A program made the translations under genes and the position numbers. Shown here one piece after another: positions 1 through 64,000 of a stretch of DNA of 64,000 nt (position 1 is its first letter; the number at the start of each line of letters is the position of its first letter). The notes under the pieces are model-generated. The model was not told the DNA's origin. It did no database searches and saw only the letters and a list, made by a program, of their open reading frames with translations. The DNA is from Oscillospiraceae bacterium (GTDB lineage: Bacteria > Bacillota > Clostridia > Oscillospirales > CAG-272). The stretch is from assembly GCA_015064025.1 (NCBI GenBank), contig SVSZ01000002.1, positions 186 to 64,185 of the forward strand, written 5' to 3'.

Positions 1-14
1 TAGGCTCCCCCTTT

Positions 15-67
15 GGGGCGAGTTTGCAAAGCAAACTGCGGTAGTGAGGCGAAAGCCGAACGTTGAG
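15..67. repeat. GC-rich hairpin-module repeat, a copy of the element also present at 11498..11607
   Basis: gcgagtttgc-aaa-gcaaactgcgg followed by gtagtgaggcgaaagccgaacgttg. Both modules recur at 11498..11522 (same orientation) and 11575..11607 (inverted). Confidence 0.6.
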
Positions 68-117
68 CTGTTCGAGCGAATGCGAGACTGAGAGGGCAAC
101 CCCTCTTTGCCGGAGAC

Positions 118-165
118 GAAAAAGGCTGCGGGAGAAACTTTTTACAAACGGTTTCTCCCGCAGCC
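118..165 (-). terminator. Intrinsic terminator downstream of the GH gene at 184..1635
   Basis: Inverted repeat ggctgcgggagaaac (124-138) / gtttctcccgcagcc (151-165). Read on the minus strand, the stem is followed by a T-run (complement of gaaaaa at 118-123). Confidence 0.6.
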
Positions 166-183
166 TTCTATTCTTGATTCTCT

Positions 184-1635
184 TTACTTCTCCGCGATCT
201 TCGTATTCTTGCCGAACAGGATCATCAGCGGCGAATCCGAGAGCGGCAGATTGCGAAGTCGGATTCCGCCGTTTCTCTGATCGTTTTTCATCTCCTCGGG
301 AATACCGTACACCTCACCCGTCGAAAGGTCGACCAGGCGAACGCACTCGTTATCCTGTCCGTAAACGCTATAGGTGATCGTCCCCTCATAGGTAGATGTC
401 AGGATCGGAACGGCGTTCCAGTAAACAAGCGCCGTATCTCCGTTATCAAGACGGAAGGTGTAATCCTGCACGGTGTTGTCGGTGCAGTCGGTACCGTTGA
501 CACGGATCGAGGGCAGATATTCACGTGCCACAGGGAAGCGGAACGCCTCTGCCTTTCCTTCAAAGAGCGACGCAAGCGCCGAAAGTGCAAAGTAGGACTT
601 CTTTTCGCTGTATTCTCCCGTAGATCTTCCGTCCTCGTCGAAATCGGCGCTGATGACACCGAAATAACCGTAATCAAGATAGGAAGCGCGCTCTCCGACG
701 CGACCGTTGAGCGCCTCGATCATATCCATGGTAGAAAAATAGGAGGTGAATTCCACGCCCGCATAAAGATCCTGCAAAAGCATGCGAAGCATCAGCTTTG
801 TCTGCTTATCGCGGTTCCACGCAAAATGTGCCATTGCACCGCTGCCGCGGGAATCGGACTGCGCGCCCGACTCGCCCTGAATGATTCCGATCTTCGGATT
901 GTAAAGATCCAGAATATCTCTGAAATTGCGGATGGTGCGCACGCGATCCATATCAAAGGGAGAATAGCAATGATAGGAGGCATAGTCGATCACCTCGCCA
1001 AGTCCCGTAGAGAGTGCACGGTTGATAAAGGCAAGGTCTCCCACACCGACCGATGCAAAGGCACAGATCTTCGCCTCGGGAGCAACGGCACGAATGACAC
1101 GCGCGGTATCGCGCGCAAACACACCGTACTCATAAGCGTTTTGCATCAGATCGCGCTCCTCACCGAAGAAATGCTTCCAGGAGTATGCACAGTCGGGCTC
1201 GTTCCAGATCTCAAAGAGCGTGATCCTCCCGTAAAAATGCTTGACGGTCGCCTCCACGTAAGAGAGCCATGCCGACATTTCCTCCTCGCTCTGCACGGGA
1301 GGACAGCCAACGGCACCGTACACCTTTTGTGCCAAGGGCGTGTAAAGCGGATTTCCGTAGCAAAGGCAAAGCCAGGGCTCAAGTCCGCGGGAAAGAAGCT
1401 CCCCCACGATGCGGTCAAGCCACGCAAAATCGTAAACCCCCTTCTCCTTCTCGCACTTCATCCAGCCCGACTGAATGCGCACCTTCTTGACACCGATGCG
1501 TGCCACCTTGTCATAAGCCTTGTTGGGGTCAAACACGTCTCTGTCCAGCTTTTCAAAGCCGATGCCAAGACGGCTCTCCTTGACCTCACTCGCACTTTTC
1601 GAAACAATCCTTCCAAGCCTTTGCAAGCGTTCCAT
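184..1635 (-). CDS. Glycoside hydrolase, clan GH-A TIM barrel (GH39/GH5-like)
   Basis: 483-aa ORF with the clan GH-A acid/base motif FEIWNEPD and a TIM-barrel-like pattern. It ends at a terminator. Confidence 0.75.
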   Translation of the reverse strand: MERLQRLGRIVSKSASEVKESRLGIGFEKLDRDVFDPNKAYDKVARIGVKKVRIQSGWMKCEKEKGVYDFAWLDRIVGELLSRGLEPWLCLCYGNPLYTPLAQKVYGAVGCPPVQSEEEMSAWLSYVEATVKHFYGRITLFEIWNEPDCAYSWKHFFGEERDLMQNAYEYGVFARDTARVIRAVAPEAKICAFASVGVGDLAFINRALSTGLGEVIDYASYHCYSPFDMDRVRTIRNFRDILDLYNPKIGIIQGESGAQSDSRGSGAMAHFAWNRDKQTKLMLRMLLQDLYAGVEFTSYFSTMDMIEALNGRVGERASYLDYGYFGVISADFDEDGRSTGEYSEKKSYFALSALASLFEGKAEAFRFPVAREYLPSIRVNGTDCTDNTVQDYTFRLDNGDTALVYWNAVPILTSTYEGTITYSVYGQDNECVRLVDLSTGEVYGIPEEMKNDQRNGGIRLRNLPLSDSPLMILFGKNTKIAEK

Positions 1636-1769
1636 ACGTTCTTTCCTTCCCTTTCAATTCTTTTCAAAAAAGCACCCTGCGGGGAGCTCCCGCAGGGTGC
1701 GCCTTATACTCATTATACCGAAAAAACAGGACTCCGTCTTTCAGAATATTCCCGTGTTTTTTCAATATC

Positions 1770-3830
1770 TTACGATAGTTCCTCCAAGATCACCATGGCG
1801 TAAGCCGCGAAGGTATCGTCGGGGATGCTGATGGAAAGCCCCTCCTTGCCATATTCCGCCCTCAGTGCTACCTCATCCTCGCGCTCAGGGGTGACAAGAC
1901 GCACGCAATTGACAGAGAATGCGGGAAGATCGCGCACAAGAAGCTTTATTTCGGACATGCGCCCGGCATCCGCGCAGAAATGCGGAATCAGAGCCTTGTG
2001 TGTCACGGGATCGCTCCCCTCGGAGACGGTGTCCGCAAGATTGACCAGATGCAGTACCCGCGCCCCGTCCGCGTCGTAGCTCGTGGCAAGCACGCGTCCC
2101 GTGGCAGAATACACCTCGACGCCGGGAGAGAGCTGCTTACGAAGCACCCGTCCTGTCCCGTTCTTTTGCATTTCCCACTTGGAGGGAACGGGGGCAACGG
2201 GCGTAGGATTCGGCACACGGCGGTCGCACCACACGGTGGGCTGGAACTCACACTCCTGTGGGCGGTAGGAAAGCCTCAGAATTTCTCCCTTGCCAAGGGA
2301 GATCGGGCTGTCGGGGATCAGGGTGACGCCGAGAAGTGCCTCAAGCTCCCCTTCGCTCCGTTTTCCGCCATCCTCACGGAAGACAGCAAAGTCACCGAGG
2401 ATCAAAAGCCGTCCACCGGCACGGGCATACTCCGAAAGTCGGACAAGCTCCTCATCCGAAAGCATTGCGGCATAAGACAAAAGGATCGTCTTGTGACGGA
2501 GAAGCTCTTCCAGATCATCCTGTTCCATCACCATGTCAAGGGAAAGCCCCGAAACGTATGCGGCTTGCATGCCGCCCATCATATGCGCGGTATAACGCGC
2601 ACGCGCGTCTGCGGTAAAATCTCTTGTCCGATGTGAGAACCACACAGCAAGATCCGAACGCTTATCGGGAGCGGTATAATACTTCATATACTTCTTTTCA
2701 AAGCGGCGGTACGGCACCTCCAGGGGGGTGATGTCCACGCCCTCCGAGGTTCCCGTATAAAGCTGCCCCCATGAGCGTGCGAGTGCCCAGGAAAAATACA
2801 CACTGTCGGGACGGTCGGGATAAAACATTGACATCGAGGGCACACCGTGCCGCCGCGCTGCGGCGTAGCGATGCACCGCCTCGGTCATAAAGTCCATATA
2901 GGATTCCTTCATCACCGCAGAGTAGCAGTTTTCCTGGAAAATGAAATCCCAGATATCCGTACAGCGGTCAAAGGAATAGCAGGTCGGGCAATGCTTGAGG
3001 ATGTCCGAGCAATAGTTGGGGCGCAAAAGATGTGCTCCCAAGCGCTCGTAAAGTGCGGTCAAGTCACGGTAGAAGCGTTCGGTGCTTTCAAACTTGAATT
3101 TCTTCCATGCGATGTAAGCGGGATTTTCAAAATTGTTGAAGAATGTTCCCCAGTCCTCGGGAGTAGGCAGGTCATATCCCCATTTTTCCTTGAAAAGGCG
3201 CCGACAGTGCTCACACGCGCATCCGTGCCCGTCTCCGAAGTACTGTACGTCATCGTTCATAATACCGTCAATACCCGTAGCGACCACGCTTTCCATATAC
3301 TTGAAATAGACCTCTCTGTAATCGGGGTTATTGAAGCACATGGAGTAGGTTCCGTACACGTTGCGCACGGGCTCTCCCGTGCGACCGTCGATCTGAGCAA
3401 AGCTGCGGATATCCTTGCCGTCGATCTTGAAATCATAAGTGAGAAACGGAAAGATGCGCTTCCAGTTATCATACTTGGCGCGCCCCTGCGTCCGCGTGAA
3501 GAATTCACGGTCAAGATTTCCCCAACCGCCCTCGTCAAGGAGACGGTTCGTCAGGTGTGCACTGTGGTGCTCCACCACGCGGATGCCGTATTTATGGCAA
3601 GCCCTTACGATCTTTTCAAGGCTTGCGTTGATCTCATCCCAGTAAGGATAGTAGCCAAACCGATAATGCGTCAGACTAAACGTAAGAATGATCGTAATTC
3701 CCGAACGCGCAAGCTCCTCCGCGCGGCGTTCAAAATCCTCGTCGGTGTAGGAAAAGATCTCCTCATCGTTGTACCAGAACCAACAAAAGCCCTGCTCCCA
3801 AGGGGAAAGATTCATTTTTCTGTTTTCCAT
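1770..3830 (-). CDS. Putative glycoside hydrolase with GH42-like architecture
   Basis: ORF 1770..4073 trimmed to the ATG at 3830, which is preceded by GGAGG (MENRKMNLSPWEQ...). It has a TIM-barrel-like N-terminus, the Cys cluster GHGCACEHC, and a central domain resembling the GH42 trimerisation domain. Confidence 0.6.
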   Translation of the reverse strand: MENRKMNLSPWEQGFCWFWYNDEEIFSYTDEDFERRAEELARSGITIILTFSLTHYRFGYYPYWDEINASLEKIVRACHKYGIRVVEHHSAHLTNRLLDEGGWGNLDREFFTRTQGRAKYDNWKRIFPFLTYDFKIDGKDIRSFAQIDGRTGEPVRNVYGTYSMCFNNPDYREVYFKYMESVVATGIDGIMNDDVQYFGDGHGCACEHCRRLFKEKWGYDLPTPEDWGTFFNNFENPAYIAWKKFKFESTERFYRDLTALYERLGAHLLRPNYCSDILKHCPTCYSFDRCTDIWDFIFQENCYSAVMKESYMDFMTEAVHRYAAARRHGVPSMSMFYPDRPDSVYFSWALARSWGQLYTGTSEGVDITPLEVPYRRFEKKYMKYYTAPDKRSDLAVWFSHRTRDFTADARARYTAHMMGGMQAAYVSGLSLDMVMEQDDLEELLRHKTILLSYAAMLSDEELVRLSEYARAGGRLLILGDFAVFREDGGKRSEGELEALLGVTLIPDSPISLGKGEILRLSYRPQECEFQPTVWCDRRVPNPTPVAPVPSKWEMQKNGTGRVLRKQLSPGVEVYSATGRVLATSYDADGARVLHLVNLADTVSEGSDPVTHKALIPHFCADAGRMSEIKLLVRDLPAFSVNCVRLVTPEREDEVALRAEYGKEGLSISIPDDTFAAYAMVILEELS

Positions 3831-3988
3831 ACCCTTTGTTCCTCCTTTACGGTATATACTGAGATATACAACGTAAGTATACCATAAAAGAGCCCCCTTG
3901 AAAAGCCCCCGTATTTTCATTTTTTGGAAAAATCTTGCGCATTCGAAGAAAAACATCAAAAAGTTTTTTGTTTTTTTGAAAAAAGGTA

Positions 3989-4017
3989 TTGACAAAATCT
4001 TTTTGTCGTGATATAAT
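3989..4017 (+). promoter_or_regulatory. Sigma-A promoter for the tRNA-Thr/tRNA-Tyr pair
   Basis: TTGACA (3989-3994), 17-nt spacer, TATAAT (4012-4017) with TG at the extended -10 position. The upstream flank is A/T-rich. Confidence 0.7.
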
Positions 4018-4058
4018 AGCAACGTTGCAAAAGCGGAAACGTTTAACGCATCATTTTC

Positions 4059-4133
4059 GCTGGTGTGGCTCAATGGCAGAGCAGCTGATTTGTAATCAGC
4101 AGGTTGTTGGTTCGACTCCGATCACCAGCTCCA
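4059..4133 (+). tRNA. tRNA-Thr (anticodon UGU)
   Basis: Manual cloverleaf: acceptor GCTGGTG/CACCAGC, D arm GCTC-AATGGCA-GAGC, anticodon arm GCTGA-TTTGTAA-TCAGC, T arm GTTGG-TTCGACT-CCGAT, encoded CCA. Confidence 0.9.
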
Positions 4134-4161
4134 AGGGTCCACACACAGTGGACCTATCTAT

Positions 4162-4246
4162 GGGGGATTTCCCGAGCGGCCAAAGGGGGCAGACTGTAAA
4201 TCTGTTGTCGATGACTTCGGTGGTCCGAATCCACCATCCCCCACCA
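4162..4246 (+). tRNA. tRNA-Tyr (anticodon GUA), class II with long variable arm
   Basis: Acceptor GGGGGAT/ATCCCCC, anticodon loop CTGTAAA, long variable arm, T arm GGTGG-TCCGAAT-CCACC, discriminator A, encoded CCA. Confidence 0.9.
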
Positions 4247-4250
4247 ACAA

Positions 4251-4289
4251 AAAGAGAACTTTTGTCTACCAAAAGTTCTCTTTTTGTTT
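4251..4289 (+). terminator. Intrinsic terminator after the tRNA pair
   Basis: Stem aaagagaactttt / aaaagttctcttt with loop gtctacc, followed by a T-run. Confidence 0.8.
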
Positions 4290-4291
4290 AT

Positions 4292-4483
4292 CCAAGCCGC
4301 AGGCTTGGCATATCATCACGACGCAGTCGTGTATATCATCAGCCCCTTTGGGGCTGTATCTCATCACGCGCCAGCGTGCATCCTCCTGCGACTTGATGAT
4401 ATACAACACTTCGTGTTGGTGATATACAATGCTTCGCATTGATGATATACACGCCTTACGGCGTGATTGGGACGCGAGGATGC
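4292..4483. repeat. Array of seven short variable-stem hairpins separated by a conserved 8-nt AT-rich spacer (4 forward units, 3 inverted units)
   Basis: Hairpins at 4292-4308, 4317-4331, 4340-4356, 4365-4378, 4404-4418, 4427-4441 and 4450-4465. All have the form CA-N4/5-loop-N4/5-TG. Spacers on the left are c/tatatcat and tatctcat; spacers on the right are the reverse complement, a/gtgatata. The 8-bp inverted repeat gcatcctc (4378-4385) / gaggatgc (4476-4483) brackets the right half. Confidence 0.75.
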
Positions 4484-4541
4484 GGAAATCACTTGGATTA
4501 GTTTATGAAACATAGGATAATATACTTAAAGAGGTAGTATT

Positions 4542-4889
4542 GTGGCTAAAAATTATTTACTGGTATATTCGGAGCAACTTGCAACCAATATAGAATTGCT
4601 TTGTCAAAATATAAAAGCTCCTTCCAACACTCTTTTTCAAATTCGTAAAAGTTCAAGTAGTGTCTATGCGAATATCCGTGAAGCCAATTACGGACAAAGC
4701 AAAGCAGATATGCTTTCAAAGTTTGAAATAGCACTAAAGGAATGCAGCGAAACGGAAGGTTGGTTGCAGTTATTATTCAATACGAATATCATAGACGAAG
4801 CAGCTTATAAGAATGATAGAAATCTTTGTGGGCGCATCAGACGAATGCTGATTGCAAGCTGTAAAACTTTGAAAGATCATGCAAAATAA
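4542..4889 (+). CDS. Four-helix-bundle protein (23S rRNA intervening-sequence protein / Avd-like family)
   Basis: 115-aa ORF with a GTG start after AAAGAGG. Family-typical motifs are ANIREANYGQSK..D...KFEIALKECSETEGWLQL. The segment is visibly AT-rich compared with its neighbours. Confidence 0.7.
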   Translation: MAKNYLLVYSEQLATNIELLCQNIKAPSNTLFQIRKSSSSVYANIREANYGQSKADMLSKFEIALKECSETEGWLQLLFNTNIIDEAAYKNDRNLCGRIRRMLIASCKTLKDHAK

Positions 4890-4965
4890 AAAAGTTATAT
4901 CTTTCATGTGGCAAACTCTTTTTTTCGCCCCTCAATTTTTGACCTTTTATCCGCAATCCCGCAGC

Positions 4966-5004
4966 AAAAACGCACTTTTGTCTACCGACAAAGGTGCGTT
5001 TTTT
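4966..5004. terminator. Bidirectional intrinsic terminator between convergent genes
   Basis: A-run, stem cgcacttttgtc / gacaaaggtgcg with a 4-nt loop, then a T-run. Confidence 0.75.
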
Positions 5005-5076
5005 GAATGACGCTTGCTGTCACGCAAATGATGACGGCTTCGCCACATTTTATGGCAAGCATCAAGCAAGAAGCTG

Positions 5077-5973
5077 TCAAGAGATTTTTTTCCTCTTTAT
5101 ATTTGAGATCCATATCCCACCGCTGATAAGCAAGAAAGCAACAAGATACTGTATCCTCCATATATTCTCGCCCAGGAGGATCGCCCCGAAGACACAAGCG
5201 AATACAGGCTCGGCAAACTTAATGATAAAGAGCCCGGACAGCTCTCCGTTTTTAACGATACCGAACCATATGCAGTAGCTGACGATGGATGCGGCACAGA
5301 TATACACCATGATCCAAAGAGACGCGTCCCAAGCAAACCGTACATTCCCTCCCATAACCAATCCGACAATCAGCAGAACGACACCGCCGAAAAGCTGAGA
5401 TATTCCCGTGGAGGTGATGGGAGAGACCTTATCAAACACCTTTTTACTGATCACGTTGGAAAAGACGGTACAAAAGGAGGCACAGAGAATCAAAAGATCT
5501 CCGATGGAAAATGAAAATCCGTCCGCACTGATATTCAGCGCGATGATTCCGAGAAAGCCTACCAGCGCGGCAAGGATCTTTTGGGCGGTCGGCTTATCCT
5601 CTTTGATGAAGATAAAGGAAAAGCAAACGTAAAAGAGCACACCGATCTGCTTGACAAGCGCAGTTTTGGAGCTGTCGGTCACTTCAAGTCCCATGTAGGT
5701 AAAGCCGTAATGCAGAATGATCGCGAAGACGCCGGACAGCAAAATAGGAACAAGAGAATGTTTGACAGGACGGTAGGATCCCCTATCCCCGATCGCGCTG
5801 AAGATGCAAATAATACCGCCGCAAATCACAAAACGGATTCCGGCAAACAGGAGAATATCGGCGGTGCCTTCCACCGCATATGCCGAAAAACCAAGCTTAA
5901 CCATAGGAAAAAGCGTCCCCCACAGAAGCATGGTCAACAGCGCGAGCCAAATCGTTTTAATTTGATTCATCAC
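5077..5973 (-). CDS. DMT (EamA) family transporter
   Basis: 298 aa with about 10 hydrophobic segments. The N-terminus LLWGTLFPMVK and the two-repeat organisation are typical of EamA. Confidence 0.85.
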   Translation of the reverse strand: MMNQIKTIWLALLTMLLWGTLFPMVKLGFSAYAVEGTADILLFAGIRFVICGGIICIFSAIGDRGSYRPVKHSLVPILLSGVFAIILHYGFTYMGLEVTDSSKTALVKQIGVLFYVCFSFIFIKEDKPTAQKILAALVGFLGIIALNISADGFSFSIGDLLILCASFCTVFSNVISKKVFDKVSPITSTGISQLFGGVVLLIVGLVMGGNVRFAWDASLWIMVYICAASIVSYCIWFGIVKNGELSGLFIIKFAEPVFACVFGAILLGENIWRIQYLVAFLLISGGIWISNIKRKKIS

Positions 5974-6943
5974 AAACGCTTAAAACGACCTTTCCGACGT
6001 TTTCACCGCGCTCCAGAATGGCGTGCGCCGCCTCTGCCTCTGTGATGGGCAGGACCCTGTAGATCGACGGCTTGATCGTACCGTCCTCAAGCTTGGGCCA
6101 CACGTTTTTCACCAATTCCGAAAGGACATATGCCTTGAACGCGGGAGTACGGTTGCGAAGCATGCTTCCGACAAGGTGAAGCCCCTTTGTCAGAAGCGGG
6201 CGCAGCGGTACGGTCGTTTCAATACCCGCCAAGGTTGAGATCACGATCCAATATCCGCCTCTTGCCATAAAGGACAGGCTCTTTCCAAGGGTCTCTCCCG
6301 AGAGGCAATCCATGGAGACGCTGACGGGAGTACCGTTCTTTTCCTCCTCGGCAAGCACGTCTTCCACGCATTGTGTGCTTGAATTGATGATCACGTCCGC
6401 ACCGAGCGGCTTGATCTTTTCGGCGATCTCATCGGATAATACCGAGGTGATCACTCTGGCACCGAGCGCCTTTGCCATCGGGATCGCCACAGACGCAAGT
6501 CCGCTGGCGCCCGCAGGGATAAATGCGGTCTGTCCCGCTTCCAGATGCCCCTCGATAAACAAATTCAGATAAGACGTGGCATAGGCTTCGGGCAGTGCCG
6601 CCGCCTCCACCATGGAAAGTCCCTTGGGGATCGGCATCAGCATATCCTGCTTGACCGCTACGTATTCGGCGTATCCACCGCCCCCCAGCAGTGCACACAC
6701 GCGGTCCCCTACCTTCCAATCGGTGACAGCCTCTCCTACACGTTCAACAACGCCGGCGATCTCAAGCCCCATCCATTCGGGACAGCCTGCGGGAGAGGGA
6801 TATTTTCCCTGTCTTTGCAACAGATCCGCGCGGTTCAGCGCCGCCGCGTATATTTTTACGAGAACCTCGTCGTCTTTTATCGCGGGATCGGGCACCTCCG
6901 ACCACACAAGATTCTTACGTTCGTCAACAAGCACAGCTTTCAT
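5957..6943 (-). CDS. NAD(P)H:quinone oxidoreductase, zinc-type ADH superfamily (Qor/PIG3-like)
   Basis: 328 aa. Contains KIYAAALNRADLLQRQGKYP and the GASGLAS nucleotide-binding motif. The RBS is GAGGAA. Confidence 0.85.
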   Translation of the reverse strand: MKAVLVDERKNLVWSEVPDPAIKDDEVLVKIYAAALNRADLLQRQGKYPSPAGCPEWMGLEIAGVVERVGEAVTDWKVGDRVCALLGGGGYAEYVAVKQDMLMPIPKGLSMVEAAALPEAYATSYLNLFIEGHLEAGQTAFIPAGASGLASVAIPMAKALGARVITSVLSDEIAEKIKPLGADVIINSSTQCVEDVLAEEEKNGTPVSVSMDCLSGETLGKSLSFMARGGYWIVISTLAGIETTVPLRPLLTKGLHLVGSMLRNRTPAFKAYVLSELVKNVWPKLEDGTIKPSIYRVLPITEAEAAHAILERGENVGKVVLSVCDESN

Positions 6944-7036
6944 TTTGTATTCCTCACAATCCGTATTTTTTCAGATATATCTTCCCATGGCACCCGTAGC
7001 GCCGAGAACCAAGACTTTTTTCATAATTTTCCCTCC

Positions 7037-8050
7037 TCAATCGATGTTTGTTCCGTGAAAGCGCACGCCTCCCACGATCTCGTCAAGCACCTTCTGCACA
7101 AGATAGTCGTGCTCGTAGGTAAAGGGATTTTTCTTAGTCCCCATGATATAAGCGTAGAAATCCTGCATCATGCCGTCGTAGCGGCTGTCGGCGGCGTCGA
7201 GCTCAAAGGGGACCGTCGTTTTCACGTCGGCATAGGTACCCCCTCCCATCGCGGTGTCCGCATAGGTCATCACAGTGGGCTGCTCCATCGGACAGATGTT
7301 GACCGTACCGCGACTTCCCGAAACCATAAACTGGCGCCTTCCGTAGCCGTTCACCTCAACCGATGAAACGTAAATACGTGCCAATGCCTTATCGTATTCG
7401 AGCACGGCAAGATTGTTGTCTTCGAAATCAACGCCGTCAAGCCCCGTATGCTTCAAAAACGTGGTGATCCTTTTCGGCTCTCCCATCATGTAAACGATCA
7501 GATCGACAAGATGCGAGCCAAGGATATACATGATCCCGCCGCCGAAATTGGTCAACCATTTTTTGTAGTCCGTGGGATGATAGGTGCTCATTTCGGCATT
7601 GATCGAATAGATCTCGCCAAGATCGCCGTTTTTGATATGCTCAAAGCAACGAAGCACCGCAGGATTGTAGCGGTACATATAGCCGAGCTGAACGACAAGG
7701 TCCTTCGCCTTCGCCGTATCCAACACGTATTTGTATTCCTCAAGCGTACCGCTTGCAGGCTTATCCATGTGCATGTGCTTGCCTGCGTCTACGCACATCT
7801 TTGCATATTTGGTCAGATCCCAAACGTCGCTCTCAAGCAGCACGGCGTCGGAGCGTGCGATCAGCTCCTCCACGCTAAGGCGAGGAAGTCCCTCGTATCC
7901 TTTGTTATTGCCACGTTTTTCTATCCAACGCTCATTTTCTTCGGCATAACCGACGACTTCAAACAGCTCGGGAAATTTTCGCACAGCCAGCAATTTTGCT
8001 TCGCCGTGGTTGTGTCCGATGCCGATCTGCCCAATCTTTATTTTTTTCAT
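7037..8050 (-). CDS. Gfo/Idh/MocA family oxidoreductase
   Basis: ORF trimmed to the ATG at 8050 (MKKIKIGQIGIGHNHG Rossmann N-terminus), preceded by GGAGAG. Confidence 0.85.
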   Translation of the reverse strand: MKKIKIGQIGIGHNHGEAKLLAVRKFPELFEVVGYAEENERWIEKRGNNKGYEGLPRLSVEELIARSDAVLLESDVWDLTKYAKMCVDAGKHMHMDKPASGTLEEYKYVLDTAKAKDLVVQLGYMYRYNPAVLRCFEHIKNGDLGEIYSINAEMSTYHPTDYKKWLTNFGGGIMYILGSHLVDLIVYMMGEPKRITTFLKHTGLDGVDFEDNNLAVLEYDKALARIYVSSVEVNGYGRRQFMVSGSRGTVNICPMEQPTVMTYADTAMGGGTYADVKTTVPFELDAADSRYDGMMQDFYAYIMGTKKNPFTYEHDYLVQKVLDEIVGGVRFHGTNID

Positions 8051-8317
8051 TTTATTTCTCTCCAATCAAATACCGTTCCCATTGGGAATTTGGGATCGTC
8101 GCAAATATGTTATTTCTCAGCTCCTCCGTCTCACGTGCAGCCTTTGATCGTAGCGATCGCCGCGCACCTCTTTTCCCGATGCTCCTCGCAAGGGCGGGAG
8201 GCGTGAGCTGTGATCATTTTTCTCTCATAAGCTCGCCTCTGAAAAAAGTATAGCACGAGTGTCTCCAAAAGCCAATCGCAAAAATGCTACAGTTTGTCAT
8301 ATTTGATACAAAACATG

Positions 8318-8346
8318 TTGATTTTTCGGCTGTATTATGCTATAAT
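8318..8346 (+). promoter_or_regulatory. Candidate sigma-A promoter of the AraC-family gene
   Basis: TTGATT (8318-8323), 17 nt, TATAAT (8341-8346). Confidence 0.5.
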
Positions 8347-8374
8347 AAGCTTGAATTTTCGCAGGAGGCAAACT

Positions 8375-9142
8375 ATGGACGTTCATCTTTTATCAGATTT
8401 GATCATCACAAGGATCCATTCGGTGTCCACCCTGTACACTCCCGAGAACGCCAAAATAAAAAGGAGCGACCGCGGGTGCTGGGCGCTCGTCTGCAAATAT
8501 GAGGGAGAAACGGTTTATACGTCGGGGAAAGAGCGCCTTCTCTCGGATCTGAATCACGTTGTGCTTCTTCCCAAGGGCTGCTCCTATGATTGGCTCTGCA
8601 CGAAATCGGGGCATTTTTGTATCATAGAGTTCGAAAGCGCGCTGACCGCATCCGCACCGATCTCTATTCCGGTAAAAAACGGAGAGAGGATCTTAAAAAT
8701 GTTCCGTGATCTGGAACACAAACGAAATCTGAAAAAGCCGATGACCGCGCTTGAGAGCATACGGGACACCTATTCGATCCTCCTTGCGCTGACAGAAGCC
8801 CGAAGTGATCGGTATTTCCCCACCGAAAAGCAGCTTAAGATCGCTCCTGCCGTGGAATATATCTCCCTGCATTATAACGAGCACATCACAAACGACGGAC
8901 TCGCCGCCGTTGCGGGAATGTCAACGGTGTATTTCAGAAAGCTGTTTACAAGCGTCATGGGCGTCTCTCCCATGGTCTACGTTCACAATCTGCGCATCGA
9001 AAAAGCCAAGGAAATGCTGAAAAGCGACTACGGCACGCTCTCCGATATCGCGCAGTCCCTTGGATACCCAAGCCTTTATTATTTTTCAAGCGCCTTCAAA
9101 AAGCACACGGGCGTTTCCCCGTCAAAGTACGCAAGCAGATAA
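8375..9142 (+). CDS. AraC family transcriptional regulator
   Basis: Start at ATG 8375 after AGGAGG. The C-terminal double HTH is ...HYNEHITNDGLAAVAGMSTVYFRKLFTSVMGVSPMVY...LGYPSLYYFSSAFKKHTGVSPSKY. Confidence 0.85.
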   Translation: MDVHLLSDLIITRIHSVSTLYTPENAKIKRSDRGCWALVCKYEGETVYTSGKERLLSDLNHVVLLPKGCSYDWLCTKSGHFCIIEFESALTASAPISIPVKNGERILKMFRDLEHKRNLKKPMTALESIRDTYSILLALTEARSDRYFPTEKQLKIAPAVEYISLHYNEHITNDGLAAVAGMSTVYFRKLFTSVMGVSPMVYVHNLRIEKAKEMLKSDYGTLSDIAQSLGYPSLYYFSSAFKKHTGVSPSKYASR

Positions 9143-9205
9143 AAAAACGACGGCAAACAGCGTAGCGCCCTTAAGGACACTACGCTGTTTGCCGTCGGGC
9201 TTTTT
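9141..9205. terminator. Bidirectional intrinsic terminator (AraC gene / upp convergent)
   Basis: Perfect 18-bp stem cgacggcaaacagcgtag (9148-9165) / ctacgctgtttgccgtcg (9180-9197), with an A-run before and a T-run after. Confidence 0.85.
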
Positions 9206-9233
9206 CATCTCACACGCCGACGTGTGTAGCTTC

Positions 9234-9875
9234 TTACTTCGTTCCGAAGAGGCGGTCACCCGCGTCTCCGAGACCGGGGAGGATGTATCCGTTTTCGTTG
9301 AGGCACCTGTCAAGCGTGGAGACGTAGATCTTCACGTCGGGATGCTCCTCAGCAACACGGGAAACGCCCTCGGGAGCACCGATGATCGCCATAAAGCGGA
9401 TCTCCTTACAGCCACGCTCCTTGAGAAGCTGGATGGCGTCACAGGCACTGCCGCCCGTCGCCAGCATGGGATCCACCACGAGGACGAATTTTTCCTCGAT
9501 CCCCTCGGGAAGCTTGCAGTAATAGGACTGCGGCTCAAGGGTCTCCTCGTCGCGGTACATACCGATGTGCCCGACTCGCGCAAGCGGAAAGAGCACGTGA
9601 ATACCGTTGACCATGCCAAGGCCCGCGCGAAGGATGGGAACGATGACAACGGCATTGTCCGCAACGATCCTCTGCTTGCAAACCTCAAGCGGGGTCTTGA
9701 CCTCGATCTCGGTCGTGGGGACGCCGTCCTTGAGGCATTCGTAGGTCATAAGCGTGGTGATCTCCTCTACCAGCTCACGGAACTCCTTCATGCTCGTGCG
9801 CTCGTCGCGCAGAATGGCGATCTTATGTCGGATCAGAGGATGATCGAAAATAACAACGTTATCATATTGCTTCAT
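9234..9875 (-). CDS. upp: Uracil phosphoribosyltransferase
   Basis: 213 aa. Contains VIFDHPLIRHKIAILRD and the PRPP-binding motif VLVVDPMLATGGS. Confidence 0.95.
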   Translation of the reverse strand: MKQYDNVVIFDHPLIRHKIAILRDERTSMKEFRELVEEITTLMTYECLKDGVPTTEIEVKTPLEVCKQRIVADNAVVIVPILRAGLGMVNGIHVLFPLARVGHIGMYRDEETLEPQSYYCKLPEGIEEKFVLVVDPMLATGGSACDAIQLLKERGCKEIRFMAIIGAPEGVSRVAEEHPDVKIYVSTLDRCLNENGYILPGLGDAGDRLFGTK

Positions 9876-9878
9876 GGA

Positions 9879-11369
9879 TCAGTTCTCCTTTTCGTCCTTG
9901 GACACTCCGAGCTTACTCTTTTCAACCTTACCCAAAATCGCGTTTGCAAGGATACCGAGAATAAGCGCCGTTGCAATGGAGGTCACCTGAATGGTGCTTG
10001 CGATCGCACCGTTGTCTGCCAATGCGTAGGGGATCTGAAGGGTCAGTCCGCCGATACCCGAGATGAGGATCACGGAAACAACGAAGAGATTCTTGTTGTC
10101 CCCCAGATCCAGATCCTTGAACATCTTAAGACCGGAGATCGCGATAAAGCCGTAAAGCGTGAGACATACACCGCCCATCACGCATGCGGGGATGGTCTGG
10201 AGCAGCATCATCACAGGGCTGAAGAAGGACAGGAGCAGGCACATCACCGCAGTGGTGGTGATGGTGATGACCGACGCGTTTCTCGTAATGGCAACGCAGC
10301 CGACCGACTCACCGTAGGTGGTGTTGGGGCAGACGCCGAACACGGTTCCCGCAATGGAGCCGACACCGTCACCAAGCAGGGTTCTCTTAAGTCCGGGCTC
10401 CTCGATCAGATCTCTGTCAATAATGTAGGAAAGGTTCTTGTGGTCCGCAATGTGCTCCGCGAACACGACGAGTGCCACAGGAAGGAAGGCAATGACGACC
10501 TCCGCAATGCCGCCCACCGTCAGAACGGTCGCATTCGGATTGGCTACAAGCACCTCACCCGAGATCTCACCGCTGACAAGCTCCTCGATGCCCTTGACCA
10601 GTGCAAAATCGGGAACACGGAAGAAGGCTTCAATGCCGCGGAAAGAGCCGTCGGCAGTTACGAAATTCTCAACAAGAGGCGTCCAGTTGATGATCTTGAG
10701 ATAATCAAGATCGGCAAGATTTCCGATCACGGTCAGAACAGATGCCGTGATATAGCCCGCGCAGATACCGAGAATAAAGGGCACCAGGCGAGGCATCATG
10801 TATCTCTTCTGTGTGGAGCAGATGATGACCGTCATGAAGGTGACAAGTCCGCAAAGAAGAGCGAGGAGATTGTAACCCGAATAGACGGTGGGAGCGCTTG
10901 CCTTGACGATATCCCCCATCGCCGCGCCCGCAAGAGACAAGCCGATGAGCGTGACCGTGGGGCCGATGATGACGGGAGGCATGAGCTTGGAGACCCACTT
11001 CGTTCCGACAAAATGAATGACCAGCGCGATGACGACGTAAACGGCACCCGCAACGATCGAGCCGAGCACGATACCGCAATAGCCGTACGCCAGAGCAATG
11101 GAAAGAGAATTCAGGAACGCAAAGGAGCTTCCAAGGAACACAGGGCTCTTGAAGCGTGTAAAGAGCTGGTACACAATGGTACCGACGCCCGCACCGAAGA
11201 TCGCCGCAGGGATCTGTGCGGGAATGCCAATGATGGTAGGTACGGCAATCGTTGCCGCAAGGATCGCCAGCAGCTGCTGGAACGCAAAGATGAGTAGGTT
11301 GCCGAATTTCGGCTTGTCGTGGATGTCGTAGACCAGATTCTTCGCCATAAAACCGTCCGCCTTTTTCAT
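9879..11369 (-). CDS. uraA: Uracil/xanthine permease (NCS2 family)
   Basis: 496 aa, multi-TM, with NCS2 signatures (FQQLLAILAATIAVP, TYGESVG). It lies immediately upstream of upp. The start could instead be the ATG at 11348. Confidence 0.85.
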   Translation of the reverse strand: MKKADGFMAKNLVYDIHDKPKFGNLLIFAFQQLLAILAATIAVPTIIGIPAQIPAAIFGAGVGTIVYQLFTRFKSPVFLGSSFAFLNSLSIALAYGYCGIVLGSIVAGAVYVVIALVIHFVGTKWVSKLMPPVIIGPTVTLIGLSLAGAAMGDIVKASAPTVYSGYNLLALLCGLVTFMTVIICSTQKRYMMPRLVPFILGICAGYITASVLTVIGNLADLDYLKIINWTPLVENFVTADGSFRGIEAFFRVPDFALVKGIEELVSGEISGEVLVANPNATVLTVGGIAEVVIAFLPVALVVFAEHIADHKNLSYIIDRDLIEEPGLKRTLLGDGVGSIAGTVFGVCPNTTYGESVGCVAITRNASVITITTTAVMCLLLSFFSPVMMLLQTIPACVMGGVCLTLYGFIAISGLKMFKDLDLGDNKNLFVVSVILISGIGGLTLQIPYALADNGAIASTIQVTSIATALILGILANAILGKVEKSKLGVSKDEKEN

Positions 11370-11431
11370 TATTATTTGACAAGCCGCGTCTGTTCGCCAT
11401 TGGGGGCACCCCGCCGCTTGTCATCCTTATC

Positions 11432-11460
11432 ATTCTACCACAATCGTCGACAAAAGTCAA
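11432..11460 (-). promoter_or_regulatory. Sigma-A promoter of the uraA-upp operon
   Basis: On the minus strand: TTGACT, 17 nt, TAGAAT with an extended -10 TG (TTGACTTTTGTCGACGATTGTGGTAGAAT). Confidence 0.65.
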
Positions 11461-11497
11461 CCGCTTGTGACAAAAACATTCCTTGCGGGCAAGTTTT

Positions 11498-11607
11498 CGT
11501 AGTGAGCGAAGCGAACGTTGGGAGGATGCCGCCCTGCGGTGTGGGGAGGAGTGGGCGGCAAAGCCGCCCACTCACTGCCGCAGTTTGCTCCGCAAACTCG
11601 CCGCAGG
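11498..11607. repeat. GC-rich hairpin-module repeat cluster, related to 15..67
   Basis: cgtagtgagcgaagcgaacgttggg matches 39..67. ccgcagtttgctccgcaaactcg is the inverted counterpart of 18..42. There is also a strong hairpin gagtgggcggc-aaa-gccgcccactc. Confidence 0.6.
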
Positions 11608-11610
11608 CGA

Positions 11611-12342
11611 TCATAACTGCGCAGTGCCTTTCGTGCACTGCGCTTTTTTCCTCCTCGCCGCCAAGCGGCAATAAAACGGCACACTGGAAAAGCCCACGGC
11701 GTGTGCCGCCTCCGCGTGCGAATATCCCGCCTTCACAAGCTCCTCCGCGCGGTCAAGACGGATCTCATTGCGGTAAGCAATGGGGCTTTTACCCGTCGCC
11801 TCACGAAAACGCAGTCGGAAGTGGCTCTCACTCAGGTAGCACATCGCCGCATAGTCCGCCACCTTGCACTCCTCCGTCAGGTGCGTCTCTATATAGCGGA
11901 TCACGTAAGGGATCCCGTGCTTCCCCTCTGCCGCGCCTACCTCGGTCAGATGGTGGAGGATCCCGTAAAGAAGCGAAAGCCGACGGTAGGGCGGCAGAGC
12001 TTCCCCTCGGGAGGCTTCCTCGATCAGTGCCGTGGCGTCTTCATTGGCAGGATAGCGTCGCGCGGGGGCATCGGGCGCTCCCGCATAGCGCAAAAACAGG
12101 AAAAGGCGGATCTCGTTTTCCTCCCCAAGGTATTCCGTTTCGCTCTCGTACCCCGCGCAAAGATAGACGCACTCCCCTGCCTCGGCGCGGATCACCTCCC
12201 CCGCACAGCGGATAGCGATCGCCCCGCGGCGCACAAAGATCAAGCGGTCCATTGGGTTGACGTCCTCATATCTGAATTTATAGCGGCGCGGCCGCAGGAT
12301 CCTGCCGACACGCACCTCTCCGATCACAGGCGTGTTTTCCAT
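11611..12342 (-). CDS. AraC family transcriptional regulator (cupin + HTH)
   Basis: 243 aa with an N-terminal cupin-like domain and the AraC HTH (YLSESHFRLRFREATGKSPIAYRNEIRL...). The last ~20 codons run into the hairpin repeats and lose family similarity. Confidence 0.75.
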   Translation of the reverse strand: MENTPVIGEVRVGRILRPRRYKFRYEDVNPMDRLIFVRRGAIAIRCAGEVIRAEAGECVYLCAGYESETEYLGEENEIRLFLFLRYAGAPDAPARRYPANEDATALIEEASRGEALPPYRRLSLLYGILHHLTEVGAAEGKHGIPYVIRYIETHLTEECKVADYAAMCYLSESHFRLRFREATGKSPIAYRNEIRLDRAEELVKAGYSHAEAAHAVGFSSVPFYCRLAARRKKAQCTKGTAQL

Positions 12343-12456
12343 CCTTCCCCCTCCCTTCTTCCTTCATTGTACCGCCAAAAATCAAAAAAGTCAACACGAA
12401 AGCCAAAATAGTGCAAAATCCCGTCGAATCGTGCAATAAAACAAGCCGATCGTGGA

Positions 12457-12485
12457 TTGACACACGCATGCAGGAGAGTTAAAAT
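12457..12485 (+). promoter_or_regulatory. Candidate sigma-A promoter of the GH39 gene
   Basis: TTGACA (12457-12462), 17 nt, TAAAAT (12480-12485). Confidence 0.55.
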
Positions 12486-12515
12486 AAGAACATCAAAAAG
12501 CAAAGGAGAACGCTT

Positions 12516-14024
12516 ATGATCAAAGTGCAAGCAACCCAAAGCCTTGGAACTCTGCGCAACTTCTGGAACCATATCCACTTCCACCCCACCGACGCCATCG
12601 AGGACGCATGGGGACAGGCGATCCTTGACGAGGTCGCCAAGGACGGCGTCGCAGAGACCGTGCGCATGTACGCCATGCTCGAGGACATCGTCACCATGGA
12701 TGAGGACGGCACTCTCCAATACGACTTCACCGAGAACGACGTGCGTATGGACTATATCATCTCCCGCGGATTTAAGATCTTTTTATCCTATAATTATATG
12801 CCCCCCTGCATCACCGAGGATCCCATGCTGCTGGAGCACGCAAACAAGAAGTCAACGCGCTACAAGGGCAAGAGGATCAGCGCCGCAAGACTCAGAGACG
12901 ATGCGCTCTGGGAGGAGATCTGCTATCGCTATACCGAGCACATCGTAGAGCGGTACGGGCTTGACACCGTCAAGAATTGGTATCTGCAGTGCTATAACGA
13001 GCCCGACCATGCCAATTATTTCATGAAGGAGCTGGGTCCTCTTCCACAGAACCTTGCATGCAGACTTGCGGAATATCTCCGCCTTTACCGCGGCTTTGCA
13101 CGCGGCGTCTCCCGCGTCAGCACAGAGCTTTACGTCGGCGGTCCCGCATCGGCAGGCGATATTCCCTTCCTTGAGGGCTTTCTCGCGGCTGTCAAGGAGG
13201 AGGGACTCAAGCTCGACTTCTTCACAGGGCACACCTATGGAACGGGTCCCGATCTTCTGAATCGCGGTGAGCGCCCCTTTGCCGTAAAAAACACACTGAA
13301 CAAGGTGATCGAATATCAGAACGCACTGGACCGGTACTTTCCCGACGTTGAGATCGTCATCGACGAATGGGGCGCCGCCTATTCGGGCTTTTACGACAGG
13401 GAGGAATGCCCGCAGCTCCTCTTCCGCGAGGGAAGCGAGTATGCGGCGTATTACCTCAAAACGATCGTGGCGTATCTTGAAGCGGGAGTGCGCGTTTCCC
13501 GTCAGATGATCTGCCTCTCGGGTCAGCACGATCTTCCCTGCGATTTCTCGGGATGCCGCAACTTCATGGGACTCAATCTGATCAAAAAGCCGATCTACAA
13601 CGCCTACGCCCTTGCCGCGGGACTTGGGAGCACCCGCCTTCTTGCAGAGAGCGACGTAAAGGATCTGACCGCTCTTGCCACCGCACGCGAGGACGGCGCT
13701 CTTTGCCTTATGCTTGCGTATGCCGCAGAGCATTTTGACAAGGAGCTCCCCACCGTCACGGATACACTCACGGTCGACGGAGTCGGCGGCAAATACCGCG
13801 TGGTGGTGCATTGCATCGACAAGGAGCACACCAATCCCTATCAATATGCCCTCTCCCACGGATGGGGGGACCTGTTTGACAGTGCGCAGATCGAGGAATT
13901 GCGACGCGTGGGAACGCTCGTGCCGCTTGCCGACTATGAGGCAGAGGCAAACGGGAAATTGGAAATCCCGCTCCGCTTTACGACAAACGCCCTTCTTCGC
14001 GTAGAGCTGCTGCCCCTTCCTTGA
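12516..14024 (+). CDS. Glycoside hydrolase family 39-like (beta-xylosidase-type)
   Basis: 502 aa. Contains NFWNHIHFHPTDAIEDAWG and the catalytic CYNEPD motif. The RBS is AAAGGAG. Confidence 0.8.
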   Translation: MIKVQATQSLGTLRNFWNHIHFHPTDAIEDAWGQAILDEVAKDGVAETVRMYAMLEDIVTMDEDGTLQYDFTENDVRMDYIISRGFKIFLSYNYMPPCITEDPMLLEHANKKSTRYKGKRISAARLRDDALWEEICYRYTEHIVERYGLDTVKNWYLQCYNEPDHANYFMKELGPLPQNLACRLAEYLRLYRGFARGVSRVSTELYVGGPASAGDIPFLEGFLAAVKEEGLKLDFFTGHTYGTGPDLLNRGERPFAVKNTLNKVIEYQNALDRYFPDVEIVIDEWGAAYSGFYDREECPQLLFREGSEYAAYYLKTIVAYLEAGVRVSRQMICLSGQHDLPCDFSGCRNFMGLNLIKKPIYNAYALAAGLGSTRLLAESDVKDLTALATAREDGALCLMLAYAAEHFDKELPTVTDTLTVDGVGGKYRVVVHCIDKEHTNPYQYALSHGWGDLFDSAQIEELRRVGTLVPLADYEAEANGKLEIPLRFTTNALLRVELLPLP

Positions 14025-14055
14025 TATAAAAAAGCGAAAAAAATGCAAAAAAGCC

Positions 14056-14084
14056 CTTGACACGAGGACAAGTCTGTGGTATAA
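14056..14084 (+). promoter_or_regulatory. Sigma-A promoter of rpmG-secE-nusG
   Basis: TTGACA (14056-14061), 17 nt, TATAAT (14079-14084) with an extended -10 TG. Confidence 0.65.
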
Positions 14085-14243
14085 TGTCACTACCTCTGTC
14101 AAAGGGCTTTTTTGTTGTGCGCCAAAAATCGCACACACCGTCGTGCATTGTGCCACCGCGAAAGCGGATATGCCCGATGCCTTTCAGAGGGAGGTACACA
14201 GACACTCACGTGTCAAAAAATTTTATACAGGAGGTGCCGCTAA

Positions 14244-14405
14244 ATGGCTAATGATGCAAGAGTCAAAATTACACTCGCATGCACAGAGTGCAAGCAGAGA
14301 AATTATGACACAAAGAAAAACAAGAAAAATGACCCTGACAGACTGGAGCTCATGAAGTATTGTAAGTTCTGCCGCAAGCACACAACGCACAAGGAAACGA
14401 AGTAA
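14244..14405 (+). CDS. rpmG: 50S ribosomal protein L33
   Basis: This ORF is absent from the supplied track, being shorter than any ORF listed there. My translation is [53 protein letters not shown]. The RBS is AGGAGG. Confidence 0.9.
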
Positions 14406-14438
14406 TCCTTGCAGTCTGAAAGAAAGGAATCAAGAAGT

Positions 14439-14945
14439 ATGAAAACAGGAACCCTGTTGACCCGTTGGGCAAGCGTGCTCTGCGCGTTGCTCCTCATGAT
14501 TTCCCTCTTTGCTTTGCCCGTGTTTGCAGAAGAAACCACCACAGCAGACGTCACGGAATCGACCGAGGCTGTCAGTGAGACGGAATCCGAATCCGCCGAG
14601 ACTGAGTCCTCCGATTCCAATGGCAACACACAGAAACCCGAAGAAGACGAGGGCCTTAACATCTGGGCGATCATCTGGATCGTGGCAGGCGCGATCGTTC
14701 TCATCGTTGCGGTCGTTCTCGGAATCAAGTTCCGTGCGAACATCGCCAAGGGTCTTCGCGTTTACAAGAGTGAGTTTAAGAAGGTCTCCTGGCTCTCCGC
14801 CGAGCAGACCAGAAAGAGCACTCTCGTGGTCGTGATCCTTCTGGTTGCCTTCGCAGCGGTCATCTGTCTGTTGGATATGGGGCTCTTCAAGCTCTTTGAT
14901 CTGATGCTGGATGCATTCAAATCACTTTTTAACACTGCAGGTTAA
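14439..14945 (+). CDS. secE: Preprotein translocase subunit SecE with a ~100-aa N-terminal extension
   Basis: The C-terminal ~60 aa match the SecE core (KSEFKKVSWLSAEQTRKSTLVVVILLVAFAAVICLLD), and the gene sits between rpmG and nusG. The N-terminus adds a signal-like TM, an acidic T/E/S linker and a second TM. Confidence 0.85.
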   Translation: MKTGTLLTRWASVLCALLLMISLFALPVFAEETTTADVTESTEAVSETESESAETESSDSNGNTQKPEEDEGLNIWAIIWIVAGAIVLIVAVVLGIKFRANIAKGLRVYKSEFKKVSWLSAEQTRKSTLVVVILLVAFAAVICLLDMGLFKLFDLMLDAFKSLFNTAG

Positions 14946-14950
14946 GCAAA

Positions 14951-15496
14951 ATGAGTGATATCAATGAAATGAACGTAGGTCCGAGATGGTACGTGGCACA
15001 CACCTATTCCGGATACGAAAACAAAGTAAAAGCAAATCTTGAAAAGATCATTGAAAACCGCGGGCTTGGACATCTGATCTTCGATATCAACATTCCCACC
15101 GAGGTCATCGTTGAAAAGAACGGTGACAAGGAGAAGGTAGTGGAAAACAAGATCTTCCCCTGCTACGTTTATATCAAGATGATCATGAACGAGGAATCCT
15201 GGTATGCCGTCCGTAACATTACGGGTGTCACGGGCTTCGTAGGCCCCGGCTCCCGCCCCACTCCTCTTACCGAGGAAGAGGTTGCCGCGCTCCAGATCGA
15301 GCAGGTCACCGAGGTCAGACTCTCCTTTGAGGTTGGCGATGCCGTCACCGTCGTCGGAGGTCTCTTTGAGGGATATAGCGGAACGGTACAGGCAATTTCC
15401 GACGATCTTAAGAACGTCACCGTGCTGATCAAGCGCGGAAACCGCGACATGCCCGTTGAGCTCGAGGCTACCGAGGTCAAGGCATCCAATTCGTAA
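14951..15496 (+). CDS. nusG: Transcription termination/antitermination factor NusG
   Basis: 181 aa. Has the NGN domain (RWYVAHTYSGYENKV) and a C-terminal KOW motif. Confidence 0.95.
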   Translation: MSDINEMNVGPRWYVAHTYSGYENKVKANLEKIIENRGLGHLIFDINIPTEVIVEKNGDKEKVVENKIFPCYVYIKMIMNEESWYAVRNITGVTGFVGPGSRPTPLTEEEVAALQIEQVTEVRLSFEVGDAVTVVGGLFEGYSGTVQAISDDLKNVTVLIKRGNRDMPVELEATEVKASNS

Positions 15497-15590
15497 AAAA
15501 TTTCCGGCAACGAAACCGTTGCACGTGGGAGGAAGAAAATTTTATTTTATCATTCTTCCGTAAAAAACCACTTTTGGAGGTATTTTAATC

Positions 15591-16016
15591 ATGGCAAAGA
15601 AAATTTTAGGTTATATCAAGCTCCAGCTTCCCGCTGGTAAGGCAACTCCCCAGCCTCCCGTAGGTCCGGCACTCGGTCAGTACGGCGTGGCAATCCCCGT
15701 ATTCACCAAGGAATTCAACGAAAGAACGAAGAATGACATCGGTCTGATCATCCCCGTTGTGATCACCGTTTATGCTGACCGTTCCTTCACCTTTATCACC
15801 AAGACTCCTCCCGCTCCCGTTCTGATCAAGAAGGCAGCAGGCATTGAGTCCGGCTCCGCAGCCCCCAACAAGACCAAGGTTGCGAAGCTGACCAAGGAAC
15901 AGGTTAAGAAGATCGCCGAGACCAAGATGCCCGACTTGAATGCGGCAAACGTTGAGGCGGCTATGAGCATGATCGCCGGTACTGCACGCTCCATGGGCGT
16001 TACCGTCGAGGACTAA
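15591..16016 (+). CDS. rplK: 50S ribosomal protein L11
   Basis: 141 aa. Contains [21 protein letters not shown]. Confidence 0.97.
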
Positions 16017-16030
16017 GGGGGTAACGAACA

Positions 16031-16726
16031 ATGGCAAAATTTGGTAAGAAGTATGCAGACAGCGCGAAGCTGATCGAAAAGACCCGCGCTTATGAAGTAA
16101 CTGAGGCTATGGATCTGGTTTGCCAGACCTCTAAGGCAAAGTTCGACGAGACCATTGAGGTTCACGTTCGTCTGGGTGTTGACTCCCGTCAGGCTGACCA
16201 GCAGGTCCGCGGCGCTCTTGTCCTCCCCAACGGAACGGGTAAGAAGGTAAGAGTTCTCGTATTCGCAAAGGGCGACAACGTACAGAAGGCTCTGGATGCA
16301 GGTGCTGAGTACGCAGGCGGCGCTGAATACGTAGAGAAGATCACCAAGGAAAACTGGTTCGAGTTCGACGTTGTCATCGCGTCCCCCGACATGATGGCAG
16401 TCATCGGCCGTCTCGGTAAGGTCCTCGGTCCTAAGGGACTGATGCCCTCCCCCAAGGCAGGTACCGTAACTCCCGACGTTGCTAAGGCTGTTACCGAAGC
16501 AAAGGCAGGTAGAATTGAGTACCGTCTTGATAAGACCAACATCATCCACTGCCCCATCGGCAAGGCTTCCTTCGGTGCAGAGAAGCTCAAGGAGAACTTT
16601 GACGCTCTCCTCGGCGCGATCATCAAGGCAAAGCCCGCAGCCGCAAAGGGTCAGTATATCAGAAGCTGTGTCATCGCTTCCACGATGGGCCCCGGCATCA
16701 AGATCAACCAGGCAAAGCTTGGCTGA
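16031..16726 (+). CDS. rplA: 50S ribosomal protein L1
   Basis: 231 aa. Contains [14 protein letters not shown] and [19 protein letters not shown]. Confidence 0.97.
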
Positions 16727-16745
16727 TTCGAGTCTATCAAAAAAA

Positions 16746-16781
16746 AGAACCGCAACGCACCGTGCGTCGCGGTTCTTTTTT
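16746..16781 (+). terminator. Intrinsic terminator after rplA
   Basis: Stem agaaccgcaacgcac / gtgcgtcgcggttct followed by T6. Confidence 0.8.
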
Positions 16782-16838
16782 GACGCAAAGCGTTTGTCAA
16801 GAAAATAACACAACACCGCATTATTTTTAGAAAAGTAC

Positions 16839-16867
16839 TTGACAATAAAGAGAAAAAGGAATATAAT
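16839..16867 (+). promoter_or_regulatory. Sigma-A promoter of serC-serA
   Basis: TTGACA (16839-16844), 17 nt, TATAAT (16862-16867). Confidence 0.65.
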
Positions 16868-16933
16868 AATGGATAAGTTTTACTTTATCAAACGAAAGGG
16901 TAAAACTAAAAATATCCGGAGGATTTTACAATC

Positions 16934-18025
16934 ATGAACAGAGTTTTCAACTTTTCGGCAGGCCCTTCCATGCTCCCGCTTCCCGTACTCGAAAAAGCAG
17001 CATCCGAACTGGTCTGTTACGGCGAATCCGGAATGTCCGTCATGGAGATGTCTCACCGATCTCCGGACTACGAAGCAATCATTAACGACGCTGAGGCAAT
17101 GCTTCGCAAGCTGATGAACATTCCCGACAATTACAAGGTGCTCTTCCTTCAGGGCGGCGCATCCACGCAGTTCTCCGCAGTTCCGATGAACCTTATCAAG
17201 AGAACGGGCAAGGCTGACTACGCGGTTTCGGGTCAGTTCTCGGGCAAGGCGTTCAAGGAAGCACAGAAGATGGGCTATGATGTCAAGTGCATTGCTACCA
17301 CCAAGGAGGACAACTTCGATCACGTTCCCACCATCACGCGAGACATGATCCGTCCCGACGCAGCATATCTGCACATCTGCTTCAACAACACCATCTACGG
17401 TACCAAATATTCCTACATCCCCGATACGGGCGACATCCCGCTGGTTGCCGACATGTCCTCTTGCATCATCTCCGAGCCTGTTGACGTTTCCAAGTTCGGC
17501 GTGATCTACGCAGGCGCACAAAAGAATATGGCTCCCGCAGGTATGACCCTTGTCATCGTCCGCGAGGACCTTCTCGATTACGCAGAGGAGACCATGCCCA
17601 CCATGCTTGAGTGGAAGACCATGGCAGAGAACGGTTCCATGTACAACACGCCTCCCTGCTATCCCATCTACGTGGCAAAGCTCGTTTACGAGTGGATCCT
17701 CTCCCTGGGTGGTCTTGACGTCATGAAGGAAATGAACGAGAAGAAGGCAAAGCTTCTCTACGATTATCTTGACTCTCAGGATTACTACATCGCTCCCGTC
17801 AAGCCCGACAGCCGTTCCATGATGAACGTCACCTTCGTCACGGGAGACGCCGATCTTGATAAGAAGTTTGCAAGCGAGGCTGCCAAGGCAGGACTTAAGA
17901 ACCTCAAGGGTCACCGTTCCGTCGGCGGTATGCGTGCATCCATCTACAACGCAATGCCCTACGAGGGAGTTGCCGCTTTGGTTGAATTCATGAAGGAATT
18001 CGCAAAGAACAATCCGAAGAAGTAA
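16934..18025 (+). CDS. serC: Phosphoserine aminotransferase
   Basis: 363 aa. Contains FNFSAGPSMLP, MEMSHRSPDY and FLQGGASTQF. Confidence 0.95.
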   Translation: MNRVFNFSAGPSMLPLPVLEKAASELVCYGESGMSVMEMSHRSPDYEAIINDAEAMLRKLMNIPDNYKVLFLQGGASTQFSAVPMNLIKRTGKADYAVSGQFSGKAFKEAQKMGYDVKCIATTKEDNFDHVPTITRDMIRPDAAYLHICFNNTIYGTKYSYIPDTGDIPLVADMSSCIISEPVDVSKFGVIYAGAQKNMAPAGMTLVIVREDLLDYAEETMPTMLEWKTMAENGSMYNTPPCYPIYVAKLVYEWILSLGGLDVMKEMNEKKAKLLYDYLDSQDYYIAPVKPDSRSMMNVTFVTGDADLDKKFASEAAKAGLKNLKGHRSVGGMRASIYNAMPYEGVAALVEFMKEFAKNNPKK

Positions 18026-18041
18026 GAAAGAGGAAACTGCA

Positions 18042-19190
18042 ATGAATATTCAACTCTTAAATAAGATCGCCGCTGTGGGTCTTGCTCAGCTTGGCGCCGA
18101 TTACACGGTTGGTGAGGGCGTAACCAACCCCGACGGCATCATGGTTCGCTCTGCCGTCATGCATGAGATGGAGTTCGCTCCCGAGCTCAAGGCAATCGCA
18201 CGTGCGGGTGCAGGTGTCAACAACATCCCGATCGACCGTTGCTCCGAAGCGGGCATCGTCGTATTCAACACTCCCGGTGCCAATGCAAACGGTGTTAAGG
18301 AGCTTGCCGTCTGCGCACTGCTTCTGGCAGCCCGTAACGTTGTCGGTGGCATTGAATGGGCAAAGACCCTTTCAGAGGACGTCGCAAAGCAGGTGGAAAA
18401 GGGCAAGTCCAAGTTCGGCGGTACCGAGCTTAAGGGCAAAACTCTGGGTGTCATCGGTCTTGGCGCCATCGGCGGCATGATCGCGAACACCGCGCTTTCT
18501 CTCGGCATGAACGTCATCGGCTGTGATCCCTACCTTTCCGTTGAGGCGGCTTGGAATCTTGACCGCCGCATTGTCCGCGCCGCAAGCTACGACGAGATCT
18601 ACGAGAAGGCAGATTACATCACCCTTCACGTTCCCGCTACCAAGGATACAAAGAATATGATCTGCACCGTCTCCATCGCGAAGATGAAGGAAGGTGCCAA
18701 GATCATCAACCTCTCCCGTGCAGACCTTGTCAACGCGGCAGACCTTAAGGTCGCGCTTGCCGACGGTAAGATCTCCGCATACGTTACCGACTTCCCCACC
18801 GAGGAGATCCTGGGTGTTCCCGGCATCGTTGCCATTCCCCACCTTGGCGCTTCCACCGAGGAATCCGAGGACAACTGTGCGGTCATGGCAGCACAGGAGC
18901 TCGACGATTACCTCAAGAACGGTAACATCAAGAACAGTGTCAACTTCCCGAACGTAGATATGCCCCGTTCCTCCATGGCACGCATCTGCGTCCTCCATGC
19001 AAACGTTCCCGCAGTTCTTACCAAGATCACCGCGGTCGTTGCGGACGAGGGTCTCAACATTGAGAACATGACCAACAAATCCAAGGGAGAGAACGCGTAC
19101 ACCGTTCTGGACGTTTCCTCCAAGCCCTCCGATGCCGCCATCGCGCATATCGCCTCCATCGAAGGCATCGCGCGTGTCAGAAGCATCTGA
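18042..19190 (+). CDS. serA: D-3-phosphoglycerate dehydrogenase with C-terminal ACT domain
   Basis: 382 aa. Has 2-hydroxyacid dehydrogenase motifs (GVIGLGAIGG, HLGAST) and lies adjacent to serC. Confidence 0.9.
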   Translation: MNIQLLNKIAAVGLAQLGADYTVGEGVTNPDGIMVRSAVMHEMEFAPELKAIARAGAGVNNIPIDRCSEAGIVVFNTPGANANGVKELAVCALLLAARNVVGGIEWAKTLSEDVAKQVEKGKSKFGGTELKGKTLGVIGLGAIGGMIANTALSLGMNVIGCDPYLSVEAAWNLDRRIVRAASYDEIYEKADYITLHVPATKDTKNMICTVSIAKMKEGAKIINLSRADLVNAADLKVALADGKISAYVTDFPTEEILGVPGIVAIPHLGASTEESEDNCAVMAAQELDDYLKNGNIKNSVNFPNVDMPRSSMARICVLHANVPAVLTKITAVVADEGLNIENMTNKSKGENAYTVLDVSSKPSDAAIAHIASIEGIARVRSI

Positions 19191-19221
19191 GCTTTATAAG
19201 ATCATCCATCATGAAAAATCC

Positions 19222-19258
19222 CGCACCGTTCCGAGCATTCGGCAACGGTGCGTTTTTT
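19222..19258 (+). terminator. Intrinsic terminator after serA
   Basis: Stem cgcaccgttccga / tcggcaacggtgcg followed by T6. Confidence 0.8.
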
Positions 19259-19464
19259 GTATCGCGAAAACCCCGCCATAGTGGCGGGGTTCAAAAAAGG
19301 CTATTGCCGATAAGGAGAAGTGAAATGAGAAAAAGGGGGAGCATGTTTTTGATGAAGAGCCCTCCTCCGGGAGGAGGGAAGGCACCGCAAGCGGTGCAGG
19401 GAGGAGCCCGCGCGACTGTGAGTACGCACCCCCAAAACGCCTCCCGCATCCTCTCGTTCTTCCG

Positions 19465-21054
19465 TCACTTGTCGAGAAAATACACGCCGTAATGTGCCTT
19501 GATCTCTCGCGTTTTACAAAATTCGTTGTAATCGGCATCCAGTCCTGCCGCTGCAATGCGCCTTACCTCCTCCCGCGTGGCAAGAGGATAGGCGATGTCA
19601 AAGTGATCAAGATATTTGGGGTTCTTTTTCTCGATCCCCTCCGTCACCTCGGGATTGAGATCGTGCGCCTCAATGCGCACACCCTTGGCAAGGATCATAA
19701 AGTCAACAACGTGCATCATAAATTTACGCTCTAACTCCACGTATTCCGCTCTGCCGCCGAGATTGACCTGTTCCTCGGGATCCTCGACTCTGTCAAAAAG
19801 GCAGGTTTTTCCCGTAAACGGATAATAGGTAAAGGTGTACCGTTTGTCCACCAGCGTTTTACAGCTGTCGCAGAATTCGCTCATGTTGATCTCTCTCTCG
19901 GGCACGGAGCCGTCGGCAAGACCAATCATCGAACGGGAAACACCAAACGCGCGGTGATCTCCCGCAATATCCAAAACCGTCGCACCAATATCGAGATTTC
20001 CGCACAGCGCATCACAGCGACTTCCCTTGTCAAGACGCGGTTCGTTGGAAATGATCATCGGAATGAAAAGCTGAGATTTATAGGGCCATGGACCCTTGGT
20101 GGAGATGTTATAGTCATTCTCACAGCTTCCGTGGTCGGAGGTGAAAATGATGGTGGTGTTCTCATATATACCGTTTTTCTTCAAGCATTCGACAATACGC
20201 CCGACAAGGTGGTCGACCTCAACGATCATCTCCGCGTAAAGCACTCGCTCCTTCTGCCGCTCTTCAAAAACGCTCTCAGGATCTGTCAGTGCCTTTGGTG
20301 GATTGAGGAAGGCGCGGCGGTAACGCTCCACTGCGGGGATCTCATTCAAGTCTCTCTTCAATACGCGGATGTCGGGAAGCTTGGAGGGATCGACCGTCCC
20401 CTCCACCTCGCGTGGCGGGATCAGAGGTCCGTGAGGCGAAAGAAAGCCACAGTACAGGAAGAAGGGCGCGTTTTCCTCCTGTGGAGCGGTGCCGTCGGGG
20501 GCTTTCCCCGTGCTTGCGTAGCGATCGATAAAATCACTTGCCCAATCGGCGCTCATGCGGTCGTAAAACTCCTCCTCGGAATAAAGGAAACGGTGCTCTT
20601 CATCGGATGGATAGATCGTTTTCGCCTCCGGGTGACGTGCCTTGAATATCTGCGTATAAGCACAAACGTTCTCAAACGCCGAGCCGATGTGAATCTTTCG
20701 ATATTGATATCCCAGCGCCCGCTCATGCGGAAAATGATCGTAGCATCCGACGGCAGCGGTCATGTATCCCGCAGCCGTGAGACGCTCCGGAAGATATTCC
20801 GTCCCCGCCCTTGCGGGAATATTGTTCGTCCACGAATCGTGCCCCGAAACAAACTGTCCGGTCAAAAAGGACATGCGGGCGGGGGCACACACGGTGGAAG
20901 CAGTGATCGCGTTTTCAAAAACGGTTCCTTCTGCCGCCAGAGCATCGATATTCGGGGTGGGGATAAAATCCGCACCGTACGCATGCAAAAAATCGGGACG
21001 GAGCTGATCGCACATGATCATCACCACATTGCGTCTGTTTTGAGAGGGATTCAT
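19465..21054 (-). CDS. Sulfatase (Cys-type, formylglycine-dependent), no signal peptide
   Basis: Trimmed to the ATG at 21054 after AAAGGAAGG. The N-terminus is MNPSQNRRNVVMIMCDQLRPD, and the sulfatase signature is TVCAPARMSFLTG (C-x-P-x-R). Confidence 0.9.
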   Translation of the reverse strand: MNPSQNRRNVVMIMCDQLRPDFLHAYGADFIPTPNIDALAAEGTVFENAITASTVCAPARMSFLTGQFVSGHDSWTNNIPARAGTEYLPERLTAAGYMTAAVGCYDHFPHERALGYQYRKIHIGSAFENVCAYTQIFKARHPEAKTIYPSDEEHRFLYSEEEFYDRMSADWASDFIDRYASTGKAPDGTAPQEENAPFFLYCGFLSPHGPLIPPREVEGTVDPSKLPDIRVLKRDLNEIPAVERYRRAFLNPPKALTDPESVFEERQKERVLYAEMIVEVDHLVGRIVECLKKNGIYENTTIIFTSDHGSCENDYNISTKGPWPYKSQLFIPMIISNEPRLDKGSRCDALCGNLDIGATVLDIAGDHRAFGVSRSMIGLADGSVPEREINMSEFCDSCKTLVDKRYTFTYYPFTGKTCLFDRVEDPEEQVNLGGRAEYVELERKFMMHVVDFMILAKGVRIEAHDLNPEVTEGIEKKNPKYLDHFDIAYPLATREEVRRIAAAGLDADYNEFCKTREIKAHYGVYFLDK

Positions 21055-21073
21055 GAAAAACCTTCCTTTCGGT

Positions 21074-22192
21074 TTATGATTTTGAAAAATAGACTCGTCT
21101 GATCTCGGCGGCAAGGCTTGAAAGCTGTCCGCCACACGCATCAAGGAAGCGTTGATAGCCGCAGAGCGTGCCGCCGTCAGCGCAGAAGATCTCGCGCCGC
21201 ATGCGGCGGCATCCTCCTCCGCAAAAACGGCGGTAGCGGCAATGCTCGCAAAGCGTGGGAAGGGTGTGTGCACGCTCCAAAAACGTCTTGGCTGCAGAGG
21301 AGCCAAGCAACGCACGGACGCCATCCTTTGTGATGTTTCCCATTTTGTATTCGTCAAGACAATAAAAATCGCAAGGGTAAACACTGCCGTCCGCTTCTAC
21401 CACCAGCTGAAGCTGACAGTCTCCGTTCATGCCGCAAGCCGTAGGCTTGCCAAGGAGCATGAGATTGACAACATCGTCAAAGAGCTTCACACTGCATCTC
21501 TCTCCTCTTTGGAAAGCGGCATACCAAAGCCCGAAGAGTTGAATATAAAAGGAAGAAAAGCGTTCGGGCGTCAAGGAGTAGTGAGAGTCCCCACCGTCAA
21601 GCTCTGCCATGCAAGGGGTGAACTGAACGTAGGAAAGTCCGAGCTTGCATATCTGCTTCCACACGGTCTGCGGATGCCGTGCGACCTCCTGTGTCAACGT
21701 GCAAAGAACGTTGAAGTCCACGCCCTTCTTTTTCAGAAGTGCGATGCACGCAAGCACACGGGAGGACGTTCCGCTACCGTCTGCACGAACGCGCGCACTG
21801 TCGTGAGCGTCGGAAAGAAGATCAAAGGAAACGCCCACCAAAAATCGATGCTCCTTTAAAAAGTCACACCATTCCTCATTCAGGAGAATGCCGTTGGTCT
21901 GGAGCGCGTAGGAAACGCGGATCCCGTGCCAAAGAGACACACGCGCGACAAAGGCACGAAAGAAATCGAGTCCCCTGAGGGTCGGCTCCCCGCCTTGGAA
22001 GATGAAGTGCACGCCATCCCCCGCTTCCAATTCTGAGAATACGTTTTTGAGCATTGCATCCATGCACTGCTCACTCATCATCCCGTAGGATGGAATACTC
22101 CGCAGATCCGACACGTCTGCATAAAAGCAATACTTGCATCGCATATTGCAAAGTGAGGACGCGGGCTTTATCATCAGATGTATGTTTTTCAT
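21074..22192 (-). CDS. Anaerobic sulfatase-maturating enzyme (radical SAM, SPASM)
   Basis: 372 aa with the CNMRCKYC radical-SAM cluster and a C-terminal Cys-rich SPASM region. It lies 20 nt upstream of the sulfatase gene. Confidence 0.9.
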   Translation of the reverse strand: MKNIHLMIKPASSLCNMRCKYCFYADVSDLRSIPSYGMMSEQCMDAMLKNVFSELEAGDGVHFIFQGGEPTLRGLDFFRAFVARVSLWHGIRVSYALQTNGILLNEEWCDFLKEHRFLVGVSFDLLSDAHDSARVRADGSGTSSRVLACIALLKKKGVDFNVLCTLTQEVARHPQTVWKQICKLGLSYVQFTPCMAELDGGDSHYSLTPERFSSFYIQLFGLWYAAFQRGERCSVKLFDDVVNLMLLGKPTACGMNGDCQLQLVVEADGSVYPCDFYCLDEYKMGNITKDGVRALLGSSAAKTFLERAHTLPTLCEHCRYRRFCGGGCRRMRREIFCADGGTLCGYQRFLDACGGQLSSLAAEIRRVYFSKS

Positions 22193-22276
22193 AGTACCCT
22201 TATGATATCACAAATGTCTATACCTGTCAATGAATTTTTCCATGTTTTTTATGTGTTTTGTCTCGCGAAACAAAGC

Positions 22277-22319
22277 GGGCTGTCACAAATCGACGATTTG
22301 TGACAGCCCTGTGTTTTTT
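22277..22319 (-). terminator. Hairpin terminator between the LRR lipoprotein gene and the anSME gene (possibly bidirectional)
   Basis: Stem gggctgtcacaaatcg / cgatttgtgacagccc. The clean T-run lies on the plus side; the minus side has GCTTTGTTTCG. Confidence 0.55.
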
Positions 22320-22330
22320 AATGATTTTAA

Positions 22331-25300
22331 TTAAGCAAGCAGCTCTTCATCTGCGGGCTTTTCGAAGACAACGTCTCCGTCGGTGCACTTGACGGTGTAA
22401 GCGTCAATGCCGTCTGCCCATGTCTCTGCCTTGGAGAATGCCTCCCAGTCAGCCTTCTTACCGTCAAAGTGGAAGGTCGTGACGGGGGTATCCTTGAACG
22501 CATACGCGCCGATTTGGGTAATTTCTGCGGGAAGCGTTACGGTCTCGTCGCCTCCAATGAAGCCCATCAGAGCCACGACGTCCTTCTCACCGTCCTTGGT
22601 GGTGAAGAGAATGAAATCATCCTTGATGCTGACCTTGGAGGTGCCGTTCTTGTGAACGTAAACCAGCTCGTTGGTAGCGATGTTACCGTTCCCCTTGCCT
22701 GCCTTGATGTCCAAGGAGGAAAGGTTGTTGATCTCAACAAGCTTGGAGCATCCGGAGAATGCCGCGTCGCCGATGGTCACTACGTCCTTGGAGATCGTGA
22801 TCTGTACCAAGAACCTTGCACCGTTGAATGCGTTCCTTGCGATCTCGGTCACACCCGTGGGAACCGTAAAGCTGTATTCGTGCGTGGATGCGGGATAAAG
22901 AACCAGAGTCTTGCCGTCCTTGGTGTAAAGAACGTTGTCGACCTCCTTGTAAGCCGCATTTTCCTCAGCTACGATGATATCGACCAGTGCATGCGTTCTT
23001 GCAAATGCGTTTGCTTCAATGGTCGCAACGGATGCGGGAAGGTTGATAGAGGTCAGAGCCTTACAGTCGGAGAATGCGTTCTCGCCGATGGTCTCAAGAG
23101 CGGAGCCGAATTTTACACTTTCGAGAGCAGCGCACTTGTTAAATGCCTCGGAGCCGATCGTCTTGATCGAATCCGCGAGAGTGACCGACTTCAGGGAAGC
23201 ACACTCGGAGAATGCCTTTGACGGCACGGACGTACCAAGCAACCAGAGATTTTCGATCTGTGCCTTGGGAAGAGATCCGATCACCGTAACGGGGGTCATA
23301 ACGCTGACAAGCTTTTCACAGCCCTCAAACGCGGTGGGATCCACCGTCTCAACGGTTTCGGCGAGCCAAAGAGTTTCAAGCGTCTTGCAGTTTGCAAATG
23401 CCGCCTCACCGATCTCCTTACCTGCCGTGATGTGGAGAGTTACAAGATTGTCCGTTGCGAGCTTTCCGATCGCCAACGTCGGGATCCTTGCCACGGTGAC
23501 GTTCACACAATCGGCAAAGGCATTGGCACCCACGGTCTTAACAGACTCGGGAAGATGGATGCCGTTCAGATTCAAGGCACCCTTGACCGCATTCTCTGCG
23601 ATCTCGGTCACCGTCTCGGGAAGATCGTAAAACAACGGATCCATTTTGCCAAGCGCATACTGGATCAGAACGGTGCCTTCCTTATTGTAAAGGTCGCGAT
23701 TCAAAACGGAATATGCCTCGTTCTCGTCGGAGAGATAGAAGCCCATGAGAGAGGTACACTCGTTGAACGCGTAATCACCGATGGTTACAATCCCCTCGGG
23801 AAGAACGATCGCGCCGATGGTAGCACAGCCGCGGAACGCCTCGTCGCCGATCTCGGTGACTGCCTTGGGAATGGAAACGAGCTCAAGTGCCCGACAGCCG
23901 TAAAACGCCTTCTCGCCGATGGCGGTAACGCTTGCGGGGATGGAAACGCTCTTCATTGCGGCACAGCCGTTGAAGAGATTTTCGCCGAGCTTTTTAACGC
24001 CTGCGGGAATGCTGATCCCCTCAAGGCTTACACATCCGCTGAATGCACCGTCGCCGATGGTCGTCACGGTATCGGCAAGCGTCACGGTCTTGAGCACCTT
24101 GGCATTTGCCAACGCAGCCTCAGGAAGCTCCGTACCGCTCGTCACGGCAAGGGTCTGAAGACCGGTCTTGTCAAGAGAGGTCACCGCAAGCGCGGGAGCC
24201 GTTACGTCTGCCAGATGGACACATCCGACAAAAGCGGACTTGCCGATCGTTTCCACAGATGCGGGAACGGTGAGCTTTTGGATCGTAAGACAGCTCTCAA
24301 AGGCAGAGGGCTTGATCTCAACGACCGTTTCGGGAATTACATATTCCGAAGCCTCGGCACCGATCGCGTACTGAACGAGCACGGTCTTGTCGACCGTAAA
24401 GAGGTTTCCGTCAAGAGCCGCAAACTCGCGGTTATCTTTTTCAACGGTGAATTTTGCAAGCTTATCGCAGGATGCGAACGCCTCGTCACCGATCTCGATG
24501 ACAGCTGCGGGAATGGTGACCTCGGTAAGAGAATCACAGCCGCTGAAAGCGCCGTTACCGATCTTGGAAACGCCGTTGGGAATGGTAATGGATGTAAGAG
24601 AGGAACAGTTCTTAAAGGTGGAATTGCCGATTTCAGCGAGCACAGCGGGGATCTGCAGGGCAGTCAGGCTTCTGCAGCCGACGAATGCATATTCACCGAT
24701 CGATGCGATCTCTGCATTCAACGTCACGGTCTTGAGCGCATCACAACTCTTGAACGCGGACGAGGGAATCGCGTCTCCCGCAACCAGCTTCACCTCTACA
24801 AGATTTGCCTTTTCGATCTCGGAAATGATCCACGTGGGAATGGAAGCCTTCTTGATGGCGTCGCAGCCCGCAAATGCGTGCTTGCCGACGGTCTCAAGCG
24901 TCGCGGGGACGTTGAGCGTCTCAAGAGCGGTACAGTTCTGGAATGCCTGAGCTCCCAGCTCGACAACGCCATTGCCGAGCGTGACGGAGGTGAGCGCAGT
25001 ACACTCGAAGAAGGCTGCCTTACCAACGGTCTTTACGTTACCGGGAACGGATACCGACGTCAGCGCCGTGCAAGCCTGGAAGGTACTGTCTGCGATCGCG
25101 GAAAGCTTTCCGCCCTCCTCGATCGTAAGCATCTTTGCAGACTCACAGCCGTAGAACGCCTTTTCACCGACCGACACCACGTAAGAGGGGATCGTGATCG
25201 ACTGCATGGTAAAGCAGCCGCGGAACGCGCCCTTTCCGATGGTGAATTCGGGAAGCTCCGCACCGTAATCCTTTGCGGCGGGAAGGCCAAGCGTCTTGAT

Positions 25301-25606
25301 CTCGGCAGCGTTGGCAAACGCCTCGTCACCGATGCCCACCACGCGCTTGCCGTGCATGGTTGCGGGGATAACGACCGCATGAGGCGTTGACTCCGAGGTG
25401 GAGAAGTCGGTGATCATGATGCTTTCGCTGTCCACCGCTTCAAAATAGAAGGTGTTCTTGTTTTTTGTATCTGTCCATTGTGTTTCTTCAACGGTTGTAT
25501 CCTTGTAGTCGTCATAGCCGTTACCGTTTTCCGTCTCCTCGTCGGAGCACGCGACAAACGCAGTCAACAGCAACGCCGAAAGGATGATCGCTAACAGTTT
25601 TTTCAT
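22331..25606 (-). CDS. BspA-type leucine-rich-repeat surface lipoprotein
   Basis: Start trimmed to MKKLLAIILSALLLTAFVAC (lipobox) after GGAGGG. It carries dozens of ~23-aa repeats of the type IP.sV..IG..AF..C..L. Confidence 0.85.
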   Translation of the reverse strand: MKKLLAIILSALLLTAFVACSDEETENGNGYDDYKDTTVEETQWTDTKNKNTFYFEAVDSESIMITDFSTSESTPHAVVIPATMHGKRVVGIGDEAFANAAEIKTLGLPAAKDYGAELPEFTIGKGAFRGCFTMQSITIPSYVVSVGEKAFYGCESAKMLTIEEGGKLSAIADSTFQACTALTSVSVPGNVKTVGKAAFFECTALTSVTLGNGVVELGAQAFQNCTALETLNVPATLETVGKHAFAGCDAIKKASIPTWIISEIEKANLVEVKLVAGDAIPSSAFKSCDALKTVTLNAEIASIGEYAFVGCRSLTALQIPAVLAEIGNSTFKNCSSLTSITIPNGVSKIGNGAFSGCDSLTEVTIPAAVIEIGDEAFASCDKLAKFTVEKDNREFAALDGNLFTVDKTVLVQYAIGAEASEYVIPETVVEIKPSAFESCLTIQKLTVPASVETIGKSAFVGCVHLADVTAPALAVTSLDKTGLQTLAVTSGTELPEAALANAKVLKTVTLADTVTTIGDGAFSGCVSLEGISIPAGVKKLGENLFNGCAAMKSVSIPASVTAIGEKAFYGCRALELVSIPKAVTEIGDEAFRGCATIGAIVLPEGIVTIGDYAFNECTSLMGFYLSDENEAYSVLNRDLYNKEGTVLIQYALGKMDPLFYDLPETVTEIAENAVKGALNLNGIHLPESVKTVGANAFADCVNVTVARIPTLAIGKLATDNLVTLHITAGKEIGEAAFANCKTLETLWLAETVETVDPTAFEGCEKLVSVMTPVTVIGSLPKAQIENLWLLGTSVPSKAFSECASLKSVTLADSIKTIGSEAFNKCAALESVKFGSALETIGENAFSDCKALTSINLPASVATIEANAFARTHALVDIIVAEENAAYKEVDNVLYTKDGKTLVLYPASTHEYSFTVPTGVTEIARNAFNGARFLVQITISKDVVTIGDAAFSGCSKLVEINNLSSLDIKAGKGNGNIATNELVYVHKNGTSKVSIKDDFILFTTKDGEKDVVALMGFIGGDETVTLPAEITQIGAYAFKDTPVTTFHFDGKKADWEAFSKAETWADGIDAYTVKCTDGDVVFEKPADEELLA

Positions 25607-25638
25607 AGTATCCCTCCATAAAAAATCCATATACCAAG

Positions 25639-25667
25639 ATTATACATGAAAAAGCCAAAAAAGTCAA
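25639..25667 (-). promoter_or_regulatory. Sigma-A promoter of the LRR lipoprotein gene
   Basis: On the minus strand: TTGACT, 17 nt, TATAAT (TTGACTTTTTTGGCTTTTTCATGTATAAT). Confidence 0.6.
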
Positions 25668-25770
25668 TAGATTTTTCCCCATTCTTTGTAAATAATTTTC
25701 AACCTTCGGGGCAAATCCTTATATGTGGCTATGGAAGTGGGGAGTCCGTGCAAAAGTTGGGCGTGCGCCG

Positions 25771-25799
25771 TTGACAAACGGTCACCTTTGATGTATAAT
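25771..25799 (+). promoter_or_regulatory. Sigma-A promoter of comM
   Basis: TTGACA (25771-25776), 17 nt, TATAAT (25794-25799). Confidence 0.6.
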
Positions 25800-25832
25800 G
25801 TTAGAAAACGGACAAAAGGAGAAGGACGCACC

Positions 25833-27374
25833 ATGTTTTCGGCAACCTACAGCGCGGGGCTTTCCGGCATCGAGGGCTTTCCCGTCACCGTGGAATGTAA
25901 TCAAAAAAACAATCTTGAGGGCTTTGAGCTCGTAGGGCTTCCCGACCTTGCGGTCAAGGAGGCAAAGGAGCGCGTGCGCACCGCCTGCACCAACAGCGGC
26001 TTCCCCTTTCCCTACACCTACATCACCGTCAATTTAGCTCCCGCCGACCGAAAAAAGGAGGGCTCTGCCTTCGACGCCGCCATTCTTGCGGCGATCTTCC
26101 ATTCGGGTGGGATCATCCACCGCGGCGTGGACATGCGTGACAAATGCATCGTGGGTGAGCTCTCCCTTTCGGGAAGACTCCGCGCGGTGCGCGGGATCCT
26201 TTGCATGTGCGTCGCGGCAAGAGACAGCGGCTTCCGCGAGTTTTACACCTCGCTCGACAACGCACGCGAGGCGGCCGCCGTCGAAGGGATCACCGTTTAC
26301 GGCGTGCCCGATATGCGCGCGCTCGTCAGACATCTCAACGGTGAGGAACGGCTGACACCTACCCCCTGCGATCATTCGGCGTTCGGGAAAAGTGCCAACC
26401 GCTACCGCACGGATTTTTCGGACGTGCGCGGTCAGGCGCTTGCAAAAAGAGCCATGGAGATCGCCGCAGCAGGCGGACATAACATCCTGCTCATCGGTCC
26501 TCCCGGTACGGGAAAATCCATGCTTGCCAAACGTCTTCCCACCATTCTCCCGCCCTTGACGGTCGCGGAGGCGATCGAAACGACCAAGGTACATTCGGTT
26601 GCGGGAACACTCCCGCGTGACGCGTCGCTTCTCTCGGTGCGTCCCTTCCGCGCACCGCACCACACCATGAGCCCCGTCAGCCTTGTCGGCGGCGGTGCTT
26701 CGCCGCGTCCGGGAGAGATCTCGCTTGCCAACAACGGCGTCCTCTTTCTTGACGAGCTTCCCGAATTCCCGAAGCAGGTAACGGATGCGCTCAGACAGCC
26801 CCTGGAGGATCGCGAGGTGACCATCACCCGTGCCAGCGGCAGAGTGACCTTCCCCTCCTCCTTCATGCTGGTCGCCGCGATGAACCCCTGCCGCTGCGGC
26901 TATTTCGGGGATCCCACGCATCCGTGCACCTGCAAGCCGGAGGACGTGCGCCGTTACATGTCGCGCATCAGCGGTCCCATGCTTGACCGCATCGATATAC
27001 AGATCGAGCTCTCCGCGCTCTCCTATGACGATCTTTCCGCAAAGGAAGCTCCCGCCTCGGAGAGCAGCGACACCATTCGCGAGCGGGTCTGCCGCGCACG
27101 CGACTATGCAAGATCGCGCATGGGAAGCGACGCCGTTTCCTGCAACGCGCTTCTTGACGCGGCAGGCGTGCAAAAGCATTGCATACTTGACGAGAGCGCC
27201 AACGCGATCTTCCGCACGGCTTATGAGAATCTTGGACTTAGCGCACGCGGACACGACCGCATTCTGCGCGTCGCCCGCACCATTGCGGATCTCGACGGCT
27301 CCGAGCTCATCGGCGCCCGCCACATTGCCGAGGCAATACAGATGCGAAGCCTCGACAGAAAATACTGGAGCTGA
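25833..27374 (+). CDS. comM: Mg-chelatase-like ATPase ComM/YifB
   Basis: Start at ATG 25833 after AAAGGAGAAGG. Contains Walker A LIGPPGTGKSM and FLDELPEF, plus an N-terminal Lon-like domain. Confidence 0.9.
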   Translation: MFSATYSAGLSGIEGFPVTVECNQKNNLEGFELVGLPDLAVKEAKERVRTACTNSGFPFPYTYITVNLAPADRKKEGSAFDAAILAAIFHSGGIIHRGVDMRDKCIVGELSLSGRLRAVRGILCMCVAARDSGFREFYTSLDNAREAAAVEGITVYGVPDMRALVRHLNGEERLTPTPCDHSAFGKSANRYRTDFSDVRGQALAKRAMEIAAAGGHNILLIGPPGTGKSMLAKRLPTILPPLTVAEAIETTKVHSVAGTLPRDASLLSVRPFRAPHHTMSPVSLVGGGASPRPGEISLANNGVLFLDELPEFPKQVTDALRQPLEDREVTITRASGRVTFPSSFMLVAAMNPCRCGYFGDPTHPCTCKPEDVRRYMSRISGPMLDRIDIQIELSALSYDDLSAKEAPASESSDTIRERVCRARDYARSRMGSDAVSCNALLDAAGVQKHCILDESANAIFRTAYENLGLSARGHDRILRVARTIADLDGSELIGARHIAEAIQMRSLDRKYWS

Positions 27375-27399
27375 CGTGCAAGCTCTGAAAGGAGCCTCC

Positions 27400-28806
27400 A
27401 TGCTGCCTAAAAAATTCATCGGCGACCGCGCCTTCTACCGCAGTCTGCTCACCCTGACCCTCCCCGTCCTCGTTCAGAACGGCATCACCAATTTCATCAG
27501 TCTTCTTGACAACGTCATGGTCGGGAGCCTCGGCACCGAGCAGATGTCGGGCGTCTCCATCGTCAATCAGCTGATCTTCGTCTTCAATCTCTGCATCTTC
27601 GGTGCACTCTCGGGCGCCGGGCTGTTCGGGGCGCAATTCTTTGGCAAGGGAGATCACGAGGGTCTTCGTTCCACCTTTCGCTTCAAGCTCCTGCTCTCTC
27701 TTTGCATTGCGGCGGGCGCCATCCTCATCTTTACCTTTTTCGGGGAGCCTCTGATCTCCCTTTATCTGCACGAGGGGAGCGAAACGGGCGACCTCTCTCT
27801 TACGATGCACTACGCAAAGGAGTACATGGCGGTCTCGCTCTTAGGGCTTCTTCCCTACACGGTCACGAACGTCTATGCCTCTACCCTGCGTGAAACGGGC
27901 AACACGCTCCCGCCCATGAAGGCAGGCATTCTCGGCGTCGCCGTGAATCTCTCGCTCAACACCCTTCTGATCTTCGGACTGCTCGGCTTTCCTCGTCTGG
28001 GTGTCGTCGGTGCGGCGATCGCAACGGTCTTTGCCCGCTTTACCGAATGCCTTGCCGTCGTTCTCTGGACGCATCTGCACCGTGAAAGGTGCGAATTTAT
28101 CAAGGGGGCTTACCGCTCCTTCCGCATCCCCGCATCGCTCATGCGCCGCATCGCGATCACAGGGGCGCCGCTCCTTGCCAACGAAACGCTCTGGGCGGTG
28201 GGACAAGCGATGCTTCTGCAATGCTATTCCCTGCGCGGCATTGCCGTCGTCTCTGCAATGAATATTTCCAACACGGTATTCAACACCTTCGCGGTGGTCT
28301 ATCTCTCCATCGGCACCGCCATCTCCATTCTGCTCGGTCACAGGCTTGGCGCGGGAGAGACGGAAAGAGCGCGTGAGGAAGCACCTCGCATGATCGCCGC
28401 CGCGGGACTTATGGGGCTTCTTGTCGGCATCGTCATCATCCTGCTTGCCCCCGTCTTCCCCATGCTTTACAATACCACAGACGAGGTGCGCTCGCTTGCC
28501 ACGGGATTTACGCTCGTGGTGGGCTGCTACGCGCCCTTCAACGCCGTTCTCAACAGCTCCTATTATACGCTCCGCTCCGGCGGCAAAACCGTGGTGACCT
28601 TTTTCTTTGACTGCGGCTACGTATGGCTCATCAATATCCCAACGGCGCTCCTTCTCATCACCCTCACACCGCTCCCGCCCATTCCCATATATATCCTGGC
28701 ACACAGCACGGAGATCTTGAAGCTGGCACTGGGAATATTCCTCGTCGGGCGCGGCATCTGGCTCAATGACATCACAACGCACAAAAAGCGAAAAAAAGCA
28801 ATTTGA
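27400..28806 (+). CDS. MATE family efflux transporter
   Basis: Start at ATG 27400 after AAAGGAG. The product begins MLPKKFIGDRAFYRSLLTLTLPVLVQNGITNFISLLDNVMVG and has 12 predicted TMs. Confidence 0.88.
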   Translation: MLPKKFIGDRAFYRSLLTLTLPVLVQNGITNFISLLDNVMVGSLGTEQMSGVSIVNQLIFVFNLCIFGALSGAGLFGAQFFGKGDHEGLRSTFRFKLLLSLCIAAGAILIFTFFGEPLISLYLHEGSETGDLSLTMHYAKEYMAVSLLGLLPYTVTNVYASTLRETGNTLPPMKAGILGVAVNLSLNTLLIFGLLGFPRLGVVGAAIATVFARFTECLAVVLWTHLHRERCEFIKGAYRSFRIPASLMRRIAITGAPLLANETLWAVGQAMLLQCYSLRGIAVVSAMNISNTVFNTFAVVYLSIGTAISILLGHRLGAGETERAREEAPRMIAAAGLMGLLVGIVIILLAPVFPMLYNTTDEVRSLATGFTLVVGCYAPFNAVLNSSYYTLRSGGKTVVTFFFDCGYVWLINIPTALLLITLTPLPPIPIYILAHSTEILKLALGIFLVGRGIWLNDITTHKKRKKAI

Positions 28807-28842
28807 CACAAGGGAAACACAGCTTTTCCGAAAGGACCTTTC

Positions 28843-30009
28843 ATGACAGAGCTTCTCACACGCATCTTTATCAAGGATCGCAACGATCCCACCTCTCCCC
28901 GCGTGCGCGCCGCCTACGGAACGCTCGCATCGATCACGGGGATCCTTCTCAATCTCATCCTCTTCGCGGGAAAATTCACCGTCGGCACGCTCTTCGGGTC
29001 GATCTCCATCGTTTCGGACGCGATCAACAGTCTGACGGATGCGGGCTCACAGATCATTTCTCTGATCTCCTTCCGCATCAGTGCCCGCCCCGCCGACCGC
29101 GAGCATCCCTTTGGCCACGCCCGTATCGAATATATCGCCTCCCTTCTCGTTTCCATTCTGATCCTTTTTATCGGAGCGGAGCTTTTGCGCGAATCGGTGG
29201 CGAAGATCTTTGCCCCCGAGCCGCCCGAGGCAAGTCCCGTCTCCGCTGCCGTACTGGCACTCTCCATCGCTGCCAAGCTTTGGTTTGCACTCTTTAACAA
29301 AAAGATCGACAAGCGGATCGACTCTGCCGTCATGCGCGCAACCGCCGCCGACAGCCTTTCGGACTGCCTTTCCACGGGCGCGGTGCTTCTGGTTACGCTC
29401 CTGCTCCTCTTCTTCCCCGGCATCACGCTCAATCTCGATGCCTATATGGGTGCCGTCGTTTCCGTGATGATCATCCTTGCAGGGCTTAAGATCCTCAACG
29501 AAAGTAAAAACTCCATTTTGGGAGAAGCCCCCTCGGATGAGGTCGTCAAGCAGATCACCTCCACCGTCTCGCGCTATCCCGATGCCCTTGGGATCCACGA
29601 TCTCACGGTGCACAACTACGGTCCCGGGCACATCATCGCCGCCCTTCACATTGAGGTAGACGGTAAGGTAGACATTTTCAAAACGCACGACATGATCGAC
29701 AACATAGAAAGAGAGCTGAGAAACGGCGGGATTGAGGCGACCATCCATATGGATCCCATCGTCACGGACGACGCCCGCGTCAACGAGCTTCGTACAAGGA
29801 CGCAAGAGGCAGTGCGCGCGGTCGATCCCACGCTCGACATCCATGATTTCCGCTTTGTCGAAGGGGAAACGCACTCCAATCTGATCTTCGACGTGCGCGT
29901 TCCCTTTGAATTAAAGCTCTCCGACCGCGATCTGCGCGACCGCATCGATAACGAGATCTCCCGCATCGATCCCTCGTTCTTCACCGTGATCACACTGGAC
30001 AGAGGGTAA
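28843..30009 (+). CDS. Cation diffusion facilitator family transporter
   Basis: 388 aa. Contains SDAINSLTDAGS and HPFGHARIEY, with a C-terminal cytoplasmic domain. Confidence 0.88.
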   Translation: MTELLTRIFIKDRNDPTSPRVRAAYGTLASITGILLNLILFAGKFTVGTLFGSISIVSDAINSLTDAGSQIISLISFRISARPADREHPFGHARIEYIASLLVSILILFIGAELLRESVAKIFAPEPPEASPVSAAVLALSIAAKLWFALFNKKIDKRIDSAVMRATAADSLSDCLSTGAVLLVTLLLLFFPGITLNLDAYMGAVVSVMIILAGLKILNESKNSILGEAPSDEVVKQITSTVSRYPDALGIHDLTVHNYGPGHIIAALHIEVDGKVDIFKTHDMIDNIERELRNGGIEATIHMDPIVTDDARVNELRTRTQEAVRAVDPTLDIHDFRFVEGETHSNLIFDVRVPFELKLSDRDLRDRIDNEISRIDPSFFTVITLDRG

Positions 30010-30014
30010 AAGAA

Positions 30015-30049
30015 GTGAAAAGTGAAAAGTGAAGAGTGAAGAGTGAAGG
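30015..30049. repeat. Heptanucleotide microsatellite (GTGAARR) x5
   Basis: gtgaaaa gtgaaaa gtgaaga gtgaaga gtgaagg, starting 6 nt after the CDF stop codon. Confidence 0.8.
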
Positions 30050-30051
30050 TA

Positions 30052-30084
30052 GCTTTTCACCCTTCGGTTGAAAAGCATTTTTTG
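30052..30084 (+). terminator. Intrinsic terminator after the CDF gene
   Basis: Stem gcttttca / tgaaaagc around a cccttcggt loop, followed by ATTTTTT. Confidence 0.7.
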
Positions 30085-30116
30085 AATATCCAAAAAAGCA
30101 TTTTTTAATAAACGTA

Positions 30117-30145
30117 TTGCATTTTTGCGTCATATATGGTACAAT
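30117..30145 (+). promoter_or_regulatory. Candidate sigma-A promoter of the acyl-CoA synthetase gene
   Basis: TTGCAT (30117-30122), 17 nt, TACAAT (30140-30145) with an extended -10 TG. Confidence 0.55.
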
Positions 30146-30209
30146 AGTCTTGTAGACGCGGTTTTGAAAACCGCAAACGCCAAAACCCAAACGAAAGGCG
30201 GATATTTTT

Positions 30210-31925
30210 ATGAAGACTCAAAAAAATTATTCCTCCGAGGTATATCCCGATCTGCGCCATCTTTACCGTGCCAGCGTGGAGCAATACCGCGACCGTATTC
30301 TCTTCCGTCAGAAGGGAGACGGTGAATACAGAGACGTCACCTACCGCAAATTCGGCGAGGACGTGGACGCCCTCGGCACCGAGCTTTGCGCACGCGGTCT
30401 GATGGGCGCGCACGTCATGCTCGTCGGTGAAAACTGCTACGCGTGGGTCACCTCGTACCTTTGCGTGGCATGCGGCGTGGGGGTCATCGTCCCCGCTGAC
30501 AAGGACGCCTCCCCCGAGCAGCTTGCAAGGATCGCAGAACAGGCAGACGTCACGGCGGTCATCTGCTCCTCTGCTAGTCTGGAAAAGCTTTCGCTCCTGC
30601 CTGCGGGCATCGGGCGCATCCTCTTTGACGAGCTTCCCACCTTGATCGAGCTTGGAAACGATCGCATCCTCACGGGAGACCGCACCTATCTTGATGCGGA
30701 GATCGACGAGGACGAGCTGCGCGTGCTGATCTTCACCTCAGGCATCACGGGAGATCCCAAGGGTGTTATGCTGTCTCACAAAAACATCTGCTTCGGGCTC
30801 GCGGAGATCTGTAAAATGATCAAAATTACGGGAAACGACCGCTTCCTCTCGGTCCTCCCGCTTCACCATACCTACGAATGCACCTTCGGCTTCCTCTGCC
30901 CCATGTACCGCGGTGCCACCGTCATCTTTGCAGAGGGCGTGCGTCACATCGCGCAGAGCATGCGCGAAACACAGCCCACCGTCTTTCTTTCGGTTCCGCT
31001 TCTCGTCGAAACGCTTTACGAAAAGCTGTGGGAGGCATTTGAAAAGCGCGGTGAAGCGAAAAAGGTGCGCCGTCTGATCGCCCTTTCCAATATTCCGCAG
31101 GACGATGCCTCGCGCACAGCGCTGAAAAGGCGTATGCTTTCAAAGGTCCTGCGCATCTTCGGCGGCAATCTGCGCATGATCATCACGGCAGGCTACGCGG
31201 CAGATCCCGAGGTGCTCAAGGGCTACCGCGATCTCGGCATTCACGTGCTCCACGGCTATGCACTCACCGAATGCACCCCTCTGGCGGCACTCAACCGAGA
31301 CAACGCCTTCCGTGACGCCTCCGCAGGGCTTTCGCTTCCCAACACCCTGCTTGATATTTACGACGTCCAGCCCGACGGAACGGGAGAGATCCGCTTCAAG
31401 GGAAAAAATCTGATGCTTGGCTATTATAAAGAAGAGGCTCTGACCGAAAAGGTCATCCGCGGCGGCTGGTTCTACACGGGCGACCTCGGTTATATCGACA
31501 AAAACGGCTTCCTCTATATCACGGGACGCAAAAAGAACGTCATTGTGGGTGCAGGCGGCAGAAACGTGTACCCGGAGGAGCTCGAGGGGCTGCTCGTCCG
31601 TGCGCCTTTTGTCGACGAAGCCCTTGTCGTGGGCTATCCCAACGAAGAGACACACAGCTACGACGTGGTTGCCGTGATCTACCCATCCCTGCACGAAATG
31701 GAAGAGACATATGGCAAAAACTTCGCAAAAAGCCAGCTCGACTTTGAAATGAAGCGCTCCATTGCAGATCTCAATTCCCGTCTGGAGCCTCACAAGCGGA
31801 TCACGGGCTACGTATTGCGCCGTGAGCCCTTCGCAAAAAACTCCTCCCGCAAGATCATCCGCGCAGGCGTTGCAGAGGCTGCATATGATGACTATCTCGC
31901 AACCAAGAAGAAGCAGAAAAAATAA
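30210..31925 (+). CDS. AMP-dependent acyl-CoA synthetase (long-chain fatty-acid-CoA ligase-like)
   Basis: 571 aa with the AMP-binding motifs FTSGITGDPKGV, YALTE and TGDLGYIDKNGFLYITGRKK. Confidence 0.85.
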   Translation: MKTQKNYSSEVYPDLRHLYRASVEQYRDRILFRQKGDGEYRDVTYRKFGEDVDALGTELCARGLMGAHVMLVGENCYAWVTSYLCVACGVGVIVPADKDASPEQLARIAEQADVTAVICSSASLEKLSLLPAGIGRILFDELPTLIELGNDRILTGDRTYLDAEIDEDELRVLIFTSGITGDPKGVMLSHKNICFGLAEICKMIKITGNDRFLSVLPLHHTYECTFGFLCPMYRGATVIFAEGVRHIAQSMRETQPTVFLSVPLLVETLYEKLWEAFEKRGEAKKVRRLIALSNIPQDDASRTALKRRMLSKVLRIFGGNLRMIITAGYAADPEVLKGYRDLGIHVLHGYALTECTPLAALNRDNAFRDASAGLSLPNTLLDIYDVQPDGTGEIRFKGKNLMLGYYKEEALTEKVIRGGWFYTGDLGYIDKNGFLYITGRKKNVIVGAGGRNVYPEELEGLLVRAPFVDEALVVGYPNEETHSYDVVAVIYPSLHEMEETYGKNFAKSQLDFEMKRSIADLNSRLEPHKRITGYVLRREPFAKNSSRKIIRAGVAEAAYDDYLATKKKQKK

Positions 31926-31967
31926 TAATATTTAGTCTTATTCTAAATAAAACACATAAATAAATGC

Positions 31968-32016
31968 AAAAAAGAGTGGAATTTAGAGATTTTTCTCTCA
32001 AATTCCACTCTTTTTT
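31968..32016. terminator. Bidirectional intrinsic terminator between convergent operons
   Basis: A-run, stem agagtggaatttagaga / tctctcaaattccactct, then T6. Confidence 0.85.
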
Positions 32017-32024
32017 GCTTGCTT

Positions 32025-32513
32025 TTAAAGCTTATTTTTTTCAGGCGTCCTTTCCATGTGGCGTGCCTTCGCCGCATCAAGAAGTGCTTGCTCCTCATCG
32101 TTCTCGGCGATCACGGGCGGGATAGCGCGCTTTTCCTTCTCACTCTCATCGAGAGCCACAAGGATAAAATGCGCATCGGCGATCAGCTCCCGCTCCCCGT
32201 CAAGGCGCTCGACGTAAGCATTGACCAGCACCTCCATAGAGGTGTGTCCGGTTCTGACCACCTGTCCGTGCACGACCATTGTTTCATTGGAAAAGGCGGG
32301 GCGCAGAAAGCGAAGCTCCTCCACGCACGCCGTTGTAACGGGACCCTTGGCGTATCTTCTCGCACTCACCGCGGCAACCTCGTCCATCCACGCCATCAGA
32401 TGTCCTCCGAAGAGTCTCCCTGCGCCGTTGACGTTCTCCTGCCGCAAGATCTGCACAAATTCCGCAAAGGACTCCGAGGTCCCTCTTCCCACAAGCTCTT
32501 TCTTTTCTTCCAT
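32025..32513 (-). CDS. Acyl-CoA thioesterase (hotdog fold)
   Basis: Start at ATG 32513 after AAGGAGG. Contains GRLFGGHLMAWMDEVAAVSARRYA...VTTACVEELRFLRP. It is the last gene of the T-box operon. Confidence 0.8.
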   Translation of the reverse strand: MEEKKELVGRGTSESFAEFVQILRQENVNGAGRLFGGHLMAWMDEVAAVSARRYAKGPVTTACVEELRFLRPAFSNETMVVHGQVVRTGHTSMEVLVNAYVERLDGERELIADAHFILVALDESEKEKRAIPPVIAENDEEQALLDAAKARHMERTPEKNKL

Positions 32514-32538
32514 TTGAAGCGCCTCCTTTGTCAGCGCA

Positions 32539-32961
32539 TCAGATCTCCGACATATCCGCCTCGGTAAAGCCGTGACGGCGAAGGATCTCCTCTGCCGCGT
32601 CAAGCTCCTCTGCCTGGATGATCATGAATGCCTTACCCGTAGTCTTTCCCACGTAAGCATACATATATTCCACGCTGATACCGCTCTCTGCAAGAACTCT
32701 CAACACTCCCAGAGTTCCACCGGGGGTGTCATCCATTGTCAGAGCTAACACGTTGGTCACGCGGACAACGATGCCCTCCTCGTTGAGCACTCTCTTGCCT
32801 TCCTCGGGCTTATCCACGATGAGACGAAGGATACCGAACTCGGAGGTATCCGCCAGGGAAAGCGCGCGGATGTTGACGTTGTTCCTTGCAAGAACGTCTG
32901 CCGCTGCACAGATACGTCCCTTTTTGTTTTCCAAAAATACGGAAAGCTGCTTTGTGATCAT
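32539..32961 (-). CDS. ACT domain-containing protein
   Basis: 140 aa starting at ATG 32961 after GAGGAGG. It begins MITKQLSVFLENKKGRICAAADVLARNNVNIRALSLADTSEFGILRLIV and shows a tandem ACT-like pattern. This is the typical partner of PaaK-type ligases. Confidence 0.8.
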   Translation of the reverse strand: MITKQLSVFLENKKGRICAAADVLARNNVNIRALSLADTSEFGILRLIVDKPEEGKRVLNEEGIVVRVTNVLALTMDDTPGGTLGVLRVLAESGISVEYMYAYVGKTTGKAFMIIQAEELDAAEEILRRHGFTEADMSEI

Positions 32962-32974
32962 AATTTCTACCTCC

Positions 32975-34285
32975 TCAGATCTTTCCCTTTCGGTTGTCGA
33001 TAACGCGCTTTGCTTTTCCCTCACTGCGCACGATCGACTTGGGGTTGACAAGGTGCACCTTTGCGCTGATGCCGAGCATCGCTCGAAGCTGCTCCGTGAT
33101 ATTCTTTTCAAGCTTTTCCATCTCCTTGATGTTATCGGAGAAGAAGACTTCACTCATTTCCACGTTGATATCAAAGGTGTCTACGTTGTTGACACGGTCC
33201 ACAACGATCTGATAGTTGGGGGTGATCCGGTCACCGCTGACCTTAAGGAGCACCTCCTCGATCTGCGACGGGAAGACGTTGACACCGCGGATGATCAGCA
33301 TATCGTCCGTGCGTCCGTCGGGCTTCGCCATACGGATGTGCGTGCGACCGCACTTGCAGGGCTCTGCATTGAGCACGCAGATGTCACGCGTGCGATAGCG
33401 GATCACGGGGAATGCTTCCTTGGTAAGAGAGGTGAAGACAAGCTCGCCGGGCGTTCCTGCGGGAAGCACCTCCTCGGTCTCGGGATCGATGATCTCGACG
33501 GCAAAGTGATCCTCCCATACGTGCATGCCCGCCTGCTCCATGCATTCGCAGGAAACACCGGGACCCAGCACCTCGGAAAGTCCGTAGATATCGTATGCCT
33601 TCAGTCCGAGCTTTTCCTCGATCTGCGCGCGCATGTTCTCCGACCAGGGCTCGGCACCGAAAACGCCGATGCGGAGCTTGAGCTGATCCTTCACACCAAG
33701 GCGCTCGACCTCCTCACCCATGTACATTGCGTAAGAGGGGGTGCAGCAGAGCACGGTCGCGCCAAAATCCACCATGGTCTGGATCTGGTTGGCAGTGTTC
33801 CCCGAGGAGATCGGGATCACCGTAGCGCCCAGCTTCGCAGCGCCGCCGTGAAGACCGAAGCCACCCGTGAAGAGGCCGTAGCCGAAGGCGACCTGAACGA
33901 TGTCCCCGCTTGTGACGCCGAGAGCAGCCAGCATACGTGCCACGCACTCATCCCACATGTCGATGTCCTTTTGCGTGTAGCCGACAACGATCCTCTTACC
34001 GGTCGTACCCGAAGAGGCGTGCACGCGCACGACGTCCTTCATGGGGACTGCGAAAAGTCCGTAAGGATAGTAATCGCGCAGGTCCTTTTTGTAAGAGAAC
34101 GGAAGCTTCGGAAGATCCTCGATTCCGTGAATATCGTCGGGGGTCAGCCCCAATTCCTTCATACGGTTGCGGAAGCATTCCACGTTCTCGTAGGAACGGC
34201 GCACCGTGTCCAAAAGTCTCTCGCTCTGAAGCTTTTTCAGCTCCTCGCGAGGCATACATTCCATGGTTTCATTCAGAAAGCTCAT
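32975..34285 (-). CDS. paaK: Phenylacetate-CoA ligase family protein (arylacetate-CoA ligase)
   Basis: Start at ATG 34285 after AGAGGA. Contains VHASSGTTGKRIVVGYTQKDIDMW and CTPSYAMYMGEE, with a PaaK-type C-terminal domain. Confidence 0.85.
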   Translation of the reverse strand: MSFLNETMECMPREELKKLQSERLLDTVRRSYENVECFRNRMKELGLTPDDIHGIEDLPKLPFSYKKDLRDYYPYGLFAVPMKDVVRVHASSGTTGKRIVVGYTQKDIDMWDECVARMLAALGVTSGDIVQVAFGYGLFTGGFGLHGGAAKLGATVIPISSGNTANQIQTMVDFGATVLCCTPSYAMYMGEEVERLGVKDQLKLRIGVFGAEPWSENMRAQIEEKLGLKAYDIYGLSEVLGPGVSCECMEQAGMHVWEDHFAVEIIDPETEEVLPAGTPGELVFTSLTKEAFPVIRYRTRDICVLNAEPCKCGRTHIRMAKPDGRTDDMLIIRGVNVFPSQIEEVLLKVSGDRITPNYQIVVDRVNNVDTFDINVEMSEVFFSDNIKEMEKLEKNITEQLRAMLGISAKVHLVNPKSIVRSEGKAKRVIDNRKGKI

Positions 34286-34335
34286 TGTTTTATCCTCTTT
34301 GTATTTCGTAGAATCGATAACCGAAACCGCCTCGG

Positions 34336-34911
34336 TCAAAGCTTATATCCAAGGTCAAACGCCGCAAGGTTTACCTCAAGGAACTTTGCGGGCACCGTCG
34401 CCTTGATCGTTTCGATCCATTCCTCGTAGGGAATCGCGGTCTGCTTTGCCATCACGCCGATGAGAACGACGTTGACCGCCTTGATGTTCCCCGCCTCCTT
34501 GGCAAGGGAAAGCGCGTCCAGCGCGGTCAGATCCACGCACGCGGCAAGCTTTTCCTCAATGTCTGAGGGATATTCCATAGCACCTGTGATGACGGGCATG
34601 GGATTGATGCGCTGTGCGTTGACGATCATCTTACCGCCCTTTTTGAGATAAGGAAGTGCTCTGTAAGCCTCCAGAAGCTCAAAGGCGAGAATGATGTCAG
34701 CCTCCCCCTTGTCAATGATGGGAGAATGCACGGAGTCTCCGTATTTTACGTAGGTCACAACGCTTCCGCCGCGCTGGCTCATGCCGTGCACCTCGGAGAC
34801 CTTTACGTCGTACCCTTGACGGATCACAACGTTTCCGAGAATACGGCTGGCAAGCAGTGTCCCCTGACCGCCGACACCGACGATCATAATATTGGTCGTT
34901 TTTGCACTCAT
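34336..34911 (-). CDS. iorB: Indolepyruvate (arylpyruvate) ferredoxin oxidoreductase subunit beta
   Basis: Start at ATG 34911, one nt after the iorA stop. It begins MSAKTTNIMIVGVGGQGTLLASRILG. Confidence 0.9.
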   Translation of the reverse strand: MSAKTTNIMIVGVGGQGTLLASRILGNVVIRQGYDVKVSEVHGMSQRGGSVVTYVKYGDSVHSPIIDKGEADIILAFELLEAYRALPYLKKGGKMIVNAQRINPMPVITGAMEYPSDIEEKLAACVDLTALDALSLAKEAGNIKAVNVVLIGVMAKQTAIPYEEWIETIKATVPAKFLEVNLAAFDLGYKL

Positions 34912-34912
34912 A

Positions 34913-36670
34913 TCAGTTCCCCTCCTTCTTCTCGATCGCACCGAAGGGGCAAACGCCCACACAAAGTCCGCATCCGTTGCACTGGGTGGGATCGATGCGC
35001 ACCGCTCCGCTCTCTGCGTCCAGACTGATCGCGGGACAGCCGAGCTTCATGCAAAGCTTGCACTTGCGGCACTTCTCGCTCACCTCGCACACACCCGAAT
35101 ATTTGACACTCTTGAGCAGTGCGCAGGGACGCTGTGCGATGATCACGGAAACGTCGTCACGCGCGGTCTCTTCCTTGACGACCTTCTCAAAATTCTTGAC
35201 GTCAAAGGGATCTGCGACCGTTACGTGCTCGATGCCAAGACCCGCACAAAGCTTGATCAGATCCACCTGTCGGGTCGCCTCGCCGCGGATGGTCTTTCCC
35301 GTGGTGGGGTTTTCCTGATGTCCCGTCATACCCGTGATGGAGTTATCAAGGATGATGACCGTATTGATGCCCTTGTTATAAACGATGTCGGCAAGCCCCG
35401 TGATGCCCGAATGCATAAAGGTGGAGTCACCGATGACCGAAACCAGCTTGTGCGCAAAGTCCGCACCCTTGACCTTTGCCATGCCGTGTGCCGCGCTGAC
35501 CGACGCCCCCATACAAATGGTGGTATCCACAGAGGAAAGAGGTGCCACGGCACCGAGCGTATAACAGCCGATGTCGCCCGACACGGTCAGTCCCAGCTTT
35601 TTGAGAACGTAGAAGGTGCCTCTGTGCGGGCATCCTGCGCACATCACGGGAGGACGCGCGGGAAGCGCATCTGCGGGGGTCATGCTCTCGGGAGCCTCTT
35701 CGCCCATCACCGCTTTCGCGATCATCGCAGGGGTATATTCTCCAAGGAGGGTGAAGAGCTCCTTGCCCATGACCTCGAGCCCGAGGGCACGGCAGGTATC
35801 CTCAAGGAAAGGATCCAGCTCCTCGATGACGTAGAGCTTTTTGTTCTTTGCGGCAAAGGAGCGAAGCAGCTCATCGGGACACGGCCAGACGATACCGAGC
35901 TTGAGATAGTTGACACGCTCACCCAGCGCTTCCTTTGCATACTGATAGGAGATGCCCGAGGTGATGACACCGATCTCACTTCCGTTGTCTTCAACCGTGT
36001 TGAAGGGACAGTCTGCCGCATACGCCGCGATCTTTTTCGTGCGCTCCTCGACAAATACGTGTCTGCCCTTCGCCATCGCGGGCATCATCACGTGCTTCGG
36101 GATGTTCTTTTCGTAATCCTTGACGGGATGTACCTCGCGCTCGCCGACCTCGACAAGGCTTTGCGAGTGAGACACGCGAGTGGAAAGACGCAAAAGCACG
36201 GGAGTGTCGAATTGCTCGGAAAGATCAAACGCCGCCTTAGTGTAGGCAAGACATTCCGCCGAATCCGAGGGCTCCAGCATCATGATCTTCGCCGCCCGTG
36301 CGTAATGACGGGAATCCTGCTCATTCTGCGAAGAATGCATACCGGGATCGTCTGCGACGCAGAAGACCGCGCCACCCGTCACGCCGATGTAGCTATCGGT
36401 AAAGAGGGGGTCCGCCATCACGTTAAGACCCACGTGCTTGCAGCATGTCATAGCTCTGCCGCCCGCGATCGCCGCACCGATGGCAACCTCAGCCGCGACC
36501 TTTTCATTGGGCGCCCATTCCACAAACACCTCGTCTGCGGGGTAGGTCGCCATGCACTCCGTGATCTCCGTACTGGGAGTCCCCGGGTAGGAGGAAACGA
36601 GGTGCACACCCGCCTCATAGGCACCCTGTGCCACGGCGGCGTTTCCAAGTAACAGTTTTTTCATATTCAT
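34913..36670 (-). CDS. iorA: Indolepyruvate (arylpyruvate) ferredoxin oxidoreductase subunit alpha
   Basis: 585 aa with a TPP-binding region (GDSTFMHSG) and C-terminal 2x[4Fe-4S] motifs (CxxCxxCxxxCP). An alternative ATG at 36664 has better RBS spacing. Confidence 0.92.
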   Translation of the reverse strand: MNMKKLLLGNAAVAQGAYEAGVHLVSSYPGTPSTEITECMATYPADEVFVEWAPNEKVAAEVAIGAAIAGGRAMTCCKHVGLNVMADPLFTDSYIGVTGGAVFCVADDPGMHSSQNEQDSRHYARAAKIMMLEPSDSAECLAYTKAAFDLSEQFDTPVLLRLSTRVSHSQSLVEVGEREVHPVKDYEKNIPKHVMMPAMAKGRHVFVEERTKKIAAYAADCPFNTVEDNGSEIGVITSGISYQYAKEALGERVNYLKLGIVWPCPDELLRSFAAKNKKLYVIEELDPFLEDTCRALGLEVMGKELFTLLGEYTPAMIAKAVMGEEAPESMTPADALPARPPVMCAGCPHRGTFYVLKKLGLTVSGDIGCYTLGAVAPLSSVDTTICMGASVSAAHGMAKVKGADFAHKLVSVIGDSTFMHSGITGLADIVYNKGINTVIILDNSITGMTGHQENPTTGKTIRGEATRQVDLIKLCAGLGIEHVTVADPFDVKNFEKVVKEETARDDVSVIIAQRPCALLKSVKYSGVCEVSEKCRKCKLCMKLGCPAISLDAESGAVRIDPTQCNGCGLCVGVCPFGAIEKKEGN

Positions 36671-36681
36671 ACATTCCTTTC

Positions 36682-38319
36682 TTACTTCACTTCCACCTGC
36701 CGGGCAACAAGGCTTTCACCGCAATAAAGACGCCTGAGCTTCGGCTTTTCGATCTTGCCCGTGGGATTTCTCGGCACCTCCGCAAAGATGATGCGTCTGG
36801 GGCGCTTGTATCTCGGAAGCGGTGCGCAGAAGCGCTCCAGCTCCTCCTCCGTAAGAGAGGCACCCTCCTTGACCTCAACGATCGCCGCGGCGATCTCGCC
36901 AAGTCTCGGGTCGGGAAGCCCGATCACCGCCACGTCCTTGACGGCGTCATGCTTACGGATAAAGTCCTCGATCTGTACGGGATATAGGTTCTCACCGCCC
37001 GTGATGATAACGTCCTTTTTACGGTCAACGAGGAAGATAAAGCCGTCCTCGTCCTCCATTGCCATGTCTCCCGTAGAGAGCCATTCGCCGTGCAGGATCT
37101 CATCGGTCGCCTTCTTGTCCTTGTAGTAGCACTTCATCACGCCGGGGCCCTTGACGCAAAGCTCACCGACCTCGCCGCGAGGCACGGTCTTTCCTTGCTC
37201 GTCCACGATGCAGACCTGCCAGCCGTAGCCCGCGCGACCGATCGCGCCGACCTTATGTACGTTCTCGACGCCCAGGTGTACGCAGCCGGGACCGATGGAC
37301 TCGGACAGACCGTAGTTGGTATCGTACTGATGCTTCGGAAAGACCTTGAGCCAACGGCGGATCAGAGAAGGAGGTACGGGCTGAGCGCCGATGTGCATCA
37401 GTCTCCATGCGTCAAGCTCATATTCGTCAAGCTTCAACTCTCCCCTGTCGATCGCGTCCAGAATATCCTGCGCCCACGGAACCAGGAGCCACACAATGGA
37501 GCAGCGCTCGTCCGAGGCGGCACGGAGGATCCATTCGGGCTTGGTGCCCTTGAGAAGGACTGCACGGCTTCCGCTCATCAAAGAGCCGAACCAATGCATC
37601 TTTGCACCCGTGTGGTAAAGCGGCGGGATGCAGAGGAAAACGTCGTCGTGCGACTGACCGTGGTGGTTGTGCTCCACACGCGCGGAATGGATCAGACTGC
37701 GGTGCGCGTGCAGGATCGCCTTGGGAAATCCCGTTGTACCCGAGGAGAAATAGATCGCCGCGTCATCCTCCTCACCGATGGTAATGATGGGCTCCTCCGT
37801 GGTACAGTAGGTGATCATTTTATCATAGCTGTCGGCAAAATAAGGGCAATCCTCACCGACGTAGAACATATGCTTAATGTCGGAAAGTCTGTCACAGATC
37901 TGCTCCATACGTCCCACGAACTCGGGGCCGAAAACAAGCGTGGAGCAATCCGCCTTTTCAAGGCAGTATTTGATCTCGTCCGCCACGTAACGGTAGTTGA
38001 GCGGCACGACGATCGCCCCCGCCTTGAGGACACCGAAATAGATGGGAAGCCACTCGATGGAATTCATCAGAAGAATGGCAACCTTGTCCCCACGGCGGCA
38101 TCCGCGCGTGAGCAAAAGATTGGCAAAGCGGTTCGCCTTGTCGTTGAACTCACGCCACGTGAGCGTGCGTCGGAAGGGCTTCCCCGGCTCGGGCTGCATG
38201 AGTGAATAATCCTTCCACGTAATGCGACTTTCCGGCTCGAAGCAGGGATTGATCTCTACGAGCGCCGTCTCGTCCCCGTAAAGGGAGGCATTCTGGTTGA
38301 GCAGATCGATAATGGTCAT
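36682..38319 (-). CDS. AMP-dependent synthetase/ligase (acyl- or aryl-CoA ligase), first gene of the T-box operon
   Basis: Start at ATG 38319 after AAGGAGAAG. AMP-binding motifs are YFSSGTTGFPKAILH, YGLSE and TGDMAMEDEDGFIFLVDRKKD. Confidence 0.85.
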   Translation of the reverse strand: MTIIDLLNQNASLYGDETALVEINPCFEPESRITWKDYSLMQPEPGKPFRRTLTWREFNDKANRFANLLLTRGCRRGDKVAILLMNSIEWLPIYFGVLKAGAIVVPLNYRYVADEIKYCLEKADCSTLVFGPEFVGRMEQICDRLSDIKHMFYVGEDCPYFADSYDKMITYCTTEEPIITIGEEDDAAIYFSSGTTGFPKAILHAHRSLIHSARVEHNHHGQSHDDVFLCIPPLYHTGAKMHWFGSLMSGSRAVLLKGTKPEWILRAASDERCSIVWLLVPWAQDILDAIDRGELKLDEYELDAWRLMHIGAQPVPPSLIRRWLKVFPKHQYDTNYGLSESIGPGCVHLGVENVHKVGAIGRAGYGWQVCIVDEQGKTVPRGEVGELCVKGPGVMKCYYKDKKATDEILHGEWLSTGDMAMEDEDGFIFLVDRKKDVIITGGENLYPVQIEDFIRKHDAVKDVAVIGLPDPRLGEIAAAIVEVKEGASLTEEELERFCAPLPRYKRPRRIIFAEVPRNPTGKIEKPKLRRLYCGESLVARQVEVK

Positions 38320-38345
38320 AGTCTTCTCCTTTTGATCCGATGAAC

Positions 38346-38614
38346 AAAAAACGTCCTCTGCGATGTACGCAGAGGACGAAATATATCGCGGTACCACCTC
38401 TGTTGCCGCGCCTTGCGCGACCACTCAAAGGGCTGTAACGGGCGCCCCGCCGCAGCCTCGGCATTTCTTCCTCGGTGCGGAACTCACGAACTGTATTCGG
38501 CATTTCCCTGCTGCTGTCTTCCACCGCCCGACAGCTCTCTGAAAGCGCTGAAAATGCTTACTTGCTTTCGGTCATCGTCTTTCTTTTGTGCCACAGGCAC
38601 GTTTTCTGAAATAT
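38346..38614 (-). promoter_or_regulatory. T-box riboswitch leader with Tyr (UAC) specifier and terminator/antiterminator
   Basis: Read on the minus strand:
- K-turn CGAUGAC
- specifier-loop 5' side with AGUA
- upper stem GCAUUU/AAAUGC
- AGAGAG bulge (complement of 38535-38540)
- distal loop GGCGGUGGAA
- specifier-loop 3' side C-GAA-UAC-A (codon = complement of 38493-38495)
- T-box motif GAGGUGGUACCGCG (complement of 38387-38400)
- terminator cgtcctctgcg-uacau-cgcagaggacg plus U6 (38346-38378), which competes with the AGAGG/CCUCU antiterminator pairing. Confidence 0.9.
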
Positions 38615-38620
38615 ACGTCA

Positions 38621-38649
38621 ATTATAACACCCGCGTTTTTATTTGTCAA
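38621..38649 (-). promoter_or_regulatory. Sigma-A promoter driving the T-box leader
   Basis: On the minus strand: TTGACA (38649-38644), 17 nt, TATAAT (38626-38621). Confidence 0.75.
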
Positions 38650-38689
38650 GTGTTTTTTTCTGCATTTTACGCTTTTGGGAGGTTCTTCC

Positions 38690-39364
38690 TCAGAACGCAA
38701 AGCGTGCAAGGATGGGATAATGGTCCGAATGAGGGAGCTGCGGCATCTCTCTGTCGGTCGGGACAAAGCCCTCCGTGTAAAAGATATGATCGATCGCAAG
38801 CTTTCCGGGATAATAGCTCGGATAGATGCGCGGATTGACCGTCTTCATGGGAGCGAGCGCATCAAAATCCGCAAGCACCTCCGTATTGAAGTCTCCCGTA
38901 AGAAGCACACGCTCACACGGAGCGGTAAGCTCGCGCAGGGCGAGGATCTGACAAAGGCGCGCCTCCCTTTCCTCCACCGAAAGATGCGTGTTGAAAAAGT
39001 CCAGCCGTGTGCCGCCAAGATCGATCAGAGCATGCCCGACTGCGCGCGGCTCAAGCCCGTCTGCTGCCAGAGGAATTACCTCGTGCGAGAGGATGGGATA
39101 GCGGGAAAGGATCGCGGTTCCGTATTCGCCGCCCCCGAGCTCCATAGCAGGCGCAAAGGCATCATAGGGATATCCCCCCGCCTCGGCGATCAAACGGAGC
39201 GTGTCCATGCCGCCCACGCGGGCAGTCTTCACGTCCACCTCCTGAAGCCCCACAACGTCAGCTCCCAGATCTGCAAGCTCACGCCCGATGATCCCGACGT
39301 CGTCGAGTACAAACTGTCCGTGAAATATGTTATAGGTGGCAATGCAAAGCTGTCTGTTTGTCAT
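38690..39364 (-). CDS. Endonuclease/exonuclease/phosphatase (EEP) family protein
   Basis: Start trimmed to ATG 39364 after AAGGAGA. Contains MTNRQLCIATYNIFHG...VGLQEVD...SDHYPI. Confidence 0.8.
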   Translation of the reverse strand: MTNRQLCIATYNIFHGQFVLDDVGIIGRELADLGADVVGLQEVDVKTARVGGMDTLRLIAEAGGYPYDAFAPAMELGGGEYGTAILSRYPILSHEVIPLAADGLEPRAVGHALIDLGGTRLDFFNTHLSVEEREARLCQILALRELTAPCERVLLTGDFNTEVLADFDALAPMKTVNPRIYPSYYPGKLAIDHIFYTEGFVPTDREMPQLPHSDHYPILARFAF

Positions 39365-39508
39365 GCTTCCAATCTCCTTTTTCTTCATTTCCGTCATTTT
39401 AGCACAAAAACGCCGTTCTGTCAATAAAAATTGAAAAATGAACGGTGCCTTATGCGTAATCCACATTTGACACCTCTAAAAGGCGCTGCCTTTGTGTACT
39501 TTTTTCGC

Positions 39509-39537
39509 TTGACAAAATTCTTTTTATTTCGTATAAT
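39509..39537 (+). promoter_or_regulatory. Sigma-A promoter of the aspartate kinase gene
   Basis: TTGACA (39509-39514), 17 nt, TATAAT (39532-39537). Confidence 0.7.
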
Positions 39538-39601
39538 ATATAGTAACGGTTTTATAAAACGACTTCCCTCCCGTACGGGAGAACATGAAAGGAATTGGAT
39601 C

Positions 39602-40924
39602 ATGGGTATCAAGGTTGCAAAATTCGGAGGCTCATCTCTCGCCGATGCTGAGCATTTTCGCCGCGTCGCAGCGATCGTAAAGGCGGATCCGGAGCGCCGC
39701 TTTGTCGTCGCGTCCGCCCCCGGTAAGCGCTTCAAGGAGGACGTCAAGGTGACGGATATGCTCTACCGTTGCTTTGAAATGGTACGCGATGGCAAGGACA
39801 TCACCGAGCACTATGAAAAGATCAAGGAGAGATATAACGATATCATCCGCGATCTCGGGCTTGATTTTGACATTTCGGGAGAGCTTGAATACATCCGCAA
39901 CGCGATCCTGCACCGTTCGGGACAGGATTTTGCGGCAAGCCGCGGGGAATATCTCAACTCTTTGATTCTTGCAAAATTCCTCGGCTTTGATTTCATCGAT
40001 GCCGAGAGCGTCGTCTTCTTCCGTGAAAACGGCTCCTACGACGATGAAAAGACAAACGACGTGCTCCGCGCAGAGCTCTCTCGCCATCAGTATGCCGTCA
40101 TCCCCGGCTTCTACGGCGTCATGCCAAACGGCACCATCAAGACCTTCAGCCGCGGCGGCTCTGACATTACGGGCTCCATCGTAGCCCGCGCCGCAGAGGC
40201 AGAGCTCTACGAGAACTGGACCGACGTTTCGGGATGCCTCATGGCAGATCCCCGTATCATCGACGATCCCCGTCCCATCAAGACCATCACCTACCGTGAA
40301 TTGCGCGAGCTCTCTTACATGGGCGCCTCCGTTCTTCACGAGGATGCGATCTTCCCCGTGCGCTACGCAGGGATCCCGATCAACATCCGCAACACCAACG
40401 ACCCCTCCGCCCCCGGCACGATGATCGTCTCGGGCACCTCGGAGTACGATGCAAATCTTGTCATCACGGGCATTGCCGGCAAGCGCGGCTTCTCTGTCAT
40501 CAGCATCGAAAAGGATATGATGAACTCCGAGATCGGCTTTGGAAGACGTGTGCTTGACGTGCTTGAGGACAACGACATCTCCTTTGAGCACCTTCCCTCG
40601 GGCGTTGACACCATGAGCGTCATCGTTTCCACTGCCACCATCAAGGATGAAATGAAGAGAGAGAGAGTCCTCTCCTCCATCAACAAGCGCGTTCGTCCCG
40701 ACAGCCTCGTGATCGAGGACGGTCTGGCGCTCCTTGCGGTCGTCGGTCGCGGAATGGTCAAGGCAAAGGGAACCGCTGCACGCGTCTTCACCGCGATCTC
40801 GGCAGCGGGCATCAATATCCGCATGATCGACCAGGGCTCAAGTGAGCTCAACATCATCATCGGCGTTGAGGAGCACGACCTTGAAAAGGCACTCGGCGCG
40901 ATCTACTCCGAATTTGTAAAATAA
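39602..40924 (+). CDS. Aspartate kinase
   Basis: Start at ATG 39602. It begins MGIKVAKFGGSSLAD and has C-terminal ACT domains (LLAVVGRGM...INIRMIDQGSSELNIIIGV). Confidence 0.9.
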   Translation: MGIKVAKFGGSSLADAEHFRRVAAIVKADPERRFVVASAPGKRFKEDVKVTDMLYRCFEMVRDGKDITEHYEKIKERYNDIIRDLGLDFDISGELEYIRNAILHRSGQDFAASRGEYLNSLILAKFLGFDFIDAESVVFFRENGSYDDEKTNDVLRAELSRHQYAVIPGFYGVMPNGTIKTFSRGGSDITGSIVARAAEAELYENWTDVSGCLMADPRIIDDPRPIKTITYRELRELSYMGASVLHEDAIFPVRYAGIPINIRNTNDPSAPGTMIVSGTSEYDANLVITGIAGKRGFSVISIEKDMMNSEIGFGRRVLDVLEDNDISFEHLPSGVDTMSVIVSTATIKDEMKRERVLSSINKRVRPDSLVIEDGLALLAVVGRGMVKAKGTAARVFTAISAAGINIRMIDQGSSELNIIIGVEEHDLEKALGAIYSEFVK

Positions 40925-40952
40925 GCGTACTGCAGAAAGAAGATGACTTGAC

Positions 40953-42254
40953 GTGAATTCTACGGCTACTATATTTTTAACGCTTTCCATAGCGCTCCTT
41001 TCGGGTCTGCTGCTTTCCCGCCTTGCCAAAAAGGTGCAGCTTCCCGCAGTCACAGCCTACCTTGTCGCGGGCGTGCTCATCGGTCCCTTCCTTCTCGGAA
41101 ATCTCGGGATCGGCTTCAACCACACCGACAATTCCCCCGAGAAATATTCTCTGCTTTGCGATCTGGCGCTCGGCTTCATCGCCTTTGCGATCGGTAACGA
41201 GTTCAGACTTGCGCAGCTCAAGCAGATCGGTAAAAAAGCAACGGTCATCGGTATTTTCCAAGCGGTCTTTACCACGGTCGTCGTGGACGCCGGTCTGATC
41301 GCGCTCTCCTTTATCCTGCCCGAGGGCATGCTTCCCGTCCCCGCCGCGATCATTCTCGGTGCCGTTGCCACTGCGACAGCTCCCGCAGCCACCCTGATGG
41401 TCGTCCGTCAGTACAAGGCAAAGGGTAAGGTCACAGACATTCTCCTCCCCGTCGTCGCGCTTGACGATGCGGTGGGTCTTGTGGTCTTCGCGATCTCCTT
41501 CGGTATTGCGGGTGCGATCAATACGGGCACGGTCGATCCCGTTTCCATGATCGTCAACCCCATCATCGAGGTCGTCCTCTCCATAGCACTCGGCGCTCTC
41601 ATGGGACTTCTCTTCACCGTATGTGAAAGATTCTTCCATTCCCGCTCCAAGCGTATGGCAGTGTCGGTCACCTTCGTGATGCTCACCGTGGCGATCTCCA
41701 CTCTGAAATTTGACGTCTTCGGCGTACACATCGCCTTCTCCTCCCTCCTTGCCTGCATGATGCTGGGAACCGTGTTCTGCAACATCTGCGATTTTTCCGA
41801 GGAGCTGATGGAGAGAGCCGACCGCTGGACAGCACCTCTCCTCATTCTCTTCTTTGTCATCAGCGGCGCAGAGCTCAACCTCTCGGTCTTTAGCAACTGG
41901 ATCTTCGTTGTCATCGGCGCGGCGTACATTGCCTTCCGTACCGTCGGTAAATACTTCGGTGCGCGCATCAGTGCCAAGATGACGCACTGTGACGACACCA
42001 TCGTCAAATACCTCGGCATCACGCTCCTGCCGCAGGCAGGCGTGGCACTCGGCATGGCAAGCCAGGCTCTCACCTTCGGCGGAGAGACGGGCGTGCTGGT
42101 GCAGAGCATCACCCTCTTCGCGGTCCTTATCTACGAGCTGGTCGGCCCCTACCTTACCAAGGTGGCTCTGATCAAGTCCGGTGACATTCAACTCGAGGGC
42201 AAGATCAGCGCCCGCGAGGAACACAAAAAGAAGCTTGAGGCGGCGAAAAAGTAA
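40953..42254 (+). CDS. Cation:proton antiporter (CPA2/Kef-type)
   Basis: 433 aa with a GTG start. Contains LPAVTAYLVAGVLIGP and 12-13 TMs. Confidence 0.85.
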   Translation: MNSTATIFLTLSIALLSGLLLSRLAKKVQLPAVTAYLVAGVLIGPFLLGNLGIGFNHTDNSPEKYSLLCDLALGFIAFAIGNEFRLAQLKQIGKKATVIGIFQAVFTTVVVDAGLIALSFILPEGMLPVPAAIILGAVATATAPAATLMVVRQYKAKGKVTDILLPVVALDDAVGLVVFAISFGIAGAINTGTVDPVSMIVNPIIEVVLSIALGALMGLLFTVCERFFHSRSKRMAVSVTFVMLTVAISTLKFDVFGVHIAFSSLLACMMLGTVFCNICDFSEELMERADRWTAPLLILFFVISGAELNLSVFSNWIFVVIGAAYIAFRTVGKYFGARISAKMTHCDDTIVKYLGITLLPQAGVALGMASQALTFGGETGVLVQSITLFAVLIYELVGPYLTKVALIKSGDIQLEGKISAREEHKKKLEAAKK

Positions 42255-42257
42255 AAA

Positions 42258-42307
42258 GAATCCCCCGCGCGCTCATGTGTGCATGAGCGCGCGGGGGATT
42301 TATTTTT
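42258..42307. terminator. Bidirectional intrinsic terminator
   Basis: 19-bp stem aatcccccgcgcgctcatg / catgagcgcgcgggggatt, followed by TATTTTT. Confidence 0.85.
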
Positions 42308-42367
42308 GTGATAAAAAGTCACGGTATTGAGGAAGGGATTCCCCTCCAAAAGCGACCAAAGAAGCCG

Positions 42368-45300
42368 TCAGGAGCGCTTCCAGTAATAACTACTGTACGT
42401 ACTCTTCAAATGCGTTGCCGCAGTCCCTGTATTGGAAAGATCGGTACTCGGAATGCTTGTTCCGCTTGTGGCGTTCGAGAAACTTGCATACCACCAGCCG
42501 TTGGGATTTTCAAAGGTCACGCTTGTCAGCCCCTCACAACCGGAGAACGCAGATGAACCGATACTTGTCACACTCGCGGGTATCTTGATATCTGTAAGTC
42601 CTGTGCAATTCTTGAATGCAGAAGCTCCAATGCTCGTCACGCTTTCTGGAATCTTGATGCTTGTAAGATTTGTGCAATTATAAAATGCATAATCTCCAAT
42701 GATCGTTACACTACCATCCGTTGGTATTACAGACGTTTCACATCCCCAAATCAAGGTTCTGCTTTCAATGGCAATCAAACAATTTCCTTGCACCTTGTAC
42801 TTGGAATTTCCTGTTGTAACAGTAATACTCACAAGCTTTGTACAACCGGAGAACGCAGAAGAATCGATGCTTATCACACTTTCGGGAATCGAGATACTTG
42901 TAAGTCCTGTGCAACCGAAGAACGCAAACTTTCCTATGCTCGTCACGCTTGTGGGAATCTCAATGCTTGTCAGCCCCGTACAACCATAGAATGCATAGGA
43001 AGCGATGCTTGATCCTCCTGTGATCACAACAGTTTTCAAAGAAGCCGGAACACGCTGGGAATGATTAGAATAGGACGATGCTCCAAAGATGTATCCAAAA
43101 TGTGTATTTGAACTTCCGTTTCTGCTCGCACCGACGAATGGCAACGTCATGTTTGTAATCCCTGTGCAACCGAAGAACGCAGACTTTCCTATGCTCGTCA
43201 CACTCGCGGGTATCTCGATACTTATAACCCCTGTGCAATCTCCAAATGCATAAGAACCTATGTTTTCCAACCGACTATTTGCCGGGACGCTTACGCCTGT
43301 AAGCCCTGTGCAACCGTAGAATGCATAATCCTCAATGCTCGTCACATCTGCCGGAATGCTGAGCGTTGTCACAAGCTCATTGTTCACATAAAGTTTGCCT
43401 GCATAATACAACGGATTTGACTCTCTGGAATAAAATTTAATTTTGCACCATGCCGCAAGGTCCTCAATGTACACTGCTGTAAGTCCTGTGCAACCTTTGA
43501 ATGCGAGAGAACCGATGTCTCGTAAGGAGGTTCCTAACGTCACCTCTGACAGCTTTGTGCAGTAAGCAAACGTCCAATTGCCCAAAGTTGTCACGCTGTC
43601 GGGAATCTTAATGCTTGTAAGCCCTGTGCAATCCATGAACAAACCATCAGCAATACCTACCGTATCTGCTCGAAAAACAACGCTTGCTGCAGAGTTGTCA
43701 AACCCAACCGCCCATTTTTCAACGTAAGAAACACCGTTTTCGATTTGAATCAAATGAGTACAACCGTAGAACGCCGAAGACCCGATACTTGTCACGCTGT
43801 CGGGAATCGTGATGTTTGTAAGCCCCGTGCAACCGGAGAATGCAGAATAACCGATGCTTGTCACACTTGTGGGAATCGTGATGCTTGTAAGCCCCGTGCA
43901 ACCGGAGAACGCAGCGTCACCAATGCTCGTCACACTCGTAGGGATTCTAATAGTAGTAAGTCCCCTGCAATTGTAAAATGCATAAGAATCAATGTTCGCT
44001 CCCCCTGTGATCACCACTGTTTTCAAAGAAGCGGGAACATACGTGAAATTTTTATCATAATTATCCAGCGGTGCGCCGAAGAGAAAGCCAAAATTGTATG
44101 AGACAAACGGTATCGTTATACGTTCAAGCTTCGTGCAACTGGTGAGTAAAGAACCAATTTGCGTCAAACCTGCGGAAAGCTTGATGCTTGTAAGCCCCGT
44201 GCAACCGGAGAACGCAGAAGAATCAATGTCCGTCACACTGTCGGGAATCGAGATACTTGTAAGCCCCGTACAATTTTTGAACGCAAAATAATGTATGTTT
44301 TTTAACCGACTATTTACCGGGAAGCTTATGTCTGTAAGCCCTGTACAACCGTAGAATGCAGAAGATCCAACGCTCGTCACACTCGCAGGTATCTCAATAC
44401 TTGTAAGCCCTGTACAACCATAGAATGTGGAAGAATCAATGCTCGTCACACCCGAAGGAATATCAACGCTGGTAAGTCTACTGCAATTGTAAAACGCACA
44501 ACCACCGATGTTCGTCACGCTGTCGGGGATCTGGATGCTTGTAAGCCTTGTGCAATCCATGAACGCAGAATTGGCAACGCCTACCGTATTCGTCCGCAGA
44601 ATAATGTTTGTTACGTATGTATCACAGTCAATCACCCATTTCTCCACGTAAGAAACACCGTTTTCGATTTGAATCAAATTGGTACAACCGGAGAACGCCG
44701 AAGAGCCGATACTTGTCACACTTGAAGGGATCTCGATGCCGGAAAGCCTCGTACAGCCGGAGAACGCATAAGAACCGATGACTCGTAAGGAGGTTCCTAA
44801 CGTCGCCTCCGACAGCTTTGTGCAATCTGCAAACACATAACTACCCAAAGTTGTCACGCTATCGGGAATCGTGATGCTTGTAAGCCCCGTACAGCCGGAG
44901 AACGCATAAGAACCGATGTCTCGCAAGGAGGTTCCTAACGTCACCTCCGACAGCTTTGTGCAATCTGCAAACGCATAACTACCCAAAGTTGTCACGCTAT
45001 CGGGAATCGTGATGCTTGTAAGTCCCGTACAATCGGAGAACGCATAAGAACCGATGTCTCGTAAGGAGGTTCCTAACGTCACCTCCGACAGCTTTGTGCA
45101 ATCTGCAAACGCATAACTACCCAAAGTTGTCACGCTATCGGGAATCGTGATGCTTGTAAGTCCCGTACAATCGGAGAACGCATAAGAAGCGATGTCTCGC
45201 AAGGAGGTTCCTAACGTCACCTCCGACAGCTTTGTGCAGTATCTAAACGCAGAATCTCCCAAAGTTGTCACGCTGCCGGAAATCTGGATGCTTGTAAGTC

Positions 45301-46972
45301 CCGTACAACCAGAAAATGCATGATTACCGATACCCGTCAAACTCGATGGTATCTCAACATTCGTAAGTCCCGTACAACCTCGGAATGCGTAAGAATTGAT
45401 GTTCTCGACACTTTCCGGAATGATGAGCGACGTAATAAGTGCATCCTCTATATAAAGATTACCAGCATAGTGCAAAGGATTGGAAGTGTTTCCATCGAAT
45501 TCAATTTTGCACCATGCTAAAAGGTCTGTGGCGTGGACGGATGTAAGTCCTGTGCAACCGTAGAACGCACTGTCACCAATGCTCGTCACACTCGAAGGAA
45601 TCTCAACGCTAGTAAGTCCACTGCAATTATAAAACGCACGACCACCGATGTTCGTCCCCCCGGTGATGATCACTGTTTTTAAGGGAACGGGAATGCAATG
45701 GTCATTGGCAGAATATGACGATGCACCGAAAAGATATCCAAAATGCGTATTGGTGCTTCCATCCAAATTCGCACCCACAAATGGGATTGTCATGTGCTCA
45801 AGCCCTGTGCAACCATTGAAGGCAGAATTGCCCAAGGTTGTCACGCTATCGGGAATCTTAATGCTTGTAAGTCCCGTGCAGCCGTAGAACACATAAGAAC
45901 CGATGACCGTCAAACTCGATGGCATCTCGACATTTGTAAGTTCCTTGCAATCGTAGAACGCATAAGAACCAATGCTCGCCCCCCCGGTGATGACCACCGT
46001 CTTCAAGGAAGGCGGAACACACTCGGCATGTTCGGAATACGACGATGCACCGAAGATATATCCAAAATGCGTATTGGTGCTTCCATCTAAACTTGCACCT
46101 ACAAATGGGATCGTCAGGTGCTCAAGCCCCGTGCAACCATTGAAGGCAGAATTGCCCAAGGTTGTCACGCTGTCCGGGACGGTCACACTTTTCAACGTCG
46201 TGCAATTTTCAAAGGCACCGATTTGAATCTCTTTCACAGGAAGTTCTTCATGCTTGGAAGGGATGACAAGATCTTCATCCGTGCAACTGCCAATGCCGGC
46301 GACAATATAATATTCTCCATCATGCAACACGTACCGTAGCCCTTCGCCGGCTAACCGCTCGCACCATTTGCATTTGTCATTATCGTACACGTGACCGGTG
46401 ATTGCAATTTCTTTATACGTGCTATAATCACACCCATCACGTTGACAGGTTACATATGCATTCCAACCAACGGCTTTGCACGTTGCTTCCCGAGCCGCAT
46501 GCTGCTTTTCGTCATGCCCAAGGGCGCCGATAGATTGTGTTTCCACAACCTTGCCGCAGGAACACTTGAATTGCTTCTTCCCCTCTTCGGTACAGGTGGC
46601 CTCTTTCACCGTCACCCACTCCATGCCTTGGCACGTATGCTCTTCTCTGTCATCCTCCTCGGAATCACCGTCCTCCGGATCACAATTCTCGGAATCACCG
46701 TCGACAGGATTGCTTTGTGCGGAATCACTGTTCTCCGGATCATTATTCTCGAAATCATCGTCGACAGGATTGCTTTGTGTGGAATCACCTTGCACGGGCT
46801 CGCTTCCCTCGCCACCCGGGCGGTTGTCATTTTCATCCTTTGCGGATTGCTCATCGCCGCCCGGCAGCTGTCCTTTCCCTGTCTGTTCACCGCCGCAAGC
46901 GGTGAAACCGAAAGTTGCCAGAAGCAAAATTGCAACAAGCAGACATACGATTGCGTATTTCATCTTCTTCAT
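42368..46972 (-). CDS. Giant BspA-type leucine-rich-repeat surface lipoprotein (1534 aa)
   Basis: From N- to C-terminus:
- lipoprotein signal MKKMKYAIVCLLVAILLLATFGFTAC
- an acidic D/E/N/S repeat region
- a Cys-rich module
- more than 50 LRR units (IP.SVT.IG..AF..CTGLTS)
- a C-terminal WYAS..NATSGTSIPST..SNTGTAATHLK tail. Confidence 0.85.
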   Translation of the reverse strand: MKKMKYAIVCLLVAILLLATFGFTACGGEQTGKGQLPGGDEQSAKDENDNRPGGEGSEPVQGDSTQSNPVDDDFENNDPENSDSAQSNPVDGDSENCDPEDGDSEEDDREEHTCQGMEWVTVKEATCTEEGKKQFKCSCGKVVETQSIGALGHDEKQHAAREATCKAVGWNAYVTCQRDGCDYSTYKEIAITGHVYDNDKCKWCERLAGEGLRYVLHDGEYYIVAGIGSCTDEDLVIPSKHEELPVKEIQIGAFENCTTLKSVTVPDSVTTLGNSAFNGCTGLEHLTIPFVGASLDGSTNTHFGYIFGASSYSEHAECVPPSLKTVVITGGASIGSYAFYDCKELTNVEMPSSLTVIGSYVFYGCTGLTSIKIPDSVTTLGNSAFNGCTGLEHMTIPFVGANLDGSTNTHFGYLFGASSYSANDHCIPVPLKTVIITGGTNIGGRAFYNCSGLTSVEIPSSVTSIGDSAFYGCTGLTSVHATDLLAWCKIEFDGNTSNPLHYAGNLYIEDALITSLIIPESVENINSYAFRGCTGLTNVEIPSSLTGIGNHAFSGCTGLTSIQISGSVTTLGDSAFRYCTKLSEVTLGTSLRDIASYAFSDCTGLTSITIPDSVTTLGSYAFADCTKLSEVTLGTSLRDIGSYAFSDCTGLTSITIPDSVTTLGSYAFADCTKLSEVTLGTSLRDIGSYAFSGCTGLTSITIPDSVTTLGSYVFADCTKLSEATLGTSLRVIGSYAFSGCTRLSGIEIPSSVTSIGSSAFSGCTNLIQIENGVSYVEKWVIDCDTYVTNIILRTNTVGVANSAFMDCTRLTSIQIPDSVTNIGGCAFYNCSRLTSVDIPSGVTSIDSSTFYGCTGLTSIEIPASVTSVGSSAFYGCTGLTDISFPVNSRLKNIHYFAFKNCTGLTSISIPDSVTDIDSSAFSGCTGLTSIKLSAGLTQIGSLLTSCTKLERITIPFVSYNFGFLFGAPLDNYDKNFTYVPASLKTVVITGGANIDSYAFYNCRGLTTIRIPTSVTSIGDAAFSGCTGLTSITIPTSVTSIGYSAFSGCTGLTNITIPDSVTSIGSSAFYGCTHLIQIENGVSYVEKWAVGFDNSAASVVFRADTVGIADGLFMDCTGLTSIKIPDSVTTLGNWTFAYCTKLSEVTLGTSLRDIGSLAFKGCTGLTAVYIEDLAAWCKIKFYSRESNPLYYAGKLYVNNELVTTLSIPADVTSIEDYAFYGCTGLTGVSVPANSRLENIGSYAFGDCTGVISIEIPASVTSIGKSAFFGCTGITNMTLPFVGASRNGSSNTHFGYIFGASSYSNHSQRVPASLKTVVITGGSSIASYAFYGCTGLTSIEIPTSVTSIGKFAFFGCTGLTSISIPESVISIDSSAFSGCTKLVSITVTTGNSKYKVQGNCLIAIESRTLIWGCETSVIPTDGSVTIIGDYAFYNCTNLTSIKIPESVTSIGASAFKNCTGLTDIKIPASVTSIGSSAFSGCEGLTSVTFENPNGWWYASFSNATSGTSIPSTDLSNTGTAATHLKSTYSSYYWKRS
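44759..45310 (-). repeat. Four tandem 138-bp (46-aa, two-LRR) near-identical repeats inside the giant LRR gene
   Basis: The motif ggagaacgcataagaa recurs at 44759, 44897, 45035 and 45173, an exact 138-bp period. The encoded unit is VTLGTSLRDIGSYAFSDCTGLTSITIPDSVTTLGSYAFADCTKLSE. Confidence 0.9.
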
Positions 46973-47019
46973 GTCATAACCCTTTCAAAAAGCAATGCGA
47001 AATAAGTCCTAATTATTTT

Positions 47020-47223
47020 TCACGAGCGTTTCCGGTAATAACTCCAGTACGTATTCTTCAAATGCGTTGCCGCAGTCCCTGTATTGGAAAGCTCGGTACT
47101 CGGGATGCTCGTTCCGCTTGTTGCGTTCGAGGAACTTGCATACCAACAGCCGCTGGAAGTTTCAAAGGTCACACTTGGCAGGTTCTCGCAACCGGAGAAC
47201 GCATGTCTGCCGATGCGCATCAC
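47020..47223 (-). pseudogene. Orphan 3'-terminal fragment of a BspA-type LRR gene, a paralogue of 42368..42560
   Basis: The 67-aa ORF (..IGRHAFSGCENLPSVTFETSSGCWYASSSNATSGTSIPSTELSNTGTAATHLKNTYWSYYRKRS) is collinear with the last ~62 codons of the giant gene. By manual alignment it is about 90% nt identical with no indels. It has no RBS, and homology ends abruptly at its 5' side. Confidence 0.65.
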
Positions 47224-47305
47224 ACTGTTACCTTTGCTCTTTTTACTGCGTCGAATGACATATTCGGTGCAGTTTTCAACACTGATTCATTATATATTAC
47301 AGCCC

Positions 47306-48283
47306 CTACCATTTCGTCTTCTTTTTGAGCACCTCGTGGATCTCCAGAAAGCTTTGATGACGGCTTTTGGGGATCTCGCCCGATCTCACGGCACCGAGGA
47401 TGGCACAGCCCTCCTCCTTGGTGTGAGAGCACTTTGTATAGCGGCACTCGCCGATGTAAGGGCGAAACTCACGGAAATTGAGCGGCAGATCGTCCTTGTC
47501 GAAAAAATCGAACCGCTCAAAATCCAGCATGGTAAAGCCGGGCGTGTCGGCAATATAGCCGTGATCCTCCCCATCGGGAAGCGGATACAGCTCCACGTGG
47601 CGCGTGGTATTTTTTCCGCGCCCGATGCGCTTGCTGATCTCCCCCGTCGTAAGGGAAAGATGCGGGAAAAGGCGGTTGAGAAGCGTGGATTTTCCAACCC
47701 CCGACGCCCCCGAAAAAGCGGCAGTCCTGCCGCCTCCCAGCGTTTCCTTCATATAGGTGATGAGCGCCTCGCTTCCGTCCGCAAGCTCAGCCCCCGTAGA
47801 AAGCACACAAAAGCCTGCGCGACGATAGATGTCGCGAAGACGCGCGGCATTCTCCGCCGAAAGATCGCATTTGGTAAGCACCACGACGGGCTCGATACGG
47901 TTAAATTCGGCAATGGCGATCAGTTTATCCACAGTGGAGAGGATCGGATCGGGAGATGCGACGGCAACCGTCACAAACAGCACGTCCAGATTTGCCATCG
48001 GCGGACGGATGAGAGAATTCTTGCGTTCCTCGATCTCCTCGATGGAAAGACCTCTGCCGTCCTCTGCGGGAAGGATGCTCCCGTCCCGTTCGGAAAAAGC
48101 AGTGCCGTCATAGCTCACGCGAACGAGATCTCCCACCAAAAGAGAGCCTGCGCGATGCAGACTTCCGCGCGCGCGTCCCGTAACGGTCATCCCGTCAAGA
48201 GGACTCCCGTCTTCTTTTTTGTCCAAGCGCACGGTGAAAAGTCCGCCGTTGCTTTTGATCACTCTTCCCCGTCCTTCGTACAT
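47306..48283 (-). CDS. rsgA: Ribosome small-subunit-dependent GTPase A
   Basis: Start trimmed to ATG 48283 after AAGAGGAAAG. Contains GASGVGKSTLLNRL and the Zn motif C..YTKCSHTKEEGC. Confidence 0.9.
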   Translation of the reverse strand: MYEGRGRVIKSNGGLFTVRLDKKEDGSPLDGMTVTGRARGSLHRAGSLLVGDLVRVSYDGTAFSERDGSILPAEDGRGLSIEEIEERKNSLIRPPMANLDVLFVTVAVASPDPILSTVDKLIAIAEFNRIEPVVVLTKCDLSAENAARLRDIYRRAGFCVLSTGAELADGSEALITYMKETLGGGRTAAFSGASGVGKSTLLNRLFPHLSLTTGEISKRIGRGKNTTRHVELYPLPDGEDHGYIADTPGFTMLDFERFDFFDKDDLPLNFREFRPYIGECRYTKCSHTKEEGCAILGAVRSGEIPKSRHQSFLEIHEVLKKKTKW

Positions 48284-48361
48284 AAGCTTTCCTCTTTTCA
48301 TTTCATGAGAATGTCCGCCGCCCCTTCACGCCCACTCCGCGCATCGTTCCACCTTGCACCC

Positions 48362-48532
48362 TTAGGGCATGCGATCAATGCAAGACAGGGAAAATTGCGC
48401 GCTCTCGCCCCACTGCGTGAGAGCAAAGAGACAGTCAACAAGGATCCAGCAGATCGCAAGGAAGAGAAGCGCCGAGATCAGCGCCGTCATTCTCCAGGCA
48501 AAAAGCGAATCCTTCTCATTTCGTTTTTTCAT
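48362..48532 (-). CDS. Small hypothetical membrane protein (56 aa)
   Basis: ATG at 48532 preceded by GGAGG with a 5-nt spacer. The product is MKKRNEKDSLFAWRMTALISALLFLAICWILVDCLFALTQW... with one TM. It is the only plausible part of track ORF 48362..49054. Confidence 0.5.
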   Translation of the reverse strand: MKKRNEKDSLFAWRMTALISALLFLAICWILVDCLFALTQWGESAQFSLSCIDRMP

Positions 48533-48599
48533 TGACACCTCCATCATTCGGTTATGTATGGAAATGTCGGCACACGGGTATTTTCCTACACGGAAAATT

Positions 48600-49664
48600 T
48601 TATGTGTTCTTGCCGTGCTGACGCCGTAACTGCCCGCAGGAGGCGTTGATATCGGCACCGAGCTTACGTCTGACCGTCGCGCGGATGCCGCGAGCTTCAA
48701 GCACACGGGCAAACGCCGCAACCGCTTGCTTTCCGGAGCGCTTGAATTCGGTCTCCTCCACCTCGTTGACCGGGATGAGATTGACGTGGATCGGCATTCC
48801 CTCCCGCTTTGAGCGCAAGCGGGTATTGAGAAGCGTTGCCAGCTTCTCCGCAAGCGCGGGAGAATCGTTCTTTCCCGCAATGAGCGTGTACTCAAAGGAG
48901 ATCCTGCGTCCCGTACGTGCATAATATTTGCGACATGCTTCAAGCAAAGCATCCACACCGTATTTGCGGTTGATGGGCATGATCGCCGAGCGCGTCTCGT
49001 CGTCGGGAGCGTGAAGAGAGATCGACAGAGTAATGGGAAGATCCTCCGCAGCAAGCCGCTCGATCCCCTCTACAAGACCGCAGGTCGAAAGGGAGATGTG
49101 TCGGTAGCCGATATTCAGCCCTCCCTCGCAATTGACGAGATGCAAAAATTTCAATACGTTGTCATAGTTGTCAAGCGGCTCTCCGATCCCCATCATGACG
49201 ATATTGGAGATCCGCTCTCCCATATCCTTCTGTGCCGCGATCACCTGCCCCAAAAGCTCTGCTGCAGAAAGATCTCTCACGCGTCCTCCGATGGTGGAGG
49301 CGCAGAATTTACAGCCCATGCGGCACCCCACCTGCGATGAGATGCAGATGGTGTTTCCGTGCTCGTAGCGCATCACGACACTCTCGACACAGTGACCGTC
49401 ATAAAGTCCGAAAAGGTATTTTACAGTGCCGTCGATCGCGGACACGAGCTTCATCTCCACCGTGGGAAGATGGTAGCGGGTATCGGAAAGAAGCTTTTCC
49501 TTAAGTGACCGCCCGACGTTCGTCATATCCTCGGGAGAAAGCCCCCGATGCAATTGGGGAAAGATCTGGGCGGCGCGGAATTTCGCCTCCCCGTGCGAGA
49601 GCATCCACGCCTCCAATTCCGCAGGAAGCATAGAAAGCAATTCCGTTTTTTCTTCCGTCACCAT
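48600..49664 (-). CDS. rlmN: 23S rRNA/tRNA A2503 methyltransferase RlmN (radical SAM)
   Basis: 354 aa. Contains CISSQVGCRMGCKFCAST and a C-terminal CGQL. Confidence 0.93.
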   Translation of the reverse strand: MVTEEKTELLSMLPAELEAWMLSHGEAKFRAAQIFPQLHRGLSPEDMTNVGRSLKEKLLSDTRYHLPTVEMKLVSAIDGTVKYLFGLYDGHCVESVVMRYEHGNTICISSQVGCRMGCKFCASTIGGRVRDLSAAELLGQVIAAQKDMGERISNIVMMGIGEPLDNYDNVLKFLHLVNCEGGLNIGYRHISLSTCGLVEGIERLAAEDLPITLSISLHAPDDETRSAIMPINRKYGVDALLEACRKYYARTGRRISFEYTLIAGKNDSPALAEKLATLLNTRLRSKREGMPIHVNLIPVNEVEETEFKRSGKQAVAAFARVLEARGIRATVRRKLGADINASCGQLRRQHGKNT

Positions 49665-49707
49665 ACGCGCCCTCCCTTCTATTTTGTATTGCGTTTACTC
49701 TTTTTAT

Positions 49708-50988
49708 TTATGATCTTTTTTCCATCACGGCAAAATAGAAGCCGTCCGTCATGTCCGTATCGGGATAAAGCGTGCGCTCCTCGAGAAGCGAAAATTCCGC
49801 ATGACGGGACAAAAATTTTGCCACGTTCTCCCCGTTCTCCGCGGGAAGCAGGGTGCAGGTCGAATATATGAGCCTGCCGCCGTCCTTTACGTAACGGGAG
49901 GCGTTTTCCAATATATCACTCTGGATCGCGGGAAGCGCGTCCGAATGCGTTGCATCCTTATATCTGAGCTCCGGCTTCTTTGAAAAAACACCGAAGCCCG
50001 AGCAGGGCACGTCGCAAAGCACACGGTCAAAGGAGCCGACAAGCTCCTCACGCGTCACCCTTGCGTCCGCCGCCAGCGTACGGATCGAGGTGATGCCAAG
50101 ACGCGAAGCCCCCGCTGAAACGAGAGAGAGCTTGTTTGCGTGCAGATCGCAGGAAAGCACCTCTCCGCGGTCCTCCATATCGATGGCAACACCGAAGGAT
50201 TTGGAGCCGGGACATGCACACGTGTCCAGCACACGCATGCCCACCCTCGCGTCCAGTGCGCGCACCGCCAGCTGGGACGCCTCGTCCTGTACAAAGAAAA
50301 ATCCCTCGGAAAAGCCGTAAAGCTGTGTGACGGGGATCTTATCAAGAATACGGATGCCACCCTCACTCCCTGCGGTCTTCTCCGCGCGGATTCCACTCGA
50401 TGCATATGTCTCCATAAGCTCATCACGCGTCACGCGCAGCGTATTGACTCGGAGAGTGAGCGGCGGTTCCTTTGAAAAAGCGGAAAACAGCGCCTCGGTC
50501 CTTTCCATGCCGTATGCGGCAAGGAAGCGTGCGGCAATGCTTTCCGAAAAGGAATACTTCACGGAGAGATAGGAAACGGGGCGATCCTCGCGCGCAGGGC
50601 ACGGGAAGGTCTTTCCTCGCCTTGAAAACTCACGCAGGATCGCGTTGACAAAGCCGCGCGCACGGCGCGGCACCATGGAAACGCTTTCATTGACGGCGGC
50701 GTGGTCGGGCACCCGATCCATGAACGCCATCTGATAGAGCCCAAGACGCAGCGCTGTGCGCACCTCGGGAGAAATATCGCCGACGCGTCCCGAAGTAAGC
50801 GAATCGATGCAGGCATCAAGAGTCAGCCGACGCTCCAGCACGCCGTAAACGAGCGCGGTCAAAAACGCGCGGTCAACGTCGGAAAGCGCATGCCGCTTGA
50901 TCGCCGTGTCGAGGGCAATGTTGGAATATCCGTCTGCCGCCTCGCACCGATCCAGGACGCTTGCGGCGATCCTTCTTGCGTCATCCAT
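49708..50988 (-). CDS. rsmB: 16S rRNA m5C967 methyltransferase RsmB
   Basis: 426 aa with an N-terminal NusB-like domain and the SAM-methyltransferase motifs DTCACPGSK and DVPCSG. Confidence 0.9.
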   Translation of the reverse strand: MDDARRIAASVLDRCEAADGYSNIALDTAIKRHALSDVDRAFLTALVYGVLERRLTLDACIDSLTSGRVGDISPEVRTALRLGLYQMAFMDRVPDHAAVNESVSMVPRRARGFVNAILREFSRRGKTFPCPAREDRPVSYLSVKYSFSESIAARFLAAYGMERTEALFSAFSKEPPLTLRVNTLRVTRDELMETYASSGIRAEKTAGSEGGIRILDKIPVTQLYGFSEGFFFVQDEASQLAVRALDARVGMRVLDTCACPGSKSFGVAIDMEDRGEVLSCDLHANKLSLVSAGASRLGITSIRTLAADARVTREELVGSFDRVLCDVPCSGFGVFSKKPELRYKDATHSDALPAIQSDILENASRYVKDGGRLIYSTCTLLPAENGENVAKFLSRHAEFSLLEERTLYPDTDMTDGFYFAVMEKRS

Positions 50989-51724
50989 CCGTCAGCCCTC
51001 CCACGTAGCCGTCCAGCGCCTCGACGTCCGCCGCTGAGAGCTTCTGCTCGATCCACTTTGCTTCATCGTCGAAAAGGCACAGCGTCCCATAGGATTGTTC
51101 CCTGTAATCCAGGTCCTCAAGATAGTAAATATCGGCAAACACGCCCACCGTGTGCGCCTCCATCGGAACGTCCTCGAAAACGTACCGATAGTACGTATAA
51201 AGCGAGGTCGTTTCGCGGCGGGTCAATTCCGCCGTCGGATAGTAGCGCTTGATCTCAAGGCAGTCGGGGGTCGTTCCGTCGTCGGTATAATTGTCCTCTC
51301 TGACGTCGGGCGTCAGATCCACGGCGGTCGTGACCGTCACGTCGAAATAGGTGCCCGCCTTGTCGGGCGTCTCGGGAAGACCGTAATCGGCGGCAAGGTG
51401 TCCGAGCGTGCTGTTATTGTAACGAAAGACCAATTGTATCTGATTCGCCTGTGGAATAAAGACGTATTGCGTCACGGAAAAGTATCCCGAATTGTGCTCT
51501 GCCCTTGTGATGGTCGTCTGGTTCTGGTAGCGCATCAGAAGCGCGTCTCCCTCACGCTCGTAGACCTCGCAGAGTGCATCGTTCGGAATAAGCACGCCGA
51601 TGCTGTCGGGGTCGCGCGAGGTCACCATTCTCCAGATGAGCACACCGCAAACGGAAAACACAAGAAGAACCGCGGTGAGCTTGATGATGCGCCCGATGAT
51701 GCGCGGAGTACGGCTGTTCGGCAT
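50981..51724 (-). CDS. Hypothetical membrane-anchored protein
   Basis: 247 aa with a single N-terminal TM (IIKLTAVLLVFSVCGVLIW). The RBS is AAGGGAGAA, and the gene overlaps the rsmB start by 8 nt. I recognise no family. Confidence 0.6.
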   Translation of the reverse strand: MPNSRTPRIIGRIIKLTAVLLVFSVCGVLIWRMVTSRDPDSIGVLIPNDALCEVYEREGDALLMRYQNQTTITRAEHNSGYFSVTQYVFIPQANQIQLVFRYNNSTLGHLAADYGLPETPDKAGTYFDVTVTTAVDLTPDVREDNYTDDGTTPDCLEIKRYYPTAELTRRETTSLYTYYRYVFEDVPMEAHTVGVFADIYYLEDLDYREQSYGTLCLFDDEAKWIEQKLSAADVEALDGYVGGLTDG

Positions 51725-51801
51725 ATCCTATTCTCCCTTCATGATCAGTTTTTTTCAAATGCCGGGCAAGGGCAACGCCCATGCGCACGGGTGTATCTTT
51801 T

Positions 51802-53400
51802 TCACGCCCTTCGAACCTCTGTCGCAACGCGTTGATAATCGTTGGTAAGAATGGTGTCGATGCCCATGTCAAGCATACGGCGGGCATCGGCGGGAGTATC
51901 GCAATAGAAATAATTGCACTTGATCCCATGCGCGTGTGCCTTGTCGATCATCTCCTGATTGTAGTACTGCATGAAGAGCTGTACCTTCTTGCAGCCGTAT
52001 TCAATGGCATTGTCCACGATCCTCCACGGCTCCGTTCCCGAGCCGGCACAGCGCGCGATGTCGGGTGCCATGCTCCGCAATTGCCCGAGGATCGTGCAGT
52101 TGCCCGTCATAAAGTACACGTGCTTTTCGCAGTCGTAGGCACGGATCAGACCGATGATCCTTTGAAGCAGTGCTTCATCGTAGGCACAAACGTCGTCCAC
52201 CGCCTTGATATGAATGTTCATAACCGTGTGGCAAGCAAATTTTTTGAGGATCTCTTCAAAGCGTAGGATGCGAAGTCCCGTGAATTCCTCCCCGAATTTC
52301 ACACCGAAATCAAGCTTAAGAAGCTCCTCATAGGTATAGTCGTAAACGTGCCCCGTACCGTCCGACACGCGGTCCAGTCGGTCGTCGTGAATGGAAACGA
52401 TCTCGCCGTCCTTCGTATACCAAAGGTCAAACTCGATCTCCTCCGCACCCATCGCCACAGCAGCACCGAAGGCAGGCAGACTGTTTTCGGGAGCGATCGT
52501 ATTAAAGCCGCGGTGCGCACACACACGGGGGTAAGGGAGCTTTTCGTCGTCCCGGATGATGGCACTGCCCGCAGGGCGGTACTTCCAGGGACGCCTTCCC
52601 TGTTCGATGTATTCGTAGTGCGCCGCAGGGGGATTCCCAAAGCCCGCCGGCTTGTAGTACTTCTCGTGCGGATCGAATTCCGCCGTCGCCATACCGACGC
52701 GGCTGCCCATATTGACGAGCACCTCGCCGCGGGGACTGACGATCATGGAAGCACCGCCCACGTCGCTTCCCTCATCCATGCTGACCGAGGCGCGCACAAC
52801 GTAGGCATTCGTATTGTAAGCGCAGAATTTCGTCATCGTCTCAAGAGCGGAGTGCAGGTCACTGCGCTGATGCGAGCAACCGATGATCACGTCCACCCCT
52901 TCACGGGAGATCCGCGCAAAGCTTTCATAAAAATAAAAATCGTAGCAGGTGAGAAAGCCGTATCTCACGCCGTCCACGGTCACAACGGTGGGAGCGGAAA
53001 ACTCATAGGTATAGCCCGCGTCCTTCTCCATTTTGTGCTCCTCGCCGTGCGTCAGATGCTCCTTGCAGTAGTATCCGACCTCGTTGCCCGCACGGTCGAT
53101 CGCAAACGTCGTGTTGCGCGGTCCCGTGGGGGTATCCTTCGTCATGTTGAGGAAAACGACCGCATCACAGCGGCGTGCGGTCTCCTTTGCCTTTTCAAGA
53201 AGGCGCGGAGCAAACGTCCGATAGGCACCGTACCACTCCTCCTTGGTTCGCGCGAGCGCGGGTGTGTCAACGGATTCGGGAAGGACGATGAGATCCATGC
53301 TGCGGTCGCAACGGTCAAGCGCGTCCATTTCCCACAAAAAAAGTGCCTCGCTCTCGGAGTAGTCCGTCGAATAATGCGGCTGTATGATACAAGCTTTCAT
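51802..53400 (-). CDS. Fusion protein: carbon-nitrogen hydrolase (nitrilase superfamily) + glycerophosphodiester phosphodiesterase (GDPD) domain
   Basis: The N-terminal half carries CN-hydrolase motifs (LIVLPES; LTCYDFYF). The C-terminal half carries GDPD motifs (CAHRGFNTIAPENSLPAF; EIEFDLWYTKDGEIVSIHDD). The RBS is GAGGAG. Confidence 0.8.
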   Translation of the reverse strand: MKACIIQPHYSTDYSESEALFLWEMDALDRCDRSMDLIVLPESVDTPALARTKEEWYGAYRTFAPRLLEKAKETARRCDAVVFLNMTKDTPTGPRNTTFAIDRAGNEVGYYCKEHLTHGEEHKMEKDAGYTYEFSAPTVVTVDGVRYGFLTCYDFYFYESFARISREGVDVIIGCSHQRSDLHSALETMTKFCAYNTNAYVVRASVSMDEGSDVGGASMIVSPRGEVLVNMGSRVGMATAEFDPHEKYYKPAGFGNPPAAHYEYIEQGRRPWKYRPAGSAIIRDDEKLPYPRVCAHRGFNTIAPENSLPAFGAAVAMGAEEIEFDLWYTKDGEIVSIHDDRLDRVSDGTGHVYDYTYEELLKLDFGVKFGEEFTGLRILRFEEILKKFACHTVMNIHIKAVDDVCAYDEALLQRIIGLIRAYDCEKHVYFMTGNCTILGQLRSMAPDIARCAGSGTEPWRIVDNAIEYGCKKVQLFMQYYNQEMIDKAHAHGIKCNYFYCDTPADARRMLDMGIDTILTNDYQRVATEVRRA

Positions 53401-53409
53401 GTTTTCTCC

Positions 53410-53880
53410 TCATTTGAGTGCCGAATGCTTCAATCGATCCAGCGTATTTTGCAAAATGATCTCTGCGGAGAGCGTGTCGATCACGCCCTTTCTTTTCTGT
53501 CCGCGCGTATTCGTTTCGTTGAGATAACGAGAGGCACTCACCGTGGTCAACCGCTCGTCGATCATCGCAACGGGAACGTCGCCGAGAAGCTCGGAAAGCC
53601 TGAGTGCAAACTCGCGGCAGCGGTCGGCTCTGTGTCCCTCGCTTCCGTCCATGTTGCGGGGAAGCCCCACCACAACGGCACCCACGCGCGACTCCCTTGC
53701 CACCACTGCGACCCGAATCGCCGTTTTTTCAAGACCTCCGGGGGAAACGTACCCGATCCCCGACGCCAAAAATCTTCCGACGTCCGAAACGGCAAGCCCC
53801 GTGCGCGTATCTCCAAAGTCCACGCCGAGGATCTTTCCGCAGCTTGTCCCCAGCGTATCCAGCGCGCAAATGCCGCTCAT
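53410..53880 (-). CDS. ruvX: Holliday-junction resolvase-like nuclease RuvX/YqgF
   Basis: Contains ILGVDFGDTRTGLAVSD, VVVGLPRNMDGS and DERLTT. Its ATG overlaps the fmt stop (ATGA). Confidence 0.88.
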   Translation of the reverse strand: MSGICALDTLGTSCGKILGVDFGDTRTGLAVSDVGRFLASGIGYVSPGGLEKTAIRVAVVARESRVGAVVVGLPRNMDGSEGHRADRCREFALRLSELLGDVPVAMIDERLTTVSASRYLNETNTRGQKRKGVIDTLSAEIILQNTLDRLKHSALK

Positions 53881-54830
53881 GAGAGCACCTCCGAGGAGGA
53901 AAGCACGTCCCCTACGGCGATCCTGCGCCCGTTGATAAAATCCACGGCTCTCATACGCTTCTTTCCCTCGGGAAGCACCGAGAGAAGCGCCACGGAGCCC
54001 TCACCGCAGGCGACCTCAATGACACCGCCCGCAAGCGAGATCACCTCGCCCACGCTGCCGTGCCGTCCCGTTCTCTTTGCGATCCTGCTCTCCGTCACCT
54101 TCAGTATTTTCCCGTCGGGGGTACGCGTAAAGGCGAGCGGAATGGGAGAAAGCCCTCGGATAAGGTCGTGCACACGCTTCGCGTCGTGCGAAAAATCGAT
54201 CGCACAGTCCGTCTTTTCGATCTTTGCGGCATAGGTAGCCGCCTCCCCGTTCTGGGGCACAGGAGTCAGTGTTCCCGCCTCAAGGTCTCTCAGCGTCTTC
54301 ACAAGGAGCACAGCCCCGGCCTCTCCGAGGCGGTCGTGAATGACCTCGAAATTGTCGTTTTCCTCAATCGGGACACAAACACTCAGAAGCATGTCTCCCG
54401 TATCCAGTCCCACGTCCATCTTCATGGTGGTAACGCCCGTCTGTGCACATCCGTCGATGATCGCACGCTGCATGGGCGCCGCTCCCCTATAGGCGGGCAG
54501 GAGCGAGCCGTGTACGTTGACGCAGCCGTGGACGGGATAATTCAGCACGTTCGCAGGAAGGATCTTTCCGTAAGCCACCACCACGATGACCTCGGGAGAG
54601 AGCGTCTCCAGAAGCGAAGCAAACGCCTCGCCCTTCAGCGTTTCGGGCTGATAAACGGGAAGACCCGCCTCAAACGCGTACACCTTAACGGGCGGCGGCA
54701 TAAGCGTATATCCCCTGCCGCGCGGCTTATCGGGCTGTGTCACAACGCCAACGATCTCCTCCCCCGCTTCCACAAGCGCACGGAGAGAAAAGAGCGCGAA
54801 ATCGGGCGTTCCCATAAATAGAATGCGCAT
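53877..54830 (-). CDS. fmt: Methionyl-tRNA formyltransferase
   Basis: Start trimmed to MRILFMGTPDFA. Contains NVHGSLLPAYRGAAP. Its ATG overlaps the def stop (TAATG). Confidence 0.93.
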   Translation of the reverse strand: MRILFMGTPDFALFSLRALVEAGEEIVGVVTQPDKPRGRGYTLMPPPVKVYAFEAGLPVYQPETLKGEAFASLLETLSPEVIVVVAYGKILPANVLNYPVHGCVNVHGSLLPAYRGAAPMQRAIIDGCAQTGVTTMKMDVGLDTGDMLLSVCVPIEENDNFEVIHDRLGEAGAVLLVKTLRDLEAGTLTPVPQNGEAATYAAKIEKTDCAIDFSHDAKRVHDLIRGLSPIPLAFTRTPDGKILKVTESRIAKRTGRHGSVGEVISLAGGVIEVACGEGSVALLSVLPEGKKRMRAVDFINGRRIAVGDVLSSSEVLS

Positions 54831-55282
54831 TATTTCACTTCCTTTACCATTTTGTCGATAAAGAGCGTACCGTCCAGATGGTCGATCTCGTGGCAAAGTG
54901 CGCGTGCGAGCAGATCGCTGCCCGAGATCTCAAAGGTCTCGCCGTCACGGTTGGTGGCACGCACCGTGACGTGCTTGGGGCGGTGTACGACGCCCCAGCG
55001 TCCGGGGATGGAAAGACATCCCTCCTCCGCCTCCTGCTCGCCCGCAAAGGCGATGATCTTGGGATTGATCAGCTCGATCACCTCGCCCGCCTCGACCTCA
55101 ATAACGGCAATACGGCGCAGAATGCCCACCTGGGGGGCGGCGAGTCCGCAGCCGTCGGCATCACGCATCGTCTCGATCATATCGTCAAGAAGCGTCAGCG
55201 TGCGGGGCGTGATCTTATCCACGGGGCGGCACACCTTGCGAAGCGTGTCGTCCCCTACCTTTACAATGTTCAGTTTTGCCAT
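54830..55282 (-). CDS. def: Peptide deformylase
   Basis: Start trimmed to MAKLNIVKVGD after AAGAGGAA. Contains GLAAPQVG, EGCLS and HEIDHL. Confidence 0.95.
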   Translation of the reverse strand: MAKLNIVKVGDDTLRKVCRPVDKITPRTLTLLDDMIETMRDADGCGLAAPQVGILRRIAVIEVEAGEVIELINPKIIAFAGEQEAEEGCLSIPGRWGVVHRPKHVTVRATNRDGETFEISGSDLLARALCHEIDHLDGTLFIDKMVKEVK

Positions 55283-55310
55283 AGATTCCTCTTTTCCGCG
55301 CATCCCGCCC

Positions 55311-57797
55311 TCAAAGCGTCGAGGGGTTGAGATCCGCACTCAGCGTTATATTCTGTCCCGCCTTTTTTCCAAAGGTGCAAATGAGCTCGGAAAGCATCGC
55401 AAGCGTGCGGCGGTTCAGCTTGCATTTGAGCACCAGTCTGACTCTGTATTTGTTATCCACCCGATACACGGGTGCTTCAAAGGGGCCGAAGCGGATCAGC
55501 TGTACGTCGCTGTATTTCTTCTCAAGCTCTCCATAGATCCGCATGAGAAAATCCACGTAACGGAAGAGCTCTGCCTCGATCGTTCCCGTCACCGTAAGCA
55601 ACGCAATGTCGCAAAAGGGCGGGAAGGTCAAGAGCCTCCGCAAACGGATCTCGCGCTCGTAAAAGCCCTCGTAGTCCTGCGCGCAGGCAAGACGGATGAC
55701 CTCGTGGTCGGGATTGCTCGTCTGAATGACCGCAACCCCCTCTCGCTCCCCACGTCCCGCGCGACCGATGACCTGCGTGAGCATGGAGAAGGTACGCTCG
55801 GCAGCACGGTAGTCCTCAAGAAAGAGGGACATGTCCGCAAGCAGGACTCCCACCAGCGTCACGGCGGGAAAATCGTGCCCCTTGGTCACCATCTGGGTGC
55901 CGAGAAGAATGTCGGCACGCTTCTCGCGGAACTCCGAAAGCATCGTGTCGTAGGAAAAACGGGTCGAGGTCGTGTCGGTGTCCATGCGAAGCACGCGTGC
56001 GTCGGGAAAGAGCGTTCCGAGCTCCTCCTCCACACGCTGTGTGCCAAAGCCCATCCGTTGAAGATGCGGAGAATGGCAGGTAGGACACTCCGTAGGGACG
56101 GGATGGCGCGCGCCGCACCAGTGGCAGATCATCTCGTGCGCGTCATACGCGCGGCGCTTTTTGTGATAGGTCATCGACACCGAGCAGGAGGGGCACTTGA
56201 CCGCCTCGCCGCAGGCGCGACAGCTGATAAAATGATTGTATCCCCGACGGTTGAGAAACAGGATCGCCTGCTCGTCCCGCGCACGGCGGCGCGAAAGCTC
56301 GGAGATCAGAAGCTCACTCAGGGGGGACAGCGTTCCCTTCCCCGCCTCACCTCGCATGTCGGCAAGAAGAACGCGCGGAAGATGCGCGCCGCCGAAGCGT
56401 CTGGTCAGACGGACAAGCGTATACACGCCCTCCTTTGCCTTCTTGTAGCTCTCAACGGAGGGAGTCGCCGAGGCGAGGAGCATGAGCGCCCCGTTCGCGT
56501 GGCAACGGTAGCGCGCAACGTCGCGCGCGTGGTATTTCGGATTCTGGTCGGACTTATAGGTGTGCTCGTGCTCCTCGTCGATGATGATCGCACCGAGATT
56601 TCTCACGGGAGCGAAGACCGCGGAGCGCGTGCCGATGACAACGTCGGCTCTCCCCTCGCGGATGCGGCACCACGTATCGTAGCGTTCCCCTGCGGAGAGA
56701 CCCGAATGGATGAGCGCCACGCGCTCACCGTAGCGCGCACAAAAGATGGACACCGTCTGCGGTGTCAGCGCGATCTCGGGTAAAAGAAGGATCACACCCT
56801 TCGAGCGCGAGAGCAATCGGTCGATAAGCACCGTCATCACGGCAGTCTTTCCGCTTCCCGTCACACCGTGGAGCAGTGCCGCACGCGCCTCGCCCGAAAG
56901 CGTGAGAGCATCCAGGGTCTCTACCGCCGCCGTCTGCTCCTCATTGAGCGTGATCGGCGTCTGACCCGTGAAGGGGACGTCGGCATAGGAATTGCGCTCC
57001 AAACGCACCTCACGCCACGCAAGGAAGCCGTGAGCAGACAGGGTCTTGAGCGGTGCGTCTCCCACCTCTGCACTCGACTTCAGCTCGGAGGTAGTCATGG
57101 GAGTCTCGCTCTCAAGCACGGCGCGAAGCACGCACCTTTGCTTTTCCGAGGTGAGCTTATGCCCCATCACCTCGCGCCCCTCAAGAAGTGCGCTGATCTC
57201 CTCGCGCGGCAGCGGAGAATACCACACACGCACAAGCTTCTCAGCGGCAGGATCCACCTGCACGGTCTCCTTGACGACCGAGCCGGAGGCGCGCAAGTGG
57301 CGCAGTGCATGCCCCAAAAAGGCGCCGAAACGGCGCCGAAGCTGTGGGTAGCGGAGCGTACCGTTTTCTCTCAAATACTCATATACCAACAAATCCGACG
57401 CCTCTGGGTCGTCGGAGCGTGTCGGTGGTATGATATCGGTAGCATAGTAGACCGTCGCAAGACGGGAAAGCGCCGATGCGGGCATCATCGCACGCACGGC
57501 GTCTCCTGTACTGCAAAGCATTCTTTCCTTCATAAAGGCGCAAAGCCCCTGCATCTCCTCATCCAATGCAAGAGTCGGGGGGCATATCTCGTGCACCGCC
57601 TTGAGCTCTCTTTGGGGAGGCTCCTCGCGAAGCTCTGTCACAAGCGCCATACGCAGGGTGTTGGAGTTCCCGAAGGGAACCGTCACAAACCCGCCCTTGA
57701 CGATGTCCGCCGCCATATCCGCGGGCACACGGTAATCGTACACGCTGTCAATGAAAAACGGATTGTCAAGCACACACACGCCAACAGCGTATGTCAA
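55311..57797 (-). CDS. priA: Primosomal replication-restart helicase PriA
   Basis: 828 aa. Contains Walker A GVTGSGKT, DEEH and Cys4 zinc motifs. The apparent TTG start overlaps the rpoZ stop. Confidence 0.92.
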   Translation of the reverse strand: MTYAVGVCVLDNPFFIDSVYDYRVPADMAADIVKGGFVTVPFGNSNTLRMALVTELREEPPQRELKAVHEICPPTLALDEEMQGLCAFMKERMLCSTGDAVRAMMPASALSRLATVYYATDIIPPTRSDDPEASDLLVYEYLRENGTLRYPQLRRRFGAFLGHALRHLRASGSVVKETVQVDPAAEKLVRVWYSPLPREEISALLEGREVMGHKLTSEKQRCVLRAVLESETPMTTSELKSSAEVGDAPLKTLSAHGFLAWREVRLERNSYADVPFTGQTPITLNEEQTAAVETLDALTLSGEARAALLHGVTGSGKTAVMTVLIDRLLSRSKGVILLLPEIALTPQTVSIFCARYGERVALIHSGLSAGERYDTWCRIREGRADVVIGTRSAVFAPVRNLGAIIIDEEHEHTYKSDQNPKYHARDVARYRCHANGALMLLASATPSVESYKKAKEGVYTLVRLTRRFGGAHLPRVLLADMRGEAGKGTLSPLSELLISELSRRRARDEQAILFLNRRGYNHFISCRACGEAVKCPSCSVSMTYHKKRRAYDAHEMICHWCGARHPVPTECPTCHSPHLQRMGFGTQRVEEELGTLFPDARVLRMDTDTTSTRFSYDTMLSEFREKRADILLGTQMVTKGHDFPAVTLVGVLLADMSLFLEDYRAAERTFSMLTQVIGRAGRGEREGVAVIQTSNPDHEVIRLACAQDYEGFYEREIRLRRLLTFPPFCDIALLTVTGTIEAELFRYVDFLMRIYGELEKKYSDVQLIRFGPFEAPVYRVDNKYRVRLVLKCKLNRRTLAMLSELICTFGKKAGQNITLSADLNPSTL

Positions 57798-58141
57798 AGG
57801 TCGCTCTCCTCGTTGGCAGGTGTCGCTTCCTCGGTCGCAGCTGCCTCTTTCTCGGCAACAGGCTCGGACGTGCGGTAGCCCGCCTCGGGATCGATCACAT
57901 AGATACCGTCGCGCAGACGGTTGACGGCAACGTGCACCGCCTTCTCGTCGCGAAGCTCACGGTCGATCATGGTATTGATAGGCTTGTCGGTTTCCTTATT
58001 GCCCGTATTGGACTTCTCCGCCTCCTCGTGCTGACGGACGTACTCGTCGGTCACAAGACGTGCGCACTTTGCGGTAGCAAGCGCGAGCTCATAGCGGTTG
58101 AATTTGCCGTGCGTCAGTTCTTCGATGGTAGGGTGCAACAT
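57794..58141 (-). CDS. rpoZ: DNA-directed RNA polymerase subunit omega
   Basis: The N-terminus is MLHPTIEELTHGKFNRYELALATAKCARLV. The RBS is AAGGAG. The C-terminal tail is extended and acidic. Confidence 0.88.
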   Translation of the reverse strand: MLHPTIEELTHGKFNRYELALATAKCARLVTDEYVRQHEEAEKSNTGNKETDKPINTMIDRELRDEKAVHVAVNRLRDGIYVIDPEAGYRTSEPVAEKEAAATEEATPANEESDL

Positions 58142-58181
58142 AATTTTATCTCCTTGTTAAGCAAATAGATGTAAAACGAAA

Positions 58182-58781
58182 TCATTCAAAATAACGCTTT
58201 GCGGCGTCTGCGTGTCTCTTGACCGCACACTTCTCGGCATGGACGATAGAAAGGATCTCCTTCGCGCATGCATCGATCTCGCGGTTGTAAACGACGTAAT
58301 CGTATCTTGGGAAATACTTCATTTCGGCATGCGTCCGCTCAAGCCGCCCGCGGATGATCTCCTCACTCTCGGTTCCGCGACCGCGAAGCCTACGCTCCTG
58401 CTCCGCAAAATCGGGTGGGAGAAGCATGATCAGCACCGCCTCGGGGTAGATGCGCTTGACGTTCATCGCACCCTCGACCTCAATTTCAAGGATGAGATTG
58501 CGTCCGCTTTCCACTGCGGCAAGCACCTCGGAAAACTCGGTGCCGTAGTAATTGCCGTTGTAGGTGGTGTACTCCAGCATCTCGCCGTTTCTGATCTTTT
58601 CCTCAAAGCTCTCGTGTGTGATAAAATGATAATCCACACCGTCCGTCTCTCCCGCGCGGGGCGCGCGTGTCGTTGCCGACACGGAGAAAGCAAAATCCTC
58701 CATTTCGGTCAATACCGAGCGGACCGTCCCCTTTCCGCTTCCCGAGGGACCCGACAAAACGATCAATAAGCCCTTTTCCAT
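58182..58781 (-). CDS. gmk: Guanylate kinase
   Basis: Contains LIVLSGPSGSGKGT and SATTRAPRAGE.DGVDYHF. Confidence 0.95.
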   Translation of the reverse strand: MEKGLLIVLSGPSGSGKGTVRSVLTEMEDFAFSVSATTRAPRAGETDGVDYHFITHESFEEKIRNGEMLEYTTYNGNYYGTEFSEVLAAVESGRNLILEIEVEGAMNVKRIYPEAVLIMLLPPDFAEQERRLRGRGTESEEIIRGRLERTHAEMKYFPRYDYVVYNREIDACAKEILSIVHAEKCAVKRHADAAKRYFE

Positions 58782-58790
58782 ATACTCTCC

Positions 58791-59066
58791 TTATTCCGGG
58801 TCCTCTTCGGAGGGATCCTCCTCGGAGGCACCGTTGTTCTCCAAACGGTTGGCTATGGTCTCTGTCTGAATGGCAGATAGGATCACGTGCTCGGAATCCG
58901 TGATGATCACGGCGCGCGTACGGCGTCCGCAGGTCACGTCGATCGCTCTGCCGTCATCCTTGGAATCCTGAATCAGTCTTTTAATGGGCGCGGAGTCGGG
59001 GTTTGCAATCGAAACCACGCGATCGGCAGCCACCATGTTTCCAAATCCAACGTTGATAAATTTCAT
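58791..59066 (-). CDS. remA: RemA/DUF370 family regulator
   Basis: Begins [32 protein letters not shown] and lies in the conserved position between yicC and gmk. Confidence 0.88.
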
Positions 59067-59086
59067 AAAATTCTCCTTCCGAGATC

Positions 59087-59974
59087 TTACTCAAGATTCT
59101 GTATCTGCTCACGGATCTTTTCCAGCTCGCATTTCGCGTCCACCACCAAGGCGGCGATCGCCGCATCCGAGCACTTTGAGCCCGTGGTATTGACCTCACG
59201 GTTCATCTCCTGGAGCAAAAAGTCCAGCCGCCGTCCCACGGCATCCCCGTCGGCAAGTATTTTTTCAAACGCTTCAAAATGCGTGCGCAGGCGCACCGTT
59301 TCCTCATCGATCGCCACCTTATCCGCATAGATCGCGCACTCGGTCAAAAGGCGCGTCTCATCGGGTGTGATCAGATTGTCCGCCAACGCCTCTCTGATGC
59401 GCTGCGCAAGACGCTCGCGGTAGGTGCCGATGCAAGCCTGTGACAGCTGCTCGATCCGATCGACCAGCGAGCGCAGATTTTCAAGCTTTGCGCGCATATC
59501 CGCGGCAAGGCTCTCCCCCTCGCGACGACGCACCTCGAGAAAAACGTCCGTTGCGGCATCCAGCGCGGTCTTCACGGCGCTCCAGTCGCGTTCAATATCC
59601 TCCTCCGGCTTCTTCACAAGAAAGACGTCGCGATTTGCGGCAACGCTCATCACGGAAATATCATCCCGCAGCCCATAGCTGTCCCGCAGCGTGTGAAGCG
59701 CCGCAAGGTACCCGCGCAAATACCCCTCGTCAAGAGAGATATCCGCAGCCTCTGCCCCAAGGGACTCCACAGAGATCCACACGTCCACCTTTCCGCGCGA
59801 CACACCGCGCGAGAGAAGATACGGCTTTACGCGCTCCTCAAGGTATCCGTAAGCGCGGCTGATCTTTGTATTACAGTCCAGAAAGCGGCTGTTGACCGAC
59901 TTGATCTCCACCGTAATATCCAAGCCCTCCACCGTCATGCGGCACCTTCCAAAGCCCGTCATGCTCCGAATCAT
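59087..59974 (-). CDS. yicC: YicC/YloC family stress-induced endoribonuclease-like protein
   Basis: Start trimmed to [10 protein letters not shown] after GGAGG. Contains SVNSRFLD and a C-terminal [11 protein letters not shown]. Confidence 0.88.
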
Positions 59975-60051
59975 ACGGCACCTCCGTTCCAAAAATAGAT
60001 ATATATAATTATTGTACCTTATTTCTCATAAAAAGTCAACCCTTTTCGCGG

Positions 60052-61563
60052 TCAATTTTCTTTCCTTTTCACCGCAAGATACGCACGCAGCTCCTCACGC
60101 CGCTCCTCATCCGTAGCGGGATCGGCAAGCTCCGCGTAAAGGAGGGAGAGCTCAAGCTCCTCCGAGGAGATCACGTTCACGTGATGCATAAGCCCCAGGC
60201 GCGCGAGACGGATGATCGAATAGCGTCGCGGTGTGCTCACCACCAGATCGGTCAGCGCCTCACAGCCCGAAAAAACGTTCTTGTCAAGCCGCAGCCGCTC
60301 GGACGGCATGATCACCGTTTCGAGAGAAGCGCAGTCGCAAAAGGCATACAGGTGAAGCCGAGAAAGAGCAGACGGCAGCGTGATGCCCTCAAGGGCAAGG
60401 CAGCCCTCAAACGCGCGCTCCTCGATCACACTCAGCGAATCGGGAAGCTCTACGGAGCAAAGCGCTGCGCAGTGCGAGAACACCCGCGCCTCGATCCTTT
60501 CCACCGTCGTCGGCAAGGCGATCGCCCGAAGAGAAAGACATCCGAAAAAGGCGCTTTCCTCCAGCACGCGCACGCGGGCGTCAAGTCGCACCCGTGAGAG
60601 CGCGGTGCAGTGCGCAAAGGCGGCATTGGAAAGCTCCACTACACTTTGGGGGATCTCGATCTCCGAAAGAGAGGTACAACCGAAAAAGGCGGAGTTTCCG
60701 ATGCGCGAAATGCCGTCGGGGAGCGTGATCTTATCCAATCGGCGGCAGCCGAAGAAGGCGGCGTTTCCGATATAGGAAAGCTCGGGCGGCAGGATCACGC
60801 GCTCAAGATTTTCGCAAAGGGAAAAGGTATAGTCACCAATGAAGCGGACCAGCTCGGGCATGCGGAAGGTGCGAAGCGACGCACACTCCGAAAAAGCACC
60901 GACACCGATGTGCAAAAGGCGCTTGGGAAGGATCACCTCCGAAAGAGACGCACAGCGCCCGAAGGCATATTTATCTATGGCGTCCACGCCTGCGGGAAGC
61001 GCGATGGCACGAAGCGAGCGACAGTTGAAAAACGCACCGTACGGAATGGCGGTGATCCCCTCGGGGAGAAGGATCTCCTCAAGGCTTTCGCAGTCAAAAA
61101 AGGCGTTCGAGCCAATGTGTGAGAGCCCTTCCGGAAGCACGACCGTTCGGAGAGAGGAGCAGGCGCGGAAGCAGCCGTCGTCAACGGAGACGACAGAGCG
61201 CGGCAAAAGCGCCGCCGAAAGCGAGGTGCACCCCGCAAAGGCGTGGGCGCCGATCCCGCGCAAGGACTCGGAGAAAACGACCTCGCGCAGTGCGGTGCAG
61301 CCGCGAAACGCGTTCGGCTCGATCACGGAAACGTTAGATCCCAGCACCACACGCGTAATTTTTTTGTTGCTCCGAAAGGCATCTGCCGCAATGGCGGTGA
61401 CGGACGCGGGGATCACAATCTCCTCGCGCTTCCCGTAGTAGCGCAAAAACCTTCCGTTCCGAATCTCACTGTAACGAAGGATATCGGGAAGTCGCGACGG
61501 CTTTTTCTGCCGTCCCTCCCCGCTCTTCACTGTTTTTTCTTCCATGGCAATTCCTTTTTTCAT
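60052..61563 (-). CDS. BspA-type leucine-rich-repeat protein without a signal peptide
   Basis: About 20 LRR units (IP.SV..I...AF..C.SL). The N-terminus is hydrophilic (MKKGIAMEEKTVKSGEGRQKK), with no TM or lipobox. The start is uncertain: ATG 61563, or ATG 61545 with a better AAGGAA RBS. The track's TTG start overlaps the hprK stop. Confidence 0.75.
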   Translation of the reverse strand: MKKGIAMEEKTVKSGEGRQKKPSRLPDILRYSEIRNGRFLRYYGKREEIVIPASVTAIAADAFRSNKKITRVVLGSNVSVIEPNAFRGCTALREVVFSESLRGIGAHAFAGCTSLSAALLPRSVVSVDDGCFRACSSLRTVVLPEGLSHIGSNAFFDCESLEEILLPEGITAIPYGAFFNCRSLRAIALPAGVDAIDKYAFGRCASLSEVILPKRLLHIGVGAFSECASLRTFRMPELVRFIGDYTFSLCENLERVILPPELSYIGNAAFFGCRRLDKITLPDGISRIGNSAFFGCTSLSEIEIPQSVVELSNAAFAHCTALSRVRLDARVRVLEESAFFGCLSLRAIALPTTVERIEARVFSHCAALCSVELPDSLSVIEERAFEGCLALEGITLPSALSRLHLYAFCDCASLETVIMPSERLRLDKNVFSGCEALTDLVVSTPRRYSIIRLARLGLMHHVNVISSEELELSLLYAELADPATDEERREELRAYLAVKRKEN

Positions 61564-61571
61564 TTCTTGTC

Positions 61572-62510
61572 TCAAAGCTCATCCACGCCCATCTGGCGCA
61601 TCATCCGCTTATTGAATTCCTCTGCCGTGTTATAGCCCATCCGCTTTTGTCTGTAGTTCATGGCGGCGACCTCCAGGATGATGGCGAGGTTACGGCCGGG
61701 ACGTACGGGCACGGTGATCGAGGGCACCTCGATGCCGAGAATGTTGATCTTCTCCTCGTCCATACCGAGTCGGTCGTACATTTTTCCCTCCACCCAGTTT
61801 TCCAGCTGGATGACGAGGTCGATGCGCTCGGTCTCCTTAACGGCACCCATACCGAAGAGTCTGCGCACGTCCACGATACCGATGCCGCGCAGCTCCACGT
61901 AGTGTCTGATCAGCTCGGGGGCGGATCCAACCAGCGTTTTATCCGACACGCGCTTGATCTCCACCGCATCATCCGCGATCAGACGGTGACCTCTTTTGAT
62001 CAGCTCAATGGTGGTTTCACTCTTACCGACGCCGCTGTCACCGAGCAGAAGCATCCCCTCACCGTAGACCTCCACCAAGCCGCCGTGCCGTGTGATACGG
62101 GGAGCTAAGTGGTTATTGAGTGAGGAAATGAGGCTTGCCATGATCTGACTGGTCTTGACAGCGGTACGAAGCACGGGAACACCGCGCTGCTGTGCGCGCT
62201 CGATCAGCGCCTCATCCGCGGGGAGCCCTGTGGTGTAGATGATCGCCACAGGGTGAGCATCCACAAAATTCTGGAGCATCAGGCGCTTCTTGCTTGCGTC
62301 AAGCGAGGAAAGATACGCAGCCTCAGCCCTACCGATCAGCTGAATGCGCTCTGCCTCAAACATTTCAAAAAAGCCCGCAAGCGCAAGCCCGGGACGGTTG
62401 ACCTCGGGAGAGGTGATCTGAATCTCGTCAAAGTTGTCCGGACGGACGAGCGTCTCAAGCTTAAAATCCTCCGCGATCTTGGAAAGCGGAATTTTGTATA
62501 CCTTCTTCAC
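61572..62510 (-). CDS. hprK: HPr kinase/phosphorylase
   Basis: Start assigned to GTG 62510, 8 nt after AAGGAG. Contains Walker A GDSGVGKSE and LEVRGIG-type motifs (ELRGIGIVDV). Confidence 0.9.
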   Translation of the reverse strand: MKKVYKIPLSKIAEDFKLETLVRPDNFDEIQITSPEVNRPGLALAGFFEMFEAERIQLIGRAEAAYLSSLDASKKRLMLQNFVDAHPVAIIYTTGLPADEALIERAQQRGVPVLRTAVKTSQIMASLISSLNNHLAPRITRHGGLVEVYGEGMLLLGDSGVGKSETTIELIKRGHRLIADDAVEIKRVSDKTLVGSAPELIRHYVELRGIGIVDVRRLFGMGAVKETERIDLVIQLENWVEGKMYDRLGMDEEKINILGIEVPSITVPVRPGRNLAIILEVAAMNYRQKRMGYNTAEEFNKRMMRQMGVDEL

Positions 62511-62709
62511 GTGGGGGTCTCCTTTCTCTGCACGAGGGGTACTTTTGCGGGAACGAACGTCCCATCTCAAAGCTCTGCATATATTGTAGCATAAAACAAA
62601 AAGAAAAGGAATCCCTTTTTGAAAAATTCGTTCCCTTTTTCTTCGCTATTCACAGAATATACATAACTCTCCTGTATAATAGAGGGTAACGAACACTACG
62701 GAGGTCATT

Positions 62710-63750
62710 ATGCAAAGGCTGATCAAATATACCGCCGCCCTTCTCTCCCTCATTCTTCCGCTTTTTTCATTCCTTGCCTGCTCCGACACGGATAAGGAAG
62801 AAAATGCGCTTTATACCGAGGTCGTGGGAAGCGCGGGCGAATACGATATTCTCTACGACGAATTGCGTTTTGTCACCCTGACCTACCGCAAAATCCTTGA
62901 CGCGACCTACGGCGACGGCATCGACGACAACGGCACGATCTGGGACCGTGAGGAATCTGCCAAGCGCTATCGCGGAGAGCTTGAAAAAAAGGTGCAGGCA
63001 ATGCTGGAGGAAAACTATCGCGTGCTCGCCGCCTGCTCCGTGTACGGCATCGGACGCGACGTCCTTGAGGGTGAAGAAATACAGCAGCAGGTCTCGCTTC
63101 AGTACAAAAACGCGGTCGCATCCTTCTCAAGCGAGGAAGCATTCCTTGCCGACATGGATGGGAATTTTATGACCGAGCGCCTTTACAAGCTTTACCTTGC
63201 GCGTGACTTCATGAAGTACAAGCTGCGCGATGCCGTACTGCAGGATAAAGACTCTGAGGTCATCAAGGATCAGGAATCCTTTTACAAGTGGCTGAACAAC
63301 GGAAATTGCGTATACGTACAGCATATTTTGCTCCGCAACGACGAGGGCGAGGATAAGGAAGCCAACCGTCGCATTGCCGAGGAGGTCAGTGCCACTCTCA
63401 AGAAAGGAGAGCAAACGATCGACGCCTTTGTCGGCAGTGCATTTTTCAACGAGGACCTGACAAACGTCTCTCCCTACTACCTCATTCAAGGGCTTTACGA
63501 CCCGGCACTTACCGACGCAGGACTTCGACTTTACAGCGACGGAGATGCCAGCGACGTGATCGAGACCGAGGAGGGCTTCTACGTTCTCCAGAGGATCGAA
63601 GCTCCCAAGGGGGATCTTGAGGGACGTCTTGCCGACCTGTATGACACTTACCTCTGGACAATGATCGGGGAGACCTCCACAGAGGTAGGAAACACCGACG
63701 TCATACTCAACGACTACGGAAAGAGCCTTGACCTTGTCACACTCAAATAA
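62710..63750 (+). CDS. PrsA/SurA-like peptidyl-prolyl isomerase lipoprotein
   Basis: Has the lipobox LFSFLAC and a parvulin-like segment (VYVQHILL...FYVLQRIE). The RBS is GGAGG. Confidence 0.7.
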   Translation: MQRLIKYTAALLSLILPLFSFLACSDTDKEENALYTEVVGSAGEYDILYDELRFVTLTYRKILDATYGDGIDDNGTIWDREESAKRYRGELEKKVQAMLEENYRVLAACSVYGIGRDVLEGEEIQQQVSLQYKNAVASFSSEEAFLADMDGNFMTERLYKLYLARDFMKYKLRDAVLQDKDSEVIKDQESFYKWLNNGNCVYVQHILLRNDEGEDKEANRRIAEEVSATLKKGEQTIDAFVGSAFFNEDLTNVSPYYLIQGLYDPALTDAGLRLYSDGDASDVIETEEGFYVLQRIEAPKGDLEGRLADLYDTYLWTMIGETSTEVGNTDVILNDYGKSLDLVTLK

Positions 63751-63773
63751 TTTTTACGATCCAAGGAGTACGT

Positions 63774-64000
63774 ATGCTATCACGTAATCGCCGCTCATAT
63801 TCGGAGAGAAGGCGCTCTCCCCTGCGCATCATCCTCATCACGGTGGCGGCGGCGATCCTTCTCACCGTCATCGTCGGAAATCTTTTGCGCGTAACTCTCG
63901 GTGATGAGGAGCTTCTTGCCCTACAGGAGCTTCCGAAGACGCCGGAGAAGCCCTCGTTTACCTCAAGCGTCAGAAACGTGCATGCCTACACCTATACGCT
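63774..64000 (+). CDS. Hypothetical membrane protein (N-terminal part only; runs off the window)
   Basis: ATG 63774 lies after AAGGAG. The product begins MLSRNRRSYSERRRSPLRIILITVAAAILLTVIV..., a basic N-terminus plus one TM. Confidence 0.5.
   Translation, partial: MLSRNRRSYSERRRSPLRIILITVAAAILLTVIVGNLLRVTLGDEELLALQELPKTPEKPSFTSSVRNVHAYTYT

Follow-up and report, generated by a model that had tools for sequence, protein, structure and literature searches.

A tyrosine-specific T-box leader in front of a CoA-ligase/indolepyruvate oxidoreductase operon points to probable tyrosine salvage from arylacetates in gut and rumen Clostridia

In the 64,000-nt stretch of Oscillospiraceae DNA analysed here (the window), a six-gene operon of CoA ligases and 2-oxoacid oxidoreductase subunits lies behind a T-box leader whose specifier codon is UAC (Tyr), and the same window encodes a tRNA-Tyr(GUA) that matches it. 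T-boxes switch genes on upon amino-acid starvation, and from this regulation and the gene neighbours we infer a biosynthetic direction of flux. We therefore propose that the operon is probably a tRNA-Tyr-gated arylacetate salvage route that converts 4-hydroxyphenylacetate to tyrosine. The leader, its control elements and the tRNA are as follows.

38621..38649, minus strand: sigma-70 promoter, TTGACA-17 nt-TATAAT with a TG extension (12/12 match)
38369..38584, minus strand: T-box leader comprising Stem I, the Stem II/III region and the antiterminator (Rfam RF00230)
38493..38495, minus strand: specifier codon UAC (Tyr) in the context GAA-UAC-A (covariance-model register and sequence reading)
38387..38398, minus strand: T-box core GGUGGUACCGCG (RF00230 alignment and sequence reading)
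38346..38378, minus strand: leader intrinsic terminator with an 11-bp stem, a 5-nt loop and T6 (sequence and minimum-free-energy fold)
4162..4246, plus strand: tRNA-Tyr(GUA) with discriminator A and encoded CCA (ARAGORN, Rfam and sequence)

An Rfam cmscan matched RF00230 at 38369..38584 (minus strand) at 118.1 bits, where the gathering score is 93 (E 1.7e-25); the alignment runs over model positions 1-219 of 219, untruncated. The original prediction had ascribed a full T-box anatomy to this leader, and each hallmark lies where it was predicted. The K-turn, specifier loop, AG bulge and distal loop of Stem I are all present in the alignment and the sequence; the alignment gives the GA/K-turn as CGAUGACC...GUGAG, places AAGUA (S-turn AGUA) and the CAGAGAG bulge in Stem I, and gives the distal loop as GGGCGGUGGAAG and the conserved T-box sequence as AGAGGUGGUACCGCG. 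UAC at 38495..38493 is in the specifier register, confirming tyrosine as the amino acid named. By sequence reading, the UGGU bulge at 38396..38393 is complementary to A-CCA, the 3′ end of the tRNA-Tyr(GUA) encoded in the window. Because this tRNA ends in CCCCC-A-CCA, its discriminator A pairs with the U of the bulge, as had been proposed, and the tRNA encoded at 4162..4246 is the predicted effector of the T-box.

The promoter predicted upstream was borne out, with the TG extension in addition, and the same TTGACA...TG.TATAAT arrangement can be read 5′ of orthologous leaders in four related loci (L001, L003, L004 and L011). Counted from its predicted start up to the lig1 ATG (38319), the leader measures about 295 nt, not the roughly 270 nt given originally. 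The stem of its terminator (38378..38352) has 8 G-C pairs among 11 bp, is followed by TTTTTT and is part of the minimum-free-energy structure as well. Bases of the terminator's 5′ arm, CGUCCUCUGCG, also belong to the antiterminator's 3′ arm; CGUCCUCU is common to both structures, which are therefore mutually exclusive, as the original prediction held. The operon that follows is made up of these genes, in transcriptional order, and ends at the terminator listed last.

36682..38319, minus strand: lig1, a 545-aa FadD-like AMP-forming acyl-CoA ligase (PF00501 and PF13193)
34913..36670, minus strand: iorA, indolepyruvate/arylpyruvate:ferredoxin oxidoreductase (IOR) alpha subunit with a C-terminal 2x[4Fe-4S] domain (TIGR03336)
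34336..34911, minus strand: iorB, IOR beta subunit (NF005325 and PF01558)
32975..34285, minus strand: PaaK-like arylacetate-CoA ligase, AMP-forming (TIGR02155 and PDB matches)
32539..32961, minus strand: ACT-domain-pair protein (PF19571 ACT_8, E 8.4e-26)
32025..32513, minus strand: hotdog (4HBT) acyl-CoA thioesterase (PF03061)
31968..32016, both directions: bidirectional intrinsic terminator, A6-hairpin-T6 (sequence reading and folding)

Gene starts were set by Shine–Dalgarno sequences and ATG, leaving gaps of 11, 1, 50, 13 and 25 nt in that order, and no terminator-like hairpin with a U-run occurs in any intergenic gap of the six-gene operon. The operon-end hairpin (32016..31968; 11-bp-plus, A6/T6 flanks, −42.8 kcal/mol in context) closes both this operon and the convergent gene at 30210..31925. 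The tight spacing and the closing terminator thus agree with the original prediction, and so do the gene identities at the level of domains, with one reservation about PaaK. IorA passes the NCBIfam equivalog cut-off of TIGR03336 (707.8 bits versus 650.9), with POR_N, TPP_enzyme_C and Fer4 domains all fused in the alpha subunit, and IorB passes that of NF005325 (290.8 bits versus 230). The ligase at 32975..34285 scores 550.3 bits against TIGR02155, below the PaaK equivalog cut-off of 646.3, and is therefore named PaaK-like; its PDB matches are 2y27 (PaaK1, E 9.5e-131) and 4r1l (E 2.9e-113), the latter deposited as a phenylacetate-coenzyme A ligase. Its presence suggests that Phe and Trp precursors may also be handled, yet Tyr alone is sensed, an observation that speaks against salvage dedicated to tyrosine.

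Both ligases are AMP-forming (PF00501). lig1 reaches no NCBIfam model at its cut-off; its top PDB match is FadD13 (E 3e-71), and by family and PDB matches it is about equally similar to fatty-acid, feruloyl and coumarate ligases. Its best matches being generic FadD-type, with no close characterised relative, its substrate is a guess, and we propose that it is a 4-hydroxyphenylacetate-CoA ligase. The ACT-pair protein matches PDB 2f06 (E 2e-25) and is possibly an amino-acid-binding regulatory subunit; 2f06 and 4r1l are presumably both Bacteroides thetaiotaomicron entries. The terminal thioesterase matches YciA and PaaI models far below their cut-offs. It could hydrolyse the CoA ester and so offer a catabolic exit, which would count against salvage. 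A tblastn search of the related loci found a homologue in the operon family only at L059, and the thioesterase is not a conserved operon member. Within the 64-kb window there are no homologues of the operon-linked types of aminotransferase or symporter described below, which is a further point against salvage.

Conservation of the leader was assessed in related loci with enough upstream sequence (64 with lig1, and 70 iorAB loci without it). A T-box is present in 41 of the 64 lig1-bearing loci versus 1 of the 70 lig1-less ones, and lig1 is gene 1 or 2 after it in 41/41 T-box loci. In front of lig1 loci the specifier is always UAC; the single lig1-less case reads UUC. UAC is invariant in 39 orthologous lig1/SSF-type leaders (37, plus L044 and L047 read by eye), whereas the flanking bases vary. 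Rfam confirmed 13 T-boxes 5′ of lig1/SSF in other loci (98-131 bits) and found none in 42 motif-negative loci. Leader structure is intact across about 40 gut and rumen Clostridia loci, with the terminator visible in the leaders read. To the original question of whether a T-box is conserved at iorAB-paaK loci, these counts answer that it is, but that it tracks lig1 and the symporter, not paaK. Specifier switching, also raised originally, is confined to UUC-containing specifier loops in two units without lig1, one a clear exception (L063) and one sub-threshold (L131), a pattern that hints at specificity partitioned by ligase. Since 23 of the 64 lig1-bearing loci lack a T-box, this control is lineage-specific, which tells somewhat against the proposal. 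Of 80 genome loci, 60 have lig1, iorA and iorB in this order, and in 39 the ACT-pair gene lies 3′ of paaK.

The relatives also carry two further genes. An SSF symporter gene (PF00474) lies directly 3′ of the T-box in about 20 loci and adjoins lig1 or paaK-iorAB in the T-box-less loci L019, L027, L056, L066 and L091; because T-box-less loci keep it, its link is to the pathway and not to the T-box. In 17 related loci a class I/II aminotransferase gene is found inside or after the corresponding operon, and L072 and L099 have the arrangement T-box-lig1-iorA-iorB-aminotransferase, without paaK. Symporter and aminotransferase would complete a route in these relatives from acid to CoA ester, 2-oxoacid and amino acid, which supports an anabolic reading of the operon. 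Transporters under T-box control mostly move the amino acid that the T-box senses (PMC2494555), and the symporter could likewise carry tyrosine itself, a possibility at odds with salvage.

Taken together, these data suggest the following mechanism. The anticodon of uncharged tRNA-Tyr(GUA) would pair with UAC in the specifier loop and its free A-CCA end with the UGGU bulge, stabilising the antiterminator, and RNA polymerase would then transcribe through into lig1-iorA-iorB-paaK-ACT-thioesterase. An AMP-forming ligase, most likely lig1, which co-varies with the Tyr T-box, would convert 4-hydroxyphenylacetate to its CoA ester, and IorAB with reduced ferredoxin would carboxylate the ester reductively to 4-hydroxyphenylpyruvate. 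An aminotransferase, presumably encoded elsewhere in this genome and found inside the operon in several relatives, would yield tyrosine; in many relatives the SSF symporter, under the same T-box, would import the acid. The sequence data directly show the T-box anatomy, the Tyr specifier, the structure of the operon, its protein families and the conserved association of T-box and operon; 4-hydroxyphenylacetate as substrate, the acting ligase and the symporter's cargo are inferred.

Chemistry of this kind has precedents. Aryl acids are converted to aromatic amino acids through IOR in Methanococcus maripaludis (Porat et al., as cited in PMC4162585), and rumen anaerobes convert phenylacetate to Phe, according to the passage of PMC7356843 that cites Allison 1965. 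A 2026 study (PMC13285125) found that catabolic clusters leading from Tyr to 4-hydroxyphenylacetate have a phosphate acyltransferase and kinase or ADP-forming ligases, and argued for a probable biosynthetic role where IOR is paired with an AMP-forming arylacetate ligase. In the operon and the related loci we found neither the Pta/kinase nor the ADP-forming ligases of the characterised catabolic clusters, only AMP-forming ligases.

By custom, IorAB and PaaK are given catabolic annotations, and work cited in PMC13285125 implicates IOR in the production of phenylacetate by B. thetaiotaomicron. A fermentative operon would run from tyrosine through 4-hydroxyphenylpyruvate and 4-hydroxyphenylacetyl-CoA to 4-hydroxyphenylacetate, released by the thioesterase that is its last gene, and the T-box would be non-functional or of unknown logic. 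We regard this as very improbable: a cell whose tRNA-Tyr is uncharged would only worsen its shortage by switching on tyrosine breakdown, the T-box is structurally intact at about 40 loci, AMP-forming ligases alone leave ATP conservation without its usual enzymes, and the thioesterase is limited to the window operon and L059. Less improbable, though still unlikely, is general salvage for all three aromatic amino acids, in which a broad IorAB works with lig1 and PaaK to cover 4-hydroxyphenylacetate, phenylacetate and indoleacetate, and tRNA-Tyr charging is a proxy signal. One operon does hold two different AMP-forming ligases, the PaaK-like protein is close to solved phenylacetate-CoA ligases, and characterised IORs take phenyl-, hydroxyphenyl- and indolepyruvate (PMC13285125). 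However, the T-box follows lig1 and not paaK, being absent from all but one of the 70 lig1-less loci, among them iorAB-paaK-ACT units; L072 and L099 join a Tyr T-box to lig1-iorAB-aminotransferase without paaK; and UUC with no lig1 at L063 and L131 hints that specificity goes with the ligase.

The T-box may instead serve some other function, with lig1 acting on a different acid, or with symporter and lig1 contributing to the uptake of tyrosine or to some other process linked to it; iorAB-paaK would then simply lie nearby or be expressed on their own. The failure of lig1 to reach any NCBIfam cut-off, its even likeness to several ligase types and the usual cargo of T-box-controlled transporters (PMC2494555) would fit. 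We nevertheless give this little credence, somewhat less than general salvage, because lig1 and iorA are 11 nt apart without a terminator, their order with iorB is widely kept, the symporter sits beside lig1 or paaK-iorAB even in T-box-less loci, and IOR chemistry needs an arylacetyl-CoA. The comparative data back the anabolic reading, in which 4-hydroxyphenylacetate would be salvaged for tyrosine synthesis.

The founding Tyr (UAC) T-box is the Bacillus subtilis tyrS leader. The two share the RF00230 architecture, UAC in the GAA-NNN-A register, pairing of a UGGN bulge with the acceptor end and a terminator/antiterminator switch; unlike tyrS, the window T-box fronts a six-gene CoA-ligase/2-oxoacid oxidoreductase operon and not an aminoacyl-tRNA synthetase. 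In the Bacillus cereus group, Tyr T-boxes precede the gene for phenylalanine-4-hydroxylase as well as genes of tyrosine biosynthesis (Wels et al. 2008, PMC2494555). There, as proposed here, a Tyr T-box controls a non-shikimate source of tyrosine from a related aromatic compound, but the proposed reaction here is reductive carboxylation of an arylacetyl-CoA and not ring hydroxylation, and the hosts are strict gut and rumen anaerobes.

The proposed sequence of aryl acid, CoA ester, IOR, arylpyruvate and transamination resembles that of M. maripaludis (Porat et al. 2004, as cited in PMC4162585). That pathway is archaeal, has no known tRNA-sensing control and does not include the FadD-like lig1 and SSF symporter module; the direction proposed here is drawn from regulation, not from genetics or labelling. 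In a Bacteroides cluster, too, iorAB adjoins genes for an AMP-forming ligase of PaaK type and for an ACT-pair protein. A biosynthetic function has been put forward for this cluster (PMC13285125); published genetics in B. thetaiotaomicron point to phenylacetate production. No T-box is reported for it in the literature searched, and the T-box literature reports these elements mainly in Firmicutes. HpdDEFG-HpdJ-HpdK of Clostridium scatologenes (PMC13285125) performs the ferredoxin-dependent interconversion of 4-hydroxyphenylpyruvate and 4-hydroxyphenylacetyl-CoA that we propose here. Hpd is, however, a four-subunit VOR-type enzyme that is tyrosine-induced and gains ATP through a phosphate acyltransferase and kinase, unlike the two-subunit IOR, AMP-forming ligases and starvation-type control of the window operon.

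Consistent with the original supposition that iorAB/paaK had not been described in T-box regulons, no paper in the literature searched brought 'T-box' and 'indolepyruvate' together, and the link is not in the text or supplements of the two T-box regulon surveys examined. New with respect to that literature are the connection to a T-box, the module of lig1 and symporter, and how widely it occurs; anabolic IOR in methanogens and the rumen labelling were already known, and an anabolic IOR had been proposed for Bacteroides. The range of T-box-controlled genes is thereby extended to ferredoxin-dependent 2-oxoacid oxidoreductases.

IOR/PaaK-type clusters of gut anaerobes may either make or consume arylacetates. 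The compounds concerned (phenylacetate, 4-hydroxyphenylacetate and indoleacetate) are precursors of phenylacetylglutamine and p-cresol and auxin-like signals. Because a T-box turns genes on only when the amino acid it names is short, it is an unusually legible signal, and a conserved Tyr T-box at about 40 loci is evidence from sequence alone for the biosynthetic direction. Our proposal offers a candidate function for the uncharacterised lig1 ligase family and for a symporter, together with a molecular candidate for sixty-year-old rumen labelling observations, and leads us to expect that Tyr limitation induces the operon, that lig1 acts as a 4-hydroxyphenylacetate-CoA ligase and that 13C flows into tyrosine. 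More broadly, the chances seem to us evenly balanced that the Tyr T-box defines a dedicated and so far undescribed regulon for tyrosine salvage among uncultured Clostridia of gut and rumen, comprising an SSF importer, lig1 as a new FadD-like 4-hydroxyphenylacetate-CoA ligase, a reversed IorAB and an aminotransferase, with a specifier (UAC, rarely UUC) that tracks the unit's ligase. If this is true, the IOR/PaaK loci of these lineages, which microbiome studies file under 'aromatic amino-acid degradation', would be consumers of 4-hydroxyphenylacetate, the p-cresol precursor, and would mediate tyrosine cross-feeding.

Scanning the whole window with Rfam, we found a single cis-regulatory RNA, a T-box leader on the minus strand (38369..38584) that scores 118.1 bits against a gathering score of 93 (E 1.7e-25) and spans model positions 1-219 of RF00230 untruncated. 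The alignment, read together with the raw sequence, places within it the GA/K-turn, AGUA, CAGAGAG, a GGUGGAA-type distal loop and AGAGGUGGUACCGCG, and gives the specifier register as GAA-UAC-A, with UAC at 38495..38493. A consensus scan located the promoter and the terminator, and ARAGORN and Rfam identified the tRNA gene:

38649..38621, minus strand, promoter TTGACA-17-TATAAT with a TG extension, 12/12 in the consensus scan
38378..38352, minus strand, T-box terminator stem of 11 bp (8 GC), followed by T6
4162..4246, plus strand, tRNA-Tyr(GUA)

Because the 5′ arm of the terminator (CGUCCUCUGCG) is the reused 3′ arm of the antiterminator, the two folds are mutually exclusive; the minimum-free-energy fold of the leader includes the terminator. 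The 3′ end of the tRNA, CCCCC-A-CCA, is complementary to the UGGU of the T-box bulge. Taken together, these data confirm the T-box anatomy, promoter, Tyr specifier, terminator and tRNA match of the original prediction. The window RNA is an ordinary RF00230 member that carries every defining feature testable in sequence, and it is predicted, with little room for doubt, to be a functional Tyr T-box attenuator. The tRNA-Tyr gene is paired with one for tRNA-Thr(UGU) (4059..4246 for the pair), 34 kb from the T-box expected to sense tRNA-Tyr.

The leader precedes six minus-strand genes, whose starts we placed at a Shine–Dalgarno sequence plus ATG. The first, lig1, encodes a FadD-like AMP-forming CoA ligase, and iorA and iorB encode indolepyruvate:ferredoxin oxidoreductase (IOR, or IorAB):

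36682..38319, minus strand, lig1, 545 aa, AMP-binding and AMP-binding_C, under every NCBIfam cut-off
34913..36670, minus strand, iorA, TIGR03336, 707.8 bits against a cut-off of 650.9
34336..34911, minus strand, iorB, NF005325, 290.8 bits against a cut-off of 230
32975..34285, minus strand, PaaK-like ligase, TIGR02155, 550 bits, under the cut-off of 646
32539..32961, minus strand, ACT-pair protein, PF19571
32025..32513, minus strand, 4HBT thioesterase, PF03061
32016..31968, operon-end terminator, A6-hairpin-T6, common to the operon and the convergent ligase gene
30210..31925, plus strand, second AMP-binding acyl-CoA ligase, 571 aa, PF00501, converging on the operon

The unit is compact, with gaps of 11, 1, 50, 13 and 25 nt from lig1 to the thioesterase gene and no hairpin with a U-run in any of the five, and it ends at 32016..31968, as had been claimed for a single six-gene operon. 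In comparisons with the PDB, the PaaK-like protein is near solved PaaKs (2y27, E 9.5e-131; 4r1l, E 2.9e-113) and the ACT protein matches 2f06. For lig1, the search gave nothing but generic ligases of the FadD, feruloyl and coumarate types (best 3r44, E 3e-71), and we therefore rejected assigning its substrate from PDB or NCBIfam. The convergent ligase shares only about 29% identity with lig1, over the C-terminal part.

Elsewhere in the window, a 69-nt (23-aa) unit, present in about 21 diverged copies, makes up a 1534-aa ORF (42368..46972, minus strand) that resembles a leucine-rich-repeat surface protein. The 3′ end of this ORF includes a 207-nt segment (42368..42574) that is repeated with 86% identity at 47020..47226, beside a second ORF (region 47020..48301).

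To place the operon among its relatives, we collected iorAB loci (handles beginning with L) in two scans. A genome scan with IorA, limited to one genome per species, returned 80 loci of 68-83% identity, nearly all from gut or rumen Clostridia MAGs, and metagenomes scanned with the IorA of locus L063 as seed yielded 80 further loci. Gene content was taken from tblastn with the window proteins; simple ORF calling picks antisense ORFs in GC-rich loci. The order lig1-iorA-iorB(-paaK-ACT) is widely conserved. We then looked for the T-box core and Stem I signatures by motif, counting only loci with at least 350 nt 5′ of the operon's first gene. A T-box was present in 41 of 64 lig1-bearing loci (absent in 23); among iorAB loci lacking lig1, it was present in one and absent in 69. 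The association of T-box with lig1 (Fisher p = 9e-17) should be taken as no more than indicative, given that these are related loci, some of them near-duplicates. Rfam confirmed 13 T-boxes of the lig1 or sodium:solute symporter (SSF) type, at 98-131 bits, placed the candidates in L083 and L131 under its gathering score, and found no degenerate T-box in 42 motif-negative loci.

The specifier is uniform. UAC occupies the position in 39/39 lig1/SSF-type leaders examined (those of L044 and L047 read by eye), although adjacent bases vary: the base 3′ of UAC is mostly A, occasionally C, G or U. In L015 and a Christensenellaceae-type subgroup (L078, L083, L084-087), one additional base separates GAA from UAC, and the covariance-model register would give AUA and UUA, respectively; anchoring on the 3′ helix, together with homology, leads us to prefer UAC as the probable specifier in both. 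The same reasoning favours UUC in L063, where a 105-bit T-box (2741..2966) stands directly 5′ of iorA, without lig1, and has the loop GAA-A-UUC-C; with 3′-helix anchoring the codon is UUC (Phe), and the register of the covariance model gives AUU (Ile). In L131, a T-box-like leader (~4250..4560) with GAAAU-UUC-A in its specifier loop and a terminator stands 5′ of a TrpR-like gene, then iorAB. The switching between UAC, UUC and UGG that the original prediction had suggested looking for did not emerge as a systematic pattern among the iorAB loci: UUC occurs only in L063 and L131, and no Trp version was seen. The UUC cases are too few and ambiguous to claim a Phe version, and fit the pattern in which the Tyr T-box accompanies lig1. 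Two Trp-type T-boxes identified by Rfam serve neighbouring genes and were rejected as iorAB leaders:

L018, 12539..12783, GAA-UGG-A, 5′ of a 324-aa lipoprotein gene
L137, 3217..3460, minus strand, preceding trpE-trpG-trpD

Relatives also extend the operon. A gene for a sodium:solute symporter of about 514 aa (PF00474, 199.7 bits) immediately follows the T-box in about 20 loci, and lig1 comes next (gap of 35 nt in L022). Because this symporter is found beside lig1 or paaK-iorAB even where the T-box is missing (L019, L027, L056, L066 and L091), it belongs to the pathway and not to the riboswitch. Neighbour clustering revealed two operon-attached families of class I/II aminotransferase, one after ACT in 10 loci and the other after iorB in 7; L072 and L099 have the order T-box(UAC)-lig1-iorA-iorB-aminotransferase. 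No homologue of the symporter or of the operon-type aminotransferases lies within the 64-kb window, and by tblastn the thioesterase is seen only in the window and L059. Three of the T-box units that begin with the symporter have an Amidohydro_2 (PF04909) gene between it and lig1 (L017, 2935..3726; L037, 4558..5349; L068). A 226-aa predicted membrane protein, without Pfam or NCBIfam match, is encoded between iorB and paaK in L012 (4745..5425), 8 other genome loci and L083-L087.

The same enzymes also occur under other regulation. In T-box-less Acutalibacteraceae loci, a plain promoter with a short leader precedes lig1-iorA-iorB-aminotransferase. In 4/6 of these loci (L064, for example 4445..5125, L065, L069 and L076), the immediate 5′ neighbour of lig1 is a divergently oriented gene for a two-component response regulator, in some of the four accompanied by a histidine kinase gene. 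In 13 metagenome loci (L125, L130, L131 (4668..4979), L133, L135, L139, L140, L141, L145, L148, L154, L159 and L161), a Trp_repressor-family gene (PF01371, 71-74 bits, about 100 aa) stands directly 5′ of iorA-iorB-paaK-ACT on the same strand and is another amino-acid-type regulator attached to the iorAB-paaK enzymes.

Uncharged cognate tRNA is the signal on which T-boxes increase expression; AMP-forming ligases run toward the CoA ester, and IOR is reversible with low-potential ferredoxin. We reasoned that tyrosine shortage would cause read-through into the operon. 4-Hydroxyphenylacetate, taken up through the symporter in loci that have one, would be activated, with lig1 as the probable ligase; IorAB would carboxylate the product to 4-hydroxyphenylpyruvate, and transamination would yield tyrosine. 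In support of this anabolic direction, proposed in the original prediction, the T-box is conserved on lig1 operons, and a symporter and aminotransferases occur in relatives. On this comparative evidence, the operon is probably a tRNA-Tyr-gated route for salvage of 4-hydroxyphenylacetate to tyrosine. Speculatively, the ACT-pair protein may partner the PaaK-like ligase and sense an amino acid, and the thioesterase may remove CoA esters that are not productive. There is precedent for the salvage chemistry: Methanococcus maripaludis makes aromatic amino acids from aryl acids via IOR (PMC4162585), and phenylacetate is a source of phenylalanine for rumen anaerobes (Allison 1965, cited in PMC7356843).

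A catabolic role would be at odds with starvation-type control and with an operon that holds no ATP-conserving enzyme; the catabolic route from tyrosine to 4-hydroxyphenylacetate, as characterised in a 2026 study (PMC13285125), relies on a VOR-type oxidoreductase together with a phosphate acyltransferase and a kinase. The gap of only 11 nt between lig1 and iorA, and the conservation of gene order, speak against a function that has nothing to do with IOR and in which the T-box would target lig1 or the symporter alone. The presence of two ligases in one operon is compatible with general salvage of three amino acids, with Tyr as a proxy signal, but this fits the lig1-specific distribution of the T-box less well than does tyrosine salvage.

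Within the literature searched, which had the main 2008 survey (Vitreschak et al.) outside it, we found no T-box linked to an indolepyruvate or ferredoxin oxidoreductase, upholding to that extent the proposed novelty of iorAB/paaK in T-box regulons. Nothing on such a link appears in the texts and searched supplements of the regulon surveys Wels 2008 (PMC2494555) and Sun 2013. Only a Geobacter genome paper (PMC2700814) mentions T-boxes along with paaK or iorA; its sole T-box is a leuA leader, and iorAB-paaK is listed apart, as an operon related to tryptophan whose 5′ sequence is conserved. The nearest precedent in these sources comes from the Bacillus cereus group, where phenylalanine hydroxylase is under a Tyr T-box (PMC2494555). 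The chemistry of the operon is the known aryl-acid/IOR route. Relative to the literature searched, the operon represents a new class under T-box control and brings a new candidate module of ligase and transporter, and the T-box that it carries offers a useful inference on the direction of flux.
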